This document shows, piece after piece, positions 1-64,000 of a DNA stretch of 64,000 nucleotides (the stretch's first letter is position 1; every line of letters starts with the position of its first letter). The stretch is taken from assembly GCA_047495785.1 (NCBI GenBank), contig JBLDXI010000017.1, positions 2,542,001 through 2,606,000 of the forward strand. Reading direction: 5' to 3'. This stretch comes from Lepidodermella squamata. Its lineage: Eukaryota > Animalia > Gastrotricha. The translations under genes were made by a program, and so were the position numbers. The notes under the pieces are model-generated. The model worked only from the letters and a program-made list of their open reading frames with translations, searched no databases and was not told the DNA's origin.

Positions 1-620
1 CCGCTGATCTTTGGTCGCGATACGCGCCACTGTGCACTTCCTGCGCCGCGCGCCGGTCTGTGAAATGTGTCCCCGGAGGCGCGAGCGCGCTTGCGTTCCA
101 CGGCCGCGCACGTTGCCCACTGATAATTTACTATTAAAAGTAGTTGAAATCGAACGTAATTACTTATCGAGCGGAACGCCAGGCCGCTTTTGCTCATGTG
201 TTATTCTGCTGCTGCGCTTGCATTTCACACGATTTTGACCGCTTGCAGCTGACAGAAAAAGCGCAAAACTACCAGTATTAAGATGGGTAAGTAGCTGGAT
301 GACTGTATTAGTACGTACTATTACTAGGGCCATCAACCACGGCCGGGGCGCGACTGTAACAGATGCGCGCGCGCGTGAATAAATTACGAGAGCAGCTGCC
401 GAGATTCGAGATTTGCGACTCACATCAGGGCGCATAAAAATGGGCAGATAATTTTCTTCCATTCCCACACTCGACTTTGCGCCCGAACGGCGCCGCCGCC
501 AAAAGACCGTGAATCAACTGAAATTACGCACGGATCACCGCTTTATTTGCTACTCATAAAAGACAAAAATGAAGAAAAAATAGAATCCAGGAGTTTAATC
601 ACTGCATTTCCTGATTTTAG

Positions 621-1173
621 GTTCATCAATGCTCGCCGTCGCATCGTTCAGCCGATGATAGACCAGTCGAACAGGCAGAACCGAGCTCTTGCCAACGCGT
701 ACGCCGCAGCCGCAGCCGCTGCTAACGTGTCGTCCACGATGGGCGGTCCGCCTTCCGTCGTCGGCTCAACCCCCGACCCGATGATGACGGCGGCTGGTTC
801 GGGCCTACTTAGCGCCGGCTACCCGACCGCCTCGAGCCCGTACGGCCAACCTGGCGTCATCTCCAACTCGGCAATGGGCGTCGTTGACCCGTCATCATTC
901 GCCTCCTACAACCCCTACTTCCCAGCCGCCGCGCAGTCTGTCGACCTGTCGGCGGCCTACGCGTACAACTACGCCGCAGCCGCCGCGATGAGTCTCAGCG
1001 CACGGTCCAACAACGTCTCGAACACAGGCCGCATCGGCGCCTGCGGGTCTTCTATGATCATGCCCTCAGCCGGATCGCTCGGCTTCGCGTCTCCCCAGTC
1101 ACTCGGCGCTGGCTCCGTCGGTCCCAACGTCGGCGACCACCTACAACAGCAAGACATCCACGCCGGCGGTTGA
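621..1173 (+). CDS. MEIS: Terminal coding exon of a Meis/homothorax-class TALE homeobox gene (upstream exons lie before the window)
   Basis: After acceptor ttttag (620) it reads (W)FINARRRIVQPMIDQSNR, the end of the Meis homeodomain, then an Ala/Ser/Gly-rich tail to TGA at 1171-1173. Confidence 0.9.
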
Positions 1174-1330
1174 GACTCATCCGCCTTTCCGTGTTCCTTC
1201 ATCATGATTATATTAACCGACAAGTCGAGGAAGATAGGAACACAAAATGCGATCATTTTCTTCACTCTAGTCGTTGTAAAATGTCGTCGGTCGTTGAGAA
1301 CAAAAAAATACTACGCTTTTACTGTGTCTT

Positions 1331-1353
1331 TTCTTCTTCTTCTTCTTCTTCTT
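1331..1353. repeat. (TTC)n microsatellite in the Meis 3' UTR
   Basis: About 7 tandem TTC units visible directly. Confidence 0.9.
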
Positions 1354-2419
1354 CGCGATTGTGAATATTTTGCACCAATTACGCGCGCCTAATGAAATTG
1401 AGACACAACTTTGAAATTGATTCTACCCTACGAAGCATTGTTGATGTAGATTGAACCGAGCGAAAAGCCTGTTACCTCGCGCTCACGGTTGTTCGTCATG
1501 ATGACTCGCTCTATATAATTTTCTACCTTGGAAAATCACTTTGTAAATATCGCCGTTACATCATAGTAGGCATAGCGTTGATGAAAAGAGAGCTTTTTCT
1601 GCAGAAAATCGTACATGACAGTACAAAACGATGAGTTTTTGTTGTAAATAGCCGCAACGGTATCTTTTTACCTTTTACAGCCAAATTAACATGCCAAACA
1701 TTTCAAGCACGTTGTGTGCCCCTTTCCTGATGTTGTTCGGTCGCATAATATCTTTTCTTTTTATGAAAAACCTCGCGATACTGTTAAGTTTATTCACTTA
1801 TTATATCGAATAATAATAGCCACCAATGCATGCTGGGATGAATTATTATATACTATGTAAAGATTTCAGGTTTAAGAAGATGATTAGATGTTCGATCTTT
1901 CATTTTCTTTGTTTTTCCATTTTCATTTCAATCACGCGTTCTTGAATGCGCGCGATCGGTTTCAGAAATTATATAAGCGATGAACCAAAATCCTATTGTT
2001 ACGAAAACGCGCTTGATTGCTCTTTTGGACTTGTCATTTACAAAAAAATCGTTTTCACTTTTTTACGGCAAATATTTGAGCCAGGCAACTATCGTTGTAA
2101 ATTTGTAGTTGAATATCAAATTTATTTCTACGTTCACTGAAATGATTGAAAAAAATGAACCAAAGAAAGAATAGCAGCAGTTCCAAAAAATGATGGTCGC
2201 CAAACAACATTTAGCAATTTATATAACTTTTGTACTTCAACAAGATACCTTTGACGGCGCTATTACACGAATATCATTACTATGATAATTATTAATGATT
2301 ATATATCATTTAACCAAAATATTAATTGCGTCGACGACGATATGAAAATTTGATGAACGAAGCCATGTTGATGAATAAAATGAGTATTTTTCGGGAAAAT
2401 TACGATTTCTTTTTATTGA

Positions 2420-3950
2420 TCAACTCCGATGTGAACAAATAACTTCGAAATTGGGCGGAGAGTGAACGAGGCCAAGACGACCACCGCGAATATCAACAGG
2501 TTCTTTCAAAACGAACCGGAATCTGTGAAGCATAGCAGTGATGAAAATGAAGTATTCAACGCGGGCCAAAGCCTCTCCTAAACAAATTCTCGGGCCAATA
2601 CCAAATGGCATGAATTGCGACGAGTGTGTTAGCAATTTACCATCAGCATCAAGCCATCTGTCGGGATCGAATTCCTCCGGATCTTTCCAGTACTTTTCGT
2701 CGTAGTTTAGTGTTGCAAGGCTGCATGCAACGAGAGAAAAAGGAGGGCAGTCGTAGCCTCCGATTTTACAAGGTGTTTCTAAATTTGTATGGGCCAGTGC
2801 GCTTGGTACCAAACTGGAATGGCGGAGGACTTCGCACATAACAGCGTCGATGAAAACCAGCTTCGGCCGATCAGCTAAGGTTGGCAAACGATCTGTATCA
2901 ATGACTTGATCAATGGCTTCGTGGCATCGAGCTTGCAATTCAGGCCAAGTTGCTAGGTACAACAGCGTCCAACTTAATGCTGTCGCCGTGGTCTCAGTTC
3001 CCGCTACAAATAGATCAGTCATCGTGTAACCAAAGCTGTCCAAGTCCATGGCATCATTTTCTAGCTCTGACTTGATGTAAATATCGGGAAAATCACGAAT
3101 CATATCTGGGTTAAAATCGCGCCGATGCTCTTCTATAGCTGTGCGCAACAGGTTGATGGTGTAATCCTGAATTTTAATAAAGTCTCGACATTGAGGCGCA
3201 TCGGCGAAAAAACGCCAAAATGGAAGAATAAAGAAAAGACACTTTTCTTTAGCTGATCTCGTCGCAGTAGTTTCTATTAAACTAAGAAGTTCCAGCACTT
3301 TCGTGTCTTCGTACTGGAATCTGAAGAGAATATATTTCTGAATAGGCTAGATATTGGTATTCCTATCAACAATACCTTTTGCCAAATACCAAGGAGCAAA
3401 TGACATTAGAAACGTTGAGGCTAAGGAGCTTTTTAGGATTGAAAGGTTGCCCCACGCGAGCTTCAAGCTCCGGTATGAAATGGCGAACCTCTTCTTGAAT
3501 GTTGAGAACCATCTGCTCTTTACCCATGCCGAAATCTCGCATAGCCTTCATACCGAAACGGCGTCGCGATCGCCATTCATCATGGTTGGCTGACAAGATT
3601 CCAGGCCGCACGCGCTCATAACCTGCCAGGTGCTTATCAATGCGCCAACTGAAGTTTTTCGCCTGGGTTACCAACGTTTCCTGAATCAAAGCACTGTCCG
3701 AGAGAACGAAGACACGATACTGGCCTAAATAAATCGTGAAAACTGGTCCATATTTCTTTGCTAATTTGGGATTCAGCTTGAATCTTTCCCTTGTACTTGG
3801 GGCTTTCAAGGACATCAATATGTTGCCAAAAATCGGCAACGGAGTTGGCCCAGGTGGTAGGCGGTAAAATAACCGGTCATAAACGATTGTGGCAGAACCA
3901 TAGATTATGAAGAAGATTAAAAGGATTCCAATGAGATAAATTATTATCAT
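2420..3950 (-). CDS. Cytochrome P450, CYP2 clan (~491 aa, 2 coding exons)
   Basis: Exons 3950-3376 and 3320-2420 (55-nt intron). N-terminal TM plus PPGPTPLP hinge, I-helix AGTETT, EVLR, PDRW and heme motif FGIGPRICLG. Probable 5' UTR intron ~4024-3960. Confidence 0.95.
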
Positions 3951-5170
3951 TTTATGTCCCTAGTAATTACTTGCACATTGAAATTTCGATGATATAAAAA
4001 AATTCAAAAATAAACAGACTCACTCAGTACTTGCATGCAAGCTGGTGTTGTGAAGAATTATGTGAATCGCGGTTTACTATTATTTTCTGGCTGTTGGGTA
4101 ATACAGGTCAAATAACGAAGAACACGTTTCGAGGTTTCATGAAAGGAATAGGTGGGTGACTCATTCTTACGTGTGTGAACGCCGGCTATGTATCTTTTGC
4201 GAGCCATCTGTTTTTTCGGGTATGATTCAACCACGGAAACGATGTGGAAATGCTTCGCGATAACATGTTTGTCAGTGAAACTTCTGAGATAAGAAAAAGA
4301 TAATGATATGCCGATGACATTCCATTGCTCCATCTCAGTTTAGGATTATGTTAGTTTGCAAGAAATCCGCTATTAGCAGCGAATAGTAAGGATGCACAAG
4401 CAACTAAATTCATGTTTGTATTAACTTAAAGTAATGATTTAACGGAACAATTTATTTGATGTATCGTCATGCCTCAAAACGCATTCAAATGCGATATCTG
4501 TCATCAATTCATTTTCCTTAGTTGGGCATCCAGCATCTTTAGGGCAACATTTTTTCTAGGTGCTGATAGATTCGGAAGTCAATTTGCTCCGGTTTCCAAT
4601 CAATGCGACGAAAAATCGCATACGTTTAGTAGTTAGCAGTTTGGTAATAGTGTATAAGAACGATTTTGCGTCAGTCCTTGTCAAATTAACTTGATGCCGA
4701 GGAAAGGATTCGCGCCACAATCGGAATTTGATGAAAATAGCTTCCTGGTGTTCATGAGACTTGGCTTTTGTTTGCTGTCGTCGGCAAGACTTTAGCATTA
4801 ACAGCTATATTACAGGATCAAGGAAAGCCATTCTATGATTGCAAATCCCAGATAGGGAAATAATCAGGACCTAACCGTCGCGTTGCGTGACAGAACGCGT
4901 AAAGCAATCGGTTCTCCTGAGTTTTCCGCCCATTAGAAAAAAAGCCCGCACACTTCTACGCCTTGAAGGTTGTCAGATTCTCCTGATTGAAATTGAAGCT
5001 GTATCAGGTCAGCCGTCAGCCAGATTCTGAAGACCTCATCTCCGAAATCTAAAACCTGAAAATCTGAAAACTTAAAATCTGCAGCAAATAAAATATTCTA
5101 ATTTATATAAATACATAACGTTAATTTTATTTTTGTTTAGTTATTAGCGAATATGACGAAACTAAATTTG

Positions 5171-5183
5171 GTTGCTAAGCAAC
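5171..5183. promoter_or_regulatory. RFX X-box upstream of the dynein heavy chain gene
   Basis: GTTGCTAAGCAAC near-palindrome ~230 nt before the dynein ATG (5411); X-boxes typify ciliary gene promoters. Confidence 0.7.
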
Positions 5184-5410
5184 GTTATACCGCCCCTCGT
5201 TCGAAAATCCGGGCTGGCCTTCCGTTTTAGGCAGAGGTCAGCTGTTTTCCCAGTTCTAGCTGTCCTGCTCCCTTCTTGATAACTTTATCCAGGACTGTAT
5301 GTGACTTTGTTATTTTGGGTTTTGGCCTATGAAAATCTATTCTCCATTGATGCATACATATTTTGATGAGGATGGACTGATCTTTGAGAATTAATTACTT
5401 AGCCTGGATC

Positions 5411-8400
5411 ATGGATAATCGTGATCCTAATCAGATAATCATGAAACCAACTTCAGCTCTGTTCCCTGTAAACTTCCCGCCTGGCATCATTTCTATGAAC
5501 TATTGTCAATTTCATTCAAGCACTTGTTCGTACATGATTTCAATCGCCATGTAATTATTATAGTTTATAGGATCATAGGATGGATAGGAACAACATTCAG
5601 CAACAAGCTTTGAAGGATCGCCTTTACAAGACTTCCAATGAAAGCCAAGTAGTTTCGGTGATTGCAGCTCCCCCTTCGCTCAAGACGTTTTTCTCACGAC
5701 AAGAGGTGCTGGAAAAGCGCAAGCTTAAGGCTAAGTGAGATCACGCTTTGTGATTATTTGCCGAGCAATTTTACAAACTATTAATTAGATCTGAGCCAGA
5801 CAATGTGCCTAGCCTGATACCTCGACGTCCAACGTCAGGCACGTCATGTTTGTCTTTTGAACCTGTGGCGAGGTGTGTTCAGAACTATTTTACAGATGAG
5901 CCTGAAATCAAGAAAGCTATCATCATGGAATCGTACCCCCAACCACCACCGGATGATCCATCAATTGTTAGCTGGATATTTAACAAGCGAAAAGCGCTCG
6001 GTCTGGACTGCACTGTGTTACCTAGTTTACGTCCATCTGATGTCAAGAACTTGTTCCGCTGCGAGAAAGCCGAACCGTCTGATGTTTTCTCCTCGGCTAA
6101 GCCTCCAACTGGAAAACGATTTTCTACGGTAATTCAATGTTTGATTTATAGCACTGAAATCAATTTACAATGATATAATTAGAATATAACCCCATTGAAT
6201 GCTCAAGAACCCATGAAGGTATTCATATCAATATGCCGATATGTGTCGTTAGATGTCAGTTGTCAGTAATATACCCCACATTTTTTGTTAATTACTCACA
6301 CTCAGTCAACTTCAGTTGATAATTTGATTCTAAGAGCTGGCATTGCATGTTTTTATCTTCCAATGTCAATTTTCAGGCGGCCGAGGAATTTGTCTACTGC
6401 TTACCGGTTGACGTCATGGCTTTTTACAATCCATATGATCTGCGAGTTTCTAACCCAGACGAAGCTCGCCAAGCCAGAATCTGCTGGACTGTATCTGCCA
6501 ACGCTATTCTTCGGGTAAATTTCTTAGTTGGTAAACCTGCGTTACTCTTCATTTGTATTTAAAGTATGAGAGGGACGAAAAAGGCTATGAAGACAGTTCT
6601 CGTCAATTGGTCATGGAATGGCTAGCAGAGCGAGAGTTATTCATGAAACTCAGAGATATGCCGTTTGTTAGAAATTGCTGGCTGAGACGCTGCTTTCTAG
6701 GGTGGTCCAGAGAAGTTAAGCGCTCGAAATCATCCAATGCAAGGTTTGCTAGAAAAAATAATGCTTTACCATGCTTTATCTTTTTGTTCTATTTAGAAAT
6801 TTCCTCACACAAGAGCTATATTTTGCGGATGAAGTAATGTTACGCTGCTTTCATCATGCATATGCTTCCTGCGTTAAAGCTGCATCTTCGATGTCGCTAT
6901 GCCACCTCAATCCAGTCAATGCTCCCCCGATCACTCTAACGTTGTTCATGGATATGCAGCATGACAGATTATCTTCCGTTGCAAAAGAAATTCAGGCACT
7001 ACGCACATACATCGTCGATTGCGCATGGCAAGCATGCTTGGTTTGCGTAATTTCCGATGTGTATTGCATTTATAATTGCTGTTTTTTTCAGATTCATGCC
7101 GAGAGAGACGGCATCTTTCTTGTAGGCCGCCTAGAAGACGTTAAAGGACTCTTGTATTCAGACATGGCTGTGTGGCGCCGGAAGCTGTATCGCTACGTCA
7201 AGTACCTTCACCTGCTAGATTACGTACTTCTAGAATTCGGATTCACTCTCGTCATGAATGCAATGCTTTGTTTGAGCAATTATATTACTGAATCTGCTGC
7301 TGCCGGGTTATCGAATGATGAAATGAGAATGACTTTGAATGCCGCAATTTTATCGGTGAAACTTGTCTTGGAACCACCCAGGATGAAGTCCTGTAATATT
7401 TGTTGCTATTATTGTTTGTCATGATTATAAGAGAATGAATTTACAGCTCCCGGTCCGGCCGATCAGATTGTTGAAGAACATGACGAACCCCCTCCCCGAC
7501 CGGATTCTACCGCTGAACCAGGCACATCTGGCTTTGCTTACGAATCAAAGTGAGTAATTTTCCTATCGTGATTTGTCGGAGATAGCTGCCGAGCTGCGAA
7601 ATTCATTCGCGTGTATTTTGGATAAAAACTTACGTTATTTATTAACCCTGCGCGTAAAAATTTCAAAGGAATATTTCAAAAGAAGTGTGAGTTTTATTCA
7701 TTTATTTATGATGTACCAATGTGATTATTAAAGGCGTCTTTATCGATCGTGGCTTCATTTGCTGGCCGCGAGAATATCTTAAGCTTGCTATTCATTCAAT
7801 TTTTATTTACCGCGAAATTGTTTTTGGTTATTGCGCTGAATGGCTGCGTGTGGTTTTAATACTAATTTTCTATTATTTTTATGCAATGCCTTCCGAGTTG
7901 CGGATTTGAGCATTGTTTTGGTCAAATAATCAAAGAACTAAAATATTAATTAGCCGCCACATCTTGAAGCGTGCTCTTGAGCTATAATTGGACGGTTTTG
8001 TATTGATTGAGAATGTATTTTTTCAGCACCGCTGCGTTGTCAGCAAATACTGCCGAAACGTCTGTTCGACTCGAGCCTTCAGTAACCGCAGTTCTTCAAT
8101 CATTCAAACATCTAATCGAAGCCTATGAGGTCATAGCAGTCAGTAAGTCATAGAGTTTGTAACCTGAAAGCTAAAATGATCCTAATTTCGAAAAGTTCTT
8201 TGATGAGACGTGAGAAAAAGGTTTGATGAAAAATGATGAAAAAATCACTCAATTTGTGATGCTAGTCACATGGAAAATATGGGAAATATTTTAATGGGAA
8301 ATATTTTGCTGATTTCAGCCGATGTTCATTCGTTGTTAACTGAGGAGAAACTGTCGCCAATTCACTCTCCTCCTTACGGAGATTTGTTTACAACGAAGAG

Positions 8401-11400
8401 TCACGTGCTGAAGCTGGTGCCTTCGCGAGGACCATCTCGTCTACCGCCTTCGACCGCGGATTCTGGGCGCGGGGGAGGTTGGTCAACAGGAGCATCTTCA
8501 GCCGTCTTCCCAGTGAGTCGCGGTGAGCAGCAGAGACCCGAGAACATTATCGGACAGGCCGTCGCAGTCGTTACTGGCCTAACAGCGCCTGGCTCTTATC
8601 GCAGTGTTACATCGAACAGCGAAGCGCCTGAAATCGACGTTGATATCGATGATGACGCGCAAATTTGGCCAGACTCTACACTTCTTTTCGAGGACAATCC
8701 TGAATACGACAAAATGAAGAAAGACATTATCGGAGCTGCGGAAAACAACATGGAAAAAGCTGATGTAATCGCTAAAGATTACGACACATATTGTAGGATG
8801 GTTGTTCAGGCCTTCCAAATGCAGCCGTTGGTTGAGACAAAAGTCAGCGTTTGGAATACTGACGAATTTCATTTTGTTCTTCGCACGTTCACAAATCATT
8901 TGAATGATATGAAGGAAATGTCGTTGTTTCAACGCAGTGGAATGGTCATGTTAGAGGCGGGCGAGTTTGAAGATTCGTGCATCCCTTACCCGACGTCGAT
9001 CATTGACGTGATTTCCGAGCGTCTTCCTCAAATTGCGAACCGGCGTAACGATGATTTGCTCACAACAATTAAGGATGCGATCAAAATTCTGGAAGCTCCG
9101 CTCAAACACGTCGAGGAATTCGTTGAGCAGTTGTCGTTTCTCAACAAAATTACCAGCGATATCGGAGCGCTTGAGGTTGAATTTACCACGGTCACTAGGT
9201 TGTTCCATATCATTCAGGAGTTCAACATACCGTTGACCCCGGAGCAGACGGCGCTGTTCAAAAATTTACCCCAGTCGTTTTCGCAAATGAAGGCAACGAT
9301 TATTTACTGCGAGGCTAAGAAAGACGAAAATATTCGCCGATTCTCATCAGATCTTGACGATCTGATTGATGATGTAGCTCGTAAGGCTGCCGATCTCAGG
9401 ATCAAATCGCGTGATCCATTCCTAATCGATCCTGAGCAAACGAGTGCGAATGTGATTGGTGAAATTGCGCAACTTCAAGTTTTGTTGCAGCAACTGCAGC
9501 AAAGAATTCGGGCCTACGCTTCGTACGAGGCCAAATTCGGCGCGTCGGCTCATCCTCAAGTCGCGACTGGCCAGGCTAAGTACATCCAGGAATTCGCATC
9601 GAGCAATGAAGGCGCTTCGAGTAGCGGCCGGGCTCAGACAGTTGCAGCAACTCTAACCGAAGTAGAACGAGATTTGGCCCTGCGACGATTGGTTCGCGAA
9701 GCAGCTGAAGAGTGGTCTCTTCTCGTCGATGAATGGCTCGGAATGCCATTGGACAAGATAAACGTCGAATCTATGCAAAAGAACGTCTTCAAATTTAGGC
9801 AAACTGTTAATATGCTGGAGAAAGGTAAAACCTGTTTTCTTAGGCTGGATTCTTCTATAATCACGGTTTTCACAGGTCTTCCGATTAATCAGCTGGTTCC
9901 AAAGCTGAAAGAGGACGTTGATCGATTCGCCGATATGATGCCGATCATTGTTCATTTGAAAAATCCAGCTCTGCGCGTTCGTCATTGGAATATCATCGAA
10001 AGCATTCTGGAAATGACTGGAATGAAAGATCGCAGCTTTTCTTTTGGCGTCCTTGTTAATCAAAAGGTATATTGCTAGATTCAGTTTAGCTTTATGTTTT
10101 TTTTCTTTTCGTTTTGTCAATTTTGTTGTAAAATCCTTGATTGCTTGAATGTTAGACGTCTAATCCGATTGCAAAGGTCTGTGTACATTTCGCATTATGG
10201 TGTGATACATTTCCTGCATGCCCATCCATTCACGAGACTTCTATGAGCTTAAACCGATACATTTTTGAATATCTATTGATCAAGTCTTTTTATTGTCATT
10301 ATCGCGTTACAGAAGCTACAGGTACAGGATTTTTCTAATCTTTTTAGATCTCTTTGCGGTTTTAACGGCAGTAACACTGCACCAACTGCCCTGTTAACAC
10401 ATTTTCCTAAAATTATATTTTTTTTCTTAACACAAAGTCACAAGTTCAACCACACCTAAAACGGCTGAAATCAGGCGTAAAAAATGCTTCTTTAATTTTT
10501 GCTAAATTTTCAACTGACTTCTTCACTAAAATTTCCTACTACTTCTGAGCTTTAACGCGTTGCTGGCTAGATGTAAAATATTGCCCAATGTTTTTCAGAG
10601 TCTGAGTGTTCGAGAGAAAATACAAGAAGTTTCGACGACAGCTACGAACGAAGCAACCCTGGAAGTTATGCTGCAAAAGATTATGGACCTGTGGCAAGGC
10701 ACCAATCTTCGACTCGTGCCTCACTCCGGCCGAAATACCTACATCTTGGTTGGCGCCGATGAAATTTTCGTTCAGCTCGAAGAATCCCAGGTCACTTTGA
10801 GTTCAATTCGAGGCTCTCGATTCGTTGAACCCATTCGAGATAAAGCTGACGAATGGGACCGGAAATTGACAATGTTCTCACGGTCCCTTGAGGAGTGGAT
10901 CAATTGCCAACGCAGCTGGTTGTACCTAGAGCAGATTTTTTCAACACCCGACATTACGAAACAGTTGCCATCTGAGAGTAAATTATTCGGATCAGCCGAT
11001 CGATTGTGGCAAGATCTTATGCACTCAACCCTGGAACGGCCTAATGCATTGAAAGCCGCTACAGCACCCGGAGTCTTGGAATCTCTTCAACAGGCCAATG
11101 ATGCCCTGGAGAAGGTGTATAAATGCCTTGAAGATTACCTCGAGACGAAGCGACTTGTTTTCCCCCGATTTTATTTCCTATCAAACGACGAACTTTTAGA
11201 CATCTTATCGCATTCTAAAAGTGCCGATTGTGTCCAGCCTCATTTGGACAAGTGCTTCGGCAATATTAAATCTCTCGATATTCGCTACCCGATGAAGCAA
11301 CCGCCTAGTGTTAAGAACGCCTTCTCCTCCGAGGGCGAGGCTCTCCCCCTGCCTAAATACGTACGCGTTCGAGGCCCTGTCGAGCAATGGCTCGGTACAG

Positions 11401-14400
11401 TGGAGCAGGGCATGTTTGACTCGGTGAAACGATGCCTGAAACAGTTGCTTCAAGAGTGGTCTCAGGAGAAATACGTCCAGCAAGTCTTGGAAAATTCCGG
11501 CCAAATCGCCATTACGGCCTCAATTATCGAATTTTGCCGCGATGTGACCGCCTGTTTGACGACCGGAGTTTCGCTGAAGCGAGTTGAGGCTAAGATTATC
11601 GAACAGCTCAATGAGCTGGCCACGACAGTTCTTGGCGAGTTGAGCCTGAAGAACCAGCAAAAAGTCGAAGCCCTTCTAACTATCACTGTTCACAGCCGAG
11701 ATACCGTTGAAAGCCTGATTGCAGACGATATAACCCATGTCAATCACTTTGAATGGACTAAGCAGCTGCGTTTCGATTGGAACGATGCTGATAGCAACTG
11801 TTACATCAGCCAGTTCTCGTCGACCTTTGTCTACGGCTATGAGTACCTTGGCTCATCGTCGCGTTTAGTCCTGACCCCACTTACTGACCGTTGCTACCTC
11901 ACATTGACCTCAGCGCTCAGTTTGAACTTGGGCGGCGCCCCAGCCGGACCAGCCGGTACGGGAAAAACCGAAACTGTGAAAGATCTCGCAAAAGCACTCG
12001 GTAAACAATGCATCGTTTTCAATTGCTCGGAGGGTCTTGATTTCAAAATGCTCGGCAAATTTTTTGCCGGTCTCTGCCAGTCTGGTTGTTGGATTTGCTT
12101 CGACGAATTCAACCGTATAGATCTCGAAGTATTGAGTGTAGTCGCCCAGCAAATCTACACAATTAAGGCGGCGAAAGATGGTATCCTACAGCGATTTTTA
12201 TTCGAAGGGAAGGAGATTAAGTTGAACCCGTCCTGCGGGATTTTTGTTACTATGAACCCGACTTACCTCGGGCGTGTCGAACTTCCCGATAATTTGAAGT
12301 CCCTCTTCCGTCCGGTTGCCATGATGATGCCGGACTACCGCCTTATTGCTGAGGTTATGCTGTTCTCTCAGGGTTTCCGAGCCGCTAAAGTGCTATCGTT
12401 GAAAATTGTCAGTCTTTACCAGTTGGCTAGTAATCAATTATCTCAGCAGAATCATTACGATTTCGGAATGAGAGCGATTAAAACTGTGCTGATTATGGCA
12501 GGAAACAAGCGTAGGATGATGCAAAGAACCGGCGGTGATTCTGGCCGAAAATCGCCCGCCGAATTCGAAAATCTCGAATCTTCAGTTTTGATAAACTCAC
12601 TTCGCGACGCTAATATCCCGAAGCTGATCGCAGGTGACGTGCCAGCTTTTGAGAAAATTATTCAGGATTTATTCCCGGATATCGACGTACCACCAACGAA
12701 GAACCCGTTGCTGCAAAAATCGGTTGAAATCGCATTCAACGACATGGGCCTTGAACAATGGCCGACTCAGATCAACAAAGTCTACGAATTTTTCGACCAA
12801 CTCATCGTTCGACATGGTGTTATGCTGGTCGGCGGTAGTTGTTCCGGTAAAACTGTTGTTCGAACCGCGTTACAACGAGCTTTGACCCTTTTACCGAGCC
12901 TGGGTCTGCAGCCCGATGGTTCGGTTCATGTCGTCAATCGATCATTACGCGGAACTATTGACGTCATCGCGTTAAACCCGAAATGCGTCACGGTTGACCA
13001 GTTGTATGGCGCGACTGATCAAAACACCCTGGAGTGGTCTGACGGGCTAGTCGGAGTTGCGGCGCGACGTCTTGCCGCGAAAACAGCTGCTCATATCGCC
13101 GCGAACCAGCCGAAAATGGATGACTCGAAGTCATCAGTGCGTGACGATGTCGAATCGCCGCCGCCTGGTAGCCGGGTCGAAGCCCCCGAGCAACAATCTG
13201 GGGCTCAGCAACAGAACCAGGCCTGGTCTTGGATTGTACTCGACGGCCCGGTCGACACGATTTGGGTCGAAAATTTGAACACGGTCCTTGACGACACGAA
13301 AATGCTTTGTCTAGCCAATGGTGAGCGGATACGATTTGTTGGTGGAATGCGAGTTATTTTTGAGGTGGATTCGCTGGTCAATGCTTCACCGGCTACGGTC
13401 AGTCGTTGCGCTATGGTGTACGTTGACGCGGCCGATTTAGGCTGGAAGCCTTATATCAAATCTTGGCTTCGTAAACTGCCTCTCACGCTTTCAACCAGCA
13501 TTCGCAACCATTTAACACTGTTATTCGAACACTTTCTGCCGAAAGGATTCGAGTTTTTGCGGAAGCATCATGAGCACATGATCATGAAGCTGCCTGATCT
13601 CACGCTGGTTACGACCCTGTGCAACATTCTAGGGGCGTTGATTCTGTTTTTGAATGAAAACCAAGCCTTCAGTAAGTTGACACCGAAAAGTCCTGAGGAG
13701 GGCGGGGACACGCTGGATGATCATAACACAAAAGCAGGCGGTCAACAGCAGGAAGCCCATAAGAACGAAAAAAATGAGAAGGAACCTCGTGGGAAAGGCC
13801 AGCATCAGGGTAAAATCTACTACCCGCAAAAATACCCGCAAAACATCTTGCCATTCCTCAACAAATTATTCCTATTCGGATTTGTTTGGAGCTACGGCGG
13901 TGTTTTAAGGCGCCTTGACGATTCCGGCGATGACAGTGACTACGGCGATGCTATTAATATTGCCGCTGATTTCGACGCTTTCTGCCACGAAATTTTCGAA
14001 GTTGAACCACCGTTCGGTGTCCGCTTCCCGACAAGTATCGGCACTGTCTACTCTTATTTCGTTGACCTCGAAACGGGAAATTTCGTTCGTTGGGACGTTT
14101 TGATTCCCTCGACCCAGTCGCTGATTGAAACTGCCGGCGGGTCGACCTCAATGCGAATGAACGCAATGGGCGGTGGTGGGTCGAATACGGCCAGTGACGA
14201 GCTAATCCCTACCGTCGATACCATCCGTTTCTCGTTTTTATCCGCGTTATTCTTATTGATTCAAAAACAGCCGGTATTGCTGGTTGGTGAGTCGGGTGTT
14301 GGGAAATCAGCGCTTGTCAAAAACGCTCTGTCTCGGCTATGCAAGGAGAACGGGACAAGTTTGAAGGGTCAAGACACAATTCTTGGCGATGTCTTGAACT

Positions 14401-17400
14401 ACACCGATCGCAGCTCATCTATTCTAGATTCCATCGGAATCCTTTCAAGCAATACCGATGACAATTACGTCGCAAATGAATCATTCGATTTGCAATCTCA
14501 TGTAAGCTTCTAATGTCCCGATATAAGCGTTATTTGATCCGATTTACGCCGTAAAAGTTTATGATAAAAGATCCATCAGCTCGGGCCAAACTGAAGGCCC
14601 TTGATAGTGATGAAGAGGTTTGATATTCAGTTTCGAAAATGAGTTCCCTGATCACTAATTCTATCTGCCTCCTTGGCCAAAGCCTTCAGCCAGCAATTTT
14701 TTACGTTTTCTATTCAAAGAAATTCTTGAATCAGATTTTTCACTTGAGCTGGCCCTGGCCCGTAAAAATTACTTCTATTTAATTTGTTTTTTTTTCAGCT
14801 GAAATTTCGCACATTTTGATGATAATTAAGTCCTCATAAATATTTAAAACTTGTATTTTGGACTTTCAGATGGATGTGAACACGATACTGGGTAAGCAGA
14901 CTGGTCTCATCAGTTTGTCACTGCAGTTTTCGGGTCAAACAATCGCCAGTCGAATGTTGAGCCAAATCGCGTCGAAATTGGTTCGAAAAGGCCGAGATGT
15001 TCTCGGCGCACCTCGCGGCAAACGTCTCCTGATTTACATCGACGACATGAACACCCCAGTTCCGGATCAGTTCGGCGTCCAAGCACCTATGGAACTTCTC
15101 CGCCAGATGGTTGAATGCAACGGGTTTTATGACCCGGAAAAGCTGGTTTGGAAGGAAGTTTCCGACGTTTTGTACCTCGGCGCTTGCGGCCCGCCTGAAG
15201 CGGGTTGCCATCCGTTATCAAAGCGGTTATTGAAACACTTTTGCACCTTGGCGATTCCGCAACCAGGCGCCAGGAGTCTCCAGCACATCTACCAAGTTCG
15301 GCTGGGCAGGTTTTTCCGGGAGGGTGATTTCATGCCAGATGTTAAGGGCTCGCTAACGGCTATTGTCGGAACTGCCGTAGCTTTGTATCAAAAACTCTCC
15401 GTAACCCTGAAACCGACCCCAGTAAAGCTGTGGTACATATTCAATATTCGTGATTTGAGCCGGGTGGTTCTCGGCATGACTGCCGCTAATTCGCACGTGA
15501 TTCATAACAAGGAGCAAATTGCGTACTTGTTCGCGCACGAAATCGTCCGCGTATTTTGCGATCGACTGATTGAACAACGCGATCGCGAAACTTTTTACGC
15601 AATGCTTGCCAGCACGATGCACGATTACTTCAAGGGCCACTGGGATGCGACTGATCTGCAGAATCGAACGCTGTTGTATGCTGATTTTCTGGACACGAGT
15701 GATCCGTCTGCGACTGAGCGCATCTACAAGCCGGTTCAAGATATGAAGCAGTTGGCGAGGGTTGTTGACGAATTCTACCTAAATTCTCAACAAGGCGATA
15801 AGGTATGTCCGGTTTTTAAAATTAAATATTTTTTCGCTGATTCGCGGATAACTCGAATTATTCAAAATTTATTAGCGCGTTGCCGAAGCTTATTTTTTCA
15901 ACCAAGAATCTTCAAGAGTTGTGGTATTTTAATTAATCGTCTGTTTTCCTAGACGTGAAAAGTGATAGAATATAGTTAATATGTTAATGACACTGTAAAC
16001 ATTGATGTTAAAGAAAAATCAAGCCATGATAATGGCTCAATTATCGGGACAGAAAGACGAGTCGAAGGAGGTGAGTGAATTTAACTGAATTAAAATCACA
16101 TGGGTGAAATTACGCTGATTACGCTGTTTAATAAATATATCACGCGCTGGAGCTATTTATAACTAAAATACTAACGCTTTGAATTGTTCGTGCTAATTAG
16201 CGGAGAATGGAATCAGTAAGTTATTTGTCCGTAAACTCGGCGCATCGGAGTTTTCATACTACGTATTCCTATTCCTCTAGTAGACCCCATTAATTTTTAT
16301 AATTAGCGTGACTATGGACATTGGGCGCATAATATATTGAGATATTAATTTTTAAATGTTCTCATCTTGCTTTAATTTATCGTCATTTATCAGCTTGACT
16401 CCAATGTCGGTCGAACATAGACCCCGTTAATTTCGCTAAATCGATAATTGAAATCTTGTATCGGACTGAGTACTTACGTTTTGAAATTATTTAATCGCAG
16501 ATGAATAATGAGGAGGAGGTAAAGATTTATCCGCAAAAAGGCTTTCTTACAATTACAGCTGATACTTTTTATTTGCCTCGGTATTATTGGTATTATGTAT
16601 TCGTGTTCGATTTATTTATTTTATATTTAATTTCTGATTTTATTAGTGTGTGCTGCTTTGAAGCCTTTACCTTAACGCTTAACAGCTAGCCAACCCTAAT
16701 AACTTGAAAATAACGATGAATAATTTGGCTGTTGTTTCTTCAGCTCTCCTTGGTGTTTTTCCACGATGCGTTGGTTCACCTTGTTCGAGCAGCTCGAGTT
16801 TTCCGCCGTAGTATGGGCCACCTGCTCATGGTCGGTATCGATGGCATTGGAAAAACTACGACGGCTCAGCTTGCTGCCTCCCTAGCAGGTATATAATTTA
16901 TAATTTAATTAAAAAATAAAAATAGCTGATTTGAATTGAATAGCCTCAACCTTACCAGGAGAGACCTGTAAGACCAACAAAAAAAATGAAAATTATATGA
17001 TCAATTTACTTGCACGTCACAAAAAATTATGATTTGAACGCCCCGTTATTATGCGACCTTGATAATGATTTTCCGTATTTTTTCCCCTCAGCTGCGCAAA
17101 TGTTTAGGCTGGGTGTTACGCGAAGCTATGGCCGGACTGAGTTTCGTGACGATTTAAAGAAGATTTTCCGCACATCAGGAGTTGCTAACACAAACTGCGT
17201 GTTGCTCATCACCGACGGTGATATCATGCAAGAAGCTCTGATTGAGGACATCTCTTCAATCCTCAACACGGGTGATGTTCCTGATTTGTTCGATAATGAC
17301 GAACTCGACGCAATTATCATGGACACGAAAACGAACGCGACAGCTGCTGAAAGCGCTAGCGGGGAGTTGGACTCGCGAGATGGCATATGGGGCCATTTCT

Positions 17401-20400
17401 TGAAGCGCGTGAAAACCAACCTTCATATTTGCTTGGCCATGTCGCCGGCCGGTGACAAATTCCGACAACGCTGCCGGACAAACCCTGCTATTCTAAATTG
17501 CTGCACCATTGACGTGTTCGAAGTTTGGAACCCTGAGGCTATGATCAATGTTGCTGAGGCTTCATTTGTTCAAGTTGACGCGTTTGTACACCCACAATAC
17601 GACGCTAAAGTAAGAATTTTTACGAATATGCAAATTTTATAATTTAATTGGATTACATTTTGTTGCCGCCGTTTTAATATTGCGCGTTTAATATTATTTG
17701 ATAATGGAACATTTCTTACAGAATCCAAACCCAAATATCCCCCTCGACGTATGTTATAACGATATATATCGCCCCCAAAGCTTGCCACTGCAGCCTATCA
17801 CCGTCATTTAAAATCTTGGCGCATTTAAAAAATACCCATCTACAATTATTGTCAACTTGCTTTTAAAACAATCACTAGCTTCAAAGTCATCACTGAACCT
17901 CGATATTCGCACGATTTGCTACGGAAATAAATGTGTTTATTGCATTTTCCAGGTATTGAAGCAGCGATTGTCAGATGCCTGTGTTGACATTCATAGCTGC
18001 GCTGTTGAAGAAACGAAGCGATTCCGTGAGAAAACGAAGCGAATTTCATACGTAACCCCTGCGTCGTATATGATTCTACTGCGCACATTTGTAGCCACCC
18101 TGGGCTCGACCACCAAGTCTTTGACGAACGAACGCAACCGCCTTAAAATTGGGCTGGAAGAATTGACCGAGGCGAATGAACTCGTTGCGAAAATGCAAGA
18201 TGAGCTTGTGTTACTCGGGCCTCAAATCGAGCAAAAGTCGAAAGATACCGCCGATTTGCTGGACCGGTTACGTCGCGATACTGTCTCAGTCGAAGAAGTC
18301 AAGAAACTCGTCGAGTTGGAGGAACAAAAGTTGAAGCAGGAAACTGATATCATTGAAAAATACGCGATCGAGTGCGAGAAAGATTTAGCCTCTGTTGTTC
18401 CTCAAATTCACGCAGCTATCCAAGCGTTGGATGCTTTGGATAAGTCTGATATCGCAGAATTACGTGTCTACAGCAACCCGCCGGCTATTGTCACCATGGT
18501 CCTAGAGCCTGTTTGCGCCCTTTTAGGCCAGAAAACTGACTGGGCCTCAGCGAAACTCGTGCTGAAAGACCCTGATTTGCTTCGAAAATTGATCCACCTT
18601 GATAAGGAAAACATCGCGACCCCGGTTCTGGCGAAGCTACGCCAATGTACAAGAAACCCGAATTTCATCCCCGATAAAGTTGGCGAGGTTTCAGTCGCTT
18701 GTCGGTCTATGTGTATGTGGGTTCTGGCCGTTCAGCATTACAACGAGGTCTACACAACGGTTGGGCCTAAAAAGCGGCGGCTTCAAGAGGCCCAGGAAGT
18801 TTTGGGTATTTCGAAAACAAATCTCGAGAGAAAACGCGAGACGTTGCGTAAAATCGAGCATCAGCTGAGTTTGTTGAAGCAAAAGTATGAACTCAGCATT
18901 CAAGAACAGGAACAACTGAAACAGAAGCGAATCATCACCGGGGTCCGGTTACAACGGGCCCTTCAGCTGTCTACTGCCTTGGCTGATGAACGTGTTAGAT
19001 GGGGCGATTCTATCATCACGCTAGAACGGCGCCTGTGGTGCGCTATTGGGGACAGCCTCCTTAAAGCCGCAGCTACCGTTTATTTCGGCCCGTTCTCCGC
19101 TGATTTCCGCAGTAATTTGTGGAAACAGTGGATGAAAATTGTCACAGTTCAGTACAAACTACCATTCACTGGCAGCACTCAGATCGACGCAGATTTGTCG
19201 GCAGAGCCTTCGATCGCAAGTGAGACTATATCGACAAGTGGCGCATCTGCATCTGAGCAATCGGAACCTGGCTCGGTAGATTTGATAGGTTTGGCTGTTG
19301 AACCAGTTCAAATTTTGAATTGGTACAACAACAAACTGCCGCGGGACATTCAATCAGTTCAAAACGCGGTTCTTATTTCAAACTGCCAAACTTTCCCGCT
19401 GATTATCGACCCGCAAGGTCAAGCGATAAGGTGGATAAAATCGATGGAAGGCCCTGAATTGCGGGTTTTGGACACTGAAGACCCGCATTATTCGCAAATA
19501 ATGGAGCGAGCTATCAAAGTCGGTGAGCCGGTTTTGATTTCTGGCTTGAAAGAGACATTAGATCCTTACCTTCGATCGCTGCTTCGTAAAGAGATTTACA
19601 TTTCTCGAGGCATTGAAATCATCTTGATAAATAACGTCGAGATTGAGTACAACAAAAATTTCCGACTTTACCTATGCACGGACATTTACAACCCGCATTA
19701 CCTGCCCGCTATTTGCAATCTGGTGACCCTGGTCAATTTCAATGTCACGTTCAACGGTCTACAGGAACAGTTGTTGTCGGAAGTTGTCGAGCAGGAAGAG
19801 CCTGAATTGGAGCACGAGCGCACTAATTTGTTGATTAGTATCGCTGAAACTGGAAAATTGTTGAAAGAACTCGAAAATAAGTCGCTCGAACTGATTCATT
19901 CAGCTCACGGCAGAATTCTGGACGACGAAACGCTCATCCTTACCCTGGAACAAAGTTTGTTACCCCTTGTAAATTTTGAACTGTTTTAAACTATTTTTTT
20001 CTTATCCAGGTAAGGATAAGGCTAAGCACATAGCTGTTAGCCTCAAGGAATCGCAAGAGACGGAAAAGCGGTTAGAGGAAGCTCGAGCCAAGTACTTACC
20101 AGTTGCGGCTAGAGGAGCTACCCTGTACCATTTAATCACCGATCTGGCTTCAATTGATGTCATGTACCGATTTTCCCTCACTTGGTTTGCCGATGTCTTT
20201 AAAACGTCAATCGACATTGATCACCGGCTCGAAACCGCCGATGAATTGGGCGGCCGTTCAAGTGGGCTATCGGTCCGAACTCCAAAGTCGAAATTTCGCC
20301 AGGTCAGTGCCAATATGATGGCCGCGGCGAGGCAGGCTAGTTCCGCGGCGAAACCTTCATCACGCGGCTCGCCATCACCCACATCTCGAATGAGTGGAAA

Positions 20401-23243
20401 TAGCCCCGCTTTCGACCGATCGACTTTACTCACGAGACAGCGAGATATGATCGATAGGGTAACATCGACCATCTATTCGATCGTTTCTATGGCGATGTTC
20501 GCCGACCACCAGCCGCTGTTTTCGTTCCTTCTCGGTGTGAGAATCGCAATTCACGAGAAAACAGTGAGCGAGCGAGATTGGGCGTTATTCGCCCAGATTC
20601 CAAGCTTAGCAGCCGGGGTTGAGGAAAGAACGTTGGCCCAATACGACGGACTCACCTCTATGGAGCGGCTTGAATTTGGAAGTGTATCAGCGGAGAGAGC
20701 TGCTGCTATGTTCCCGCTACCTGCCTTCATTAAGCCTACGACCTGGCAGCAATGCCAGTTCCTTGAGAGCCAAATGCCGATTCAATTCGCCGGATTTCTA
20801 CGCTCACTTCGCTTCAACGAAGGCCAGTGGAGTAAATTTTTCACCGACCCAGACCCTTACACCTTGATGAGTAAGCCGCCCGATCTGCCGGAAACCGAGG
20901 GTGACGACGATGCTTCAAAGGCGAAACCTGTTTTTCATTGGGAAGCTTTGTCGGTTTTCCACCGCCTGATAGTAATTCGAATCCTGCGACCTGATGCGGT
21001 TTCATTTTCAGTTCGCCGTTATGTGGCTGATACGATTGGTGGGTATTACACCGAACCGATCAGTATGGACCTGCATAAACTCTTCAAACAATCGGCGTGT
21101 AATATACCGATAATTTTCATCCTATCACCTGGGGCTGATCCAACTTCGCAGCTTGTTAAATTTATTACAGAAGTTCGCGGCAGTCCGTTATATTTGGACA
21201 TTATCTCCCTTGGACGAGGGCAAGGCGTCAGGGCTGAAGAGCTAATCTCGAAGGCTCAAATTCTGAGGGGTCGTTGGATTTTCCTGCAAAACTGTCATTT
21301 AGCAGCCTCTTGGATGCCTAGCTTACAAGCGATTGTTGAAAGGTTCGGCCGGCCTGATGCTGATATCGACCCTCAATTCAGGCTTTTCCTCAGCTCAAAG
21401 CCTGACCCTTCGTTTCCACTCGGCGTTCTTCAATCCGGCTTGAAAACTACAGTTGAAGCGCCGCGAGGTCTGCGAGCTAAGCTGCAGCTATCCTTGGCCG
21501 GATTGCCTTCCTCGGTCTCGCAAAGATTCGCAATGGTAAACGGTCAGTCGTTTCATTTCCGCAGTTTACTCTACGGCCTTTGCTTCTTCAACTCGATCAT
21601 TCAAGAGCGGAAGAAATTCGGCCCAGTCGGTTGGAATAACATCTACGATTTCAACGCGTCAGATTTGGATGTCTCAGCCCTGCAGCTGAGTCAGCTGATC
21701 GAAACAGACGCAGCAGCCGCTTCCAACATTCCGTGGAATGCCCTGCGTTACCTGACTGGTCACGTGATTTACGGCGGCCGTGTCACTGATAATTGGGACA
21801 GGCGCTGTTTATTAACGATGCTTGATCAGTTTTACTGCGACAAGGCGTTGGAAACCGACAGGCCGTTTACTCCTGATGGAGTCTATAAACCGATTGACCC
21901 GCGAATTTCGCAAATATCCGACCTTAATCAAGTTGTCGATTCACTGCCGCCGAGTGATAGACCGTCAATTTTTGGTATGGACATAGTTGCTGATCGTGCG
22001 TCTCGGGAAGCTGAGGCGAATCGATTGATTGGCGATATTTTGCTGGTCGAACCTCGTTTAGCCCATGCAGTTCTCAGCGAGTCACGAACTCCGGATGAGG
22101 TAGTGCTCGATTTTTGCGCCGATCTAAAGCGCCGCCTGCCGATTTCTGTCGAACTGGACTCGGCTGCTGATGATCCGAATTTCACCATGTCCTCAACTCT
22201 CGCTACAGTTGAAAAACGTAAGCATTTGCGATTTGTTAATTCCTCCTTAATAATTTCGTTTGATTTTTCAAGAACGCATGCAGTCTCTGCCGGACCCAGT
22301 CGTCGATTTACTATCAACCTCAGCGCTGTTTGTTGTGTTGAGGCAAGAAATCGCTCGATATGACGGCTTACTCTCGGCTATTCACTTTTCGGCCGAAGAA
22401 TTGGCTAGTGCTATTCGTGGCGATATCGCTCTGTCGGATAAAATCGAAGCTCTTTACAATTCGCTGTTAAGCTACAAGCTGCCGGAAACGTGGCGGCACC
22501 AGAGCGGCTACGAGTCGAGCAAATCCATGGCCCTGTGGATATCTGACCTCAACAGCCGCTGCATGTTCCTGCGGCATTGGGCCACTTTGGTTCGCGACTT
22601 CTTCGTTTTCCATTGCCCGCAACTTTTCACGAATCGACAACCTGCGGGTCCTATGGCTTCAGTCGCTCCAGGCACGCTGGTTCAAGAGCCGCGAAATATG
22701 CCGAGAGCTTTTTGGCTGTCAGCTTTCATCTACCCTCAGGGTTTCCTCACCGCAGTCTTGCAAATGGCAGCACGTCGTTATCACGTTCCTGTCGACACGC
22801 TTCAGTTCAAATTCACGGTGACGAGTGAGCGGTGGGAGACGAAGCGCGGCATCGTTCAGCAAATTGCCGACGGGCCGCCCGCCCCTGACGCCGGTATATT
22901 AGTCGTTGGCCTGTACCTCGACTCGGCAAAATGGAGCACGGAAAGCTGTTGCCTGGTGTCCCTACAACACGCACAGGATGATAGATTCAACCCATTGCCG
23001 GAAATTCATTTTAACCCCTTGCCAAGCAACCAGCGTCCACCGACTGGATCGAAAGAAGCGGGTAACTCCGAGTACGAGTGTCCAGTTTACCGAACAGCGA
23101 AGCGTGCCGGAATTTTGTCGTCAACTGGCCAGTCGACGAATTTTGTCACATCGGTACAGCTGCCCTCGAGCCGCCCGCCTAGTGAGCTCATTCTTCGCGG
23201 TGTGGCTTTGCTATGTCAACTGGATGACAGAAACGAAAGCTAG
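5411..23243 (+). CDS. Axonemal (inner-arm type) dynein heavy chain, DNAH14-like, ~4,700 aa
   Basis: Phase-consistent exons: 5411-5467, 5571-5734, 5789-6128, 6183-6218, 6377-6514, 6565-6743, 6797-7040, 7092-7392, 7447-7549, 8027-8142, 8319-9824, 9876-10066, 10599-14501, 14558-14617, 14870-15802, 16744-16888, 17092-17609, 17953-19954, 20010-22217, 22273-23243. P-loops: AAA1 GPAGTGKT with CFDEFNR, AAA2 GGSCSGKT, AAA3 GESGVGKS, AAA4 GIDGIGKT. Stalk/MTBD, AAA5 PLIIDPQGQ, C-terminal YECPVYRT...STNFV. The 5'-most exons are less certain. Confidence 0.93.
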
Positions 23244-23623
23244 ATTTGAACCACATATTATTCCCATCGGTGTGATAATACTCGGAAAATCAAATTTTCA
23301 ACGACTCCTGATTGATATTTTCCGTTGCTTACGAGTGCCAAAAAATTATTTTACTCTATTTTTATTTATTGTTTTACTTCTGTGATTTTTCTCAATGCAT
23401 CTTGAAAAAAATAAACGACACCTGAATTGCATTTGACAATTTTTTATTTTGAAACAAGCCTAAATAATAGGCCATTTGAGACTATAATGGACAGAGTATT
23501 ATACAGATGTCGCATTTGCTAAAACGAATGATCAAAATTTGGCTTCAAAAATAGAAATCTCAGTTCAACTGGGTGGCTCATTTACTGGTCAGCAGCCGCT
23601 ACGTTCTCCTTATTATATCGCAT

Positions 23624-26489
23624 TTACGGGCCATCCATCCCGCCTTGAACAGTACATCTTTTCTCGACATTGACATGGAAGGGCATTTTGAAGTCGGGGA
23701 AATCTACTTGCCAGCCAAAGCGAGCGCGTCTTTGGTGCAAATCACCGATCATTTCACTAGTCGTTTTGATCTTGGGCCAAATTTTGATCGGAGTGTAACT
23801 AGCATCTTCTTTCGTCTCGAGCTCTTTCGCCAACGCAGCAGCGGCTCGCAAAATTTCAGCTCGCTTCTGGGCGGATAACATGCGTTCCATTTCGACATTT
23901 CGCTCTTGTGTAACGCTCATCGAAGAAGCGGCGCCACCCTTGTCGCGGGCGGAGCCTTGGGCAGATTTACGAGGGCTCTTTCGAGCGGATTTTGGCCCTT
24001 TCTTTTTGTCGGGTGGCGGTGGTAAAGAGTCGTACTTCAGCTTCACAGCGTCCCATACACGAGGATCGGCCCATTGACAAGCAATATCGACAGGGTTGAG
24101 ACCTTTCTTGTTTTCATTTTGAACCTTTGCCCCGCGATCTATCAAAAATTGAACCAGCTCAACTCGAGAAGTTTCAATCGCTTTCATGAGAGGAGTTCCA
24201 CCTCCAAGGGCGATAGGGTTCATATCAGCGCCGTGGTCTAGTAACATCTGAACCACATCTAGCTTGCCACTGTGACACGCGTGATGCATTGCTGTCCATT
24301 TGAAGTTATCCTACAAGTAATTAGAAATGAGAGCTGAAATTACAACCAGCCTAAACTACTCACTTTCGCATTCACATCAGCACCACACTCGATAAGGAAC
24401 TTGGCGATGTTAATGTCGCCCATGCCACAAGCAACCATAAGGGCAGTTTTGTAATAGCGATCACGTGTGTCCACCGGTAAGCCTTTGAGAAAAGCGTTTG
24501 TCAATGTATTGTAATCACCCCGCCGCGTTGCGTCGATGACACTTATGTGCTGATTTTCCGGAGGATCGACGTACCAAGCTGAGTCATCTTGAACAATAGA
24601 AGCGGGAGGGCAGTCGCGATTGAATCTTTTGTGATCGGTGTAAAGCATAAATTTGTCGACGTAGAGTTGAGGTGGATTGCCGCCCGCAGTTCTGGGTCCT
24701 TCGTCTTGAATAGCAATATTTACCGGAGGCTTCGAGCCTTTCTTGCCCTTCTTGCCCTTCTTTTTCTTTTTCTTCTCTTTCTTTACGAATGCTCTGTAAA
24801 ATCAAAACGCTATTTCGTATTGACATTATTTAAAGCGTTATTCGCTTACGTTAACAGGTAATTTTTATGGAGATATTTCTTCCCGACGAGAAAATCGTTG
24901 TAATCAACGGATCCGTCGCTCGTGTGCAGCTGAATGAGTCGCTTGATAGCCTCCTCGGGTAACTGAATGATGTTGATTGATAGTAGCCATTCAGTGAAGC
25001 TGTCGTTTGGGACGCGCCCTGTCTTCTCTTCGTCCATTTTTCTGAAACAAAGGTAAGAGCTTGAAAATTGTGTGCAAAATAACCGCATAGTGAAACATCA
25101 ATAACACTGTAAAAACTGTGGGATATGATTCACGTAGAACAGTGATGAAACCCTTATTACTTCATAAGCAACTCACCACTGAGTAGGAATAACTGATATG
25201 TTAGATCGACAATTTTCATATAGGTAATCAAATTATTAGACATAGCGCTTACGTGAAAGTCTCGAGTATTTTCTCCTTGTTCGTTTGGCAATAATCATAG
25301 AGAGAAATTGCCCATCGCTCAGCTTTGGCAACGGTCTTCCCGAAGCTTTTCTCTGATTTACGAATTTCCTTGACGCAATCCTTGAATCCTCCATCCTTGG
25401 CGATAACGCGCGGAACAAGTCCCTCATTATTCTTTGGCTTCGGATTGCTTCCTAAAGCAGCCATGAGAAATTTATCAGTCATCAGTCAATGCTACATAAG
25501 GGCGTCATTACCTCGTTGCGCCAAGAATTTACAACACATAGCATGACCTTTAGCCGCCAAATGAACTGGTGTATTTCCATTAATGTCCACTTGGTCGAAT
25601 ATTGCTCCAAAGCCGGAAAGGGTTAGCAAAACATCAAAATGACCGTTCTAAGACGAAAACCCAAGACATAAAAATGTCCTATTACACATTAATTAGCTAT
25701 ACCTTAGCAGCTTCATGCACGGCATGCCGCTTTTGCCGATCAATAACGTCTGCGTCCGCCCCGAAGATGAGCATTGCCCGAACCGCAGCTGCGCTACCAC
25801 TTGCTGCTGCCTCCATTAGCGCTGACCGCCCAGTTTCCTGAGAAAAGCAAGATTGAACAATCTTTGTAAATTAAAGGCGCATGCGGAACCTTGTCTATAA
25901 TGTTGGCGTCAGCTCCAGCCTCCAGTAAGTGAATAATGCTCGATTCGTTGGATTTGGCTTCAAGACAAGCTTCGTAAAGTGCAGTACGCCCAGTTGGACC
26001 AGCGATGTTGATATCGGGCTTCTTATCAAGAATCATCTCCATACACTTGCTGTGTCTCTCAGTAGGCGCTGCCAAGCAATAAGCCAATACCGCTAAACAG
26101 TCATCAATGAACGATCTATTATAAACTGGCATATAAATATTACTTTTGCCCTCCGCATCTTTGATATTGACGTCAGCATCGGCAGCTAGAAGTTCTTTCA
26201 CGCAGTCGACGTGCCCGAATTTTGATGCAACCATGATGGCCGTCCGACCTTTGAAATCAATAACATCAGGATGCGCTCCAATGCTTAGCAGACATTTGAC
26301 AGTTTCGAAGTCATTAGTTTCACAGGCAACGATCAAAGCTGTCAGCCCTTCGTTGGCTTCGTTAATGTTGACCAAGAATGGAACGCCCATTTGGCACAAC
26401 TTCTGTATTTGCTGACGATCTTGCTCTCGCACATATTGAATAAGCTTCGTAACTTGGCAAATTTGAAGCCGAGTTTGAGCAAGTGGCAT
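23624..26489 (-). CDS. ANKEF1: Ankyrin repeat and EF-hand domain-containing protein 1 (~775 aa, 8 exons)
   Basis: Exons 26489-26144, 26092-25890, 25837-25703, 25647-25512, 25451-25253, 25041-24850, 24793-24364, 24310-23624. N-terminus MPLAQTRLQICQVTKLIQYVREQDRQQIQKL resembles ANKEF1; ankyrin repeats, EF-hand-like segment and Lys-rich stretch present. Confidence 0.88.
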
Positions 26490-26756
26490 TTTTCTATTTA
26501 AATATCATTTCTAGATGTAAAATAAGAGTAAAAAACTATTTGGAACAACGGCTCCCAGACTTTGCACCTGGCTTGCACTGGTAGATGAAACTATTGGCCC
26601 ACGTAGAAATATAAGGCATGCATAATTATTAGCGCTAGAAAATGAAAACTGAAAGCACCAGGCAAAATCGTGAATAGGCTTTCACCATGATGCTGAGTTG
26701 ATGAAGCGCGGCATGATAGCACGACGATAGATGGAAAGGCATCAAATTAAAGCGTT

Positions 26757-26770
26757 GTGTCCATAGTAAC
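26757..26770. promoter_or_regulatory. RFX X-box upstream of ANKEF1
   Basis: GTGTCCATAGTAAC fits GTNNCC-AT-RGNAAC, ~270 nt upstream of the ANKEF1 ATG. Confidence 0.65.
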
Positions 26771-27226
26771 TATCAATTATTAAAAAATATATTTAAGAAA
26801 CTTAAAATACAATAAAAATAATATAATAATTTTTACAGTGAAGAATTATTGTGGCGCGCTTCTTTTTTGCAATTCATGCGGTTTTTTGTTGTTGATTTGG
26901 ATTTTGCTAGTAATGTAGCGCGTTGTCCAAATCTAGAGCGCAACAAGATATGTGTAAATGCAGTAGCGAAGTATTTTTCAAGGGAACGAGGGTGCCCTCT
27001 CTTCGTTTCTGCGGAACAAAGGTGCACTTAAAAACCAAGTATTAAATTTTAACCTCTCACCAACCCTTGTCGCTTATGACCCTACCGTCCACCCTGCGGA
27101 GGGACCCTTTCGGCGTTTTTGGGCACTTAGCCTCTTTTTCGTTAATGCGATATGAATTGAATTGCTTATTGTAACGTCTAGAAGTTATTTTCTATATTAC
27201 TCTCGATCACCGATCATCAACTGAAA

Positions 27227-28377
27227 ATGTCGCAAAAAGAGTCTATCAAGGTATGCGTCACCGGTGCTGCTGGACAAATCGCCTACTCGCTGGTTGGACT
27301 TATCGCCAGCGGGCAAGTCTTTGGCCCAGACCAGCCGATCGACCTGCATTTGCTCGATATTGAACCGATGATGGGCGTTCTTAATGGCTTGGTTATGGAG
27401 CTTGATGATACTGCCGTGCCTCTCATCCGCAGCGTTGTTGCTACTCATGATGTAAATGTCGCCTTCAAGGATATTGATTATGCATTCCTTGTCGGTGCCA
27501 TGCCGCGCAAGGTAAGTACAAGTTCAGAAATAAGTCCCAACTTAATTTTGCAATTCATGGTTCTTTCTTTCAGGAAGGTATGGAACGCAAGGATTTGCTG
27601 GCCGCCAACGTCAAAATCTTCAAGGCTCAAGGCCAGGCTATTGATACCGTCGCCAAGAAGACCGTCAAGATTCTCGTAGTTGGAAACCCTGCCAATACCA
27701 ACGCTTTTATCTGCCGCCACTTTGCACCATCGATCCCCGCTGAAAACTTCTCCGCTCTGACTCGCTTGGATCATAATCGCGCCGTCGCGCAAGTCGCCAA
27801 GAAACTCGGTGTTTGCCCATCGGCTGTATACAATGTTGCTATCTGGGGCAACCACTCCAATACTCAAGTACCGGACCTGCGCCGTGCCAAGATTGTCCGT
27901 AAAGCTCTCGAGGGAAAGGTTGCCCCTGGCAACGACGATGTTTCGGCTGCTGAAGCCATCAAGGATGACAACTGGGTTAAAACTGTTTTCGTTCCCACTG
28001 TTCGCGCTCGTGGCGCTGCTGTTATCGCTGCCCGCAAGTTGTCGTCTGCCATGTCGGCTGCCAAGGTGAGGTCTTTAGTAAAATTAAGAAATAATTGCTT
28101 AACTTCGTAAAAACAGGCCTCGGCTGACCACATGCATGATTGGCATTTCGGCACTGCTCCGGGCAAAACTGTTTCAATGGCTGTGGTGTCTGATGGCTCA
28201 TACGGCATCCCACAGGGACTGGTTTACTCATTTCCCGTAACCATTGCCAACGGAAAATGGAGCATTGTTCAAGGATTGACCATTGACGACGAATTGCGCG
28301 CCGCTCTGGATGCTTCGACCAAAGAGCTGTCGGAAGAGCGCGTTCAGGCTATTGAGGTCTGCAGTGCTGCCAACTGA
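27227..28377 (+). CDS. MDH1: Cytosolic malate dehydrogenase (345 aa, 3 exons)
   Basis: Exons 27227-27511, 27574-28065, 28117-28377. Motifs [57 protein letters not shown] are all canonical. Confidence 0.96.
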
Positions 28378-28763
28378 AAACTGAGAATCGATTGTTAAAA
28401 ACAATGAATAATGATTCAAAAACTTGCAGACAATATGTTATTTGTTAGGTGATAATGTTCTTCCTCCTGTGCTAGTTTCGTCCTGTGATAGCAGAATCAG
28501 TCTATATACTAACGGTCGTTTCATATAATGAATTTAAAGCTAGTTTTGCTATCAGCAACAGCTCGCGTTAGATAACCTGACTTCTGTTGAAGCTGTCTCA
28601 AATAGCGCCACCGAGTATTTACCGGTCGTTCACTTTATTTCAAAGCAGAGATTTATTGATATTATAAATAATCTATGTGAAACCTCCGAGTGCTAAATTT
28701 TGTCCTCCCTTAATAAAGCTAATCATGGTATTTTGTCTTAGTTAGGTGATTCTTTGATATAAA

Positions 28764-30885
28764 ATGTTGACCAAAGCATTGACTAGGATAACGCCGTCAA
28801 TGAAGGCACCGGTTCGCAGGATCGTTCATTCTGCCGCATTGTCACAGAAGAAGCTTTGCTCAGCACCGTTTCCAGAATTCGACAATGACCCGGAGTTCAC
28901 ATCATATGACCAGCTCTATGAATATAGCATTAAGAAACCTGACCTATTCTGGGATCGATTGGCAAAGAGTCGGCTCACCTGGAAAAAACCTTACTCGAAA
29001 GTTCTTTCATCTTCCGCAATGACCGGCGAACGATTCGGATGGTTCGTCGACGGAACCCTAAACGCATCTGTCAATTGTTTGGACCGCCACGTGGCTGTTC
29101 AACCTAATCGAGTCGCTCTAATCGAAGAAAAAGACGACGGATCGTCGTCAGAAGTCACCTATAAGGCATTGCTAGATCAAGTGTGCCAGATCGCTAATAT
29201 GCTGAAGGCACATGGCGTGAAAAAGGGTCAAAATGTTGCGCTTTTCATGCCAAATTCCGTATCATTAGTCGCTACGATGCTGGCGTGCGCTCGAATCGGA
29301 GCTGTCCACTCAGTTATGTTTGCCGGGTTCAGCCCAGACGCATTAGCTGCTCGTTTGATCGACTCTGAATCTTGCATTGTTGTGACTACGGATCAAGTTG
29401 TTCGAGGCGGTCGAACTATTGAAATGAAAAAGGTGTTGGATGCCGCCTTACAAAAATGCCCTTTCGTGAAAAATGTTTTTGTGTCTAATCGGACTGGCTT
29501 AGGTGCCCCAAATGCAACTATGACCGCGAAAGACATTCATTTCGAGCAAGAGCTCGCTAAATACCCGACCACCTGCGAACCGGCTGAGATGAACAGCGAG
29601 GACCCATTATTTATTCTATATACCTCTGGCAGTACTGGCCGTGTTAAGGGAGCTGTTCATACTCATGCCGGTTACCTCCTTTACGCAGCCGTGACTCATC
29701 AACTTGTTTTCAATTACCAGCCTGGCGAACGTTTTGGCTGTGTCGCAGAGTTGGGCTGGATAACAGGCCACTCTTACATAGTTTACGGGCCTCTAATGAA
29801 CGGCGGTACATCACTGCTGTTCGAGAGCCAACCGGCCTACCCTAATCCAGGAAGATATTGGGAAATGGTCGGACGATTGCAACTAAACCACATATATCTC
29901 ACCCCCACTTCTCTACGTTTGTTGTTGAAACACGGTGATTCCTGGGTGCAGAAACATAACCGATCCAGCTTGAAAACGATCGGTTGTGTTGGCGAGCCTT
30001 TGAATCGTGAAGCTTGGCAGTGGGCTTACGAGGTTGTTGGCAACGAGAAGTGCGACGTTATCGACACATGGTGGCAGACGGAGACCGGTGGAATCTGCAT
30101 CTCGCCGCGGCCGTCGCCCGTCGGAGCCCCGATCCACCCATCCACTGCTGGTCGGCCGTTTTTCGGCATCCACCCGGTCCTAGTCGACGGTAATGGCAAG
30201 GAGATTGAGAAGGACGGCGAGAAGGGTAATTTATGCATGAAAATTCCATGGCCGGGCATGGCGCGAACTCTGTACGGTGACCACGAGCGATTCTTCCGAA
30301 ACTGCTTCGACAAATTCCGCGGCTATTACACAACGGGTGATGCCGCTAGAATCGGTGAACATGGCCAGTACCAGATAATTGGCCGAACTGATAACGTTAT
30401 AAACACGTCCGGCCATCGCATCGGAACTGCTGAGGTCGAGGATGCCATCGATACGCACCCTGCAATCGCCGAATCAGCCGTTGTTGGTTTCCCGCATGAT
30501 ATCAAAGGCGAGGGCATTTACGCCTTCATCATCCTACGCGATCGTCAAGCCGTGGGTGGAGCGGCCATCGACAAGCTGAGTGTCATCGATACCATCAAGC
30601 GACAGGTCAGAAACAAAATTGCCGGTTACGCTGTGCCAGACGTTGTTCATGTGAGTTTGAAAAAAATCCACCTTAATAATTTTTTTAATGCGGATTTTTT
30701 TGTTTTAGATTGCGACGAATTTGCCGAAAACCCGAACGGGTAAAATAGACCGGCGCGTTTTGCGTAAAATAGCTAGTGGAGCTAAGGATATTTCGCATGT
30801 TGGCGACACTTCGTCGCTTACCAATTCTTCGCTTGCTGTCATTGACGTTCTGATCAAGCGACGGGCTGAGCTTGTAGGAATGTAA
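28764..30885 (+). CDS. ACSS1: Acetyl-CoA synthetase, mitochondrial type (ACSS1-like, ~687 aa, 2 exons)
   Basis: Exons 28764-30650 and 30709-30885. Basic N-terminal presequence, YTSGSTG, GWITGHSY, DTWWQTETGG, SGHRIGTAEVE, LPKTRTGKI. Confidence 0.88.
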
Positions 30886-31564
30886 AATATTGAAGCCCCG
30901 CATTAATTTTTTGGCGGTTAAATTTTGTGTTCCTCATTCCGACTAAGTGTAAATCTAATCCGCTAAAAAATGTAGCTGATTGAAATAACGCACGTGGTGT
31001 TGTGTTTGCTTTGCTGGTATTTTTGTACCTATCAAATCGATGGTTTTTTGCCCTTTTTATCTCAACAATAAAGTTAAAACTAATTGGTGGAGTGATCGTG
31101 AATTCTCGTTTTCCGTGATTCTGCGCATTGCCATATTTATGAGTATCGTCTGCTTGCCTCGAAATACTTCGTTTTAAACGTTCCTTTCTTCTTTGAAAGT
31201 TTGACTTTGTTGACGAGAGGTTATTCCTTCTTCATAATTGGTTGTCAATGTGATTGCGATATAATTGCCATGTACTAGAATGTATTTAACTGGACGAGTT
31301 TTAACTGTATACCGCCGTCGAACGGCGTCGAATATCAATAGTAATGCATGTAGTCGCCTTGATTGGAGCATTTTGTCAAATAAATCGGGGATTTTTCCTC
31401 GCTCAGCAATTCTGCTCTTTTCGTGTTATAGAATAATTTCCTAATGTTATAAACCACTGGATAAGTTATGTTTTTATTGCCGTGAGATGATGCTCGGTAT
31501 TCAAGAAATAAAACTATGGAGAACAATAATGTCTTTAGTTTCGAAGGGTGCGCTGAAAATTAAG

Positions 31565-31578
31565 GTTGCTATGGAGAC
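31565..31578. promoter_or_regulatory. RFX X-box upstream of the divergent MDH1 paralog
   Basis: GTTGCTATGGAGAC (reverse complement GTCTCCATAGCAAC), ~480 nt before ATG 32060. Confidence 0.65.
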
Positions 31579-31605
31579 GAGTTTTTTCCGTCAATGAGAG
31601 AATAT

Positions 31606-31641
31606 TACTCAGACATTACTCAGACTCAAATACTCAGACAT
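31606..31641. repeat. Three copies of TACTCAGAC(AT)
   Basis: Copies at 31606, 31617 and 31631, ~30 nt downstream of the X-box. Confidence 0.8.
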
Positions 31642-32059
31642 TAATAAATTCATCAAATTTTTCGACCTAAAAGAAATGAACTTCAAGGAGAAATAACTCA
31701 GTCTATGTTTGCTCAAGTAAGCGAATGTTTCATCGCCCGTATGTAAGAGAAAAAAGATGAGAGCCCATGCGCATTTTTTTGGGTAGGTTTACAGCCCACG
31801 TATTAGGTGCTGTGGGGAATGATACGGTAATGCCGCAGCTATTCATCGCCGCCCGAGGTGTTTCGCAACTGGAATCGCCAAATAGTTCATTTAAAATGCA
31901 AAATTCATTTACGGAATTTTATTAAGGCTGTTCAGCTGCTTAAATATTTTTTTATCACTTTCATCGCATTGTTATCTGTAACCGCGGAATGTAGCTACAG
32001 TTCTGCAGTAAACATCAAAATAGATTATTTTTAAAGCGCTGATGCTTTTATATTGATAA

Positions 32060-33192
32060 ATGTCGAGAAAAGAAGTAATTAAAGTTTGCATTACCGGGGC
32101 TTCGGGCCAGGTAGCCTACTCCTTAATCAGCCTCATTGCCCATGGGCAAGTCTTTGGAAATGACCAGCCTATTGATCTTCACTTACTGGGCACGGAGCGT
32201 AGAATCAGCGTTTTGAACGGATTGGTGATGGAACTTGAGGATACTGGCTCGCCTTTGATTCGCGAAGTCATAGCCACTAGCGATGCCAATGTAGCGTTCA
32301 AAGATATAGACTACGCGATACTAGCTGCTACCATACCTTGCAAGGTAATTTTCCGAGTCCTATCAAAATCTCTAAGTTCCATGAGTTTATAGGAAGGGGC
32401 ACCGCGTAGTTATTATCTTTCGTCCACAGCCAAGATTCTCAAAGCACACGGTCAGGTCCTTGATGCCGTTGCGAAAAAGAGCGTCAAGGTGCTGGTAATG
32501 AGCAATCCGACGAACACAAACGCTTTTATTTGCCGTCACTTTGCTCCTTCCATACCGGCTGAGAACTTCTCCGCTCTAACTCGCTTGGACCATAATCGAG
32601 CCGTTGTGCATGTCGCGAAGAAACTAGGTGTTTCTACTTCTGCCGTCTACAACGTGGCCGTCTGGGGCAATCATTCAAGTACTCAGGTTCCGGATCTTCG
32701 CCGTGCTAAGATTAGCCGCCAAGCTCTGGCTGGTGAATTCGCCTCTGGAGGGGATGACGTGTCTGCGGCTGATGCCATCAATGACGAAAATTGGGTCAGA
32801 AACGAGTTTATTCCCACTGTTCGAGAAAGAGGCAATCATATTTTCGCAATTCGAAAATTGCCTTCCGTGCTATCTGCTGCTAAGGTTTGCGGTTCACCCA
32901 AGATGGAACATTATAAAATTCTTTTTTTCAGGCGGCAGCGGACCATTTGCGTGATTGGCATCTCGGCACGGCGCCCGGGAGGTTTGTTTCGATGGCTGTT
33001 GCATCCGACGGATCTTATGGAATACCTGAAGGCCTGATTTATTCTTTCCCTGTAACCATTGAGAATGGCAAGTGGAGCATTGTTCAGGACCTGGTCATCG
33101 ATGACGATCTGCGCTTAGCTCTTGACATCTCGACGAAAGAGTTGCTAGAAGAAAGAGATTTCGCGCTGGCAGCTTGCGAAGAGACCGCTTGA
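32060..33192 (+). CDS. Divergent tandem paralog of cytosolic MDH1 (345 aa); 2-hydroxyacid dehydrogenase of uncertain specificity
   Basis: Exons 32060-32344, 32393-32884, 32932-33192 have the same lengths and phases as MDH1. Catalytic TRLDHNRA and WGNHS retained; cofactor and substrate loops altered. Confidence 0.92.
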
Positions 33193-33342
33193 GACTGGAC
33201 AGCAGGCGCATCATTTTGCTATTGAAATTAAATAATTGGCACAGGGTCGAATTGAATTAGCTATTTTATTCATAGAATTTTGGGAAAGGTTCAATAAATC
33301 AATCACTATTTTCAGCATCGAAACAGAATTCCGATGCTTATA

Positions 33343-36300
33343 TCACCGTCTCGCTAGATTATGAGTTTCATACTGTAGCCACTGATCTGGAACTTCGAGA
33401 AAAAAATTGCGCATCGCATTGATGAAGCGATCACGATATTGATTTGGCGCAACGATGGTGGGTGTACCCTGTCTGCCCAGGAGACCGCTTGATTTTACCA
33501 CGGATTCGACCTTCTTATCCCAAGTGAAAGTTCGCAAGTAGTCGATGATGCCAATCACTATTCCATGGCCTTGGGGATCGAGACCTACAAGAAGGCTGTA
33601 GTCCATAACCTTGTTGTCAGCTAGAAATTGAGTGTCGGAAGCTATTGCTTGAAGCAGAAGTTTCTTAGAATGCGGATACACGTAAAGAGGGTCTTGCAGG
33701 CTCCGAATCAGAAGGTTTTCGTCCAGCAGTACGATGTCGCCATGTTCTGGCGTGGTGTCAGTGAATTCCTGCGCCGGCTCAGACAAGTCACCGTTGGATA
33801 GGGCGATCAAAGACGATGAGCTGCTCCCACTTGGAGGTTTTGTAGAAGGCCCAACATTTTTTACCAAGCGGTTACGCTGCGATCCTTTCAGGTCGAACTT
33901 CTCCGAAATGACGTAGTTCCGGAACAGATATTCCATGATAATAACATCGTACTTGAAACTATGGCCACTGATATTGCTTTCAACACCTATGTGGAAGACG
34001 CCAAAGATAGGAACTAGCGCAGAAGGTCTCTGAAAAACCTCAATTAATGATTTCAAGTCTAATAGTAGTTTTATTACCTTTTTGTCTCTCGATTCTTTGA
34101 CGTGCTCAAGGTATGCGGGAGCCATATCGAAAACGGTCTGAAGTTCCGTTTTTTGCAGCTGTTTAAGAACAAATCTTCGATCCAAGGTTCTGAAGTACTT
34201 GACGCCCGACTTGCCACCAGCTGCAAGCCATGACTTGCAACGGCGCAGCGATTGGACGAACCCAAACTCATTGAATAAGTCCTCATTGCTATCGGCTGAT
34301 GGCAGGAGAATAGCACGGATTTCGGCGAAGACCGCCGCATGGTAAGCAGTGACCGTGAATTTAGTCCCAGACTCCTTATCTAACGATGCATTGCACCACT
34401 CGACGGTAATGTGACGAGGGTCGTCTCTGATTTCCTGTTTCTTCCCACTATAACGTGGAGATTTCATGGGAGGTCTTAAATAAGCTCCTCCGACTCTGAG
34501 CTCAACTTTGGGCGAATCAGGTGGCTCCAACGAGCTGTTACCATCTTCAGCTGTAGCTACAGAGGGCGGCTGCGAATTAGCTTGGCTGTCGATTAGGGCC
34601 TTGTCAAAATCGAAGTTGATCACGCTGCTGGAATCAGAACTGCCATCAGATTCATTCATTTCAGCCTCCTCAGCGCATTCGGCTAACACGCGATTATCAC
34701 TAGACCTCTTCGACGCATGGCTTTCATTCGGCAATTCCGGCTGATTCACTGATAACGAAGCCGATCTACTGAGTAAGCCAAAGCTACTCATCGATATTGT
34801 TGACCCATCGCCCAGTTGGTCTGACAACTTTTGCTGATACTGTTCGGTTGAGAGGAAGAATGCGATTAGTGAACTGGGCTCTTCGTTGATAACTGCTACA
34901 GGGCTAACAAGCTGCTGGCTTCGAAATACGTAATGATGACCCGCTGGGAATGGCTGCTCAAGCGGTAATTTCAGTTTGCTCTTGAACAAAGGATGTTGCA
35001 GCATGTCTGCGTCGGTCAGAAATTCAAGAAGACCTCGAGCAAATGAAGTTCGATGCTCCATTCGCTTACTAGAAGGCGTATCTGGTGGATGGTTTCTCGA
35101 ATCTGGCGGTGGCATAGCTAGTTGGGGGGTGAAGACATCACTGGCATAGCTGGATACCAAATCAGATGACATCGCCTGGTTAGAAGTTATGTTCGGGCTA
35201 GTGTTAAGAGATGCGCTAGGAATCGGTCGAATGGCAATGGGGATCGATACTTTCCCGTCACCTGACGAGCTAAGATGAGGCTCGCTTGCTGCAGATACAG
35301 CCTCAGCACGGATGAAGTGAATGAACGCTTTCAGTGTTTCGTTCCAGTCGAACCAAGATTGATAGATATTTTGACACAGCGCCAAACCTGCATCTTCGCA
35401 GTCACGATTCGTCGACACGGATGCTGCCAGTTCAAGCTGGTTAACTTTTTCTACAAAATTCCCAACTTCGATAGTCAAATCATTTTCAAGAACCGCGAAC
35501 TGTTCCACTATCGATTTACTCGGAGTCCCAGGTAGCAGAGCATGCAGATTGTTCTTCAGATTTTCAAGATATAGAGCCACAGCGTCATAGTAAGAAGTCG
35601 CAATTTTGACCATAGTTGCCCCGTCTGGAGTCTGGGTCAGGAGCCGGTGTTGGAAATTACTGGCGCTCGTCGTTTTCAAATCAGCTAATTGCGGCTTAGG
35701 AATAACGATGTCCAAAACATCGATAGGTGAATACTTGAAGACAGCAACGATTTTTTCTTTAGCGAAGAACTGTAAATAGTTCTTTTCGAAAGAATGGGGG
35801 CAGCGCCTTGAACCAGTGAGCGTAACACATGTGTGATCGATTCCGTCGAATTTGCGCTGCAAGAAGCAGGCGAAAGACATTTCCCAAAGTGCATTCGGGT
35901 CCGGCCGATGCAGCGGTGTAACGGCGTTACATTGGCGGCACATGGACCACATGACAACAGCGTCATGAGGAGCAGAAATAGGTTGGGAAATCGCTCTTAC
36001 AATAACATCGACTCGACCGCAGTTACTAGCGAATCTGCGGACATGATCCGTATTAGCCGCTCCACATCCAGGACGCGAGCAGATAATACTCGGCATGAAG
36101 CAGATTTCGTCCAGAAATGCTCCGAGGCTATGATCAGGTGGCGTGTAAAGTGACCAAGATTCTGACGAAGGGCCGTAGCAAAAATGGTATGGGGAAGTGT
36201 GCGAATCAGGCGAAAAAACACTGACAAGGACCTGTAAACTCTGGCATTCTGCAAAGGACAATGGTTTCGCCCAGATTGCCTTAGAAATCCTTGGGTTTTT

Positions 36301-39117
36301 CGTCGTCACGCTTAGCGACACATTTTCTGACAACGTTGCTGTTAGTTTTCGAGATTTATCCTCGATTTCATAAAGCGATCCATCGCGCTTGAAGTCAGCA
36401 ATCATCCTGGCGAATTCCTCCGATTTGAGCTCGTGGACAAGTGGCGTTTTGAAGAAATCGTGAATTGGACGCTCAATGCTTACAGACGTCCAAAGCGGTG
36501 GCTTTGAATCGCAAGTCTCAGGCCGATTTCCCTGGTTGTAGCTCGCAGTCAGTAATGAGAAAATTGACGACTCGAAGTAAATGCGAGAGGGGCTGGCGTC
36601 GAACGATGCGGATTTTTTCGATGGATCTGGGAAACGTATCAAAGGGCATAATGCTAGTAGCCCTGAATTCGTGAGAGTAAACGCCGCATCTATCGTGGTC
36701 ATCGAAGTCCGTCGCTGCGATGAAACAGGCAAGGAAGGAGTTATCATCTGAGCTGCGGATCCCAGCGCAAGTTTCCGCCGATGCCGAATAAGCTGCACCA
36801 AGTTGAACGCTGCCGAGTCTCGATGGCCAGAGAAAGACCTTCGGCTTGCGATTATCTGCCGGCGATTGATGGCAGCCGTATTTGGGTACTCGTCCTCGTC
36901 AGGAGACAAGACATTCGGGTCATCGGAGGGTGACTTCGGGGAGGAAACCCAGGCGACTTCGAGCGAAAAGGGGTCAGCTCGAAATGCCGCCATGTACCGT
37001 GACATGACTTGGCCGTCATGGGCGACTGCAATTAGCCATCGAAGAATTTTCTTCACCTTAACTAGGTCGGAATAGCAGCTGTCCCGGATTAGAAGGGTAC
37101 ATCCTATTGGATCACAGCCCGACAGGCAGATGAAAGTTCTTTGAAGGCGAGTATGCTCATGGATGCAAAATGAAGCGAAAGTTCGGCAATTGCCGAGTCG
37201 TGCAGAGGATTGGCTGACACTTGACAACGTCAAACTGTCCACGGATTGGAATATCATGGCACCGGTGCATCGTGAAATCGCCTCCAGCAAGTGCGGCTTT
37301 ACGTAGGAAGCAGCTGAAATGTCATTAGCCAGCAAATTTTTACACGCAAGAGTTGGTATGGACCCTCCACACAGCACCAAAGTTGGTTTGAGGATCGCAA
37401 TCTGCGACACGTAGCGCTGCATTTGTTCGTATTCTTGGTCGACAACGATATCCAGGGTCGTTAGCTGTTCCGACTCCCGTTCAAATTCTAACCCACTTTC
37501 CAGTAAAAGAATTCGCGGCTTATGAATCGAACGTTTCATTAAGCGATGGCTCAGCGTTTTGGTGAAAACTAGGCCGTCAACGTACTCGAATTGAGCGGTC
37601 AAGTTCGGTTCGTAAATTTTCTTTATCTTAACGCACCGTCTTATGTCCAACATATCCGGGTAGTCGTGAGGTCGAGGCTTGAGGTTGCGAGCGACTTGAT
37701 AGACAATTTGCAGCATGTTCCGCTGCCATTTTTCAGCATCCAGCTGCTCGACGGAGAGCAAATGGGAGCAAAGGCGGGCGAGATGTACCTTGTACAACCG
37801 CTGGAGAGTTTTTTCAACATCAGACGCTCGGTAAATTCCGGAAATTATGTCGGACGGAGTTTGCCGGCCTAAAAGTTGCGACAAGCTTTTCAAGATAGCC
37901 TGATCGATTTCTTTTGTCAACTGCTGGCCAACTGCTTTGTTGCTAACTACTTGTTTTGATCCAGAGAAACTGCTTAGGTTTTCGAAAATTTGCTCCGAAT
38001 TTTGACGCTTGAAACTGCCAAGCGCCTCTTTTGGATTCTCGGGAATAGCCGAAATGTCCACGTCTTTCAATGACAGGGGCGTAGGAGGCGGCGTTGCTGA
38101 GTAAGACCCAATCACAGGTTTGAATTCAGGGGCAGAGGCAGCCGAATATCTCTCAGAATCGTCGAGTGGAATAGATGATGGTGGAATCGCTTTCCGTGTT
38201 GGCGATGACACTTCTGGCATGAAATTTGGAGTTTCGCTGCGGTTTGAATGAGTTAAATGCAGTGGTGATAGTGGCGAAGTAGTGCCAAGCGTTTGAGTGG
38301 GCGACTGATCTGAACTTCCCCCGATTGCAACGTACAGCGAGGCCAGACGCTGCAGAACATCTTCGGCTATCAGAGTGGCGTGCTCTTCCAAGAGAACGCG
38401 CAGTGTCTGTCGGTAACAAACCTCACACGCTCGCAAGCCATCTATAAACAAAACGGAAAAATGTCAACAGGGAAGTGAGGAAAAGCTAGGACAATAATGA
38501 ATCCACCCTAAAATGTCTAATTATAAAAATTGCTTACAATCGACACCGAACGGCTGGCCAGGTATGCGCCACCTGGTACACGAATCACAGAAGATCCGGC
38601 CGCAAAATCGGCAATGATGGCGGCGGGTGAAAGTCGTGAACCGAACGGAACAATCATAGCAGTGGTAACAGGTATCATCACTAGCCCAAATAGCGTTCAG
38701 GCCAATAATAGGGGTGAGCTGCTGTCCTTTACGCACGAACAGCGACGTGAACTGTTGACGATAAGTCGGTGATCTTGTTCGTGACGAGAGCGAATCAAGT
38801 TCAGCACTACTAGCAGGCTGGGAAATCGCTACCGATTGACTGCGTTTGACCGGTTGCTTGTCGCTAGATGCCACCGCCTCATTTTGCAGCACTGTCGCTG
38901 ATGACGAGCTAGGTACCAGTGTATTTTCCCTTCTCCGAAAGGCTTGACTAACGCTTGAAAAAATGCTATCGAAAAAGAGTGATGCTGTTGTATTGCGCTG
39001 CCTCGAATCCGGCTCGTTTCTCGGGTGGGGCCCGAATGATGTCAACGTATTCGGATCGAAACTAATTGGTGGCAAGGGAAGCGGTTTAGCCTCATCAGCC
39101 TCCTCACCAATCATCAT
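33343..39117 (-). CDS. PIKFYVE: PI3P 5-kinase PIKfyve/Fab1, copy 1 (~1,876 aa, no recognisable DEP domain)
   Basis: Exons 39117-38538, 38441-34078, 34029-33343. FYVE (WASDD..RRHHCRFCG), CCT/TCP1-like domain, Cys-rich region and kinase motifs GGKSG, VLKQ, DLKGS, MDYSLL, IIDYLR. Confidence 0.93.
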
Positions 39118-40504
39118 TTTTCACATTAAGTGCGATACCCTCAAAAAACTCCTTGTGTTTCCGTCCGATTTCATATCTAATTACTCGTTATCTCACATTT
39201 TCAACCGGATGCGATAAGGTTGGATGAAAAAACCGGAGATCGTATTAAACCAAAACCAGTCCTTTTTTATTATCATCATAACTGCTTGAAGAGCTATTTT
39301 AGAAATTAATAAATTCTCATTTTGATATTTTCCTGTTAACAATGGCGATTATCATAACTATAATTATCATTCATTCCACTGCTTTTTTGTACAAAGGAAA
39401 CGAAAATTGGTTCTTGTAGCAGTACTGGCTCTTTGTATACGCTTCATTCACTCTATAAGAATAACAATAACAAGTCGCTCGGCAATGCAATTTTTGGCTG
39501 ACTTCTTCTTTTTTAAAGCAAAACAAGATTGCATATATTATTTGGTTACATTCATAATAGCATATTACGAAGTCGACGGCGATTATGCGCGATCGAGGCA
39601 GATAGGGGAATAACAGAGCGGCTCAGCAGCTGAACCGAAGAAGCAAAACTAGGGCTGCGTCCAGAAAATGAAACAGCCAGAAGAACTGAATAGCGAACAA
39701 ATCGATGTTCGCGAATATCACAGCGTCAAATTATAATAACGAGTTATAATACAGGAAACACTTAATATTGCTAGACTCGACGTCGTATACAAGTAGTAGC
39801 TATGTAATGCCACCCTCAGCTGTTTTTTTTCGTCGAAACAATCACCCGACAACACGCTCACAAACAATCTCCGACCCGAGTGACTACAAAATGTGTTTTT
39901 TGTTGTTTGCCATGTCGCACGTACAAGCAGGCAAGCTACTATGCCACACCAGATCAAAATAACAACAACAACAATAACATCATCGAAAACAATTAACCCA
40001 TCGTATGGTGGTGGACTACGTCTGAATTTATGGGCCTTCGAAAGACTTCGGAATCATCGTGTATTGATAATAATTTTCACTCAGCTGGTCCGATATCAAC
40101 ATTTTCAAATAGGCTAAATCCAGCCCATGCATGCACTCACTATTCGAATATAATAATAATCCAAAAAAGAGTCACTTCAAAAAAAGATATAATATATTAT
40201 CAAGGCCACATTTTTGGCGATGTCCGCTCAAGGCAAGTACATTAACTGACTGCTTTTAGCTAATCACTAATTTCAGCAGTCTGCAAAATGATTAGCCTCG
40301 AATAAATACTTTGGGTTCTACGGGTTGAGTAGTACAACATGAAGCAATTTTCCCCAAATGAGACCAAAAATGAGTACATGTGCATACTCGTTAGCGAAAT
40401 AAAGGAAAACACAAAAATTATTCACGTTAGGAGAGGGAACGCAGAAAGAGCTAGGAGAAAGAACGCGACCGAGTTTTTTTCAAATTCTCTGGCAGCTAGA
40501 TTCT

Positions 40505-43500
40505 TCACTTCGATAATCGCACGCAGAACGTGCGAATCTGCATAGGCAGCATAGTTACCGACTCCCATTCGCCGTCGGCAGACACTTTCGCCCAGGTGTT
40601 CAGCAGACGCTCGCCTAGCTGATCGTAGCGTAGGGCTTTCGATGTCTTGCTCTTCGATGCGCCGTCTCGGGCTTTTTCGCCGTCTTCCTGTTCTCCCGGC
40701 TTGATAGCCCGTCTCTTCTGTCGATTCAACTATAAAATATTAAAATAAACTTTGTAAATCATTGATTTCAACACAAAATTCGTTAGTGCGAAAATCAGTA
40801 ACAAATAAAAAATTCTACGAGGAGAAATTAGCATAAAACAAAACTAGGCATCAGTGGGTTCAATTTTCATCTATCAAATTTTCTCTACTCATAAAAGATC
40901 CACCTTAAAAATTCTCTCGAACAAATAAATTCAAATTATATCCGTGCAATTTTAGTATAAAACTCGTTGTGTCGATGCGAAATTGATAAAAATTAAAAAA
41001 AAAATGAAATTTAGGAATGTCAAACGCTTTACAAACCCCGCCATTAGGAATATCTCCCTGAGGCATATCCGGCGGAAATGGGGCTAGATTAGGATCACGA
41101 TTGAAACCGCCCGGAACAGTCTCAGGCCGCTAATTTTCATCATCAGGTTCTTCCTTAATAATTTTTCACGCACAAATCGCAAAAAACTCACGTGTTCGTC
41201 AACTTGGAACATTCCAGGGCCCTTGGCAGCAGTTTCCCATTTGAGACGAACGAGATCTTTTACCGGCATGTTTGCACCCAGGGCCAATTCTTCGATAGTC
41301 ACCTTGCTTGAGCTTGTCGTGCCGCGACCCAGAAAATGGCGCACAAGTTTGTGAAGGGCTACCTTCTGCGGCAACGAAAGTGTCGCATCTTCGCCGCCCT
41401 CGTAAATGTGCTCCAGGCGGAACATCAACGAGCAGTCTTGGAAATCGCGTTCCAGCGTCAATAGATGAATGTTTTGCGGTAACAACGCCGATGCTGCATC
41501 AACCTTGCCGGAAACACCGGCGCCAACTGAGGTCAACTTTTTAAGACCAGCTTTGGTCCACTCATCGGGCGAAGAGCTGCTTTCAGCGGTAAAGCCAACA
41601 ATTGGAGGGAACATGACTCGTTGAGACCATTTTCGATGAGCGCGAGCTGCCTTGCTAGGAGCGTTCAGCATGACCCAATGATGGCCAGTAGCGACTAGCG
41701 GCCGGCCGTTTTCAACCTCCTGAAGCGCCTCGCCGACACCCAGCTGATCATCCTGGACCAGGCGGCGATGCACCATCACCTCCAATTGACCGTCCCTCAT
41801 ACCCGTGCCACCCTGGGCACGGTCGATAACAACCGTCATTTGAGCCTTCGAGTCATTCGTTGAGATACGGCTGTTCAACGGGTAGTAGTTCTGCGAGACT
41901 GGTTCGGTTGTCTGCAGATTCCAGGTCGGCCGGTAATCTTTCTCGCGTCGCAACATTTCGCGACCATTCGTGTCAGTGTAGAATAACTTTTTATTTTCGA
42001 TGGATGATTCGAAGACTGAGACAACCTCGCGACCAACGCCGCCGCCGCCTCCCCATTGCCACCCAGGGTTAGGCTGTTGTTGTTGGTTATTCGCAGCGCG
42101 GTTCAACTGGTCAATTGACCCACTTTCTGTCGGAATAGGACCAGCAATCCATTGAACCTCGAGTTGTCCCTCATTCGCGTAGATGCGAATGATCGACTTA
42201 GCCCAGGTTGAGTATTGCTGATGGATTTCAACAACCTGTTCACCGATGACCAAATTCGTTGTCGGCTCTTCGGTGAAGAGGTGCGGCTCAGTTGAATCAG
42301 GGTTGAATAGATACGCCCCAGATGGCGGCGCCGGCATGCCTCTAGCAGAGTAAAACGCCATGAAATGCGTAAAATCCACCTTAACATTTTCAACTCGGTT
42401 TTCCAACGCATTCAACCGACCCTTGTCGTCCAGGGCGAGTTTCAACTTGCCGTTATCGATAAATTGGCCGCTGACAACAACTTTCGAGCCATCAGATGCC
42501 TTGGCATTAGGATCAGATGTCGCCTTAGCGAATGCTTTCTGGGTTGCAAGTTTCGCTCCACCGGTTTGAGTTTCTTTAATGAAGTAAACGCTGGAGCCAA
42601 GCGGCGGAATAGCGGCGCGGAAAACGACTTCATGCGTTGCCTTAGACTGAGCCCGAGTTGGGAGGGATTTTACGTCATCGAGAACTGGGACCAAATCAGC
42701 GGCGACCAATTCGCCATTAGGATCACGAACTTCAAACGAGCCAGAACCGTCGACCCTTACCGGAATTCGAACCCAAGTAGTCGTGTTCTCAGCCAATGGA
42801 TTATAAATTATAGTCGAAAACTTGGTGTGGCTTTCCGTGAAACCGCATTGAGTTTCGTTGAGTAGCGGGCAGAATTCGATGGCGTCGTCTTTAGCTAGGA
42901 TACACCCGGCTTCAACCTTCTCTTTACCGCCACAGTGTAGTTCAGCCAGAGCTAATCTGGCGATATAACGGCCGTGGTCGAGGGCGATTGAAGCGCGTTT
43001 TCGGTAATCGTCGGTAACAGCCTGTTTCGCAGTGCCGGTTACAGCGTCGTGATGCTGCAAAATACCCTGCGCGTCTTGCATGTTGAACAACCGACGGCGA
43101 AGTTCAGTTCCGATTGGAATTTCGGTAAAAGAGAGCAACTGACGAGCAGTTCCGAACCAGTTGACTAAGTCACGGACCAGGCGTTTCAAACTCGGGCGCG
43201 AGGTGAAGTATCCAGTCCAATACGCTTGAGGTTTGTCGGCATAGGGGAAGAAATCGTCGGTTTTGTTAGTTAGACCCTTCCCAATAGTCGCCTCGTATAC
43301 GGCCTTGGTGTAGCAAGACGGAGTCGAGTACAGCATGTGATAGGTACTCGATTTATTATTGGTACCGCGAATTAGAGCGTCCATGTTCAAGAACCACCTG
43401 TGAAAGCAAACAAAAGCATGAATTACGAACTCATTTCACTTCATTCTGATATCGAAGACTACTCTCTTAAAACCGCTAGATTTTCTTTCACGCGTTTATC

Positions 43501-45465
43501 ACGGTCTGATCCCACAGCTGCAGCGTTTGAGATTATTAAGGTAGCTTTTTGCATTTTATCATTTTTCACGTGATGCGAATGATGATATTTTAAAGTCACG
43601 ACTGCATTATTTATGCCGCTTTTCCCCACCGGCAAAAGCACGTTAACGCGCTGTCTCACTTTCGAGGTCAAACTTTAAGGTGGCAAGAAATTATAAAACA
43701 TTAAATATGCCAAATACCAATGAATAATCTTACTAACTGCAGCTAATCGCGTAATTTATCAAGGCACTGATATTGAGCTGGCAGCTAAATTGTAAATCTT
43801 ATCAATATCTAGAACTGTAACAAGAGGCGGCGTCGCACATGGCATTGGGATTACAGTAAATCTACAAATCCACCCAAAATGTTTAATCCTACTTGATATA
43901 CAGCAAATTTATGTTCTAAGTCGACCCCTCCGTTATGATATTGAAGAAAAATACTAACGGGATGGAGTTGACGTAGTTGAAGTCCATGCCCATGGTCACG
44001 ATCAGGTGGTTGGTAGGGAACTGCGTGCGTTGTTGGTTCATCGCCTGTTCAAACTGCGCGACGCGCATCGGCACGTTGTAACCGTCCAGATCCGGATCGT
44101 CCTGTCATCGTAATAACACACAATATTATCATTATTATCACAGCCACCAGCAGCTATTTGTTTATTTATTTGCGCTAAATAAATGACCGGCAGATGACCG
44201 CGCGATGTGCGAACGATGACGCATCTCCTCGCACACATGCAAACATAAGAACTACTGCTGTCATTCGAGCGCGATATTTTTTCGCTAATGCATCTCGAAT
44301 CGATCGCGTAACTAAAGCCTGCAGTAAAAAACATACCATTATGGGTTGATCAGATGTGAAAGTCTCGAAATTGAATCCGGGCGGCGGTCCGTAGTTCGAG
44401 CGGGGGAACATCGATGTGAAAAGATTCAGCCCCAAATCAGGCGCTCCCGGGCGTAGCTGCCAGACCAACTCTGTCGTTCGTTGCATCTCCCGAGCCGCTC
44501 GGTCTTGATAGTCAAGACGCGCGAAAAACAACCCGTTGAAACCCATTTCCGCGAATAGCGACGCTGCCTCTTTAGAGTGACCGAAAGGGTCGATTTGCCA
44601 GCCGATCAGCGGCCGGTAATGCGGATCAATCTCGGAGGTAATAAAACCGAAGCCAGTCGTGTGTTGGTCAATTAGAGACACGTAATCAGTCGCCGCTTCG
44701 TCAGCCATCGACCAGCCAGCGCAGATCAACTCGATTTGACCTCGCTCGAGTAACCGGCGCAGTAAATTACGCGATCCTTCGTTTTGCCGGCGCCACCACC
44801 GCCACAAAAACGCCATTTCAACAATAACGAACCGACGATCAGGTTGGCGAGCCACCTCTGAAATCACAGAGTCGATGATGTATTGCACACCGGCGTTTTG
44901 GATGTAGTTTAAATCGCCCCAGTAGTACTGATCGACGGTTTTCAGCCAACCAACGTCGTCGTGAGAGTGAGGGATCAAATGAATATTGATTTTATCATCT
45001 CGCCACGGGTTGCAGTGTTCGTCGTGGAGACCTTTATTATACACCGACTTTCCCTTTTTAGCAAGCTTAATCGCCTCTTGGAAAGTATCGTCAGGCCTAT
45101 CTTCTGCCGGTTGGTAAGCTGAAGGTTTTCGATGAGCAGGAGGTAATTTTCGATCAGCATGGTCGTCCTAATAAAAAAAATCAACATTTAACAAATGCGA
45201 TTTAAGCGGTAAATAATCAACTCACATCTTCGACAAAACCGTCTTTGTCTTGATGAAAGTGGTCGGGAACATCATCGTTTGACAAGGCGCCGGCATCTCC
45301 ATCAACGTACGCTGTTTGGCGTTGAAACATGACGAAAGCCACAAGTAAGAGGGTTGTTCCGATCAGGCCAATAAGAAGCGCCTTCCGGAAGCCACGTGAA
45401 AACATGTATCGCATAGTTTTAACTTTGAATGCGCCGAATTCCATGTCCGTTTTAGAATAGACCAT
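40505..45465 (-). CDS. GH38 alpha-mannosidase, lysosomal (MAN2B1-like) catalytic type with N-terminal membrane anchor (~1,245 aa)
   Basis: Exons 45465-45226, 45167-44337, 44101-43959, 43397-41192, 41129-41037 (Pro/Gly-rich, less certain), 40729-40505. Motifs HSHDDVGWLKT, GWQIDPFGHS, YWTGYFTSRP, QHHDAVTGT, C-terminal LPMQIRTF. Start codon uncertain. Confidence 0.9.
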
Positions 45466-45588
45466 AGCCAATATTCAGCATAACAATGCGACGATCGGAA
45501 ATAGTATTTGGATGCAACGCCTGAAATTTAGCACGACTGTAGCAGCTCTGCCACTTTTGATTTGCCGGTAAATAATTTAAAAATAATT

Positions 45589-47697
45589 CTGCAAGGAAAA
45601 AAAATCGATTGAATGCGACGTTCAGCAAGATATTGACGCACAGGATCTCGCACAATGTACAATCAACAGCCTGACGCGTGACATAGAGGCATTTCAGCTG
45701 CGAGCACATTGTGCGCACCTCTCTCTTTCAAGCATGTAAACACGCGTTCTACCACTATTACCACTACTAGGCATACATTCATTATTTCTCATTTCTTTTC
45801 TTCTGTTCCCTTATGTTCAATGTGTTTCTGTCATGTGTGTGAATAAGAAATGGAAGGTGAAAGGAAAAAAAATACCTATAACAATATGATACGGCTTCTC
45901 TACAAAACACGCAGCGATGTCGGTAAACTACGGCGGCAAAATAAGCCAATGCGATCAGGGCGTACCATTTACATTCAGAATAGAATAGTAGCAAAGACCA
46001 ACTTAACTATAAGTATCATTCAAGCGCAGCAGTGGCATGCATAAGAGAAAACACAAGGGTGCCTAAATCTATATATAGAAAGTATTCACGGGTATCCGTT
46101 TATTATCTGCTTCAATTCAACATAATAAATGAGTCGGACGAGGGGGCTAACATTGACATGGATTAGCTAATTACGTGTTGGAGCATAGGGTCAGTAAAAT
46201 AAATACATTCAACTTCTGTAATTAACTTTCCCTTTTCCCCATTTCAAGACGCGATCTCATGGTTCCAGTGACATCGCGTAACGACGTTAAGTTGTCAAGC
46301 TGAGATCTTTAAACTGAGATTTAGCTACCCGATTCAAACAAACTTCATCCATGATAAAAGAGAGTCAATTAATACGGTATGGTAATCGGGATTTGGGCGA
46401 ATATCGGAAATAACAATCAGTGCAACAAATATGCACATCTGCGGTATGGGCAAAAGGCGAAAAATGAAGCCGCTCAAAAACAACTTATAGCTAAAATGAA
46501 ATGCTTATTCAAACTTTCATTATATTAACCTCCATCGATGAGCTCATGACATTGGCATAGATAATTAGGCAAGATCGATAGGTAAAGACATATTCTGAAA
46601 GTATCCATGAAAACAATAAAGCCGATCTTAGTGCAGAGAGCAGCTTTTAAACGGTTTGGCATGAAACTATTTAATTATATGTATCAATAATATTTAAACA
46701 CAGATATATGGGGTGCGAGATACGAATGGAAATCGGCAATGGTGCATTTCATAGGGCATAGGCTATTGCCGATTGCCGCATCATATTGAGAATTTCTAAA
46801 AATCTTATCAACATGCCAAGCTAACCCAGCTTATTATTGCCCATCGACCAGTTAATCTCATTTCAGGCGCCATGTTATAGATGAAACATTTTAAATGCCA
46901 TCAACATTACATAACACGTCAACAGGCCCATTTTTAAATCTAACAACATTTAGTCCATTGTTCAATTGAGACGCAGCCCAAGAAAACTTGCCACACTTAA
47001 AAATAGCAAAAGCTGGCGCATGTTTACTGCGTAAACCACCCTTTTTGGTAGACAGAGTGAAATATGTGGCGCTTTTTCATGGGTTGCGTCTCAATTAAGC
47101 GGTAAGACGCAAGACAAGAGACAAGACCGTATTGGTCATTGGTCGTCCACAACATGAAGAGATTCGTCAAGAAACAAGTAAAGGTTCAATTATGCTTTGA
47201 ATAACAGCTGAAAGCAAAGAGAAAAGCTTCTCCACGTTTCGCAGAAACGTCTTGTAAGTTGTAAGGCTGTGTTTTAAGTAAGTACATATATTTGTATGAA
47301 ATCTGTCGTTGATCATGCTGCATATTGTAAGTGCAACAAGGGTAAACCACCGGATGGACATCGGAAAAGCGATATCGATTTAGCTTGCTATTCTACAGCT
47401 TCTTGCCTTCGCGCTTTGCGCGATAAGCAGGGCCATCTACTTTTAAGGGAAGAGAGCAACATTTAATTAGGGACCAGGGACGAGCAGGCAACTAAGGCAT
47501 CCCGCTTACTGCTACCTGCAACCTGCCACCTGCCACTGCATGTTAAATGCCAAATACTGCATTGAGAATGATGAGAGGTGCTCCAGAGAGCAGGTAGAAG
47601 ATGGATAGCGCAAAACGCAGAACGAAGAACGAAGAACGAACAGACTACGCTACAGGCTACAGGCAGCTGCGGCGAGCGACGTGCGCGCAACGCATAC
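45589..47697 (-). other. Probable 2.1-kb 5' UTR intron of the alpha-mannosidase gene
   Basis: Strong donor CAG|GTATGC at 47697 and pyrimidine-rich acceptor ttttttccttgcag ending at 45589; no credible coding ORF between. Confidence 0.5.
46964..47096. mobile_element. Imperfect inverted repeat, possible degenerate MITE
   Basis: AATTGAGACGCAGCCCA..GCCACA (46964-46995) pairs with TGTGGC..TGGGTTGCGTCTCAATT (47065-47096); outer 17 bp have one mismatch; no clear TSD. Confidence 0.45.
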
Positions 47698-48610
47698 CTG
47701 GAGACCCCTGCGCAGATTTCTCCGCGCTCATTGGTAACAAAATAACAGCGAAAAACAGAATAGATTTGATTCTCTTATTTTACCTATTTTTTCTTTACCA
47801 ATTATATTTATTTTACAAAAATTGTTATAAATTGGTGCAGAAAAACAAAGGATCTAGCCGCAGTTGTTTTTTGTGTTCCGACTTTTTTCGCTTTGGGTTT
47901 ACGGTTTCATGGTTGAATGTTACAGATTACGTCGCAGGCTCAAACTAAGTCAGCCTGAAAGGGTTAGTATCGAAAAGCAGACGTCAGAGAATGACTATTT
48001 TCTGCGAGGTAACTAGTGAGGCCTCGCATGATCAGCAAATGGCGAAGTGAATGCGTTGGGCACGTGGTACAAACCTTTCTTCCACGCTGTCGCTCCACTT
48101 TCCACTTGGCTACCCTCGCAGCTTTATTTGTTGACACGGATGCACATCTTCCATATTAATCTAACAATTTAATTAACACTTTTCAGCCAAGGGTGTACAG
48201 TCCTGAAAGAAATGAGACCCGGTAAGCGATTCAATGAAAAGACAACTGGTGATGCATGATCAGTATTGTACGACACCCTATTTTATTTGACAAGAAAAAA
48301 CAGCTTAGTACCCGAATCGCTCAGCGGGTCTCAAATCTCAAATAGGTTAGGGCCAGTTCATGGACCAGTTAGCAATTCGCAAGTTCAAAATTTGCCCGCC
48401 ATTTTCTCCTTATCATTTCGAGATTTTCCCGAGGCCAGGGGCTGGCCTTTGATAATTAGTTGCCGATTAGGATGACTAGGCCTGACTTGAGGCACACGAA
48501 ATTGTGTGAAAGCTAGTAGCAGAGAAAAGCACCGCTGCATCATAGCTTAGGTATTTTATTATACTCTATTTCCAGAAAACCAAAATCAATATTAAGGAAA
48601 TCCAATCGAG

Positions 48611-49925
48611 TTACGCCTCGACCCATCTGATGATTCGCGTCCATCTGGATTTGCGCGGGAACAGAGAGCTCTCAACCGAAACGGCGGAATGATAGGTATG
48701 GAAGAGCCTGAAATAATGTTTTTAAACTTTAACTGACACACACGGTACAAAACTTACAAATAAGTGACAATAAAGCCGAATAGGACATCAATTGCATAAT
48801 GCTCATGCCCAGCCATAATCAGATACACACCAGATATATTGGCGATTCGAGCAAGGGTGTGCAATGGGCGCCAGTTTTTGGGCGAATCTAAAAATAGAAA
48901 ATGAGGGATTTGAGACCAAACTTAAGGATGAAACTTACAGTGGCAGAAAAACAATTGCAGCAAAGTTACCATCGAAGTGTGACCAGAGAAGAAATAGTCC
49001 CCACAAGTTACAACGCCAGTTGACACCAAACCAAATCCAATATACATGTCCCACCACATTTTGAACTTTTGCTGGAATGTTGCGTTTTCTATTATGCGAC
49101 AGGGGAGGTGCTTCCCGGGACTAGCCAGAGTAGTCAGGAAAATGGTGGAGCTCCGAAGCAGGAAAATAGTTCCAAAAATGACACAAAATCTACAAAACAT
49201 TTGGGCTCTGCGGGTGCCATCGCTCATCACGGCAGCAATAAGACAGCCAATAAACAGAATACCCAGCGCAATCTCCGTGCCAAGGAAAGCCCATTCGACA
49301 TGGGGCACGTAGTCGAGAACGGTGTCTGGTAGCGGTGGCTGATCTTGAAATTATGAATTCGATGAATTGGAAAAAATATCTTCAAATTTGAACAAACCAG
49401 GTGTGCGGAAGTGACGCGTAACTGTTACAAAGCAGGAGATGGCCCAGCATATTGACAGGTAGAGGAAACAATAAGATTTTCTAAGCATTCTTTATAATAA
49501 ACGAAACCTAAGATAAAAACATACAAAAATTGCTCTCAGTTTTCATTGGGAATGAGGACAGCCTCTAGCACGGAGAAAATAACCCATAGCACAAGTACGA
49601 CGATAATTGCGGTAGTAATGGTCAACGCGCCCACCGAGCCAAGGCCGTGGTAAATTGCCAAATTTACGGCTGCCATGAAGATGTTGAGAATGAATAAAGT
49701 ATCTCCGGTCGGCCGGTTTGGAATCGGCTTGTATTCTTCCTTTTTCGTCAATTGGGCAGCTGACTTTGACCTGCTGCGAACGCTGCTTTTCGTTGTCGCA
49801 TCTTCCAACTCGCTCAAGCTCGAATCATTGCCATGATGGTCATTCGGCGGCGTTGGGGGAGGAGTCGTGTCGCTTGAACGAGGGGTGTCTGTTGTAGCAA
49901 CGCCGTTATCAGCAGAGTTTGCCAT
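48611..49925 (-). CDS. Sphingomyelin synthase-family (SMSr-like) gene with an in-frame TGA at 49538-49536
   Basis: Exons 49925-49525, 49480-49398, 49343-48939, 48887-48758, 48707-48611. Motifs PPLPD, CGDYFFSGHT, HEHYAIDV intact; no SAM domain seen. Confidence 0.8.
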
Positions 49926-50552
49926 AGTTCAAATTAGAAGGTATTCACTATCTGATCTCAGTAGAAAATAAAATGAATTATAATAGCTGAACGCGATAAA
50001 TCTCTAAATTTTTATGGCACATTCGAGAAAAAGCAGACTACGTGGTCGCGTGTCAAATAAGATTTTTTTCTCATGATGGTGTCGTTGTTCACTATTTGAC
50101 GTCTTATCGGCAATTCTTCATCCTATCACCTGATGTTTAGGGAAAGAAGTGGCGGTTGTCTATTGCGCATGAGGAAATTTGCGGTTTTGTAAACAATTAT
50201 TGATAACACACTGTGTCATGTAACAATGGGCTGTACGTCGATTCATTTTTTAATCACGCAAAGCACGCAGTTCCTGTGCATTGCTACGACTGATTACCGT
50301 TATCTGAAGGCATCCACGCCTACAGAATACCGGCTACGATATCTCCACAGACTGTGGACAGCCTCATTTTGTCCAAACTTTATTTGTTCCCCGATACATT
50401 AACTGGGTTAAGGCAAATCGCATTCCGGAATTTCAACTCATTTTCTGAAAATTAACCCGCCGAAGTGATTAACCAATTTCACTTTCTACAAAAGAAGGAA
50501 ACGCTCTTCGTACCCATAATCATTCGAACCCAAGAGAGACATTGACACAGCT

Positions 50553-51749
50553 TTATTGCTCACAAGATGCCAATTTCAAAAGCTTTTTACTTTTGCTTTC
50601 AGGAGTGTAATGACCACTTCGTCGCAACTTTTCTACTATGGCGACGGGAGATAGACGCAAAGTATCGTCGGTATCAGCATCGTCAGTAATGTCAACAGAC
50701 TGAGACCAGTGAACACCGAAAGGTCGCAGTTCGTAGAGCATGTATTCATAAATATACATTTCATCAATACTCATCTAAAAATATCACATAAAAACAGGTT
50801 TTAAGGAGGATAGTTGAAATTATACGTAGTGGAAAGACACAGCGGAATCGGAGCAACACTCTGGACCTTCAGTGTAGCCACCTGCATCAAAGGACCACGC
50901 CCAATTGTTCGAATCCAACGAGCCAATCGGAATGTGATCCAGCAATCGAAGTGGCATGAAACGTTGCCGGCCATTCTTGTCTCGCGTATCTATAGCCTTA
51001 GCACCTACGCCATCTAGGCAATATCCGATTTGAACGTCTTCGGGGCCTCCGTTCGTTCGAATATTGCAATATTTGGGAATGTTGTACCCCTCACTCACCA
51101 TGCGGTTAAGGGCATTTCGTGACATGGCGTAACCAGCACCGCCACTCATATAGCCTTGCTTCACATAAGGGCGGAATAAGCGACCCAGATAAAATGGCTT
51201 ATTAGGGTTGTAGTCACTCAGTAGTAGTCGAAGGTTCTCCATTATCACGTACGTATCATCGTCAGCTTTCAAAAACCAGTCAAAATCCGATAGATGGTTG
51301 TCGTAGGCCCATTTGAAACCCGCTCGTACTTTACCCCATACTTCTTCATAACCAATTTGCGAAGACATTTTAATCGCTCCAATTTCCGGATCATCTATAT
51401 CAGACATAAAGACTAGCTGTGTGCATCGGCGTCCCCATGTTGAGCGAACAGCCATGATTCGGTCCCTGCGCGATGCTGTCGTTAACACAAGACACAAAAC
51501 TCGAACGGATGTTGACAAAAGGTCAACTAATTCATTGTTTTCCACATCTAATAATGGCTGATGAGGCTGTTTTAAAGGTTTCTGCAAACGCCGTTCGCCG
51601 AAGAATAATAGCGAAAATATTCCATATTCAGAATCTATCCAATACAGTAGTAGATATAGTGTCCATATGTAGTATAAAGTCGCGAAACCAGAAAGACATA
51701 AAAGACCCGCTGCGGCTATTGGGTGTCGATTCTTCAAGTTAAAAAACAT
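50553..51749 (-). CDS. Core 1 beta-1,3-galactosyltransferase (T-synthase)-like A1, catalytic motifs intact (~381 aa)
   Basis: Exons 51749-50826 and 50774-50553. Type II TM, TWGRRC, WFLKADDDTY, GYMSGGAGY, EDV, CCSD..VSFHY. Confidence 0.92.
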
Positions 51750-51799
51750 TTAAATATGCATCTATAAAATGAAAAATAACGAATAAATTCGCGCAATTT

Positions 51800-52917
51800 T
51801 TACTCAGCCTGGATGACATCTGACGAGTTAAAATGCTGTTGATGACAGGCAGGATATAATTGCTTGGATCCTCCATCATCTATCAAGTAACCTGACTTGC
51901 GGAGCCGGGAGACAAAGCTTGAAGGCGACAATGTCAGTAGATCATTGCTTGTGGTAGCTTCGATCGGAGAAACCCAGTAAACACCGAAAGGCCGAACTCG
52001 GTATAGGAGGTAGTGGAAAATTTGCATGTCTAAATTGTTGACCTGAAAAGGTTCGGGATAAACACAGGAAAATTATTATAAAATTACTGCAATCTTACGC
52101 CTTGAATAGAAATTAATCTTTTCGATCCATTCATTGGAACTCGAAGAATAGGCATTAGCCATTTGCCCACCTCGTCCACAGTTAGGTTGATTGCCTGAAT
52201 GTTGGGAGAAAGAACTCGGAGACACGTTGTAATCTGTGCTGTCTCGTACGGCTGATTAGATGGTTGCGCCCAAGGACATGAACCCGACATTGGGAACGAT
52301 TCAATCGCCAGTCGGGACAGCGCTTTCCGAGACAAAGCGTACCCACTTTCAGCAAGCAAGAACGAGTTCGAATCTATCCTACCCGCGTAATTCGTTTCGT
52401 TGGCGTTGTAGTGAGCCAATGCCAATCGCCAGTTATCCAACACCTGAAACGTGTTGTCCTCCGCTCTCAGAAACCAGTCGTAGTCGTTCAAATGATTGTC
52501 ATGCGCCCACTTGTACGCAGCTTTCAGTCTGACCCAAGTATCAGCGTTGGTCGCTTGCATATTCGGCGGGACGATGGCGCCCAGCTCTGCATCCTCCACA
52601 TCAGAGATGAAAACGAGTTTATTGCACCGAGGTCCCCAGGTTCGCTTGACTTGCAGCGCGTCGCTTTTATGACGCTCAGATTTTGTCACCACCAAGCACA
52701 TGATGCGAACTGAGCTGAACATGAATTTAACGAGATCATTGTCGCGTATAGGCACCACGTAATTCAGTTTAAAGCGCTTTATTGGTCCAGGGGGAGGCCC
52801 CCAAGCGTATCTGAACTGAGCGACGAGGAAATAATAGAAGAGGTAAATGCTGAAATAGATCAATACGGCGGTAACGATATTCTTTCGGTAACATCTTAGG
52901 CTGACAGTTAAGGCCAT
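51800..52917 (-). CDS. T-synthase-like paralog B1 with degenerate active site (~353 aa)
   Basis: Exons 52917-52099 and 52042-51800, intron at the same position as in A copies. TWGPRC kept, but DDD>EDN, GGAGY>AESGY, EDV>ETA, SFHY>SIQG. Confidence 0.88.
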
Positions 52918-53742
52918 TGTGGCAGACTTGTCCACACGTTTGCCTGTGATTTCCTAATAGAAGTCAGGTAAAATCCATCTAAAAATATTATTAGTAAGCA
53001 ATTGCAAATATTTTTTTTAGCAAATTAAAAAAATCAGTTTTGCATTAATAGTACTAGAAAAGCGCGGTATATTCTGTATTCGGTTGTAGCAGAGACATAA
53101 GTGAAGAACTTACTATTTTCCATACAAATGCAGAAAGTTCAAGTATATGAAATGTAGTTTACTGTCTTGTTGCGAGCATTGGCGCCGTTGAAACAAAGAA
53201 AAGGTCGAGCACTGGAAATGAACATGACTTTGCGGCACTGACTCGTCGCTATATACTAATAACATAGACAATGATGTAACATTATTGTCTATGACTAATA
53301 AACAATGGATAACCAACGTACGTATACGGATAATATGGCTAATTTGAAATTTGTGTGACCACTCATGGCAACTGAACTTGATATACATAATTGAAATATT
53401 TGTAGCAACTATTTCGTTTGAAGAACTTTTTTTGGTGTATAGGCACTAGGCATTTCATCTACTACTGTGTTTTACAGCTGTATGATGCGATTACGCCGCT
53501 CCACGAAATCCTTCGATGGTGGGGCTTATCCGCGTGTGATATATCTTGTATTGAACTGTAAACGAGTGAAGCCCTATTGGGTTGTAGTGTAACGGGCATT
53601 TCAGCGCTATACTCATGAAATTCTAAAATAACTATTTTCGCCGGTGGCGGCACGGGTTTCAGAAAGCTCATAAAATAAGCAATTCGAATGTCCTCTTATC
53701 ATGATCAGCAAATTAATTTGTATTTATTGAAAATGAGCTTAT

Positions 53743-54942
53743 TCAAATACAAGACGTTGAATTCAAAAATAATTCAGTCTTGTCATCAGGGGTATAATGA
53801 CCGCTACGTCGCAATTTTTCCACCAGTTTCGACGGCGATAAATTAGACGTAGAGTTGCCAACAATTTCACTCAAGTTCTCATCAGTTTGAGACCAGTGCG
53901 CACCGAACGGTCGAAGTTGGTACAGCAAGTATTCGAAAAGGTACATTTGCTGAGGGGTTACCTGAAAATAAGGACAATATAGAGATAGACTAAATTATAT
54001 AGGAAAGCTTAGTTCGAGAATTACGTAATGGAAAGAAACAGCATAGTCCGAACAGCAATCTGGACCCTCAACAAAACTGGTGTCGTAACTCCATATCCCG
54101 TTGTTTGAATCCAATCCGCCAATAGGTAACGTCTCCTTTAATCGAAACGGCAAGAACCGCTGTCTTTTAAAGCTGTCCAAAGTTTCAATGGCTCGAACGC
54201 CAACTCCTTCAAGACAAGTTCCAACATGGACATCTTCGGAACCTGAAGTTGTTCGCATGTTACAATACTTTGGAATTTTGTAACCCTCATTCACCATGCG
54301 GTAAAGGGCATTTCGCGATATTGCGTAACCAGCACCACCGCTCATGTAGCCCTGATTAACATAATGACGGAATAGGTGACCCAAATAAACCGGAGAATTA
54401 GGATTGTAATCACTAAGCAGCAGGCGTAAATTTTCCATTATCACAAACGTATCGTCGTCAGTTTTCAAAAACCAGTCAAAATCTGATAGATGGTTGTCGA
54501 AGGCCCATTTGAAACCCGCTCGTACTTTGGTCCATACTTCGCCATACCCAGCTTCCTGGGATACAGGAATCGCACCGAGCTCTGCATCATATTCATCAGA
54601 CATGAAAACTAGTTTGTTACATCGGCGGCCCCATGTTGCCTTGATAGATTTTGATTTAAGTTTGCGCGAGGACGTCGTCAGAACCAAGCATAGCACTTTT
54701 ACAGATGAAGCCATTAGATCGACCAATTGATTATCATCCGAATAAACCGGCATCTGAACCTTTGCCAAGGCTGCTTGGCTTCCGAAGTTGACGAAGTATG
54801 AGCGTGAGAATATGCCATATTCTGTATCAAACCAATATCCAACCAAGAATAATGTCCATAGACAATAAACTGAAGCGATTAGATAAAGTAAAGTCAGTCC
54901 AATAACAGCTAAAGGATGCCGATTTTTACATGGAACAATCAT
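53743..54942 (-). CDS. T-synthase-like A2, catalytic motifs intact (~378 aa)
   Basis: Exons 54942-54025 and 53961-53743. WFLKTDDDTF, GYMSGGAGY, EDV, CCSD..VSFHY. Confidence 0.92.
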
Positions 54943-55021
54943 AAAACCTATGATTTTTCAACGAAATGGTACACAAATTCAGAATTGATTGCTTCGCTCT
55001 AAATTAAACCACGTGACATTT

Positions 55022-56137
55022 TCACCTCCAAGTTGAGTTCAGAATTCGATTATGGCAAGTAGGAAAAAGATTTTTAGTGACTTTTGCGTCATATCCAGAC
55101 TTCTCCAGTAGGCGAATAATGTTTCTTGGAGACAATGTCAACAAGTTGGAACTATCTGCGGCTTCCTTTGACGGAACCCAGAGAGCCCCGAAAGGCCGTA
55201 CTCGGTACAGTAAATAGTGATAGATTTGCATGTCAGTGTTGTCCACCTAGTAAACATCGTCAATGAAGCATTCAACTTTTAGAAGCCAAAATCTTACGCT
55301 GTAAATTGATACGGCCCTTTTCGACCAAAAAAGCGGCACGTTCTGTGTTGCCCATTCGTTCGCGGTGTGGGCAATTGGCATAAGTTCTTTGTTGTCTTCG
55401 TCTAAGGTAATGTTGATAGCTCGAAGATCGGGCGATAAAGACCGTAGGCAAGTTGACATTTCAGCCGTTTCATAGGGCTGTTGGACGCTTTGCGCCCAAG
55501 GACATAAACCCGCCATCGGGAACGCTTCAATTGCAAGTCGGGACAGCGCTTTTCGCGACAAAGCGTACCCACTTTCAACAAGCAACAACGAGTTCGAATC
55601 TATCCTGCCCGCGTAAATCGTTTCGTTGGCGTTGTAACGAGCCAAAGCCAAGCGCCAGTTTTCCAACACCTGGAACGTGTTGTCCTCCGCTCTCAGAAAC
55701 CAGTCGTAGTCGTTCAAATGATTGTCGTGCGCCCACTTGAACGCAGCTTTCAGTCGGACCCATGAGTCAGCGTTGGTCGACTGCATATTTGGCGGGACGA
55801 TGGCGCCCAGCTCGGCGTCCTCCACATCGGAGATGAAAACCAATTTATTGCACCGAGGTCCCCAGGTTCGCTTGACTTGCAGCGCGTCGCTTTTATGACG
55901 CTCAGATTTTGTCACCACCAAGCACATGATGCGAACTGAGCTGAACATGAATTTAACGAGATCATTGTCGCGTATAGGCACAACGTAACTCGCATTGACC
56001 CGGCGAACTGGAACTGGCGGTGGCTGCCAAAACTCAAATTCGAATTGCACCTTGATGAAGTAATAATGAAGATAGACGCTCAAATATATTATTAGTGCAA
56101 CTGCCATGATTCGATAATACGACTTGAGGTTTGCCAT
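55022..56137 (-). CDS. T-synthase-like paralog B2 with degenerate active site (~354 aa)
   Basis: Exons 56137-55298 and 55246-55022. WFLRAEDNTF, VESGY, ETA, SIYS. Confidence 0.88.
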
Positions 56138-56677
56138 CTGAAAACTACCAGACTCTAAGAAATCATTCTCGTCTAGGAACTTTTTGTTTCCATTAGGTAT
56201 CGGCGCATTGTTCACTGGAAACTAGATCAGTAGCCACATTGTTATATAAGTATTTTACTTGCGGAACTCAGTCGGCCATTTCGCCAACTACTACGAAGTC
56301 GCAGTGCATTTGACAGTCATAAGGCTGCCAATCTATTCAAGTTGATATAGTCTCGTCGCTACGAAAACAATTCCCGTGTCTTGTGAACAATGGCGGGTAA
56401 AATGCTGCACATCATCTTACTAAAAGACAGCGACGATTACACGAAAACAGCTGCTGTTTTTTATTATTCTCTTTATTTTCTCCTTCTAGCAAGCAAATTC
56501 ATTTGTTCAAATATTCAATGGCCCAGTCACCGCTGTTTTTTCAAGCTTTTATTTCACAATTACAACTCTTCAAGCATCATAATAAAAGTATTCGTTGAAA
56601 GACTATTATATCGATAGAGCGATAAAACAAAGAAAAATATGGAATCGATTTAATTCAAATAATCGGTGTCTCAACTT

Positions 56678-59600
56678 CTAGCTCTGGGATGCAAGTCTCA
56701 GGTTGTGGGTTTCGTACGCTAGCCAGTGATCCGGAACCTCTAGGAAGAAGTGCCGCATAGCCGAGAGGAATCTATCGCGGTACTTGCCGGGGTAAAGAAT
56801 AGTCGGCGCTTTGCCCTGCCCGCCGAGCAGGCCCGTTGTCTTGACAATATACTCCAGTTTTTTGTCGAAAGTAAACGTTCGAAGGTAGTCGATGATGCCG
56901 ACGACAATAACCTGCCGTTCTGCGTCGATTCCGACCAGCAGCGAGTAGTCCATCACTGAGTTACGCGCCAAAAACTGCGTGTCGGCTGCAATTGCCTGCA
57001 GCAATAGCTGTTTCGAGTGAGGATGCACGTAGAGGGGATCTTGAAGGCTTCCTATGAATATTTAAAAAAATTAAATTTGAATTTGAAATTTGAAATTTTG
57101 AATTTTTTTAAATATTTTGAAAATTCCTCCTTAAATTTGTAGAGAAAATACTAACGGATGAGGAGATTCTCGTCCATCAAAACCATTTCATAGGGCTGCC
57201 TTTCAGGTGTAGCTTCCGAGGCCTCGGCGTCAGCAGACGGCGTTTGTTGGTGCTGTTTAACGAAGCGGTTTCTTTCGGAGCCTTTCAAATCGAATTTGTC
57301 CGAAATTGTGTAGCACCTGAACAGATCAGTCATAACTATCAAGTCGAATTTCGACGATCGGCCAGTCACTCCGTTATCGAATGATACGTTGAAGGCTCCC
57401 AAAATAGGCACAAGGGCCGAGGGTCTCTATAAATAAAAATTAAAAATCCGCCTTAAAATAATAGCTCTTCTTACGTTTTGTTCGCGAGCTGATCGTATCA
57501 TAGCCGCATATTCAGGGGCGAGTTTGAAAATTGTTTTCAGCTCGTCCTTCGAGACCTGTTTCAAAAGCAGCCGGCCGTCTGTTGTCTTGAAAAACCGAAG
57601 CCCTGATTTCCCGCCAGCCGCAACCCAGGAAATACACCGAGCAAGCGAACGCAGGAAGGACGTTTCCAACCAGTCCCTTACGTCGCTCTCTTCCTGATCT
57701 GCTTTTTCCACGAGAATGGAACGAATTTCAGCAAAAATAGCCGCATGGTAGATGGTGACCGAAAATTTGGTGACGCTTTCTTTACCGACATTAGCATCGG
57801 TCCACGAAATTTTGATGTGAGGATCAATTTCAAGATTCGTCAACTGAGCCTGTGATTGAACTTCTCGAGCCGGTGAATCAGGTTTTATGTTCAAAGGCTG
57901 AGGGGTCAAGTGTCGCGGCGACGGTGTGTTTGTGTTCGAGGCGAAATTTGGCACAGTCGCGCTCGCCTTTGGCTTCGATTTACGCGACAACTGCGGCGAA
58001 GATTGAGCCGAAGAAGGTCGGCTGCCTGACCGTGATCTCGGGGCGATAAAGCGAGCCGAGTCTAAAATTGGCCGTCGGCTTGCGAATTTCGGCCTTACAC
58101 CGCGCAAGGAAATCGTGTCAACAGGGTCAACGGTCGAGCCGAATTCAATCGCACTCGCGTCGTCCTCTGCTTCATCGTCATTAGCCATATTCAAGTTCAT
58201 TGCACTGGCACTTCTAGCACTTAACGTCATCTCCCTAGACCGCGATGGATCATCATTGTCGCTTTCTTCCCCGCTTGAATCTCGAATAATATCAGTCGAA
58301 TCCACATCCATCGCCTGTTTTTCACTAGCGACAGGCGTAGTAGGTTGGTTGGACGCAAATTCCGCCAGCCGGTTCATCAGCGGTAATGAAGGTCGATCAG
58401 GTAACGGAGAACCTATAGCTCGCAGCTGTTTCAACTTCTGGTTGTATTCATCGGTTGACAGGGCGAATGCAATGATAGAACTCGGCTCGTTGTCATAAAC
58501 AGCGACCGGAAATAGGTAAGTTTGGCCTCGAAAAACGTAGTGATAAGTCGGGTCAAACGGAGCTTTCAGCGGCAATTTCAGCTTCGTTTTGAAAATTGGT
58601 TGTTTAAACACCTCAGAATCGGTCAGAAACTCTAGAACCTGTTTACCGATGTGTTTACTCGCGGTTACTGAAGATGCGACCGGCGGCTGCGTTGGCTGAT
58701 TTTGGACCGGGACTGGCAGAGTTTGCATAGCTGCATTAGACGAAACCCGGCCCAGTAAATTGTGCTGCGATTTTTCTGGGGTGTTTTCGGTCAAAACTGG
58801 ATCTTTCGTATCACTCAGGCCTAGGCCAGATTGTTCAATAATCGGTGCGCCGATGGGTATAGGCGAGGTCGGGCCGACGAAAGAAGTCGATAAATAAGTA
58901 GAAGATGGACCCTCAGAGTCGTTGCTTAAAACCGTTGACGATGATTGAGTTCGGAGGAATCGAACCAAATTTTTAAGCCGTTCGTTCCAATCCAGCCACG
59001 ATTGGCTTACATGCTGAAACAGCTCGAACGCGATTTGCTCCGTAGTTCGGACTATCGTCGAGTTGGACGGCCGTTCCCACGCCTGATCAGTCATCGCCAA
59101 GTCCAACGCAGCCATATTCGTAATGAATAATTTTCGCTCGTCCGCCAGGTGTTCCTCTGAATGGGTCATCAAATCTATGGCAGGTTGGGAAATCGAACAA
59201 CCGGGTGAAATCATAAGGTTGTTTTTGCAATTTTCCAAATACATTTGAACCACATCGAGATGCGACAATATCGCTTGGGTCAGTAACTCGTGATCTTTCA
59301 TCAGGGCCGCATGACGGTCTTTGAATTCCAGCGGCAATGTCGGTTCAAGAGAAATAGTTGGCGGGGGAATTACGAGGTCGTGGACGTTGATGTTGGAATA
59401 TTTGACCACAGCGACCAGGCTGTTTTTCGCGAAAAATTGTAAATAATCTTTCACGAAAGAGTGCGAACAAGCCGGGCCTTCTTGCGTGGCTGGCGAGACT
59501 TTGAAGTCGATGCCATAGAATTTCAGGTGCAAATAACATGCCAGGGACATGCCCCAAACGTCTTCGCTAACTTCAGCGAACGGCGTAATTGTTCGACACG

Positions 59601-62600
59601 TTCGACACATGGACCAAGTAATCAACGCATCGGATGAGAATTCGTTCGAAACTTCGCTGTCCTGAGAAACTTCACTCGCACGAGGATTCGCAAGGGCCAG
59701 AATTGAGAGAATAGGTTCGGCGAGGGGGCGCACAACGATTTCGACCCTGCCGTAATTCGAAGCGAAACGGCGCACGTGGTCGACTAATGGAGCCCCGCAG
59801 CCTCTACGTGGGCATATCGTCGTTGGTACGAAGCACTGATTCTCCAAAAACGCACCTAAACTCAAGTCGGAAGGCGCGTGGTAAGGGCATGATACCAATC
59901 GCGGGCCGTCGCAATGCCGATAAGGCGATAATTGGGAGTCGAGCGAGAACGTGCTAGTCAGCACGTGCAGGTATTGGCACTCAAAAATCGACAATGGTTT
60001 CACCCAGGCGCCGCATTTTCTCTCCGAAACAGTTAAATTTCGGCTTTCGGCTTTATTTTCGTCATCCGAAATGTCGAACAAAAAGCCTTGCCGGCGAAAT
60101 TGCGCGAGCAAGGTTTGAACTTGCAACGACTTCAAATCACCAATCAGCGGCGTCGTGAAAAATTTATCGTACGGTTTCGGCACTGATTTTGACACCCACA
60201 TCGGCGGAGATGGGTTTGGAATAGCCAATGGCTGTTTACCAGCTAAATAGCTAGCACTGAATATCGTGAATAACGTAGACTCAAAGTAAATTCTCGATTG
60301 ACTAGCCTCGAAGAGGGCTGATTTTTTCATCGGGTCTGGAAGTTTGATCAAAGGGCTGAGAGATAGTAACCCAGAATTCGCCAAGGTGAAAGCAGCCTCT
60401 AAAGTAGAGTTGCTTTTCAAGGAGGCGGTCGATAAATCAAGGGCTGCCAGAGTTGATGCGCTGGTTTGATGCGACTTTTTCGCTGGGCCGTTTCTCGATG
60501 CAGATTTCGACCGTTTCGACGAGCCTCCGATTCCACTTTGACGTCTCCGGCCAGTCGAAGCGACAGGTTTATTGTCTTCGTCGTCAAAGTAGACGCGACC
60601 AGCGAATTTATCTGTTACGCTATTGTAGGGTGGCGGCAAATCGAACGAAGCCGGATCAGCTCGAGCCGCTAGAAGGTACTGCGATAGCACCAGGCCGTCA
60701 TACGCAACCAAAATCAATTGCTTCAAGATTCGTTTGACCTTGATCAAATCGCTGTAATTGCTGTCTCGAACTAGCAGGGTGCAACCGATCGGGTCGCATC
60801 CGGATAGGCAGAGGAAGGTTTTCTGAAGGCGGGTGTGTAGATGAACGGAGAAGGAAGCGAAAGTACGGCAAGTTCCAAGTCTGAACGAAGACTGCTGTCC
60901 TGAGCTGAGTAGTGAAAGACTATCCACGGTGGAAACGATCGTGGCTCCAGTATATCTCGAAATTTGTTCAAGAATGCGAGGTTTCACGAAAGACGCGGCT
61001 ACAATATCATTGGCTAGCAACAATTTATTAGCCACAGTTGGAATACTGCCGCCACAAAACAGAACTGTTGGTTTTGTACTGACAATTTGCGAGACATTTC
61101 TCTGCATTTGCTCGGTTTCCTGCGGTCCGAAATCAGATTAAAAATTGAAATAAAATCGAAGTAAAATGAGCAAACCTGATGGACAAGAACGTCAAGCGTT
61201 GTCAATTGCTGCGAGTCGCGTTCAAAATCGAGTCCGGTTTGCAGCAATAAAAACCGAGGATTATAGAGCGAAGTCCGCATGCCTCGATGGGACAAGCTTT
61301 TCGTGAAAACCAGCCCGTCTACGTACTCAAAATGCGCCGATAAACTAGAGTCATATATTTTCTTAATTTTCACGCAACGCCTGATATCGAGGGCATCCGG
61401 GTAAGATCGAGGATGCGGTTTGACGATTCGCACGACTTGATAGACGATTTGCAGCAGATTTCGTTGCCACTTCTCCGCGTCAAGTTCGTCGACTGCGAGC
61501 AGGTCAGCGCAAATTCGTGCCAGATGAACTTTATACAGCCTCCTTAAGCTGGCATCTACATCTGTAGCGCGATAAGGCAGAACTTCACTCGGACGCTCTT
61601 TAATCATGAAATTTTTCTGAAGACTCTCGCCAACTGCTGCGTCGACTTGAACATTCATTTGGTTGGTTTTTGTCGCAGTTGCAACAGTAGCAACTCCGAA
61701 AGATGAAGTCCGAGGAAGGTCTTTCGATGAAACAGACGAAGTATTGCGTCTAACACCGGCGGGTGGCGGCTGAAGTTGCATTCTCGACGTTGAGCTGCTA
61801 CCTCTCGACGGTTTGTTTTCAGGCGCATTTTGGTCTGTAGCGATTGGGACGAACCCAGCGGATCTTCCGGGTCGATAATAGGAGGCTAGGGCAAAAACTT
61901 CCCGATTCGTCGATCGTTGTAGAGGTGCAATTATTCCTAGGTCCAGCATAGCTTTTGATATAGCGGCAGCTTGGAAACTGTTCAATTCTTGATCCCTGGT
62001 CATCAGCCATTTCAGTAAGCTTTCGCCGGAGAAACAATGATAGAAAGTTTTCGCCAACGACCTGCGTGTTTCGAACTTCAAACCATTCGGCTGGAATGCT
62101 GATTCGAAAATTCGCTTCAAGTTTGCGAACTGAGGCAAAGCTTCGATGTTTCCACGTGATTCCACGTGGTTCTGGTTGAAGTCATCCTCATCGCCACTTC
62201 CGTATGAATTATCGACTGTTATTTCGTCCAGTGTCATTCTACGATCAACCAGCCGCCTTAACGGATCAAGAATCACACCACTCGAGTCATCAATTATAGA
62301 GGTCGAGTTAGACGGACTTAGAGGTACTATGCTCGTATATGCAGGCGAGTGAGGGACAGCTGCATCGTTGGATATTCTAGGCGAAGGAGCGATTCGGCTC
62401 AAACTTCGATTTAATGCATTGCCTGAAGATCCGGCATTAGAGCTCTGAATATTTTGCACCGAAGACGATGTTTGCATCTGCGTTTGATAAGGCTGATTAG
62501 CCGTCATAGCTGCTCCGGCAACCGTTGCATAGAGAGACGCAATTTTTTGAAGCATTTCGTCAGATAAAGATTCGTAATGCGTTTCTAACAGACTTTTCAG

Positions 62601-63245
62601 CGTATCACGATAGCACACCTCACAGGACCTAAGACCCTCTGAAAAAAATTAACTGAAGATAACTTCATTTATTCGATAGTAGAAGCTACCTCTCGCTCCG
62701 AAGGGTTGCCCTGGAATTCGAAAACTCGAACAAGAATCACAGAAAATTCTGCCACAGAACCGGCAATGATGTCTGCGAAGGAATGTAGTGAACTTCATGG
62801 AGCAGGCATAACAGTGGCGACACGCATCGTCGCTGGCCCATTTCGCATTCAAACCAATCGAAACTGGCGGGTTTTTACCGAAAATCGAAAGGAATTTCTT
62901 CGGTGCCTGGCCTGCGTGAGGATTCGATGCAGTTGGCGCCTGTGAAATGCTGCTAATATCAGAGCTGCTAATAATACTTCCCGTCGGTTCATGACTTGGA
63001 TCGGCATCTGCTTGGGTAGGCTGATTTTTTGTCGCTGAATTCGGAGCTGACAATGGGTCTGATTTTTTCGATGAATCATCACCGCGCCGAAATGCAGAAG
63101 CGACCGCCCCAAATAGTGAGCCTAGCCGGGATGATGAATGCGTATCTGCTTCATCGGGATTTGGAGGAGGCGCGCCAAATGACGTAAACGTATTGGGATC
63201 GAAGTCTACTTCTTGTAACGAAGGTTGCGTATTGGACTGCTTCAT
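56678..63245 (-). CDS. PIKFYVE: PIKfyve/Fab1, copy 2 (~2,102 aa, with DEP domain)
   Basis: Exons 63245-62690, 62638-61176, 61119-57475, 57426-57156, 57051-56678. FYVE, DEP-like (TFYHCFSGESLLKWLM..AAAISKAMLDLGII), CCT-like and intact kinase motifs. Confidence 0.93.
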
Positions 63246-63417
63246 CAAATAAACAAAAAATCTACAAAAAAACGCGATTTTAGAACGATTGTATAATGCA
63301 TATATCGTCAGATAAATAATTTTGAGCTTGTGATCAGAAAGCGCCAACATTAGAGTGAAATAGTTAAAATGATAGAAAAATACCGCATCCATGAAAATAC
63401 CAAGATCTCATGTAAAA

Positions 63418-64000
63418 TTAATGTTCCAAAGATGTAGAAGAAACTAATGTTTTTAAATGTGCCGAAACATCGCGCAGCACTTTGTTTGATGACTGCAAAG
63501 ACACGTTGTAGCCGTGATTTCGCATTACTTTGATAAGGCTAAAAGGCGATAATTTTAGCAGGTTTTTGTGTCCATCAGCAGCGTCAAGTTCCTCCCAATA
63601 TTGGCCGTAAGGCCTCGCTCGATACAATAAATAATCCATCACGTACATCTCCTCGGGAGTGGTCTATAAAAATTATCGACAATAACAAAAATTATCCACA
63701 ACATGGATAAAAATTACGTAATGAAAAGATATAGCCGCATCAGAACAACAGCCCGGTCCTTCGGTGTAATTGAATCGATCATGCCCCCATACCCAGTAAT
63801 CTTTCTTCAGACGGCCGATTATCAGATGATCCAAAGGTTTCAGGGGCATGAAGGTATTTCTGCCCAGCGAATCCCGAGTGTCCACCAAGGTGGCTTTAGA
63901 GAACTCGTAGGCTCTGCCCAGCTCAACATCCTCAAGAGCAGACTCCAGCCAGGCCGAATACGACTGCTTATAGCCAACGTCGATCATTTCGTACAAAGCT
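63418..64000 (-). CDS. 3' part of a third T-synthase-like gene A3 (cut by the window end)
   Basis: Exons >64000-63718 and 63663-63418. EDVELG, DTRDSLGR, CCSDAAISFHY, MYVMDYLLY. Confidence 0.85.

Follow-up and report, generated by a model that had tools for sequence, protein, structure and literature searches.

Three very short segments in long introns of a dynein heavy chain gene of the gastrotrich Lepidodermella squamata (7669-7686, 10313-10321 and 16959-16967 of the 64,000-nucleotide stretch of DNA analysed here, hereafter the window) are probably real microexons. We put at roughly 0.6 the probability that selection maintains all three and that they are spliced into the mRNA and translated, where inclusion is what we infer from the genomic sequence. 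An earlier sequence-only reading had proposed six frame-preserving microexons in the long introns of this gene. Two of these proved to be conserved and a third, which that reading had missed, was found in addition, so that the idea of frame-preserving microexons in the long introns is probably correct in part; for the other four proposed segments, support did not exceed chance.

The host gene lies in the window as follows:
5754-23243, + strand: gene for an axonemal inner-arm dynein heavy chain (DNAH6/DNAH14-like group), 5' end not fixed
23241-23243, + strand: stop codon of this gene

The predicted protein is the heavy chain of a single-headed inner-arm axonemal dynein and falls in the DNAH6/DNAH14-like group. 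A Pfam scan of the exons returned, in this order, DHC_N2, AAA_6, AAA_lid, AAA_7, AAA_8, MT, AAA_9, Dynein_heavy, AAA_lid_11 and Dynein_C, that is, the linker (DHC_N2), six ordered AAA modules, the microtubule-binding stalk and the C-terminal domain of a dynein. The top PDB matches were DNAH6 chains from three species (E about 1e-284), and the best solved relative, human DNAH6 of the inner dynein arm (PDB 8j07 chain g5, 9fqr chain Xz), has an identical domain order. The predicted protein differs from human DNAH6 in that it groups with proteins of 4500-4600 residues (P0001-P0003). Four segments of 15-43 residues each, located after the AAA1 domain and before the AAA3 P-loop, are extra in it compared to a protein of 4150 residues (P0004). 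All four of these proteins are collinear with the gene in tblastn. Therefore, the dynein may be nearer to a DNAH14-like branch, a placement drawn from similarity and length. Hits of protein searches with the exons 17094-17609, 14870-15802 and 8321-10066 were confined to the related species and distant dyneins; none was a transcript-derived protein of Lepidodermella squamata itself.

The orthologous locus of a related species was found in a metagenome contig (L001), with 76.5% protein identity. The ortholog (contigs L001-L003) shares the intron positions and phases, and synteny is conserved, with the same downstream neighbour. Only 32% of the 4-fold sites of the dynein are identical between the two species, and neutral sites are therefore saturated. 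The comparison rests on this one related species; a metagenome scan and contig look-ups for further relatives yielded distant orthologs only, with 40-62% identity and different intron positions. These distant orthologs lack an intron at the AAA4 site, where 16959-16967 lies, which indicates that this intron and its exon arose in the present lineage.

Splice sites were chosen with joined junction peptides of 24-81 residues. Most dynein introns had been described as about 50 nt long, which is inexact: only about 5 of the 13 introns measure 50-82 nt, and the remainder 176-941 nt. Moreover, what had been taken for the first long intron is not one intron, because it contains a real exon that had gone unmentioned. 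The exons around the first microexon are:
7447-7549, + strand: tail exon 5' of the first microexon, ending in phase 2, donor GTGAGT at 7550
8027-8142, + strand: 116-nt tail exon, entered in phase 2 and left in phase 1, unlisted in the earlier reading

Exon 8027-8142 has good splice sites (acceptor TTTTTCAG, donor GTAAGT) and phases compatible with both neighbours, and its 39-residue translation is homologous to positions 1147-1262 of L001. The frame of exon 7447-7549 is conserved with L001 (EPG..G[FY]AYE), with a phase-2 donor at the same place in both species; another reading frame for this exon was rejected because L001 conserves the EPG..AYE frame. The host intron of the first microexon is 7550-8026, in phase 2.

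The three conserved segments, and the junctions that would be formed if they were skipped, are as follows:
7669-7686, + strand: 18-nt microexon (microexon 1, first of the six proposed), acceptor AAAG, donor GTGAGT, phase 2
10313-10321, + strand: 9-nt microexon candidate absent from the earlier list, ttacag before AAGCTACAG and gtacag after it, phase 0
16959-16967, + strand: 9-nt microexon (fifth of the six proposed), ccag before GAGAGACCT and gtaaga after it, phase 1
7549 to 8027, 10066 to 10599 and 16888 to 17092, + strand: direct (skip-form) junctions

These are the three intronic islands that L001 has retained together with both splice sites, in introns that otherwise cannot be aligned between the species. 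Their host introns measure 203-532 nt. In a candidate-pair test with 1000 shuffles, P was <0.001 for 7669-7686, 0.001 for 10313-10321 and <0.001 for 16959-16967, and nothing was found in the other four introns. Outside low-complexity sequence, the seven intron pairs contain only two conserved blocks, at 7665-7693 and 16955-16973. Five of the six substitutions in the three segments fall at codon position 3 of the flanking-exon frame (binomial P about 0.018, in a small sample).

Microexon 1 is the best conserved. The block 7665-7693 is the sole intronic blastn match to L001 (710-738), identical at 27/29 positions including the flanks, and among 29-nt windows it belongs to the top 0.5%, even with aligned coding sequence counted in. 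The local alignment score at 7669-7686 is 48, against a null of 20.8 ± 2.1, and both substitutions in the microexon are at codon position 3. While the proposed segment stands, its peptide does not: since the true host intron is 7550-8026 in phase 2, the local peptide is K-NISKE-V rather than EYFKRS. Inclusion would thus change N to K-N-I-S-K-E-V, a net gain of six residues in the tail. The acceptor ends in AAG, which occurs in none of 16 real acceptors, and the splice-site score of microexon 1 is poor. A small RNA stem overlaps this microexon:
7671-7688, + strand: 7-bp stem with an AAAA loop, spanning the greater part of microexon 1 together with the donor GU

An alignment fold of the two sequences gives this stem seven pairs, including two G-U pairs. 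The species differ here by just two substitutions, which together make up one compensatory pair in the stem (U-A to A-U). The stem is present in both single-sequence minimum-energy folds; it is weak (about -4.5 kcal/mol). Together, the weak AAG acceptor and the conserved small stem over the donor hint at regulated use of microexon 1. Comparable stem-loops, which overlie a 5' splice site and control a cassette exon, are those of MAPT exon 10 and of SMN2 exon 7 (TSL2). The likeness is that a small stem pairs the exon end with the donor GU; in contrast to those cases, the stem here has 7 bp with two G-U pairs and is known from two sequences only.

The segment 10313-10321 would add K-L-Q to the linker, at Pfam DHC_N2 positions 124/127. 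In L001, positions 3407-3415 (AAACTTCAG, preceded by tttatag and followed by gtaaaa) encode KLQ as well, and both differences are synonymous. It is the top same-length candidate pair of intron Ic (P=0.001 in shuffles), a result that is weaker when the CAG/GT consensus is discounted, as three of its 7/9 matches are the CAG of the donor consensus. The same intron also holds 10156-10176, one of the six segments proposed earlier.

Inclusion of 16959-16967 would replace A by G-E-T-S, a net gain of three residues. The segment follows the helix after the AAA4 P-loop, where the sequence-only reading had placed it, and precedes the next strand. The best local alignment of its host intron (If) pairs 16955-16973 with L001 9759-9777 at 17/19 identity, and 5/200 shuffles did as well. 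The segment itself matches L001 at 7/9 positions and is identical in three metagenome contigs.

The claimed collinearity of the protein in the absence of the proposed segments was borne out at introns Ic, Ie, If and Ig, whereas the tail is too poorly conserved to judge. In skip form, the AAA4 site lines up exactly with human DNAH6 (around residues 2464-2466) and the KLQ site with the Pfam linker model DHC_N2. The inserts are therefore not required, and would add 6, 3 and 3 residues. The picture that we favour is one of three very short exons in three long introns (18 nt in the tail, 9 nt in the linker, 9 nt in AAA4), which selection would have kept in both species despite otherwise saturated introns, and which would be spliced into the mRNA and translated as additions of +6, +3 and +3 residues to an otherwise collinear dynein. 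With flanking sub-introns of only 70-340 nt, recognition by the spliceosome through intron definition is possible.

Should the mRNA contain the three segments, a gene model lacking them would be in error by 12 residues; omission of 9-nt exons is a common failing of annotation. Two of the inserts, if included, would lie in mobile elements of the motor, namely the linker and AAA4. If their use is optional, this would be a new way of varying ciliary beating, a microexon-based tuning of the motor in an animal driven by cilia. As it stands, the finding is modest and at the level of annotation.

All six proposed segments are present at their positions, with AG before, GT after, a length of 3n and no stop in the intron phase. 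The donors and peptides given for them are also there: GTGAGT for 7669-7686, TSNPIAK and GTCTGT for 10156-10176 (with a TGC upstream, at 10143-10145), KDESKE for 16053-16070, MNNEEE for 16501-16518, GTAAGA for 16959-16967 and NPNPNIPLD for 17722-17748. Structurally, all six and 10313-10321 are AG/GT-flanked, at most 27 nt long and open in phase. However, the bare pattern is no commoner than chance. In-phase, stop-free AG-(9..27, 3n)-GT segments number 24 in the seven long introns; 500 dinucleotide shuffles gave 21.6 ± 4.9, and 33% of them reached 24. The lesson is that the AG-3n-GT pattern is uninformative without comparative data.

A splice-site weight matrix (PWM) was built from 16 real sites. 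Enrichment of candidates over shuffles on this matrix was rejected as evidence because strong-looking splice pairs are equally frequent on the antisense strand. The excess of 3n lengths among strong pairs (7:2:2 at a score of 6 or more, both species) was likewise set aside, as it is not significant without overlapping pairs and the conserved cases. The best-conserved microexon, 7669-7686, also scores poorly on the matrix.

The four remaining segments proposed earlier show no conservation against L001:
10156-10176, + strand: second of the six, TSNPIAK, unsupported
16053-16070, + strand: third, KDESKE, unsupported
16501-16518, + strand: fourth, MNNEEE, highest splice-site score among the candidates (PWM sum 14.4), not conserved
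17722-17748, + strand: sixth, NPNPNIPLD

Their support is no better than chance, and most likely they are chance AG-3n-GT pairs. For 10156-10176, a sequence counterpart in L001 was not found, and its only parallel is a positional analogue of another length (L001 3218-3241, 24 nt). No counterpart in L001 was found for 16053-16070 either, whose acceptor scores -4.7 and has no pyrimidine tract. The segment 16501-16518 has no sequence match in L001, where an unrelated 18-nt candidate (9328-9345) occupies a similar relative position. Similarly, 17722-17748 has no sequence conservation in L001; at a like offset, 88 versus 112 nt after the donor, L001 has a stop-free candidate of 24 nt whose acceptor is strong (10461-10484).

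Might the conserved segments, too, be chance AG-3n-GT pairs in long AT-rich introns that are never spliced in? The count of candidates is at chance level, strong-looking antisense pairs are as common, and the protein is complete without the segments. Yet chance leaves unexplained why identity reaches 27/29 and 17/19 at exactly these segments when 4-fold sites stand at 32%, nor does it account for the pair-test P values and the third-position bias, and we consider it very unlikely. It is also unlikely that the blocks are non-exonic RNA elements of the intron, for instance a small stem-loop, or a decoy splice site, by which excision of the long intron would be tuned. Such a role would suit the 7-bp stem at 7671-7688 with its one compensatory pair, the weak acceptor of the first block and the small hairpins that contain the donors of the 9-nt block in both species, even though those hairpins differ. 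But conservation stops at the AG and just beyond GTRAGT, all lengths are 3n and stop-free, 5/6 substitutions affect codon position 3, KLQ is retained through two synonymous changes, and the stem is weak and drawn from two sequences only.

If the three microexons are real, they might be constitutive, always included and with no isoform programme. We take this as a serious possibility, though not the one we would choose: the short flanking sub-introns fit intron definition, the constraint resembles coding constraint and the genome is compact, but the skip forms match the family exactly, the AAA4 intron and exon were born in this lineage, all three segments keep the frame (prior about 1/27 for random lengths), and microexon 1 combines a weak acceptor with a stem over its donor. 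Young exons generally begin as alternative exons, which counts against constitutive use. The fuller proposal of three optional cassettes, giving up to eight isoforms with or without inserts in tail, linker and AAA4, and with tail inclusion set by the conserved donor-hiding stem, is rather doubtful. That the six proposed segments act together as a regulated, combinatorial programme of the SRRM3/4-eMIC type and so tune the motor is highly improbable. Two of the six are conserved and the second, fourth and sixth have positional analogues in L001; against this, four of the six lack sequence conservation, the conserved microexons share no UGC motif between the species, and a six-frame genome scan gave no match to SRRM_C (PF15230), a short domain scanned with no positive control.

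Frame-preserving microexons of animals (27 nt or less) reportedly occur mainly in neural genes. The three microexons that we regard as probably real resemble such catalogued cases in their length (9-18 nt, 3n), their strong nucleotide conservation and the few residues inserted, probably in loops or on the surface of a folded protein. They differ from the neural ones in their host, a gastrotrich axonemal dynein heavy chain. Furthermore, they lack a conserved upstream UGC element, and their intronic conservation extends just 4-7 nt beyond the exon. No upstream UGC common to both species occurs within about 40 nt of the three microexons; in the window, only microexon 1 has one. A literature search turned up no report of microexons in the heavy chains of axonemal dyneins.

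Other element classes were considered as well. A small RNA, spliced-leader gene, repeat, miRNA, mirtron or snoRNA was rejected on Rfam, copy number and fold: the elements have no Rfam match at E<=1, the 29-mer and the introns each occur only once in the genome, and fold z-scores range from -1.7 to +2.0 and are not pre-miRNA-like. A recursive splice site, which would be a zero-length AG/GT in a very long intron, was rejected too, as the segments measure 9-18 nt and their host introns only 203-532 nt.

The window contains one dynein heavy chain gene, on the + strand from ~5.8 kb to 23,243. Its introns were fixed by tblastn with four homologous proteins (P0001-P0004), junction scoring and comparison with an ortholog. 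Searches were run exon by exon, and short junction peptides were joined only for choosing splice sites.

6129-6376, + strand, probable thirteenth intron, 248 nt
6515-6564, + strand, intron, 50 nt
6744-6796, + strand, intron, 53 nt
7393-7446, + strand, intron, 54 nt
7550-8026, + strand, intron Ia, 477 nt, phase 2
8027-8142, + strand, real 116-nt tail exon, acceptor TTTTTCAG, donor GTAAGT, enters in phase 2 and leaves in phase 1
8143-8318, + strand, intron Ib, 176 nt, phase 1
10067-10598, + strand, intron Ic, 532 nt, phase 0
14502-14869, + strand, intron Id, 368 nt, phase 0
15803-16743, + strand, intron Ie, 941 nt, phase 0
16889-17091, + strand, intron If, 203 nt, phase 1
17610-17952, + strand, intron Ig, 343 nt, phase 0
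19955-20009, + strand, intron, 55 nt
22218-22299, + strand, intron, 82 nt

The sequence-only reading held that most of these introns measure ~50 nt, which is true of five (50-82 nt) but not of the seven long introns Ia-Ig (176-941 nt) or the probable 248-nt intron. Its first long intron is not a single intron, as the exon at 8027-8142 sits inside it; the 39-residue translation of this exon is homologous to positions 1147-1262 of L001, a metagenome contig of a related species, its phases fit and its splice sites are good. Acceptors of the real dynein introns are T-rich followed by CAG (TTTYCAG) in 15 of 16 cases, two species together, and thereby resemble nematode acceptors. The donors are loose, and GTATAT occurs twice.

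Six short segments within the long introns had been proposed as frame-preserving, optional microexons (7669-7686, 10156-10176, 16053-16070, 16501-16518, 16959-16967 and 17722-17748; nos. 1-6). All six are present exactly as described. The pattern as stated, however, is chance. Shuffled introns, which that reading had itself named as a test, yield the bare AG-3n-GT pattern about as often: in the seven long introns, 24 AG-(9..27, 3n)-GT segments are in phase and free of stops; dinucleotide shuffles give 21.6 +/- 4.9, and 33% of them reach 24. With a splice-site PWM built from 16 real sites, strong candidates look enriched over shuffles. Yet strong pairs are as numerous when these introns are read on the antisense strand, so this enrichment reflects intron composition rather than selection.

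Comparison with a related species gives a different answer for part of the set. Exon 17094-17609, used as query, retrieved a 77%-identical ORF (P0151), and the orthologous gene is carried by three ENA metagenome contigs (L001-L003) that are 99.4-99.7% identical among themselves. All seven long introns have identical positions and phases in both genes. Orthology of the locus is confirmed by the same downstream neighbour, a minus-strand ankyrin-repeat gene (window 23640-24500) that keeps its position in L001 (16030-18695) with 66% DNA identity. Over 2141 residues the two proteins are 76.5% identical, while their 4-fold degenerate sites agree in 32% of cases (n=622). Neutral sites are thus saturated, and anything alignable within the introns is therefore under constraint. 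Introns 19955-20009 and 7393-7446 are absent from the related species, where the ORFs run uninterrupted (L001 10659-14798 and 1-645), which suggests that introns have recently been gained or lost between the two species.

The sole intronic blastn match between the whole gene and L001 is 7665-7693 against 710-738, with 27 of 29 positions identical. It covers microexon 1 (7669-7686) together with its AG and GTGAGT. Local alignment of this intron pair scored 48, against 20.8 +/- 2.1, and even among 29-nt windows of aligned coding sequence the block ranks in the top 0.5%. For microexon 5 (16959-16967), the segment itself forms the best local alignment of intron If, CCAG/GAGAGACCT/GTAAGA against CCAG/GAGTGACGT/GTAAGA (5 of 200 shuffles were as good). 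When every same-length candidate pair was compared with 1000 shuffles of the L001 introns, pairs stood out in Ia (P<0.001), Ic (P = 0.001) and If (P<0.001), and nothing did in Ib, Id, Ie and Ig. The Ic pair is not the segment originally proposed there but 10313-10321, ttacag/AAGCTACAG/gtacag against tttatag/AAACTTCAG/gtaaaa in L001; it encodes K-L-Q in both species, both differences being synonymous. We rate it lowest of the three, because discounting the CAG/GT consensus weakens its case. A scan for 15-mers with >=13 matches added nothing but AT-rich runs.

Within the three segments, five of six substitutions fall at codon position 3 in the frame set by the flanking exons; as this position makes up one third of sites, the binomial P is ~0.018. 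The peptides read K-NISKE-V against R-NISKD-V in L001 for microexon 1, and GETS against GVTS for microexon 5. Comparison between the species thus upholds two of the six candidates and brings in one more. We put the probability that the three conserved segments are real translated microexons, whose inclusion in mRNA we infer, at about 0.6. That they are optional cassettes, as proposed for the six, seems doubtful.

For the other four candidates, L001 offers no matching sequence. At offsets similar to those of nos. 2, 4 and 6 it does contain stop-free 3n candidates (24, 18 and 24 nt long, against 21, 18 and 27 nt in the window), which is weak support because each intron holds many candidates. No. 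6 is unlikely to be a real exon, nos. 2 and 4 are each less likely still, and no. 3 is improbable. In Ie, both species have a ttag/CG.../gtaagt candidate with first residue R, 16201-16215 (15 nt) and L001 9161-9181 (21 nt), at similar donor offsets of 398 and 433 nt; lacking sequence conservation, this pair is probably chance.

Around its residues 2464-2466, in AAA4, human DNAH6 matches the form of the protein without the microexon residue for residue; the 9-nt exon would insert three residues here, after the helix that follows the AAA4 P-loop and before the next strand. In more distant orthologs this site has the same length and lacks an intron, and thus the intron and its exon are lineage-specific. 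The exons flanking Ic join at positions 124 and 127 of Pfam DHC_N2, with two intervening residues, and KLQ would therefore be a 3-residue linker insert. The tail is too poorly conserved for the site of microexon 1 to be located.

Might the conserved block be an RNA element instead? Rfam gave no match at E<=1, and no pre-miRNA-like fold was present. The 29-mer occurs once in the genome, as do introns Ia, Ic and Ie, ruling out a spliced-leader RNA gene or repeat. Microexon 1 does form a 7-bp stem, capped by an AAAA loop, in which the exon end pairs with the GU of its donor, and the only two interspecies substitutions affect the two partners of a single pair (U-A to A-U); at about -4.5 kcal/mol, and with two sequences to compare, this evidence is only a hint. 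Its acceptor, AAG, occurs in 0 of 16 real acceptors. Stem and unusual acceptor together suggest that recognition of microexon 1 may be regulated. The proposed SRRM3/4-eMIC link has no support: no UGC upstream of the conserved microexons is common to both species, and an insensitive search, without positive control, gave no SRRM_C match in the genome. Protein searches with three exons found no transcript-derived protein of L. squamata, and a full-text literature search turned up no publication on dynein heavy chain microexons.

By Pfam, the exons encode DHC_N2, AAA_6, AAA_lid, AAA_7, AAA_8, MT, AAA_9, Dynein_heavy, AAA_lid_11 and Dynein_C, in that order. Among solved structures, the protein is closest to DNAH6 chains from the inner arms of cilia, and the closest cluster representatives (P0001-P0003) have 4500-4600 residues and 47-53% identity. 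The big exon aligns with P0001 without large indels. Compared to P0004, a DNAH6-like protein of 4150 residues, it has four extra segments of 15-43 residues each, located after the AAA1 domain and before the AAA3 P-loop:

12516-12560, + strand, extra segment
13131-13229, + strand, extra segment
13647-13775, + strand, extra segment
14133-14186, + strand, extra segment

Given these segments and the length of its nearest relatives, we provisionally call the gene DNAH6/DNAH14-like. Since all four are common to the window protein and P0001 (4616 residues), it may belong to a DNAH14-like branch. A further homolog, P0011 (4154 residues), has insertions at similar places.

What the first reader, a model, noticed from the sequence alone, without database searches (positions are those of the whole stretch)
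32320..32884. The same MDH paralog has a remodelled substrate site (specificity Arg to Cys)
Mobile loop [19 protein letters not shown] becomes [19 protein letters not shown] (TGC at 32339-32341); VGNPAN becomes MSNPTN; [16 protein letters not shown] becomes [16 protein letters not shown]. The catalytic Asp/His and carboxylate-binding Arg are kept, and changes cluster on the active site while the scaffold is conserved. Loss of this Arg is how LDH activity arose from cytosolic MDH in trichomonads. Inference: a new 2-oxoacid reductase (pyruvate or larger substrates).
Basis: partly seen in the sequence, partly recalled or inferred. Interest (0 to 1): 0.8.

Follow-up and report, generated by a model that had tools for sequence, protein, structure and literature searches.

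The report
Malate enzyme copy with rebuilt pocket
A small invertebrate carries, 5 kb from its normal cytosolic malate dehydrogenase gene, a transcribed and selectively maintained copy whose substrate and cofactor pockets have been rebuilt, so it probably acts on a different 2-oxoacid with NADPH, though no activity has been measured.

Summary
The finding lies in a three-exon gene (32060-33192, + strand), here called MDH1b. Its specificity arginine is cysteine (TGC 32339-32341). The other quoted changes are real too.

It has the same length and intron positions.

- **Origin:** MDH1b is a lineage-specific duplicate. It carries 74-75 private residue changes against 4-6 in MDH1a.
- **Still maintained:** the reading frame is open and synonymous sites are saturated while dN is 0.20. 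Strain differences run 6 silent to 2 replacing. RNA contigs show intron 2 spliced out.
- **Where the changes fall:** 18 of 23 hits on near-invariant columns lie in active-site segments. R109, N140, D168, R171 and H195 (LDH numbering) are kept.
- **Engineering parallel:** six of the seven positions changed to turn E. coli MDH into an NADPH-dependent 2-oxo-4-hydroxybutyrate reductase are also changed here, three identically.

The best reading is an NADPH-preferring 2-oxoacid reductase that no longer prefers oxaloacetate. The substrate is unknown, and no orthologue was found.

This scan had already noted this gene for its cofactor loop (s1-410335). It also noted a similar mitochondrial-MDH case elsewhere in the genome (s1-374019).

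The parts
32060..32344 (+). MDH1b exon 1 (95 codons): Rossmann fold, cofactor loop, first half of the specificity loop
   Evidence: Translation. Pfam Ldh_1_N. Aligns to pig and human MDH1 residues 2-91.
32183..32203 (+). Cofactor 2'-selectivity loop LLGTERR, which reads LLDIEPM in MDH1a
   Evidence: The best solved-structure hit of exon 1 is 1wze, a Thermus MDH with the loop LLGSERSFQAL. Exon 1 scores slightly higher than MDH1a on the NADP-type model TIGR01757 and 31 bits lower on the NAD-type model TIGR01758.
32339..32341 (+). TGC, the Cys that replaces the substrate-specificity Arg (pig Arg91, LDH numbering Arg102, E. coli Arg81)
   Evidence: MDH1a has CGC at the same codon, so the difference is one transition. 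Contigs of runs X1 and X2 list no difference at this codon.
32345..32392 (+). Intron 1 (48 nt, GT..AG, phase 0), at the same position as intron 1 of MDH1a
32393..32884 (+). MDH1b exon 2 (164 codons). It holds the second half of the loop (32393-32440), the Asn130 strand MSNPTN (32495-32515), Asp158/Arg161 (32588-32599), His186 (32672-32674) and helix alpha2[17 protein letters not shown] (32828-32878).
32885..32931 (+). Intron 2 (47 nt), removed in RNA
   Evidence: Loose ends of run X2 contigs at 32885 and 32930 spell the exon 2-exon 3 junction.
32932..33192 (+). MDH1b exon 3 (86 codons plus stop): C-terminal scaffold, with no change at a column conserved in canonical MDH1
   Evidence: Its TIGR01758 score equals that of MDH1a exon 3 (102.7 against 102.5 bits).
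27227..28377 (+). MDH1a, the canonical sister gene. Exons are 27227-27511, 27574-28065 and 28117-28377.
   Evidence: tblastn. Sequence and translations. It is 79-88% identical to database proteins P0270 and P0272.

Best explanation
MDH1b is a lineage-specific duplicate of the animal's cytosolic malate dehydrogenase gene. It has kept the fold, the dimer scaffold and the hydride-transfer machinery: the His-Asp pair, Arg109, Arg171 and Asn140 in LDH numbering.

Both binding pockets have been rebuilt. The arginine that grips the C4 carboxylate of oxaloacetate is now cysteine. The lid loop and the helix that packs on it carry many new residues. The acidic residue that selects NAD is replaced by a Gly-Thr-Glu-Arg-Arg loop of the NADP type.

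The most likely function is an NADPH-preferring L-2-hydroxyacid dehydrogenase (2-oxoacid reductase). It would act on a substrate without a second carboxylate and would no longer prefer oxaloacetate.

**Shown:** the sequence changes, the duplication and its asymmetry, transcription with splicing, and purifying selection.

**Inferred:** catalytic competence, NADPH preference, and the class of substrate.
For: **Duplicate origin.**
- Both genes have 345 codons, no indel between them, and the same two intron positions.
- MDH1b is sister to MDH1a in the exon 1 tree (SH-aLRT 95) and the exon 2 tree (90/84).
- It shares the clade's 9-residue insertion.

**Asymmetry.** MDH1b has 74-75 private changes against 4-6 in MDH1a (p about 1e-15).

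**Constraint.**
- pS is 0.75 (saturated) while dN is 0.20.
- By relative rates against P0270 and P0272, dN is about 0.17 on the b branch and about 0.02 on the a branch. That gives omega of roughly 0.2 on b.
- Placing the observed differences at random keeps the frame open in 1 of 20000 draws.
- Listed strain differences in the coding sequence are 6 synonymous and 2 replacing.

**Expression.** Contigs of run X2 cover the gene, skip the upstream intergenic DNA, and spell the exon 2-exon 3 junction.

**Targeted remodelling.**
- 18 of 23 hits on columns at least 95% conserved lie in active-site segments.
- Residues new to the family are 26 of 35 inside those segments and 11 of 57 outside.
- Exon 3 keeps its full family score.
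- The catalytic segment LTRLDHNRA is unchanged.

**Parallel with engineering.** E. coli Mdh was made an NADPH-dependent 2-oxo-4-hydroxybutyrate reductase by I12V, R81A, M85Q, D86S and G179D plus D34G and I35R; I35T and other position-35 variants were also tested (PMC11882521). By alignment A2, MDH1b has I18V, D44G and I45T (identical changes) and R94C, M98A and E99P (same positions).

**Role of the Arg.** Arg81/102 binds the C4 carboxylate and underlies a 10^6-fold discrimination (PMC11461317). All known MDHs have it (PMC4109310).
Against: - No enzyme assay exists.
- Replacing Arg102 alone gave poor enzymes in E. coli MDH (10,000-fold lower kcat/KM) and no highly specific LDH in an ancestral MDH (PMC4109310).
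- 21 private changes at near-invariant positions, including two new prolines (E99P, S252P), could equally mark loss of catalysis.
- Keeping five catalytic residues is only weak evidence when 20% of conserved columns have changed.
- RNA depth over MDH1b is low, about 2-18. A spike of about 1100 sits where MDH1a RNA probably cross-maps.
- No orthologue was found, so long-term conservation of the Cys cannot be tested.
- Synonymous saturation prevents separating positive selection from relaxed constraint.
- The active-site segments for the Fisher test were set from textbook knowledge after I had seen the data.
Confidence: 0.6

Rival explanations
1. Pseudoenzyme or regulatory partner. MDH1b keeps the fold and is maintained for a non-catalytic role, for example as a heterodimer partner of MDH1a or as a nucleotide or metabolite binder. 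Catalysis is lost or vestigial.
For: - 23 of 105 near-invariant family positions are changed, mostly around the active site.
- RNA level is low.
- Purifying selection is equally expected for a structural role.
- Single Arg102 replacements cripple other MDHs.
Against: - All catalytic residues and the whole LTRLDHNRA segment are intact.
- The cofactor loop changed to a specific NADP-type motif rather than drifting.
- Six of the seven positions that engineers used to make an active NADPH-dependent 2-oxoacid reductase are hit, three identically.
Confidence: 0.17
2. Still a malate dehydrogenase, possibly NADP-linked. Other residues would compensate for the missing Arg.
For: - Arg97(109), Arg161(171) and Ser241 remain.
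- The closest families by profile are MDH families.
- NADP-MDHs with the same cofactor loop exist in plants.
Against: - Arg is invariant in 98 of 98 canonical MDH1 and in all known MDHs (PMC4109310).
- Its loss costs thousands-fold in oxaloacetate activity.
- No new basic residue appears in the loop. It gains Ala, Pro, Ser, Tyr and Tyr.
Confidence: 0.1
3. A specific L-lactate dehydrogenase, that is, a further independent origin of LDH from MDH as in trichomonads. This is a narrower version of the best explanation.
For: - Loss of Arg102 is shared with all four known MDH-derived LDH lineages.
- The change from VGNPAN to MSNPTN creates the Ser-Asn-Pro string that I recall from canonical LDHs. That is from my own knowledge and was not tested.
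Against: - Cys at position 102 is not among the known LDH solutions, which are Gln, Lys/Trp107f, Gly and Leu.
- The profile score against protist LDH is far below its cut-off.
- An NADPH-type loop is unusual for fermentative LDH.
- The same genome has another candidate, a mitochondrial-MDH duplicate (s1-374019; not tested).
Confidence: 0.15
4. A decaying duplicate under relaxed selection that has not yet been disabled.
For: - About a 15-fold excess of changes on the b branch.
- Losses at invariant sites.
- Low RNA depth.
- GC3 is lower than in MDH1a (0.49 against 0.56).
Against: - Synonymous sites are saturated but dN is only 0.20.
- There is no indel or stop in 345 codons, and both introns keep GT..AG.
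- The frame stays open in 1 of 20000 random draws.
- Strain differences are 6 synonymous to 2 replacing. By my own hand calculation, the binomial P is about 0.003 if 76% of changes are expected to be replacing.
- Scaffold changes stay within the family's observed range.
Confidence: 0.06

Closest known systems
Trichomonad L-lactate dehydrogenase, derived from cytosolic-type MDH (Wu and Fiser 1999, as cited in PMC4109310; PDB 4uum)
   Same: It arose by a recent duplication of a cytosolic-type MDH. The specificity Arg is replaced by an uncharged residue, and the catalytic residues are kept.
   Different: It has Leu, not Cys. It is from a protist, not an animal. I know of no cofactor-loop switch in the trichomonad enzyme. 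MDH1b changes many more loop and alpha2G residues. The trichomonad activity was measured, while MDH1b's was not. The TIGR01756 exon scores sum to about 214 bits against a cut-off of 486.
Trypanosoma cruzi aromatic alpha-hydroxyacid dehydrogenase (Cazzulo Franke et al. 1999, cited in PMC11461325)
   Same: It belongs to the cytosolic MDH group, has no MDH activity, and acts on other 2-oxoacids.
   Different: It is NAD-linked and from a protist. I did not obtain its sequence, so no residue-level comparison was made.
Engineered E. coli Mdh 5Q/7Q, an NAD(P)H-dependent 2-oxo-4-hydroxybutyrate reductase (PMC11882521)
   Same: Six of its seven engineered positions are changed in MDH1b. I to V, D to G and I to T are identical changes. 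The Arg, Met and Asp/Glu of the loop are replaced at the same sites.
   Different: It is artificial and built on the E. coli (mitochondrial-type) scaffold. It has Ala/Gln/Ser where MDH1b has Cys/Ala/Pro. G179D has no counterpart here. MDH1b has about 15 further private active-site changes.
Chloroplast NADP-MDH (1civ, 7mdh) and the Thermus MDH entry 1wze
   Same: They share the Gly-Ser/Thr-Glu-Arg-Ser/Arg cofactor loop at the end of beta-2.
   Different: Those enzymes keep Arg102 and are malate dehydrogenases. From my own knowledge, the plant enzymes also carry redox-regulatory N- and C-terminal extensions. MDH1b has no extensions: it has 345 codons, like MDH1a.
Canonical animal MDH1, represented by MDH1a in this window and by human and pig MDH1 (7rm9, 5mdh)
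   Same: Fold, length, intron positions, catalytic residues and C-terminal domain are the same. Identity to MDH1a is 70.7%.
   Different: Arg91 is Cys, Asp41 is Gly, and there are 21 private changes at near-invariant columns.

Membership tests
LDH/MDH superfamily (Pfam Ldh_1_N + Ldh_1_C) | Both domains are detected above the gathering score. | tested here: met
   Ldh_1_N scores 42.6 bits on exon 1. Ldh_1_C scores 62.1 bits on exon 2 and 40.7 bits on exon 3.
LDH/MDH superfamily | Catalytic His195-Asp168 pair, Arg109, Arg171 and Asn140 (LDH numbering). | tested here: met
   His186, Asp158, Arg97, Arg161 and Asn130 of pig MDH1 all align to identical residues. Their codons were checked.
Eukaryotic cytosolic NAD-MDH (NCBIfam TIGR01758, equivalog) | Whole-protein score above the curated cut-off of 470.4 bits. 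| tested here: inconclusive
   Only exon-wise scores are possible. MDH1b scores 97.0 + 183.1 + 102.7 = 382.8. MDH1a scores 127.8 + 221.4 + 102.5 = 451.7. Full-length P0270 scores 500.3. MDH1b is 69 bits below its sister, so it is probably below the cut-off.
Malate dehydrogenase (any class) | Arg at position 102 (LDH numbering), which binds the C4 carboxylate. [quoted passage not shown] | tested here: not met
   Cys, TGC at 32339-32341. Arg is present in 98 of 98 canonical MDH1.
NAD-dependent MDH1 | Acidic residue at the end of beta-2 (pig Asp41) that selects NAD. | tested here: not met
   Gly is at this site, in the loop LLGTERR. Asp is present in 98% of canonical sequences.
Chloroplast-type NADP-MDH (TIGR01757) | Score above 598.3 bits, Arg102, and regulatory terminal extensions. 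| tested here: not met
   Exon scores sum to about 255 bits. Arg102 is absent. There are no extensions: 345 codons, as in MDH1a. Only the cofactor-loop motif is shared.
Protist MDH-derived LDH (TIGR01756) | Score above 486.25 bits. | tested here: not met
   47.5 + 111.2 + 55.1 = 213.8 bits. This is lower than MDH1a's 244.7.
Canonical L-LDH (TIGR01771) | Score above 303.55 bits and Gln102. | tested here: not met
   19 bits on exon 2 only. Position 102 is Cys.
Functional 2-oxoacid reductase other than MDH (works-like claim) | Measured NAD(P)H-dependent reduction of a 2-oxoacid other than oxaloacetate. | not testable with these tools
   This needs recombinant protein and kinetics.

The most novel reading that the evidence does not exclude
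MDH1b is a natural counterpart of the engineered NADPH-dependent 2-oxo-4-hydroxybutyrate reductase. It would reduce an uncharged C4 2-oxoacid, with Cys as a new kind of specificity residue.

That would point to a homoserine-derived side pathway in an animal.

It would also be the first metazoan case of a cytosolic MDH switching both substrate and cofactor.
Probability: 0.07. Interest if true: 0.85.

Novelty: new variant of a known kind. Interest (0 to 1): 0.55.

Why it matters
Published work counts four independent origins of LDH from MDH, all outside animals (PMC4109310). It treats position 102 as the key specificity switch, one that is strongly dependent on the rest of the protein.

Here both genes sit 5 kb apart, and the parent copy has hardly changed since the duplication. 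That makes a clean natural experiment:
- about 75 substitutions, all on one branch;
- a dual substrate and cofactor switch;
- close overlap with positions that protein engineers chose independently.

If the protein is active, it would give a new specificity residue (Cys). It would also be a metazoan example of MDH neofunctionalisation, and a ready-made pair for swap experiments on epistasis. If it is inactive, it is a well-defined pseudoenzyme derived from a core metabolic enzyme.

Tried and rejected
**Orthologue searches. All came back empty.**
- Word search with exon 2 found at best 55-58% identity, all canonical.
- The exhaustive search of 1.84 billion representatives found at best 54%.
- A word search with the length band widened found P0270-P0273 at 63-65%, all with canonical Asp41 and Arg91. 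For this I used the open frame 32393-33037 and scored only residues 1-164.
- JGI metagenome contigs gave two loci at 46%.
- A synteny attempt through the neighbouring acetyl-CoA synthetase found at best 57%, from spiralian animals.

**Tests that failed or could not be run.**
- A prior-free clustering test, using nearest-neighbour distance among changed conserved columns, was not significant (P 0.47). Conserved columns are themselves clustered, so I replaced it with segment tests.
- A branch-site or dN/dS test for positive selection is not feasible, because pS is 0.75-0.82 in every pair that includes MDH1b.

**Explanations considered and rejected.**
- *Older duplication.* Four-fold sites make MDH1a look closer to P0272 than to MDH1b. 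I judged an older duplication less likely than shared codon bias among highly expressed orthologues. Several a+b-only residues (IDLH, PLIR, GLVMEL, RRAK) and the trees for exons 1 and 2 support sisterhood. Exon 3 is unresolved.
- *Gene conversion.* Only 32513-32632 shows raised third-position identity, 0.50-0.65.
- *Assembly error at the Cys codon.* No difference is listed there in X1 or X2 contigs.
- *Membership in ciliary MDH1B.* E-values are only 1e-10 to 1e-7.

**Organism.** I did not confirm its identity.

- In one search, exon letters were pooled inside a script, only to count GC3.

Full report
**1. What is at the coordinates**

The finding lies in a three-exon gene on the + strand, which I call MDH1b.
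- Exon 1 is 32060-32344.
- Intron 1 is 32345-32392 (GT..AG).
- Exon 2 is 32393-32884.
- Intron 2 is 32885-32931.
- Exon 3 is 32932-33192.

The exons carry Pfam Ldh_1_N and Ldh_1_C. They match eukaryotic cytosolic MDH best among NCBIfam models. Human and pig MDH1 are the best solved structures for exon 2; exon 1's best hit is given in section 6.

TGC sits at 32339-32341. By the alignments to pig MDH1 it replaces Arg91, which is Arg102 in LDH numbering. Arg97, Asn130, Asp158, Arg161, His186 and Ser241 are kept.

**2. The comparison sequence is in the same window**

A tblastn search of the window found a second MDH1 gene 5 kb upstream on the same strand. I call it MDH1a. Its exons are 27227-27511, 27574-28065 and 28117-28377.

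Both genes have 345 codons, no indel between them, and introns at the same two codon positions. An acetyl-CoA synthetase gene lies between them. The two proteins differ at 101 of 345 residues.

**3. Origin**

The closest database proteins are P0270-P0273, from transcript-sized contigs of environmental and other runs.
- They are 63-65% identical to MDH1b exon 2.
- P0270 and P0272, the two compared, are 79-88% identical to MDH1a.
- All four are canonical at Arg91, and the three that cover the cofactor loop have Asp41.
- They share a 9-residue insertion with both window genes.

Trees were built exon by exon.
- MDH1b is sister to MDH1a for exon 1 (SH-aLRT 95) and exon 2 (bootstrap 90, SH-aLRT 84).
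- For exon 3 it sits just outside MDH1a plus P0270, P0272 and P0273, with weak support.
- End branches are 0.46-0.68 for MDH1b against 0-0.11 for MDH1a.

With P0270, P0272 or P0273 as outgroup, 74-75 changes are private to MDH1b and 4-6 to MDH1a (p about 1e-15). This is a lineage-specific duplication followed by strongly one-sided change.

No orthologue of MDH1b turned up in any collection I could search.

**4. Is it alive?**

- *Divergence.* Synonymous sites between the two copies are saturated (pS 0.75), while dN is 0.20. Relative rates against P0270 and P0272 put about 0.17 of that dN on the MDH1b branch and 0.02 on the MDH1a branch. With a four-fold-site distance of about 1.3 between the copies, omega on the b branch is roughly 0.2. 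That is raised about eight-fold over MDH1a, yet far below 1.
- *Open frame.* Placing the observed nucleotide differences at random leaves all three exons open in 1 of 20000 draws.
- *Strain differences.* A second strain or haplotype (run X1) differs in the coding sequence at eight listed places, six of them synonymous. The two replacing changes, His to Gln and Val to Ile at 32611-32612, are adjacent. The Gln matches MDH1a; the Ile does not.
- *Transcription.* Contigs of run X2 (2015) cover the gene at low depth. They leave the upstream intergenic DNA uncovered. Their loose ends at 32885 and 32930 spell the exon 2-exon 3 junction, so the gene is transcribed and intron 2 is removed. Removal of intron 1 was not shown.
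- *Depth spike.* A spike at 32521-32637 coincides with the stretch that is 83-87% identical to MDH1a. It probably comes from MDH1a RNA.

**5. Where the changes fall**

I compared both genes with 98 full-length canonical MDH1 sequences. MDH1b has changed 23 of the 105 columns that are at least 95% conserved. MDH1a has changed 2, both shared with MDH1b.

Eighteen of the 23 lie in seven textbook active-site segments (Fisher p 0.002).

| Segment | MDH1a | MDH1b |
|---|---|---|
| Glycine-rich turn | GAAGQIA | GASGQVA |
| 2'-selectivity loop | DIEPMMG | GTERRIS |
| Specificity loop, 15 of 24 residues changed | | |
| Asn130 strand | VVGNPAN | VMSNPTN |
| Helix alpha2G | [16 protein letters not shown] | [16 protein letters not shown] |

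The two catalytic segments are untouched apart from one variable site.

Inside the segments, 26 of 35 MDH1b residues are never seen in the 98 sequences. Outside them the figure is 11 of 57 (p 2e-7).

Exon 3 has no change at a conserved column and keeps the same TIGR01758 score as MDH1a. Exons 1 and 2 lose 31 and 38 bits.

A prior-free clustering test was not significant. The segment definitions were mine and were set after I had seen the data.

**6. What the changes mean**

- *The lost Arg.* The Arg binds the C4 carboxylate of oxaloacetate and underlies a 10^6-fold discrimination against pyruvate (PMC11461317). All known MDHs have it. The four known MDH-derived LDH lineages replaced or displaced it, with Leu in trichomonads (PMC4109310). 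Oxaloacetate preference is therefore very unlikely to survive.
- *The cofactor loop.* It now reads Gly-Thr-Glu-Arg-Arg. The best solved-structure match of exon 1 is 1wze, a Thermus MDH with Gly-Ser-Glu-Arg-Ser at this site. From memory, this entry is the variant engineered to use NADPH; I did not check that. Exon 1 scores slightly higher than MDH1a on the plant NADP-MDH model.
- *The engineering parallel.* An E. coli MDH was turned into a 2-oxo-4-hydroxybutyrate reductase by I12V, R81A, M85Q, D86S and G179D. It was then made NADPH-dependent by D34G with I35R; I35T and other position-35 variants gave at least 2.5-fold higher activity with NADPH (PMC11882521).
- *How MDH1b matches it.* Aligning E. 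coli mdh shows I18V, D44G and I45T, which are identical changes, and R94C, M98A and E99P at the same positions. That is six of seven engineered positions.
- *A caution.* Single replacements of Arg102 often give poor enzymes, and their effects depend strongly on the rest of the protein.

**7. Verdict**

The best reading (0.6) is a maintained, transcribed MDH1 duplicate turned into an NADPH-preferring 2-oxoacid reductase for a substrate without a second carboxylate. Which substrate is unknown.

Rival readings:
- a maintained pseudoenzyme or partner subunit (0.17);
- a residual, perhaps NADP-linked, MDH (0.10);
- a decaying copy (0.06).

A specific LDH is a narrower form of the best reading, which I put at about 0.15.

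**8. Relation to earlier notes of this scan**

- The same gene was already followed up for its cofactor loop, with the same overall reading (s1-410335). I re-derived that loop evidence independently.
- A mitochondrial-MDH duplicate with an LDH-like switch is noted elsewhere in the genome (s1-374019). I did not test it.
- The organism label, a gastrotrich that is probably Lepidodermella squamata, comes from note s1-430069. I did not verify it. The acetyl-CoA synthetase neighbour is closest to spiralian animals.

**9. Left out by rule**

The three exons were never joined for any search or fold, so every search was exon by exon and by reference. No structure model of the full protein was made, and residue roles rest on sequence alignment to solved MDH1 structures.

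Noticed in passing
window 27227-28377 (+): A canonical cytosolic MDH1 gene (MDH1a) with the same exon structure as the finding's gene. It has barely changed since the duplication, with an end branch of 0-0.11.
   Followed up: yes
window 28764-about 30885 (+): A mitochondrial-type acetyl-CoA synthetase (ACSS1-like) gene lies between the two MDH1 genes. It has the domains ACAS_N, AMP-binding and AMP-binding_C. Its best relatives are spiralian animals at 53-57% identity. It appears to have a short last exon after an intron near 30700.
   Followed up: partly
window 33343-38451 (-): A single 1702-codon open frame carries a TCP-1/cpn60-like domain and a PIP5K kinase domain, which is a PIKfyve/Fab1-type architecture. 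It converges on the 3' end of MDH1b and is covered by run X2 contigs.
   Followed up: partly
window 32611-32612: Run X1 reads Gln-Ile where the window has His-Val in MDH1b. One of MDH1b's changes at a 96%-conserved column (Gln168His) is therefore not fixed between strains.
   Followed up: partly
window 32521-32637: Run X2 depth jumps to about 1100, against 2-18 elsewhere in the gene. This is exactly where MDH1b is 83-87% identical to MDH1a. It is probably cross-mapping of abundant MDH1a RNA, and possibly a small gene-conversion tract.
   Followed up: partly
P0122 (locus L005, NCBI GCA_013339745.2), P0151, P0201, P0140: Other MDH1-like proteins lack the specificity Arg. P0122, from an animal genome assembly, has Ile; P0151 has Asn and also Lys for Arg97; P0201 has His; and P0140, a plant-like fragment, has Cys. 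Loss of this Arg in MDH1 duplicates may recur across eukaryotes.
   Followed up: no
L001-L004 (ENA metagenome scaffolds, GROS21-1): Eukaryotic scaffolds of 10-43 kb in environmental metagenomes carry a canonical MDH1 (P0001). Its intron is at a different position from the window's genes.
   Followed up: no

What the first reader, a model, noticed from the sequence alone, without database searches (positions are those of the whole stretch)
50553..56137. Duplicated enzyme/pseudoenzyme pairs: T-synthase preceded by a Cosmc-like inactive paralog
Transcription order is B2-A2-B1-A1. A copies keep DDD, GGAGY, EDV and SFHY. B copies are full-length with intact ORF, TM anchor and shared intron, yet have lost the DxD motif, the putative catalytic base and the metal-binding His. 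Vertebrate T-synthase needs the inactive homolog Cosmc (C1GALT1C1) as a private chaperone, whereas fly and nematode enzymes do not. A dead paralog tightly linked to, and co-duplicated with, each enzyme suggests an independently evolved chaperone or regulatory subunit for O-glycosylation.
Basis: partly seen in the sequence, partly recalled or inferred. Interest (0 to 1): 0.85.

Follow-up and report, generated by a model that had tools for sequence, protein, structure and literature searches.

The report
Dead-enzyme partners beside sugar-transferase genes
An invertebrate genome carries two tandem pairs of genes, each an intact-looking O-glycan galactosyltransferase preceded by a transcribed, selectively maintained copy that has lost its catalytic residues, which may be a home-grown helper subunit like the vertebrate chaperone Cosmc, though that role is untested.

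Summary
Four two-exon, type II membrane GT31 genes lie on the minus strand in the order B2-A2-B1-A1. All share a phase-0 intron at one aligned position. A1 and A2 keep DDD, the Gly loop, the ED catalytic base and the C-terminal His. B1 and B2 have E-D-N, no Gly loop, Asp to Thr at the base, His to Gln or Tyr, and a roughly 22-residue deletion that removes acceptor-binding residues and the Cys-Cys pair.

B is not decaying. Its ORFs are intact, probable cDNA contigs cover B1 and B2 (the B2 intron is seen spliced out), and dN/dS is about 0.2. It also has a gene-conversion tract and a confident GT-A model.

Trees place B inside a lineage-specific clade with A0 (a fifth copy at 63418-64000), A1 and A2 (support 100/99). 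B therefore arose locally and is not a Cosmc orthologue, although no Cosmc sequence could be put in the tree.

New points: B stops only 50 and 79 nt before the A start codons, and similar degenerate copies sit beside active ones in a mayfly and a tapeworm.

The chaperone or subunit role is plausible but unproven. A's identity as the true T-synthase is also unproven. The scan flagged a similar DxD-less paralogue 1.8 Mb away in this genome.

The parts
50553..51749 (-). A1: C1GALT1-like glycosyltransferase gene. Exon 1 is 50826-51749, the intron 50775-50825, and exon 2 50553-50774. The protein is 381 aa and all four GT-A landmarks are intact.
   Evidence: Gene model. Pfam Fringe 6e-19. 7q4i match 4.7e-70. 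Landmarks. The splice is seen as loose ends in X1.
51750..51799 (-). A 50-nt spacer between the B1 stop codon and the A1 ATG. It contains a 3' splice-acceptor-like tract (ttttcattttatag) 12 nt before the ATG and no AATAAA. The spacing looks operon-like.
   Evidence: Sequence read directly. Co-transcription is inference only.
51800..52917 (-). B1: catalytically degenerate paralogue. Exon 1 is 52099-52917, the intron 52043-52098, and exon 2 51800-52042. The protein is 353 aa.
   Evidence: Gene model. Pfam Fringe 1.8e-5. 7q4i match 1.1e-33. Landmarks lost. X1 contigs lie on its unique exon 2.
52290..52760 (-). Gene-conversion tract shared with B2 (55516-55986). It includes a 138-nt perfect run at 52618-52755, matching 55844-55981.
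   Evidence: Ungapped identity profile with a sharp edge at 52760. Synonymous differences are 0 in codons 61-90. Repeat family D1.
53743..54942 (-). A2: C1GALT1-like glycosyltransferase gene. Exon 1 is 54025-54942, the intron 53962-54024, and exon 2 53743-53961. The protein is 378 aa and the landmarks are intact. AATAAA lies about 20 nt after the stop.
   Evidence: Gene model. Pfam. The X1 joint skips exactly these 63 nt.
54943..55021 (-). A 79-nt spacer between the B2 stop codon and the A2 ATG.
   Evidence: Sequence read directly.
55022..56137 (-). B2: catalytically degenerate paralogue. Exon 1 is 55298-56137, the intron 55247-55297, and exon 2 55022-55246. The protein is 354 aa.
   Evidence: Gene model. 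The X1 joint skips exactly these 51 nt. AF2 model of exon 1: pLDDT 85.3. Top Foldseek hit 7q4i.
63418..64000 (-). A0: 3' part of a fifth, A-type copy. It keeps EDV, CC and SFHY, and has the same phase-0 intron (63664-63717). It runs off the window end and lies just upstream of a PIKfyve/Fab1 gene.
   Evidence: tblastn. ORFs. Splice model. The same order, A-like gene then FYVE gene, is found in ENA contig L001.

Best explanation
B1 and B2 are pseudo-glycosyltransferases. They are type II membrane proteins that keep the GT-A fold of a C1GALT1-like enzyme but have lost donor binding, metal binding, the catalytic base and the acceptor loops.

They arose by duplication of a lineage-specific A-type gene, changed rapidly, and have since been held under purifying selection. 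The B-A cassette was then duplicated.

The most likely function (inferred, not shown) is a non-catalytic partner of the A enzyme encoded 50-79 nt downstream. C1GalT1 is an obligate homodimer. B keeps best the parts that include named interface elements: the N-terminal alpha1/beta1 region and the alpha9 Tyr. B would therefore pair with A in the ER or Golgi, either transiently like Cosmc or stably like CHPF with CHSY. In that role it would control A's folding, stability, localisation or specificity.

Shown: the anatomy, loss of the catalytic residues, expression and splicing, selective constraint, local origin, and fold.

Inferred: catalytic inactivity, co-expression with A, physical pairing, and the direction of any effect.
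For: Catalytic apparatus gone. Relative to DmC1GalT1 residues (PMC9065035):
- D181/D183 become E/N.
- The Gly loop SGGAG becomes LAES or LVES.
- The base D255 becomes T (D255A is inactive in the paper).
- H324/Y325 become Q/G or Y/S.
- The UDP contacts E150, G151, R152, L155 and K158 are all changed.
- Y218/S220 are changed, and W300/Y304 and the CC pair are deleted.

Maintained by selection:
- B1/B2 dN/dS is 0.22. Inside the conversion tract pN is about 0.04 against pS about 0.25. In the saturated flanks pN is 0.2-0.36 against pS 0.66-0.97.
- The B stem branch is 2.15 substitutions per site, but the tips are only 0.21-0.23, shorter than the A tips at 0.39-0.43.

Expressed. Run X1 behaves as cDNA:
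- No depth in the 825-nt spacer.
- Introns of A2 and B2 removed at the predicted GT..AG sites.
- A SMART-oligo loose end.
- Contigs lie on B1-specific exon 2.

Fold kept:
- AF2 pLDDT 85.3, pTM 0.76.
- Foldseek top hit 7q4i (E 2e-19), followed by chains of the CHSY3-CHPF heterodimer.

Scaffold preferentially kept. B retains 17 of 21 family-invariant residues in the N-terminal alpha1-beta2 region (A retains 13-14). B retains only 13-14 of 33 and 10-12 of 34 in the two catalytic segments (A retains 27-29 and 24-26). The interface residues named in the paper are Met and Tyr in B (Leu95 and Tyr336 in the fly enzyme).

Linkage:
- B stop to A ATG is 50 and 79 nt, against 825 nt between the two pairs.
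- A1+A2 and B1+B2 are sister pairs.

Analogy:
- Degenerate copies next to or fused with active ones occur in Neocloeon, Hydatigera, Drosophila kikkawai, Patella and Glandiceps. In the trees the Neocloeon and Hydatigera degenerate copies group with their own local active copy; the D. kikkawai, Patella and Glandiceps ones are long branches that were not resolved.
- Language-model features put Cosmc clusters at ranks 2 and 4 for B1 but rank 12 for A1. This is a lead only.
Against: - No interaction, localisation or activity data exist.
- Multimer modelling was not available.
- Tight spacing is common in this compact genome (the A0 stop lies about 25 nt from the next ORF), so 50-79 nt does not prove co-transcription. 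No bridging or trans-spliced reads were seen.
- No B orthologue was found in 1.84 billion representative proteins, so conservation rests on two paralogues that also exchange sequence by gene conversion.
- The related ENA contig L001 has an A-type gene and no B-like match anywhere on its 11.4 kb, about 8.3 kb of it upstream of that gene. A-type enzymes can therefore apparently exist without B.
- The N-glycan argument is weak. A1 has no sequons, as mammalian T-synthase has none, but 17 of 172 active-looking homologues also have none.
- A itself lacks Glu150 and Arg152 and may not be a T-synthase.
Confidence: 0.45

Rival explanations
1. B is a maintained pseudoenzyme whose job does not involve A. 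It could be a glycan- or nucleotide-sugar-independent binding protein. It could be a decoy or inhibitor of other Golgi enzymes, as GnT1IP/MGAT4D is for MGAT1 (my own knowledge). It could also be a Golgi retention or scaffold factor.
For: B shows the same signs of constraint and loss of catalysis. No B partner is present near the A-type gene of the related contig L001. This genome reportedly carries another DxD-less paralogue in a different array. That fits a general expansion of the family with varied fates.
Against: The acceptor-binding loops are deleted, which argues against a lectin that reads GalNAc. The strict B-then-A pairing with 50-79 nt spacers, and the co-duplication of the pair, are not explained by this reading.
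Confidence: 0.25
2. B is still a transferase or hydrolase with an unorthodox, possibly metal-independent active site. It would use the retained Glu of the xED motif and the central Asp of E-D-N.
For: The Glu of xED and the middle Asp are kept in both copies. The fold is intact. Purifying selection is compatible with an enzyme.
Against: All five UDP contacts, the Gly loop, the C-terminal His/Tyr, the catalytic Asp and the acceptor residues are changed or deleted together. D255A alone kills the fly enzyme.
Confidence: 0.1
3. B belongs to an ancient metazoan C1GALT1C1 (Cosmc) lineage and is a true Cosmc orthologue. On this reading its grouping with A is an artefact.
For: PMC8022947 reports C1GALT1C1-like sequences in Hydra and amphioxus and proposes a pre-cnidarian split. 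No Cosmc sequence could be included in my trees. Language-model features of B resemble Cosmc clusters.
Against: The clade {A0, A1, A2, B1, B2, P0001-3} has 100/99 support. B's best BLAST hits are P0001, A2 and A1 at 33-40% identity, against about 31% for canonical enzymes. B shares the phase-0 intron of A0, A1 and A2, whereas the vertebrate Cosmc coding region is a single exon. The pattern of motif loss also differs, because DxD is deleted in Cosmc and substituted in B.
Confidence: 0.05
4. B copies are young or slowly decaying pseudogenes that merely remain open and are read through transcriptionally.
For: Loss of catalytic residues and a 22-residue deletion are what decay would also produce.
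Against: Two copies have been separated long enough for synonymous sites to be near saturation outside the conversion tract. Both still have intact 353-354-codon ORFs, conserved splice sites, an anchor, four Cys and dN/dS about 0.2. The AF2 model is confident.
Confidence: 0.03

Closest known systems
Cosmc (C1GALT1C1), the private ER chaperone of vertebrate T-synthase
   Same: Both are GT31 homologues of T-synthase with a type II anchor and a non-functional DxD. In Cosmc the N-terminal lumenal domain carries client binding (PMC5493369). In B the N-terminal half is the best-kept part.
   Different: B is not orthologous to Cosmc. It is nested in a lineage-specific clade with its neighbours. It has an intron, whereas the Cosmc coding region is single-exon. 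B is tandemly linked to its presumed client, whereas Cosmc is X-linked and unlinked. DxD is substituted in B rather than deleted. B has lost the Cys-Cys pair. No chaperone activity has been shown for B.
CHPF/CHPF2 with CHSY1/3 (chondroitin polymerase heterodimers, GT31-related)
   Same: An inactive paralogue with a modified DxD serves as a stable partner of an active paralogue (PMC8022947). These chains are the next-best structural matches to the B2 model after 7q4i.
   Different: They belong to a different GT31 subfamily and are two-domain proteins. Their partnership is demonstrated by cryo-EM, whereas B's is only inferred.
DmC1GalT1 / C1GALT1 (T-synthase), PDB 7Q4I
   Same: It is the closest solved relative of both A (4.7e-70) and B (1.1e-33). 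A keeps DxD, the Gly loop, Asp255, His324 and the three disulfides.
   Different: A has Ile or Ala for Glu150 and Tyr for Arg152, and sits outside the canonical C1GALT1 cluster. B lacks the whole active site.
Degenerate C1GALT1-like paralogues of other invertebrates (found here, apparently undescribed)
   Same: Copies lacking two or more landmarks lie next to or are fused with active ones. Neocloeon triangulifer XP_059488308 reads active-degenerate-active within an array of at least six units. Hydatigera taeniaeformis VDM17564 reads degenerate then active, each unit with its own anchor. D. kikkawai XP_017023825, Patella XP_050416904 and Glandiceps XP_077978998 look like two-domain models.
   Different: The origins look independent: in the trees the Neocloeon and Hydatigera degenerate copies group with their own local active copy, while the others are unresolved long branches. 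Some cases are gene-model fusions. None has been characterised. In none of them did I see the B-A unit duplicated as a cassette.

Membership tests
C1GALT1 / T-synthase (for A1, A2) | GT-A Fringe-type domain with DxD, Gly-rich loop, xED base (Asp255) and C-terminal His324 | tested here: met
   PF02434 at 6e-19 and 8e-15. KADDDT / KTDDDT, YMSGGAGY, PEDV / SEDV and SFHY.
C1GALT1 / T-synthase (for A1, A2) | UDP contacts Glu150 and Arg152 of the fly enzyme | tested here: not met
   Glu150 is Ile in A1 and Ala in A2. Arg152 is Tyr in both. These positions are E and R in 83% and 81% of 96 homologues.
C1GALT1 / T-synthase (for A1, A2) | Orthology with canonical bilaterian C1GALT1 | tested here: inconclusive
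   A falls in a separate, lineage-specific clade (100/99) outside the cluster of nematode, arthropod, mollusc and fish enzymes. The backbone of the tree is poorly supported.
C1GALT1 / T-synthase (for A1, A2) | UDP-Gal:GalNAc-alpha-Ser/Thr beta1,3-galactosyltransferase activity | not testable with these tools
   This needs an enzyme assay.
Cosmc / C1GALT1C1 (for B1, B2) | T-synthase homologue with a non-functional DxD and a type II membrane anchor | tested here: met
   RAEDNT replaces KADDDT. A single N-terminal hydrophobic segment has mean KD 1.9-2.2.
Cosmc / C1GALT1C1 (for B1, B2) | Orthology with vertebrate C1GALT1C1 | tested here: not met
   B is nested with A0, A1, A2 and P0001-3 at 100/99. 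Its best hits are local. It shares an intron with A, whereas the Cosmc coding region is single-exon. Caveat: no Cosmc sequence was available to put in the tree.
Cosmc / C1GALT1C1 (for B1, B2) | ER residence, direct binding of unfolded T-synthase, and requirement for active enzyme | not testable with these tools
   This needs localisation, co-IP and co-expression assays.
Non-catalytic GT partner subunit (CHPF-like pseudoenzyme) | Fold retained while catalytic residues are lost, under purifying selection | tested here: met
   AF2 pLDDT 85.3. Top Foldseek hit 7q4i. Landmarks lost. dN/dS 0.22.
Non-catalytic GT partner subunit (CHPF-like pseudoenzyme) | Physical complex with the active paralogue | not testable with these tools
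   Only monomer prediction was on offer. The two interface residues named in PMC9065035 are Met and Tyr in B (Leu95 and Tyr336 in the fly enzyme).

The most novel reading that the evidence does not exclude
A private helper subunit for a C1GALT1-family enzyme has evolved independently of vertebrate Cosmc. It is encoded immediately upstream of its client as an operon-like B-A cassette that was then duplicated. More generally, dimeric C1GALT1-type enzymes repeatedly spawn dead paralogues that stay linked, or even fused, as partner subunits across invertebrates (mayfly, cestode, fly, limpet, acorn worm). On this view Cosmc would be one instance of a recurrent evolutionary solution rather than a vertebrate oddity.
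Probability: 0.3. Interest if true: 0.75.

Novelty: new variant of a known kind. Interest (0 to 1): 0.55.

Why it matters
Why vertebrate T-synthase alone among Golgi glycosyltransferases needs a private, homologous chaperone is an old puzzle in glycobiology. The standard view is that invertebrate enzymes manage without one.

A second, independently derived dead paralogue sits next to its presumed client. It is kept by selection, and it best retains a region that includes elements named at the dimer interface. That gives a directly testable system: express A with and without B.

If the pairing is real, and the similar degenerate-plus-active arrangements in other invertebrates work the same way, enzyme plus pseudoenzyme heterodimers would be a general property of the C1GALT1 family. 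That would also bear on how Cosmc arose.

If A works alone, B is one more uncharacterised pseudo-glycosyltransferase in a family that expands freely.

Tried and rejected
1. Search for B orthologues. The word-indexed search and the exhaustive profile search of 1.84 billion representatives returned only A-like or unrelated degenerate proteins. No B family was found elsewhere.

2. Far outgroup P0133. This is an ENA protein with three repeats and a GDN/HDN motif. It was pulled onto the B branch in the first careful tree. BLAST shows only 26% identity and 67 bits, so I treated this as long-branch attraction and rebuilt the tree without it.

3. P0266. This degenerate protein from Logan data shares B-like features: the same 4-residue deletion, ES[GA]Y, and AEQSN. 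Its best hits are arthropod enzymes, so I took it as convergence and not as a B orthologue.

4. N-glycan argument. A1 has no sequons, like mammalian T-synthase, and B has four. However, 17 of 172 active-looking homologues also lack sequons. I kept this only as a weak hint.

5. Getting a Cosmc sequence. None is in the PDB and none is among the 400 fetched proteins. Typing one from memory was not acceptable, so Cosmc is absent from all trees.

6. Identifying the organism. The Rfam scan of the window found nothing. Acetyl-CoA synthetase gave best hits of 52-57% to spiralians and vertebrates alike. The organism remains an unidentified compact-genome bilaterian.

7. SMART-oligo loose end at 51814. 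Its orientation fits neither a 5' nor a 3' transcript end, so I used it only as a sign that X1 is cDNA.

8. Evidence for a bicistronic or trans-spliced B-A transcript. No bridging record was listed.

Full report
**Anatomy**

The minus strand of 50553-56137 holds four genes in the transcription order B2, A2, B1, A1. Each has two exons separated by a 51-63-nt GT..AG intron. The intron is phase 0 and lies at one aligned position, directly after SFHY in the A copies and after SIQG (B1) or SIYS (B2).

- The proteins are 381 aa (A1), 353 aa (B1), 378 aa (A2) and 354 aa (B2).
- Each starts with a short cytoplasmic tail and one hydrophobic segment, as a type II Golgi or ER protein would.
- All four match Pfam Fringe PF02434.
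- The closest solved structure for all is Drosophila C1GalT1, 7Q4I: A1 at 4.7e-70 and B1 at 1.1e-33.

A fifth, A-type copy (A0) was not in the finding. Its 3' part lies at 63418-64000 on the same strand and has the same intron (54 nt). It keeps EDV, CC and SFHY, and sits just upstream of a PIKfyve/Fab1 gene. An ENA metagenome contig, L001, encodes the closest outside relative, P0001 (55% identical to A1, intronless). That contig has the same order of an A-like gene followed by a FYVE gene, and no B-like match anywhere on its 11.4 kb, about 8.3 kb of it upstream of the A-like gene. A0 is therefore probably the ancestral position.

**Catalytic residues**

The structure paper for DmC1GalT1 defines the following (PMC9065035):
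- the DxD motif (Asp181, Asp183);
- the Gly-rich loop;
- the xED base Asp255 (D255A is inactive);
- the metal-binding His324 with Tyr325;
- the UDP contacts Glu150, Gly151, Arg152, Leu155 and Lys158;
- the acceptor contacts Tyr213, Tyr218, Ser220, Trp300 and Tyr304.

I read these positions from an HMM alignment of about 320 domains and from a 100-sequence MAFFT alignment.
- The A copies keep everything except Glu150 (Ile or Ala) and Arg152 (Tyr).
- The B copies have Glu-Asp-Asn for Asp-Asp-Asp, LAES or LVES for SGGAG, Thr for Asp255, and Gln-Gly or Tyr-Ser for His-Tyr.
- In B all five UDP contacts are changed and Tyr218/Ser220 are replaced.
- B also has a four-residue deletion before the Gly loop. 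A deletion of about 22 residues removes the Trp300/Tyr304 loop and the vicinal Cys-Cys.

Two of the three conserved disulfide pairs remain in B. By any canonical GT-A mechanism B should be inactive. That is an inference from sequence.

**B is maintained, not decaying**

Nei-Gojobori estimates:

| Pair | dS | dN | dN/dS |
|---|---|---|---|
| A1 vs A2 | 1.70 | 0.30 | 0.18 |
| B1 vs B2 | 0.92 | 0.20 | 0.22 |

The B comparison is a mosaic.
- A tract of about 470 nt (52290-52760 against 55516-55986) is roughly 91-95% identical.
- It contains a 138-nt perfect run and has a sharp edge at 52760. This is the mark of gene conversion.
- Inside the tract but outside the perfect run, synonymous differences outnumber non-synonymous ones about six-fold per site (pS about 0.25, pN about 0.04).
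- In the flanks synonymous sites are near saturation (pS 0.66-0.97), while pN is 0.2-0.36.

On the tree the B stem is long (2.15 substitutions per site), but the B tips are short (0.21-0.23 against 0.39-0.43 for A). This is a burst of change followed by constraint.

**Expression**

Of two public runs holding the stretch, X2 behaves as genomic DNA, with even depth and no joints at the introns. X1 behaves as cDNA:
- It has no depth over the 825-nt A2-B1 spacer or downstream of A1.
- Its contig joints remove exactly the 63-nt A2 intron and the 51-nt B2 intron.
- Its loose ends show the A1 exon-exon junction.
- One loose end is the SMART cDNA oligo (recognised from my own knowledge).
- It has contigs on the B1-specific exon 2.

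The tool itself labels X1 only as a guess at RNA. The spliced joints are what make the case. Contigs cannot give expression levels.

**Fold**

AlphaFold2 on B2 exon 1 with a 100-sequence alignment gave mean pLDDT 85.3 and pTM 0.76, with a Rossmann-like alternation of strands and helices. Foldseek ranks 7Q4I first (E 2e-19, TM 0.68). Next come both chains of the CHSY3-CHPF chondroitin polymerase heterodimer, an enzyme and pseudoenzyme pair of the same superfamily.

**What B has kept**

There are 118 columns in which at least 75% of 96 homologues share one residue. The counts of those residues retained are:

| Region | Columns | B1, B2 | A1, A2 |
|---|---|---|---|
| N-terminal alpha1-beta1-alpha2-beta2 | 21 | 17, 17 | 13, 14 |
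| DxD to Gly loop | 33 | 13, 14 | 29, 27 |
| xED to C-terminal His | 34 | 10, 12 | 26, 24 |

The exon-2 helix (MQIFHYLLYRVRPFG) is also well kept. The paper places alpha1 and alpha9 at the very large homodimer interface. It names Leu95 and Tyr336 there, and notes that the Cosmc-binding peptide of human T-synthase maps to alpha1/beta1. In B these two residues are Met and Tyr. Cosmc's own client-binding activity resides in its N-terminal domain (PMC5493369). This pattern is why I favour a partner-subunit role. It is a pattern, not a test.

**Origin**

- In the careful tree without the far outgroup, {A0, P0001, A1, A2, B1, B2, P0002, P0003} form a clade with 100/99 support. A1+A2 have 100/99 and B1+B2 have 100/100. 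The order inside the clade is unresolved.
- B1's best BLAST hits are P0001 (40%), A2 (37%) and A1 (33%), ahead of canonical enzymes at about 31%.
- Together with the shared intron, this says B arose from the local A-type lineage.
- The two sister pairs, with comparable synonymous saturation outside the conversion tract, fit a duplication of an ancestral B-A cassette.
- B is therefore not a Cosmc orthologue. The caveat is that no Cosmc sequence could be fetched with the tools, so none is in the tree.
- PMC8022947 states that the vertebrate Cosmc coding region is a single exon. It also reports C1GALT1C1-like sequences in Hydra and amphioxus.

**Linkage**

- The B1 stop is 50 nt from the A1 ATG, and the B2 stop is 79 nt from the A2 ATG. 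The A2 stop is 825 nt from the B1 ATG.
- Neither short spacer has AATAAA. Each has a polypyrimidine-AG acceptor-like site just before the A start codon.
- A2 has AATAAA about 20 nt after its stop.
- This looks like two bicistronic units, and another follow-up in this genome proposed trans-spliced operons.
- However, the genome is compact (the A0 stop is about 25 nt from the next ORF), and I saw no bridging or spliced-leader reads. Co-transcription is only a hypothesis.

**Recurrence elsewhere**

Screening the fetched homologues for the three key residues showed many degenerate C1GALT1-like domains. Several sit beside or are fused to active ones.
- The mayfly Neocloeon triangulifer has an array of at least six units with one degenerate unit that has its own anchor.
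- The cestode Hydatigera taeniaeformis has a degenerate unit followed by an active one, each with its own anchor.
- Drosophila kikkawai and D. rubida, Patella, and the acorn worm Glandiceps have gene models with a degenerate N-terminal domain, an active C-terminal domain and a single anchor or none.

In the trees the Neocloeon and Hydatigera degenerate copies group with their own active neighbour (support 98-100). The D. kikkawai, Patella and Glandiceps copies are very long branches that were not resolved. Where it could be tested, these are independent events. I found no paper describing this.

Language-model features place Cosmc clusters at ranks 2 and 4 for B1 but rank 12 for A1. That is a lead and no more.

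**Cautions about A**

The A clade stands apart from the canonical nematode, arthropod, mollusc and fish cluster, and lacks Glu150 and Arg152. Calling A "the T-synthase" goes beyond the evidence. It is an intact-looking C1GALT1-family transferase whose donor and acceptor are unknown, and a canonical orthologue may lie elsewhere in the genome. The scan also noted a DxD-less core-1-synthase paralogue in another array 1.8 Mb upstream. I could not inspect it.

**Verdict**

The following are shown:
- B is a locally derived and selectively maintained paralogue.
- B is transcribed and looks catalytically dead.
- B is tightly paired with, and duplicated together with, an active-looking enzyme.

A chaperone or subunit function is the best explanation at roughly 45%, and it is untested. 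In kind it is a new, independently evolved variant of the Cosmc/CHPF type of pseudo-glycosyltransferase. It is of moderate interest, and would rise to high interest if the A-B dependence is demonstrated and proves general.

Noticed in passing
window 33343-38451 (-) and 56678-63392 (-): There are two PIKfyve/Fab1-like genes in one window, each with PIP5K and Cpn60_TCP1 domains. The kinase gene next to the GT31 cluster therefore has a paralogue about 20 kb away, which suggests a segmental duplication.
   Followed up: partly
window 63393-63420: The A0 stop codon lies only about 25 nt upstream of the first ATG of the next ORF, which carries a FYVE-finger-like Cys-rich C-terminus. The order of an A-like gene followed by a FYVE gene, about 120 nt apart, is conserved in ENA contig L001.
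   Followed up: partly
window 53194-53389, and 53256-53296: In DNA run X2 this bin of the A2-B1 spacer has about five times the neighbouring depth (526 against about 110), so it is probably a repeated element. It is not repeated within the window. A 15-nt palindrome at 53263-53293 coincides with a 39-nt deletion variant in X2.
   Followed up: partly
window 51315-51408, 52307-52391, 54325-54379, 56142-56193: X2 shows clusters of alternative bases at about half depth inside A1, B1, A2 and upstream of B2. These could be a divergent second haplotype or collapsed paralogous copies.
   Followed up: no
window 51814: An X1 contig ends here and runs into the SMART cDNA oligo sequence. Its orientation fits neither a plain 5' nor a plain 3' transcript end.
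   Followed up: no
L003 (Neocloeon triangulifer JASKYO010000018.1) 3198-15782: A tandem array of at least six Fringe/C1GALT1-family units lies on one strand within 13 kb. RefSeq fuses three of them into one 1067-aa model, and the middle unit is catalytically degenerate.
   Followed up: partly
P0133 (ENA, 1304 aa): This protein has three tandem repeats of about 430 aa. Each repeat has a GT31-like domain with GDN or HDN in place of DxD, but with an intact Gly loop, ED and His. It probably comes from a protist and may represent an unusual metal-site variant.
   Followed up: no
window 28764-30743 (+): A 659-aa acetyl-CoA synthetase (ACSS1-like) is encoded as a single uninterrupted ORF. Its best hits are only 52-57% identical, to spiralians and vertebrates alike. 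No close relative of this organism is therefore present in the protein databases searched.
   Followed up: partly
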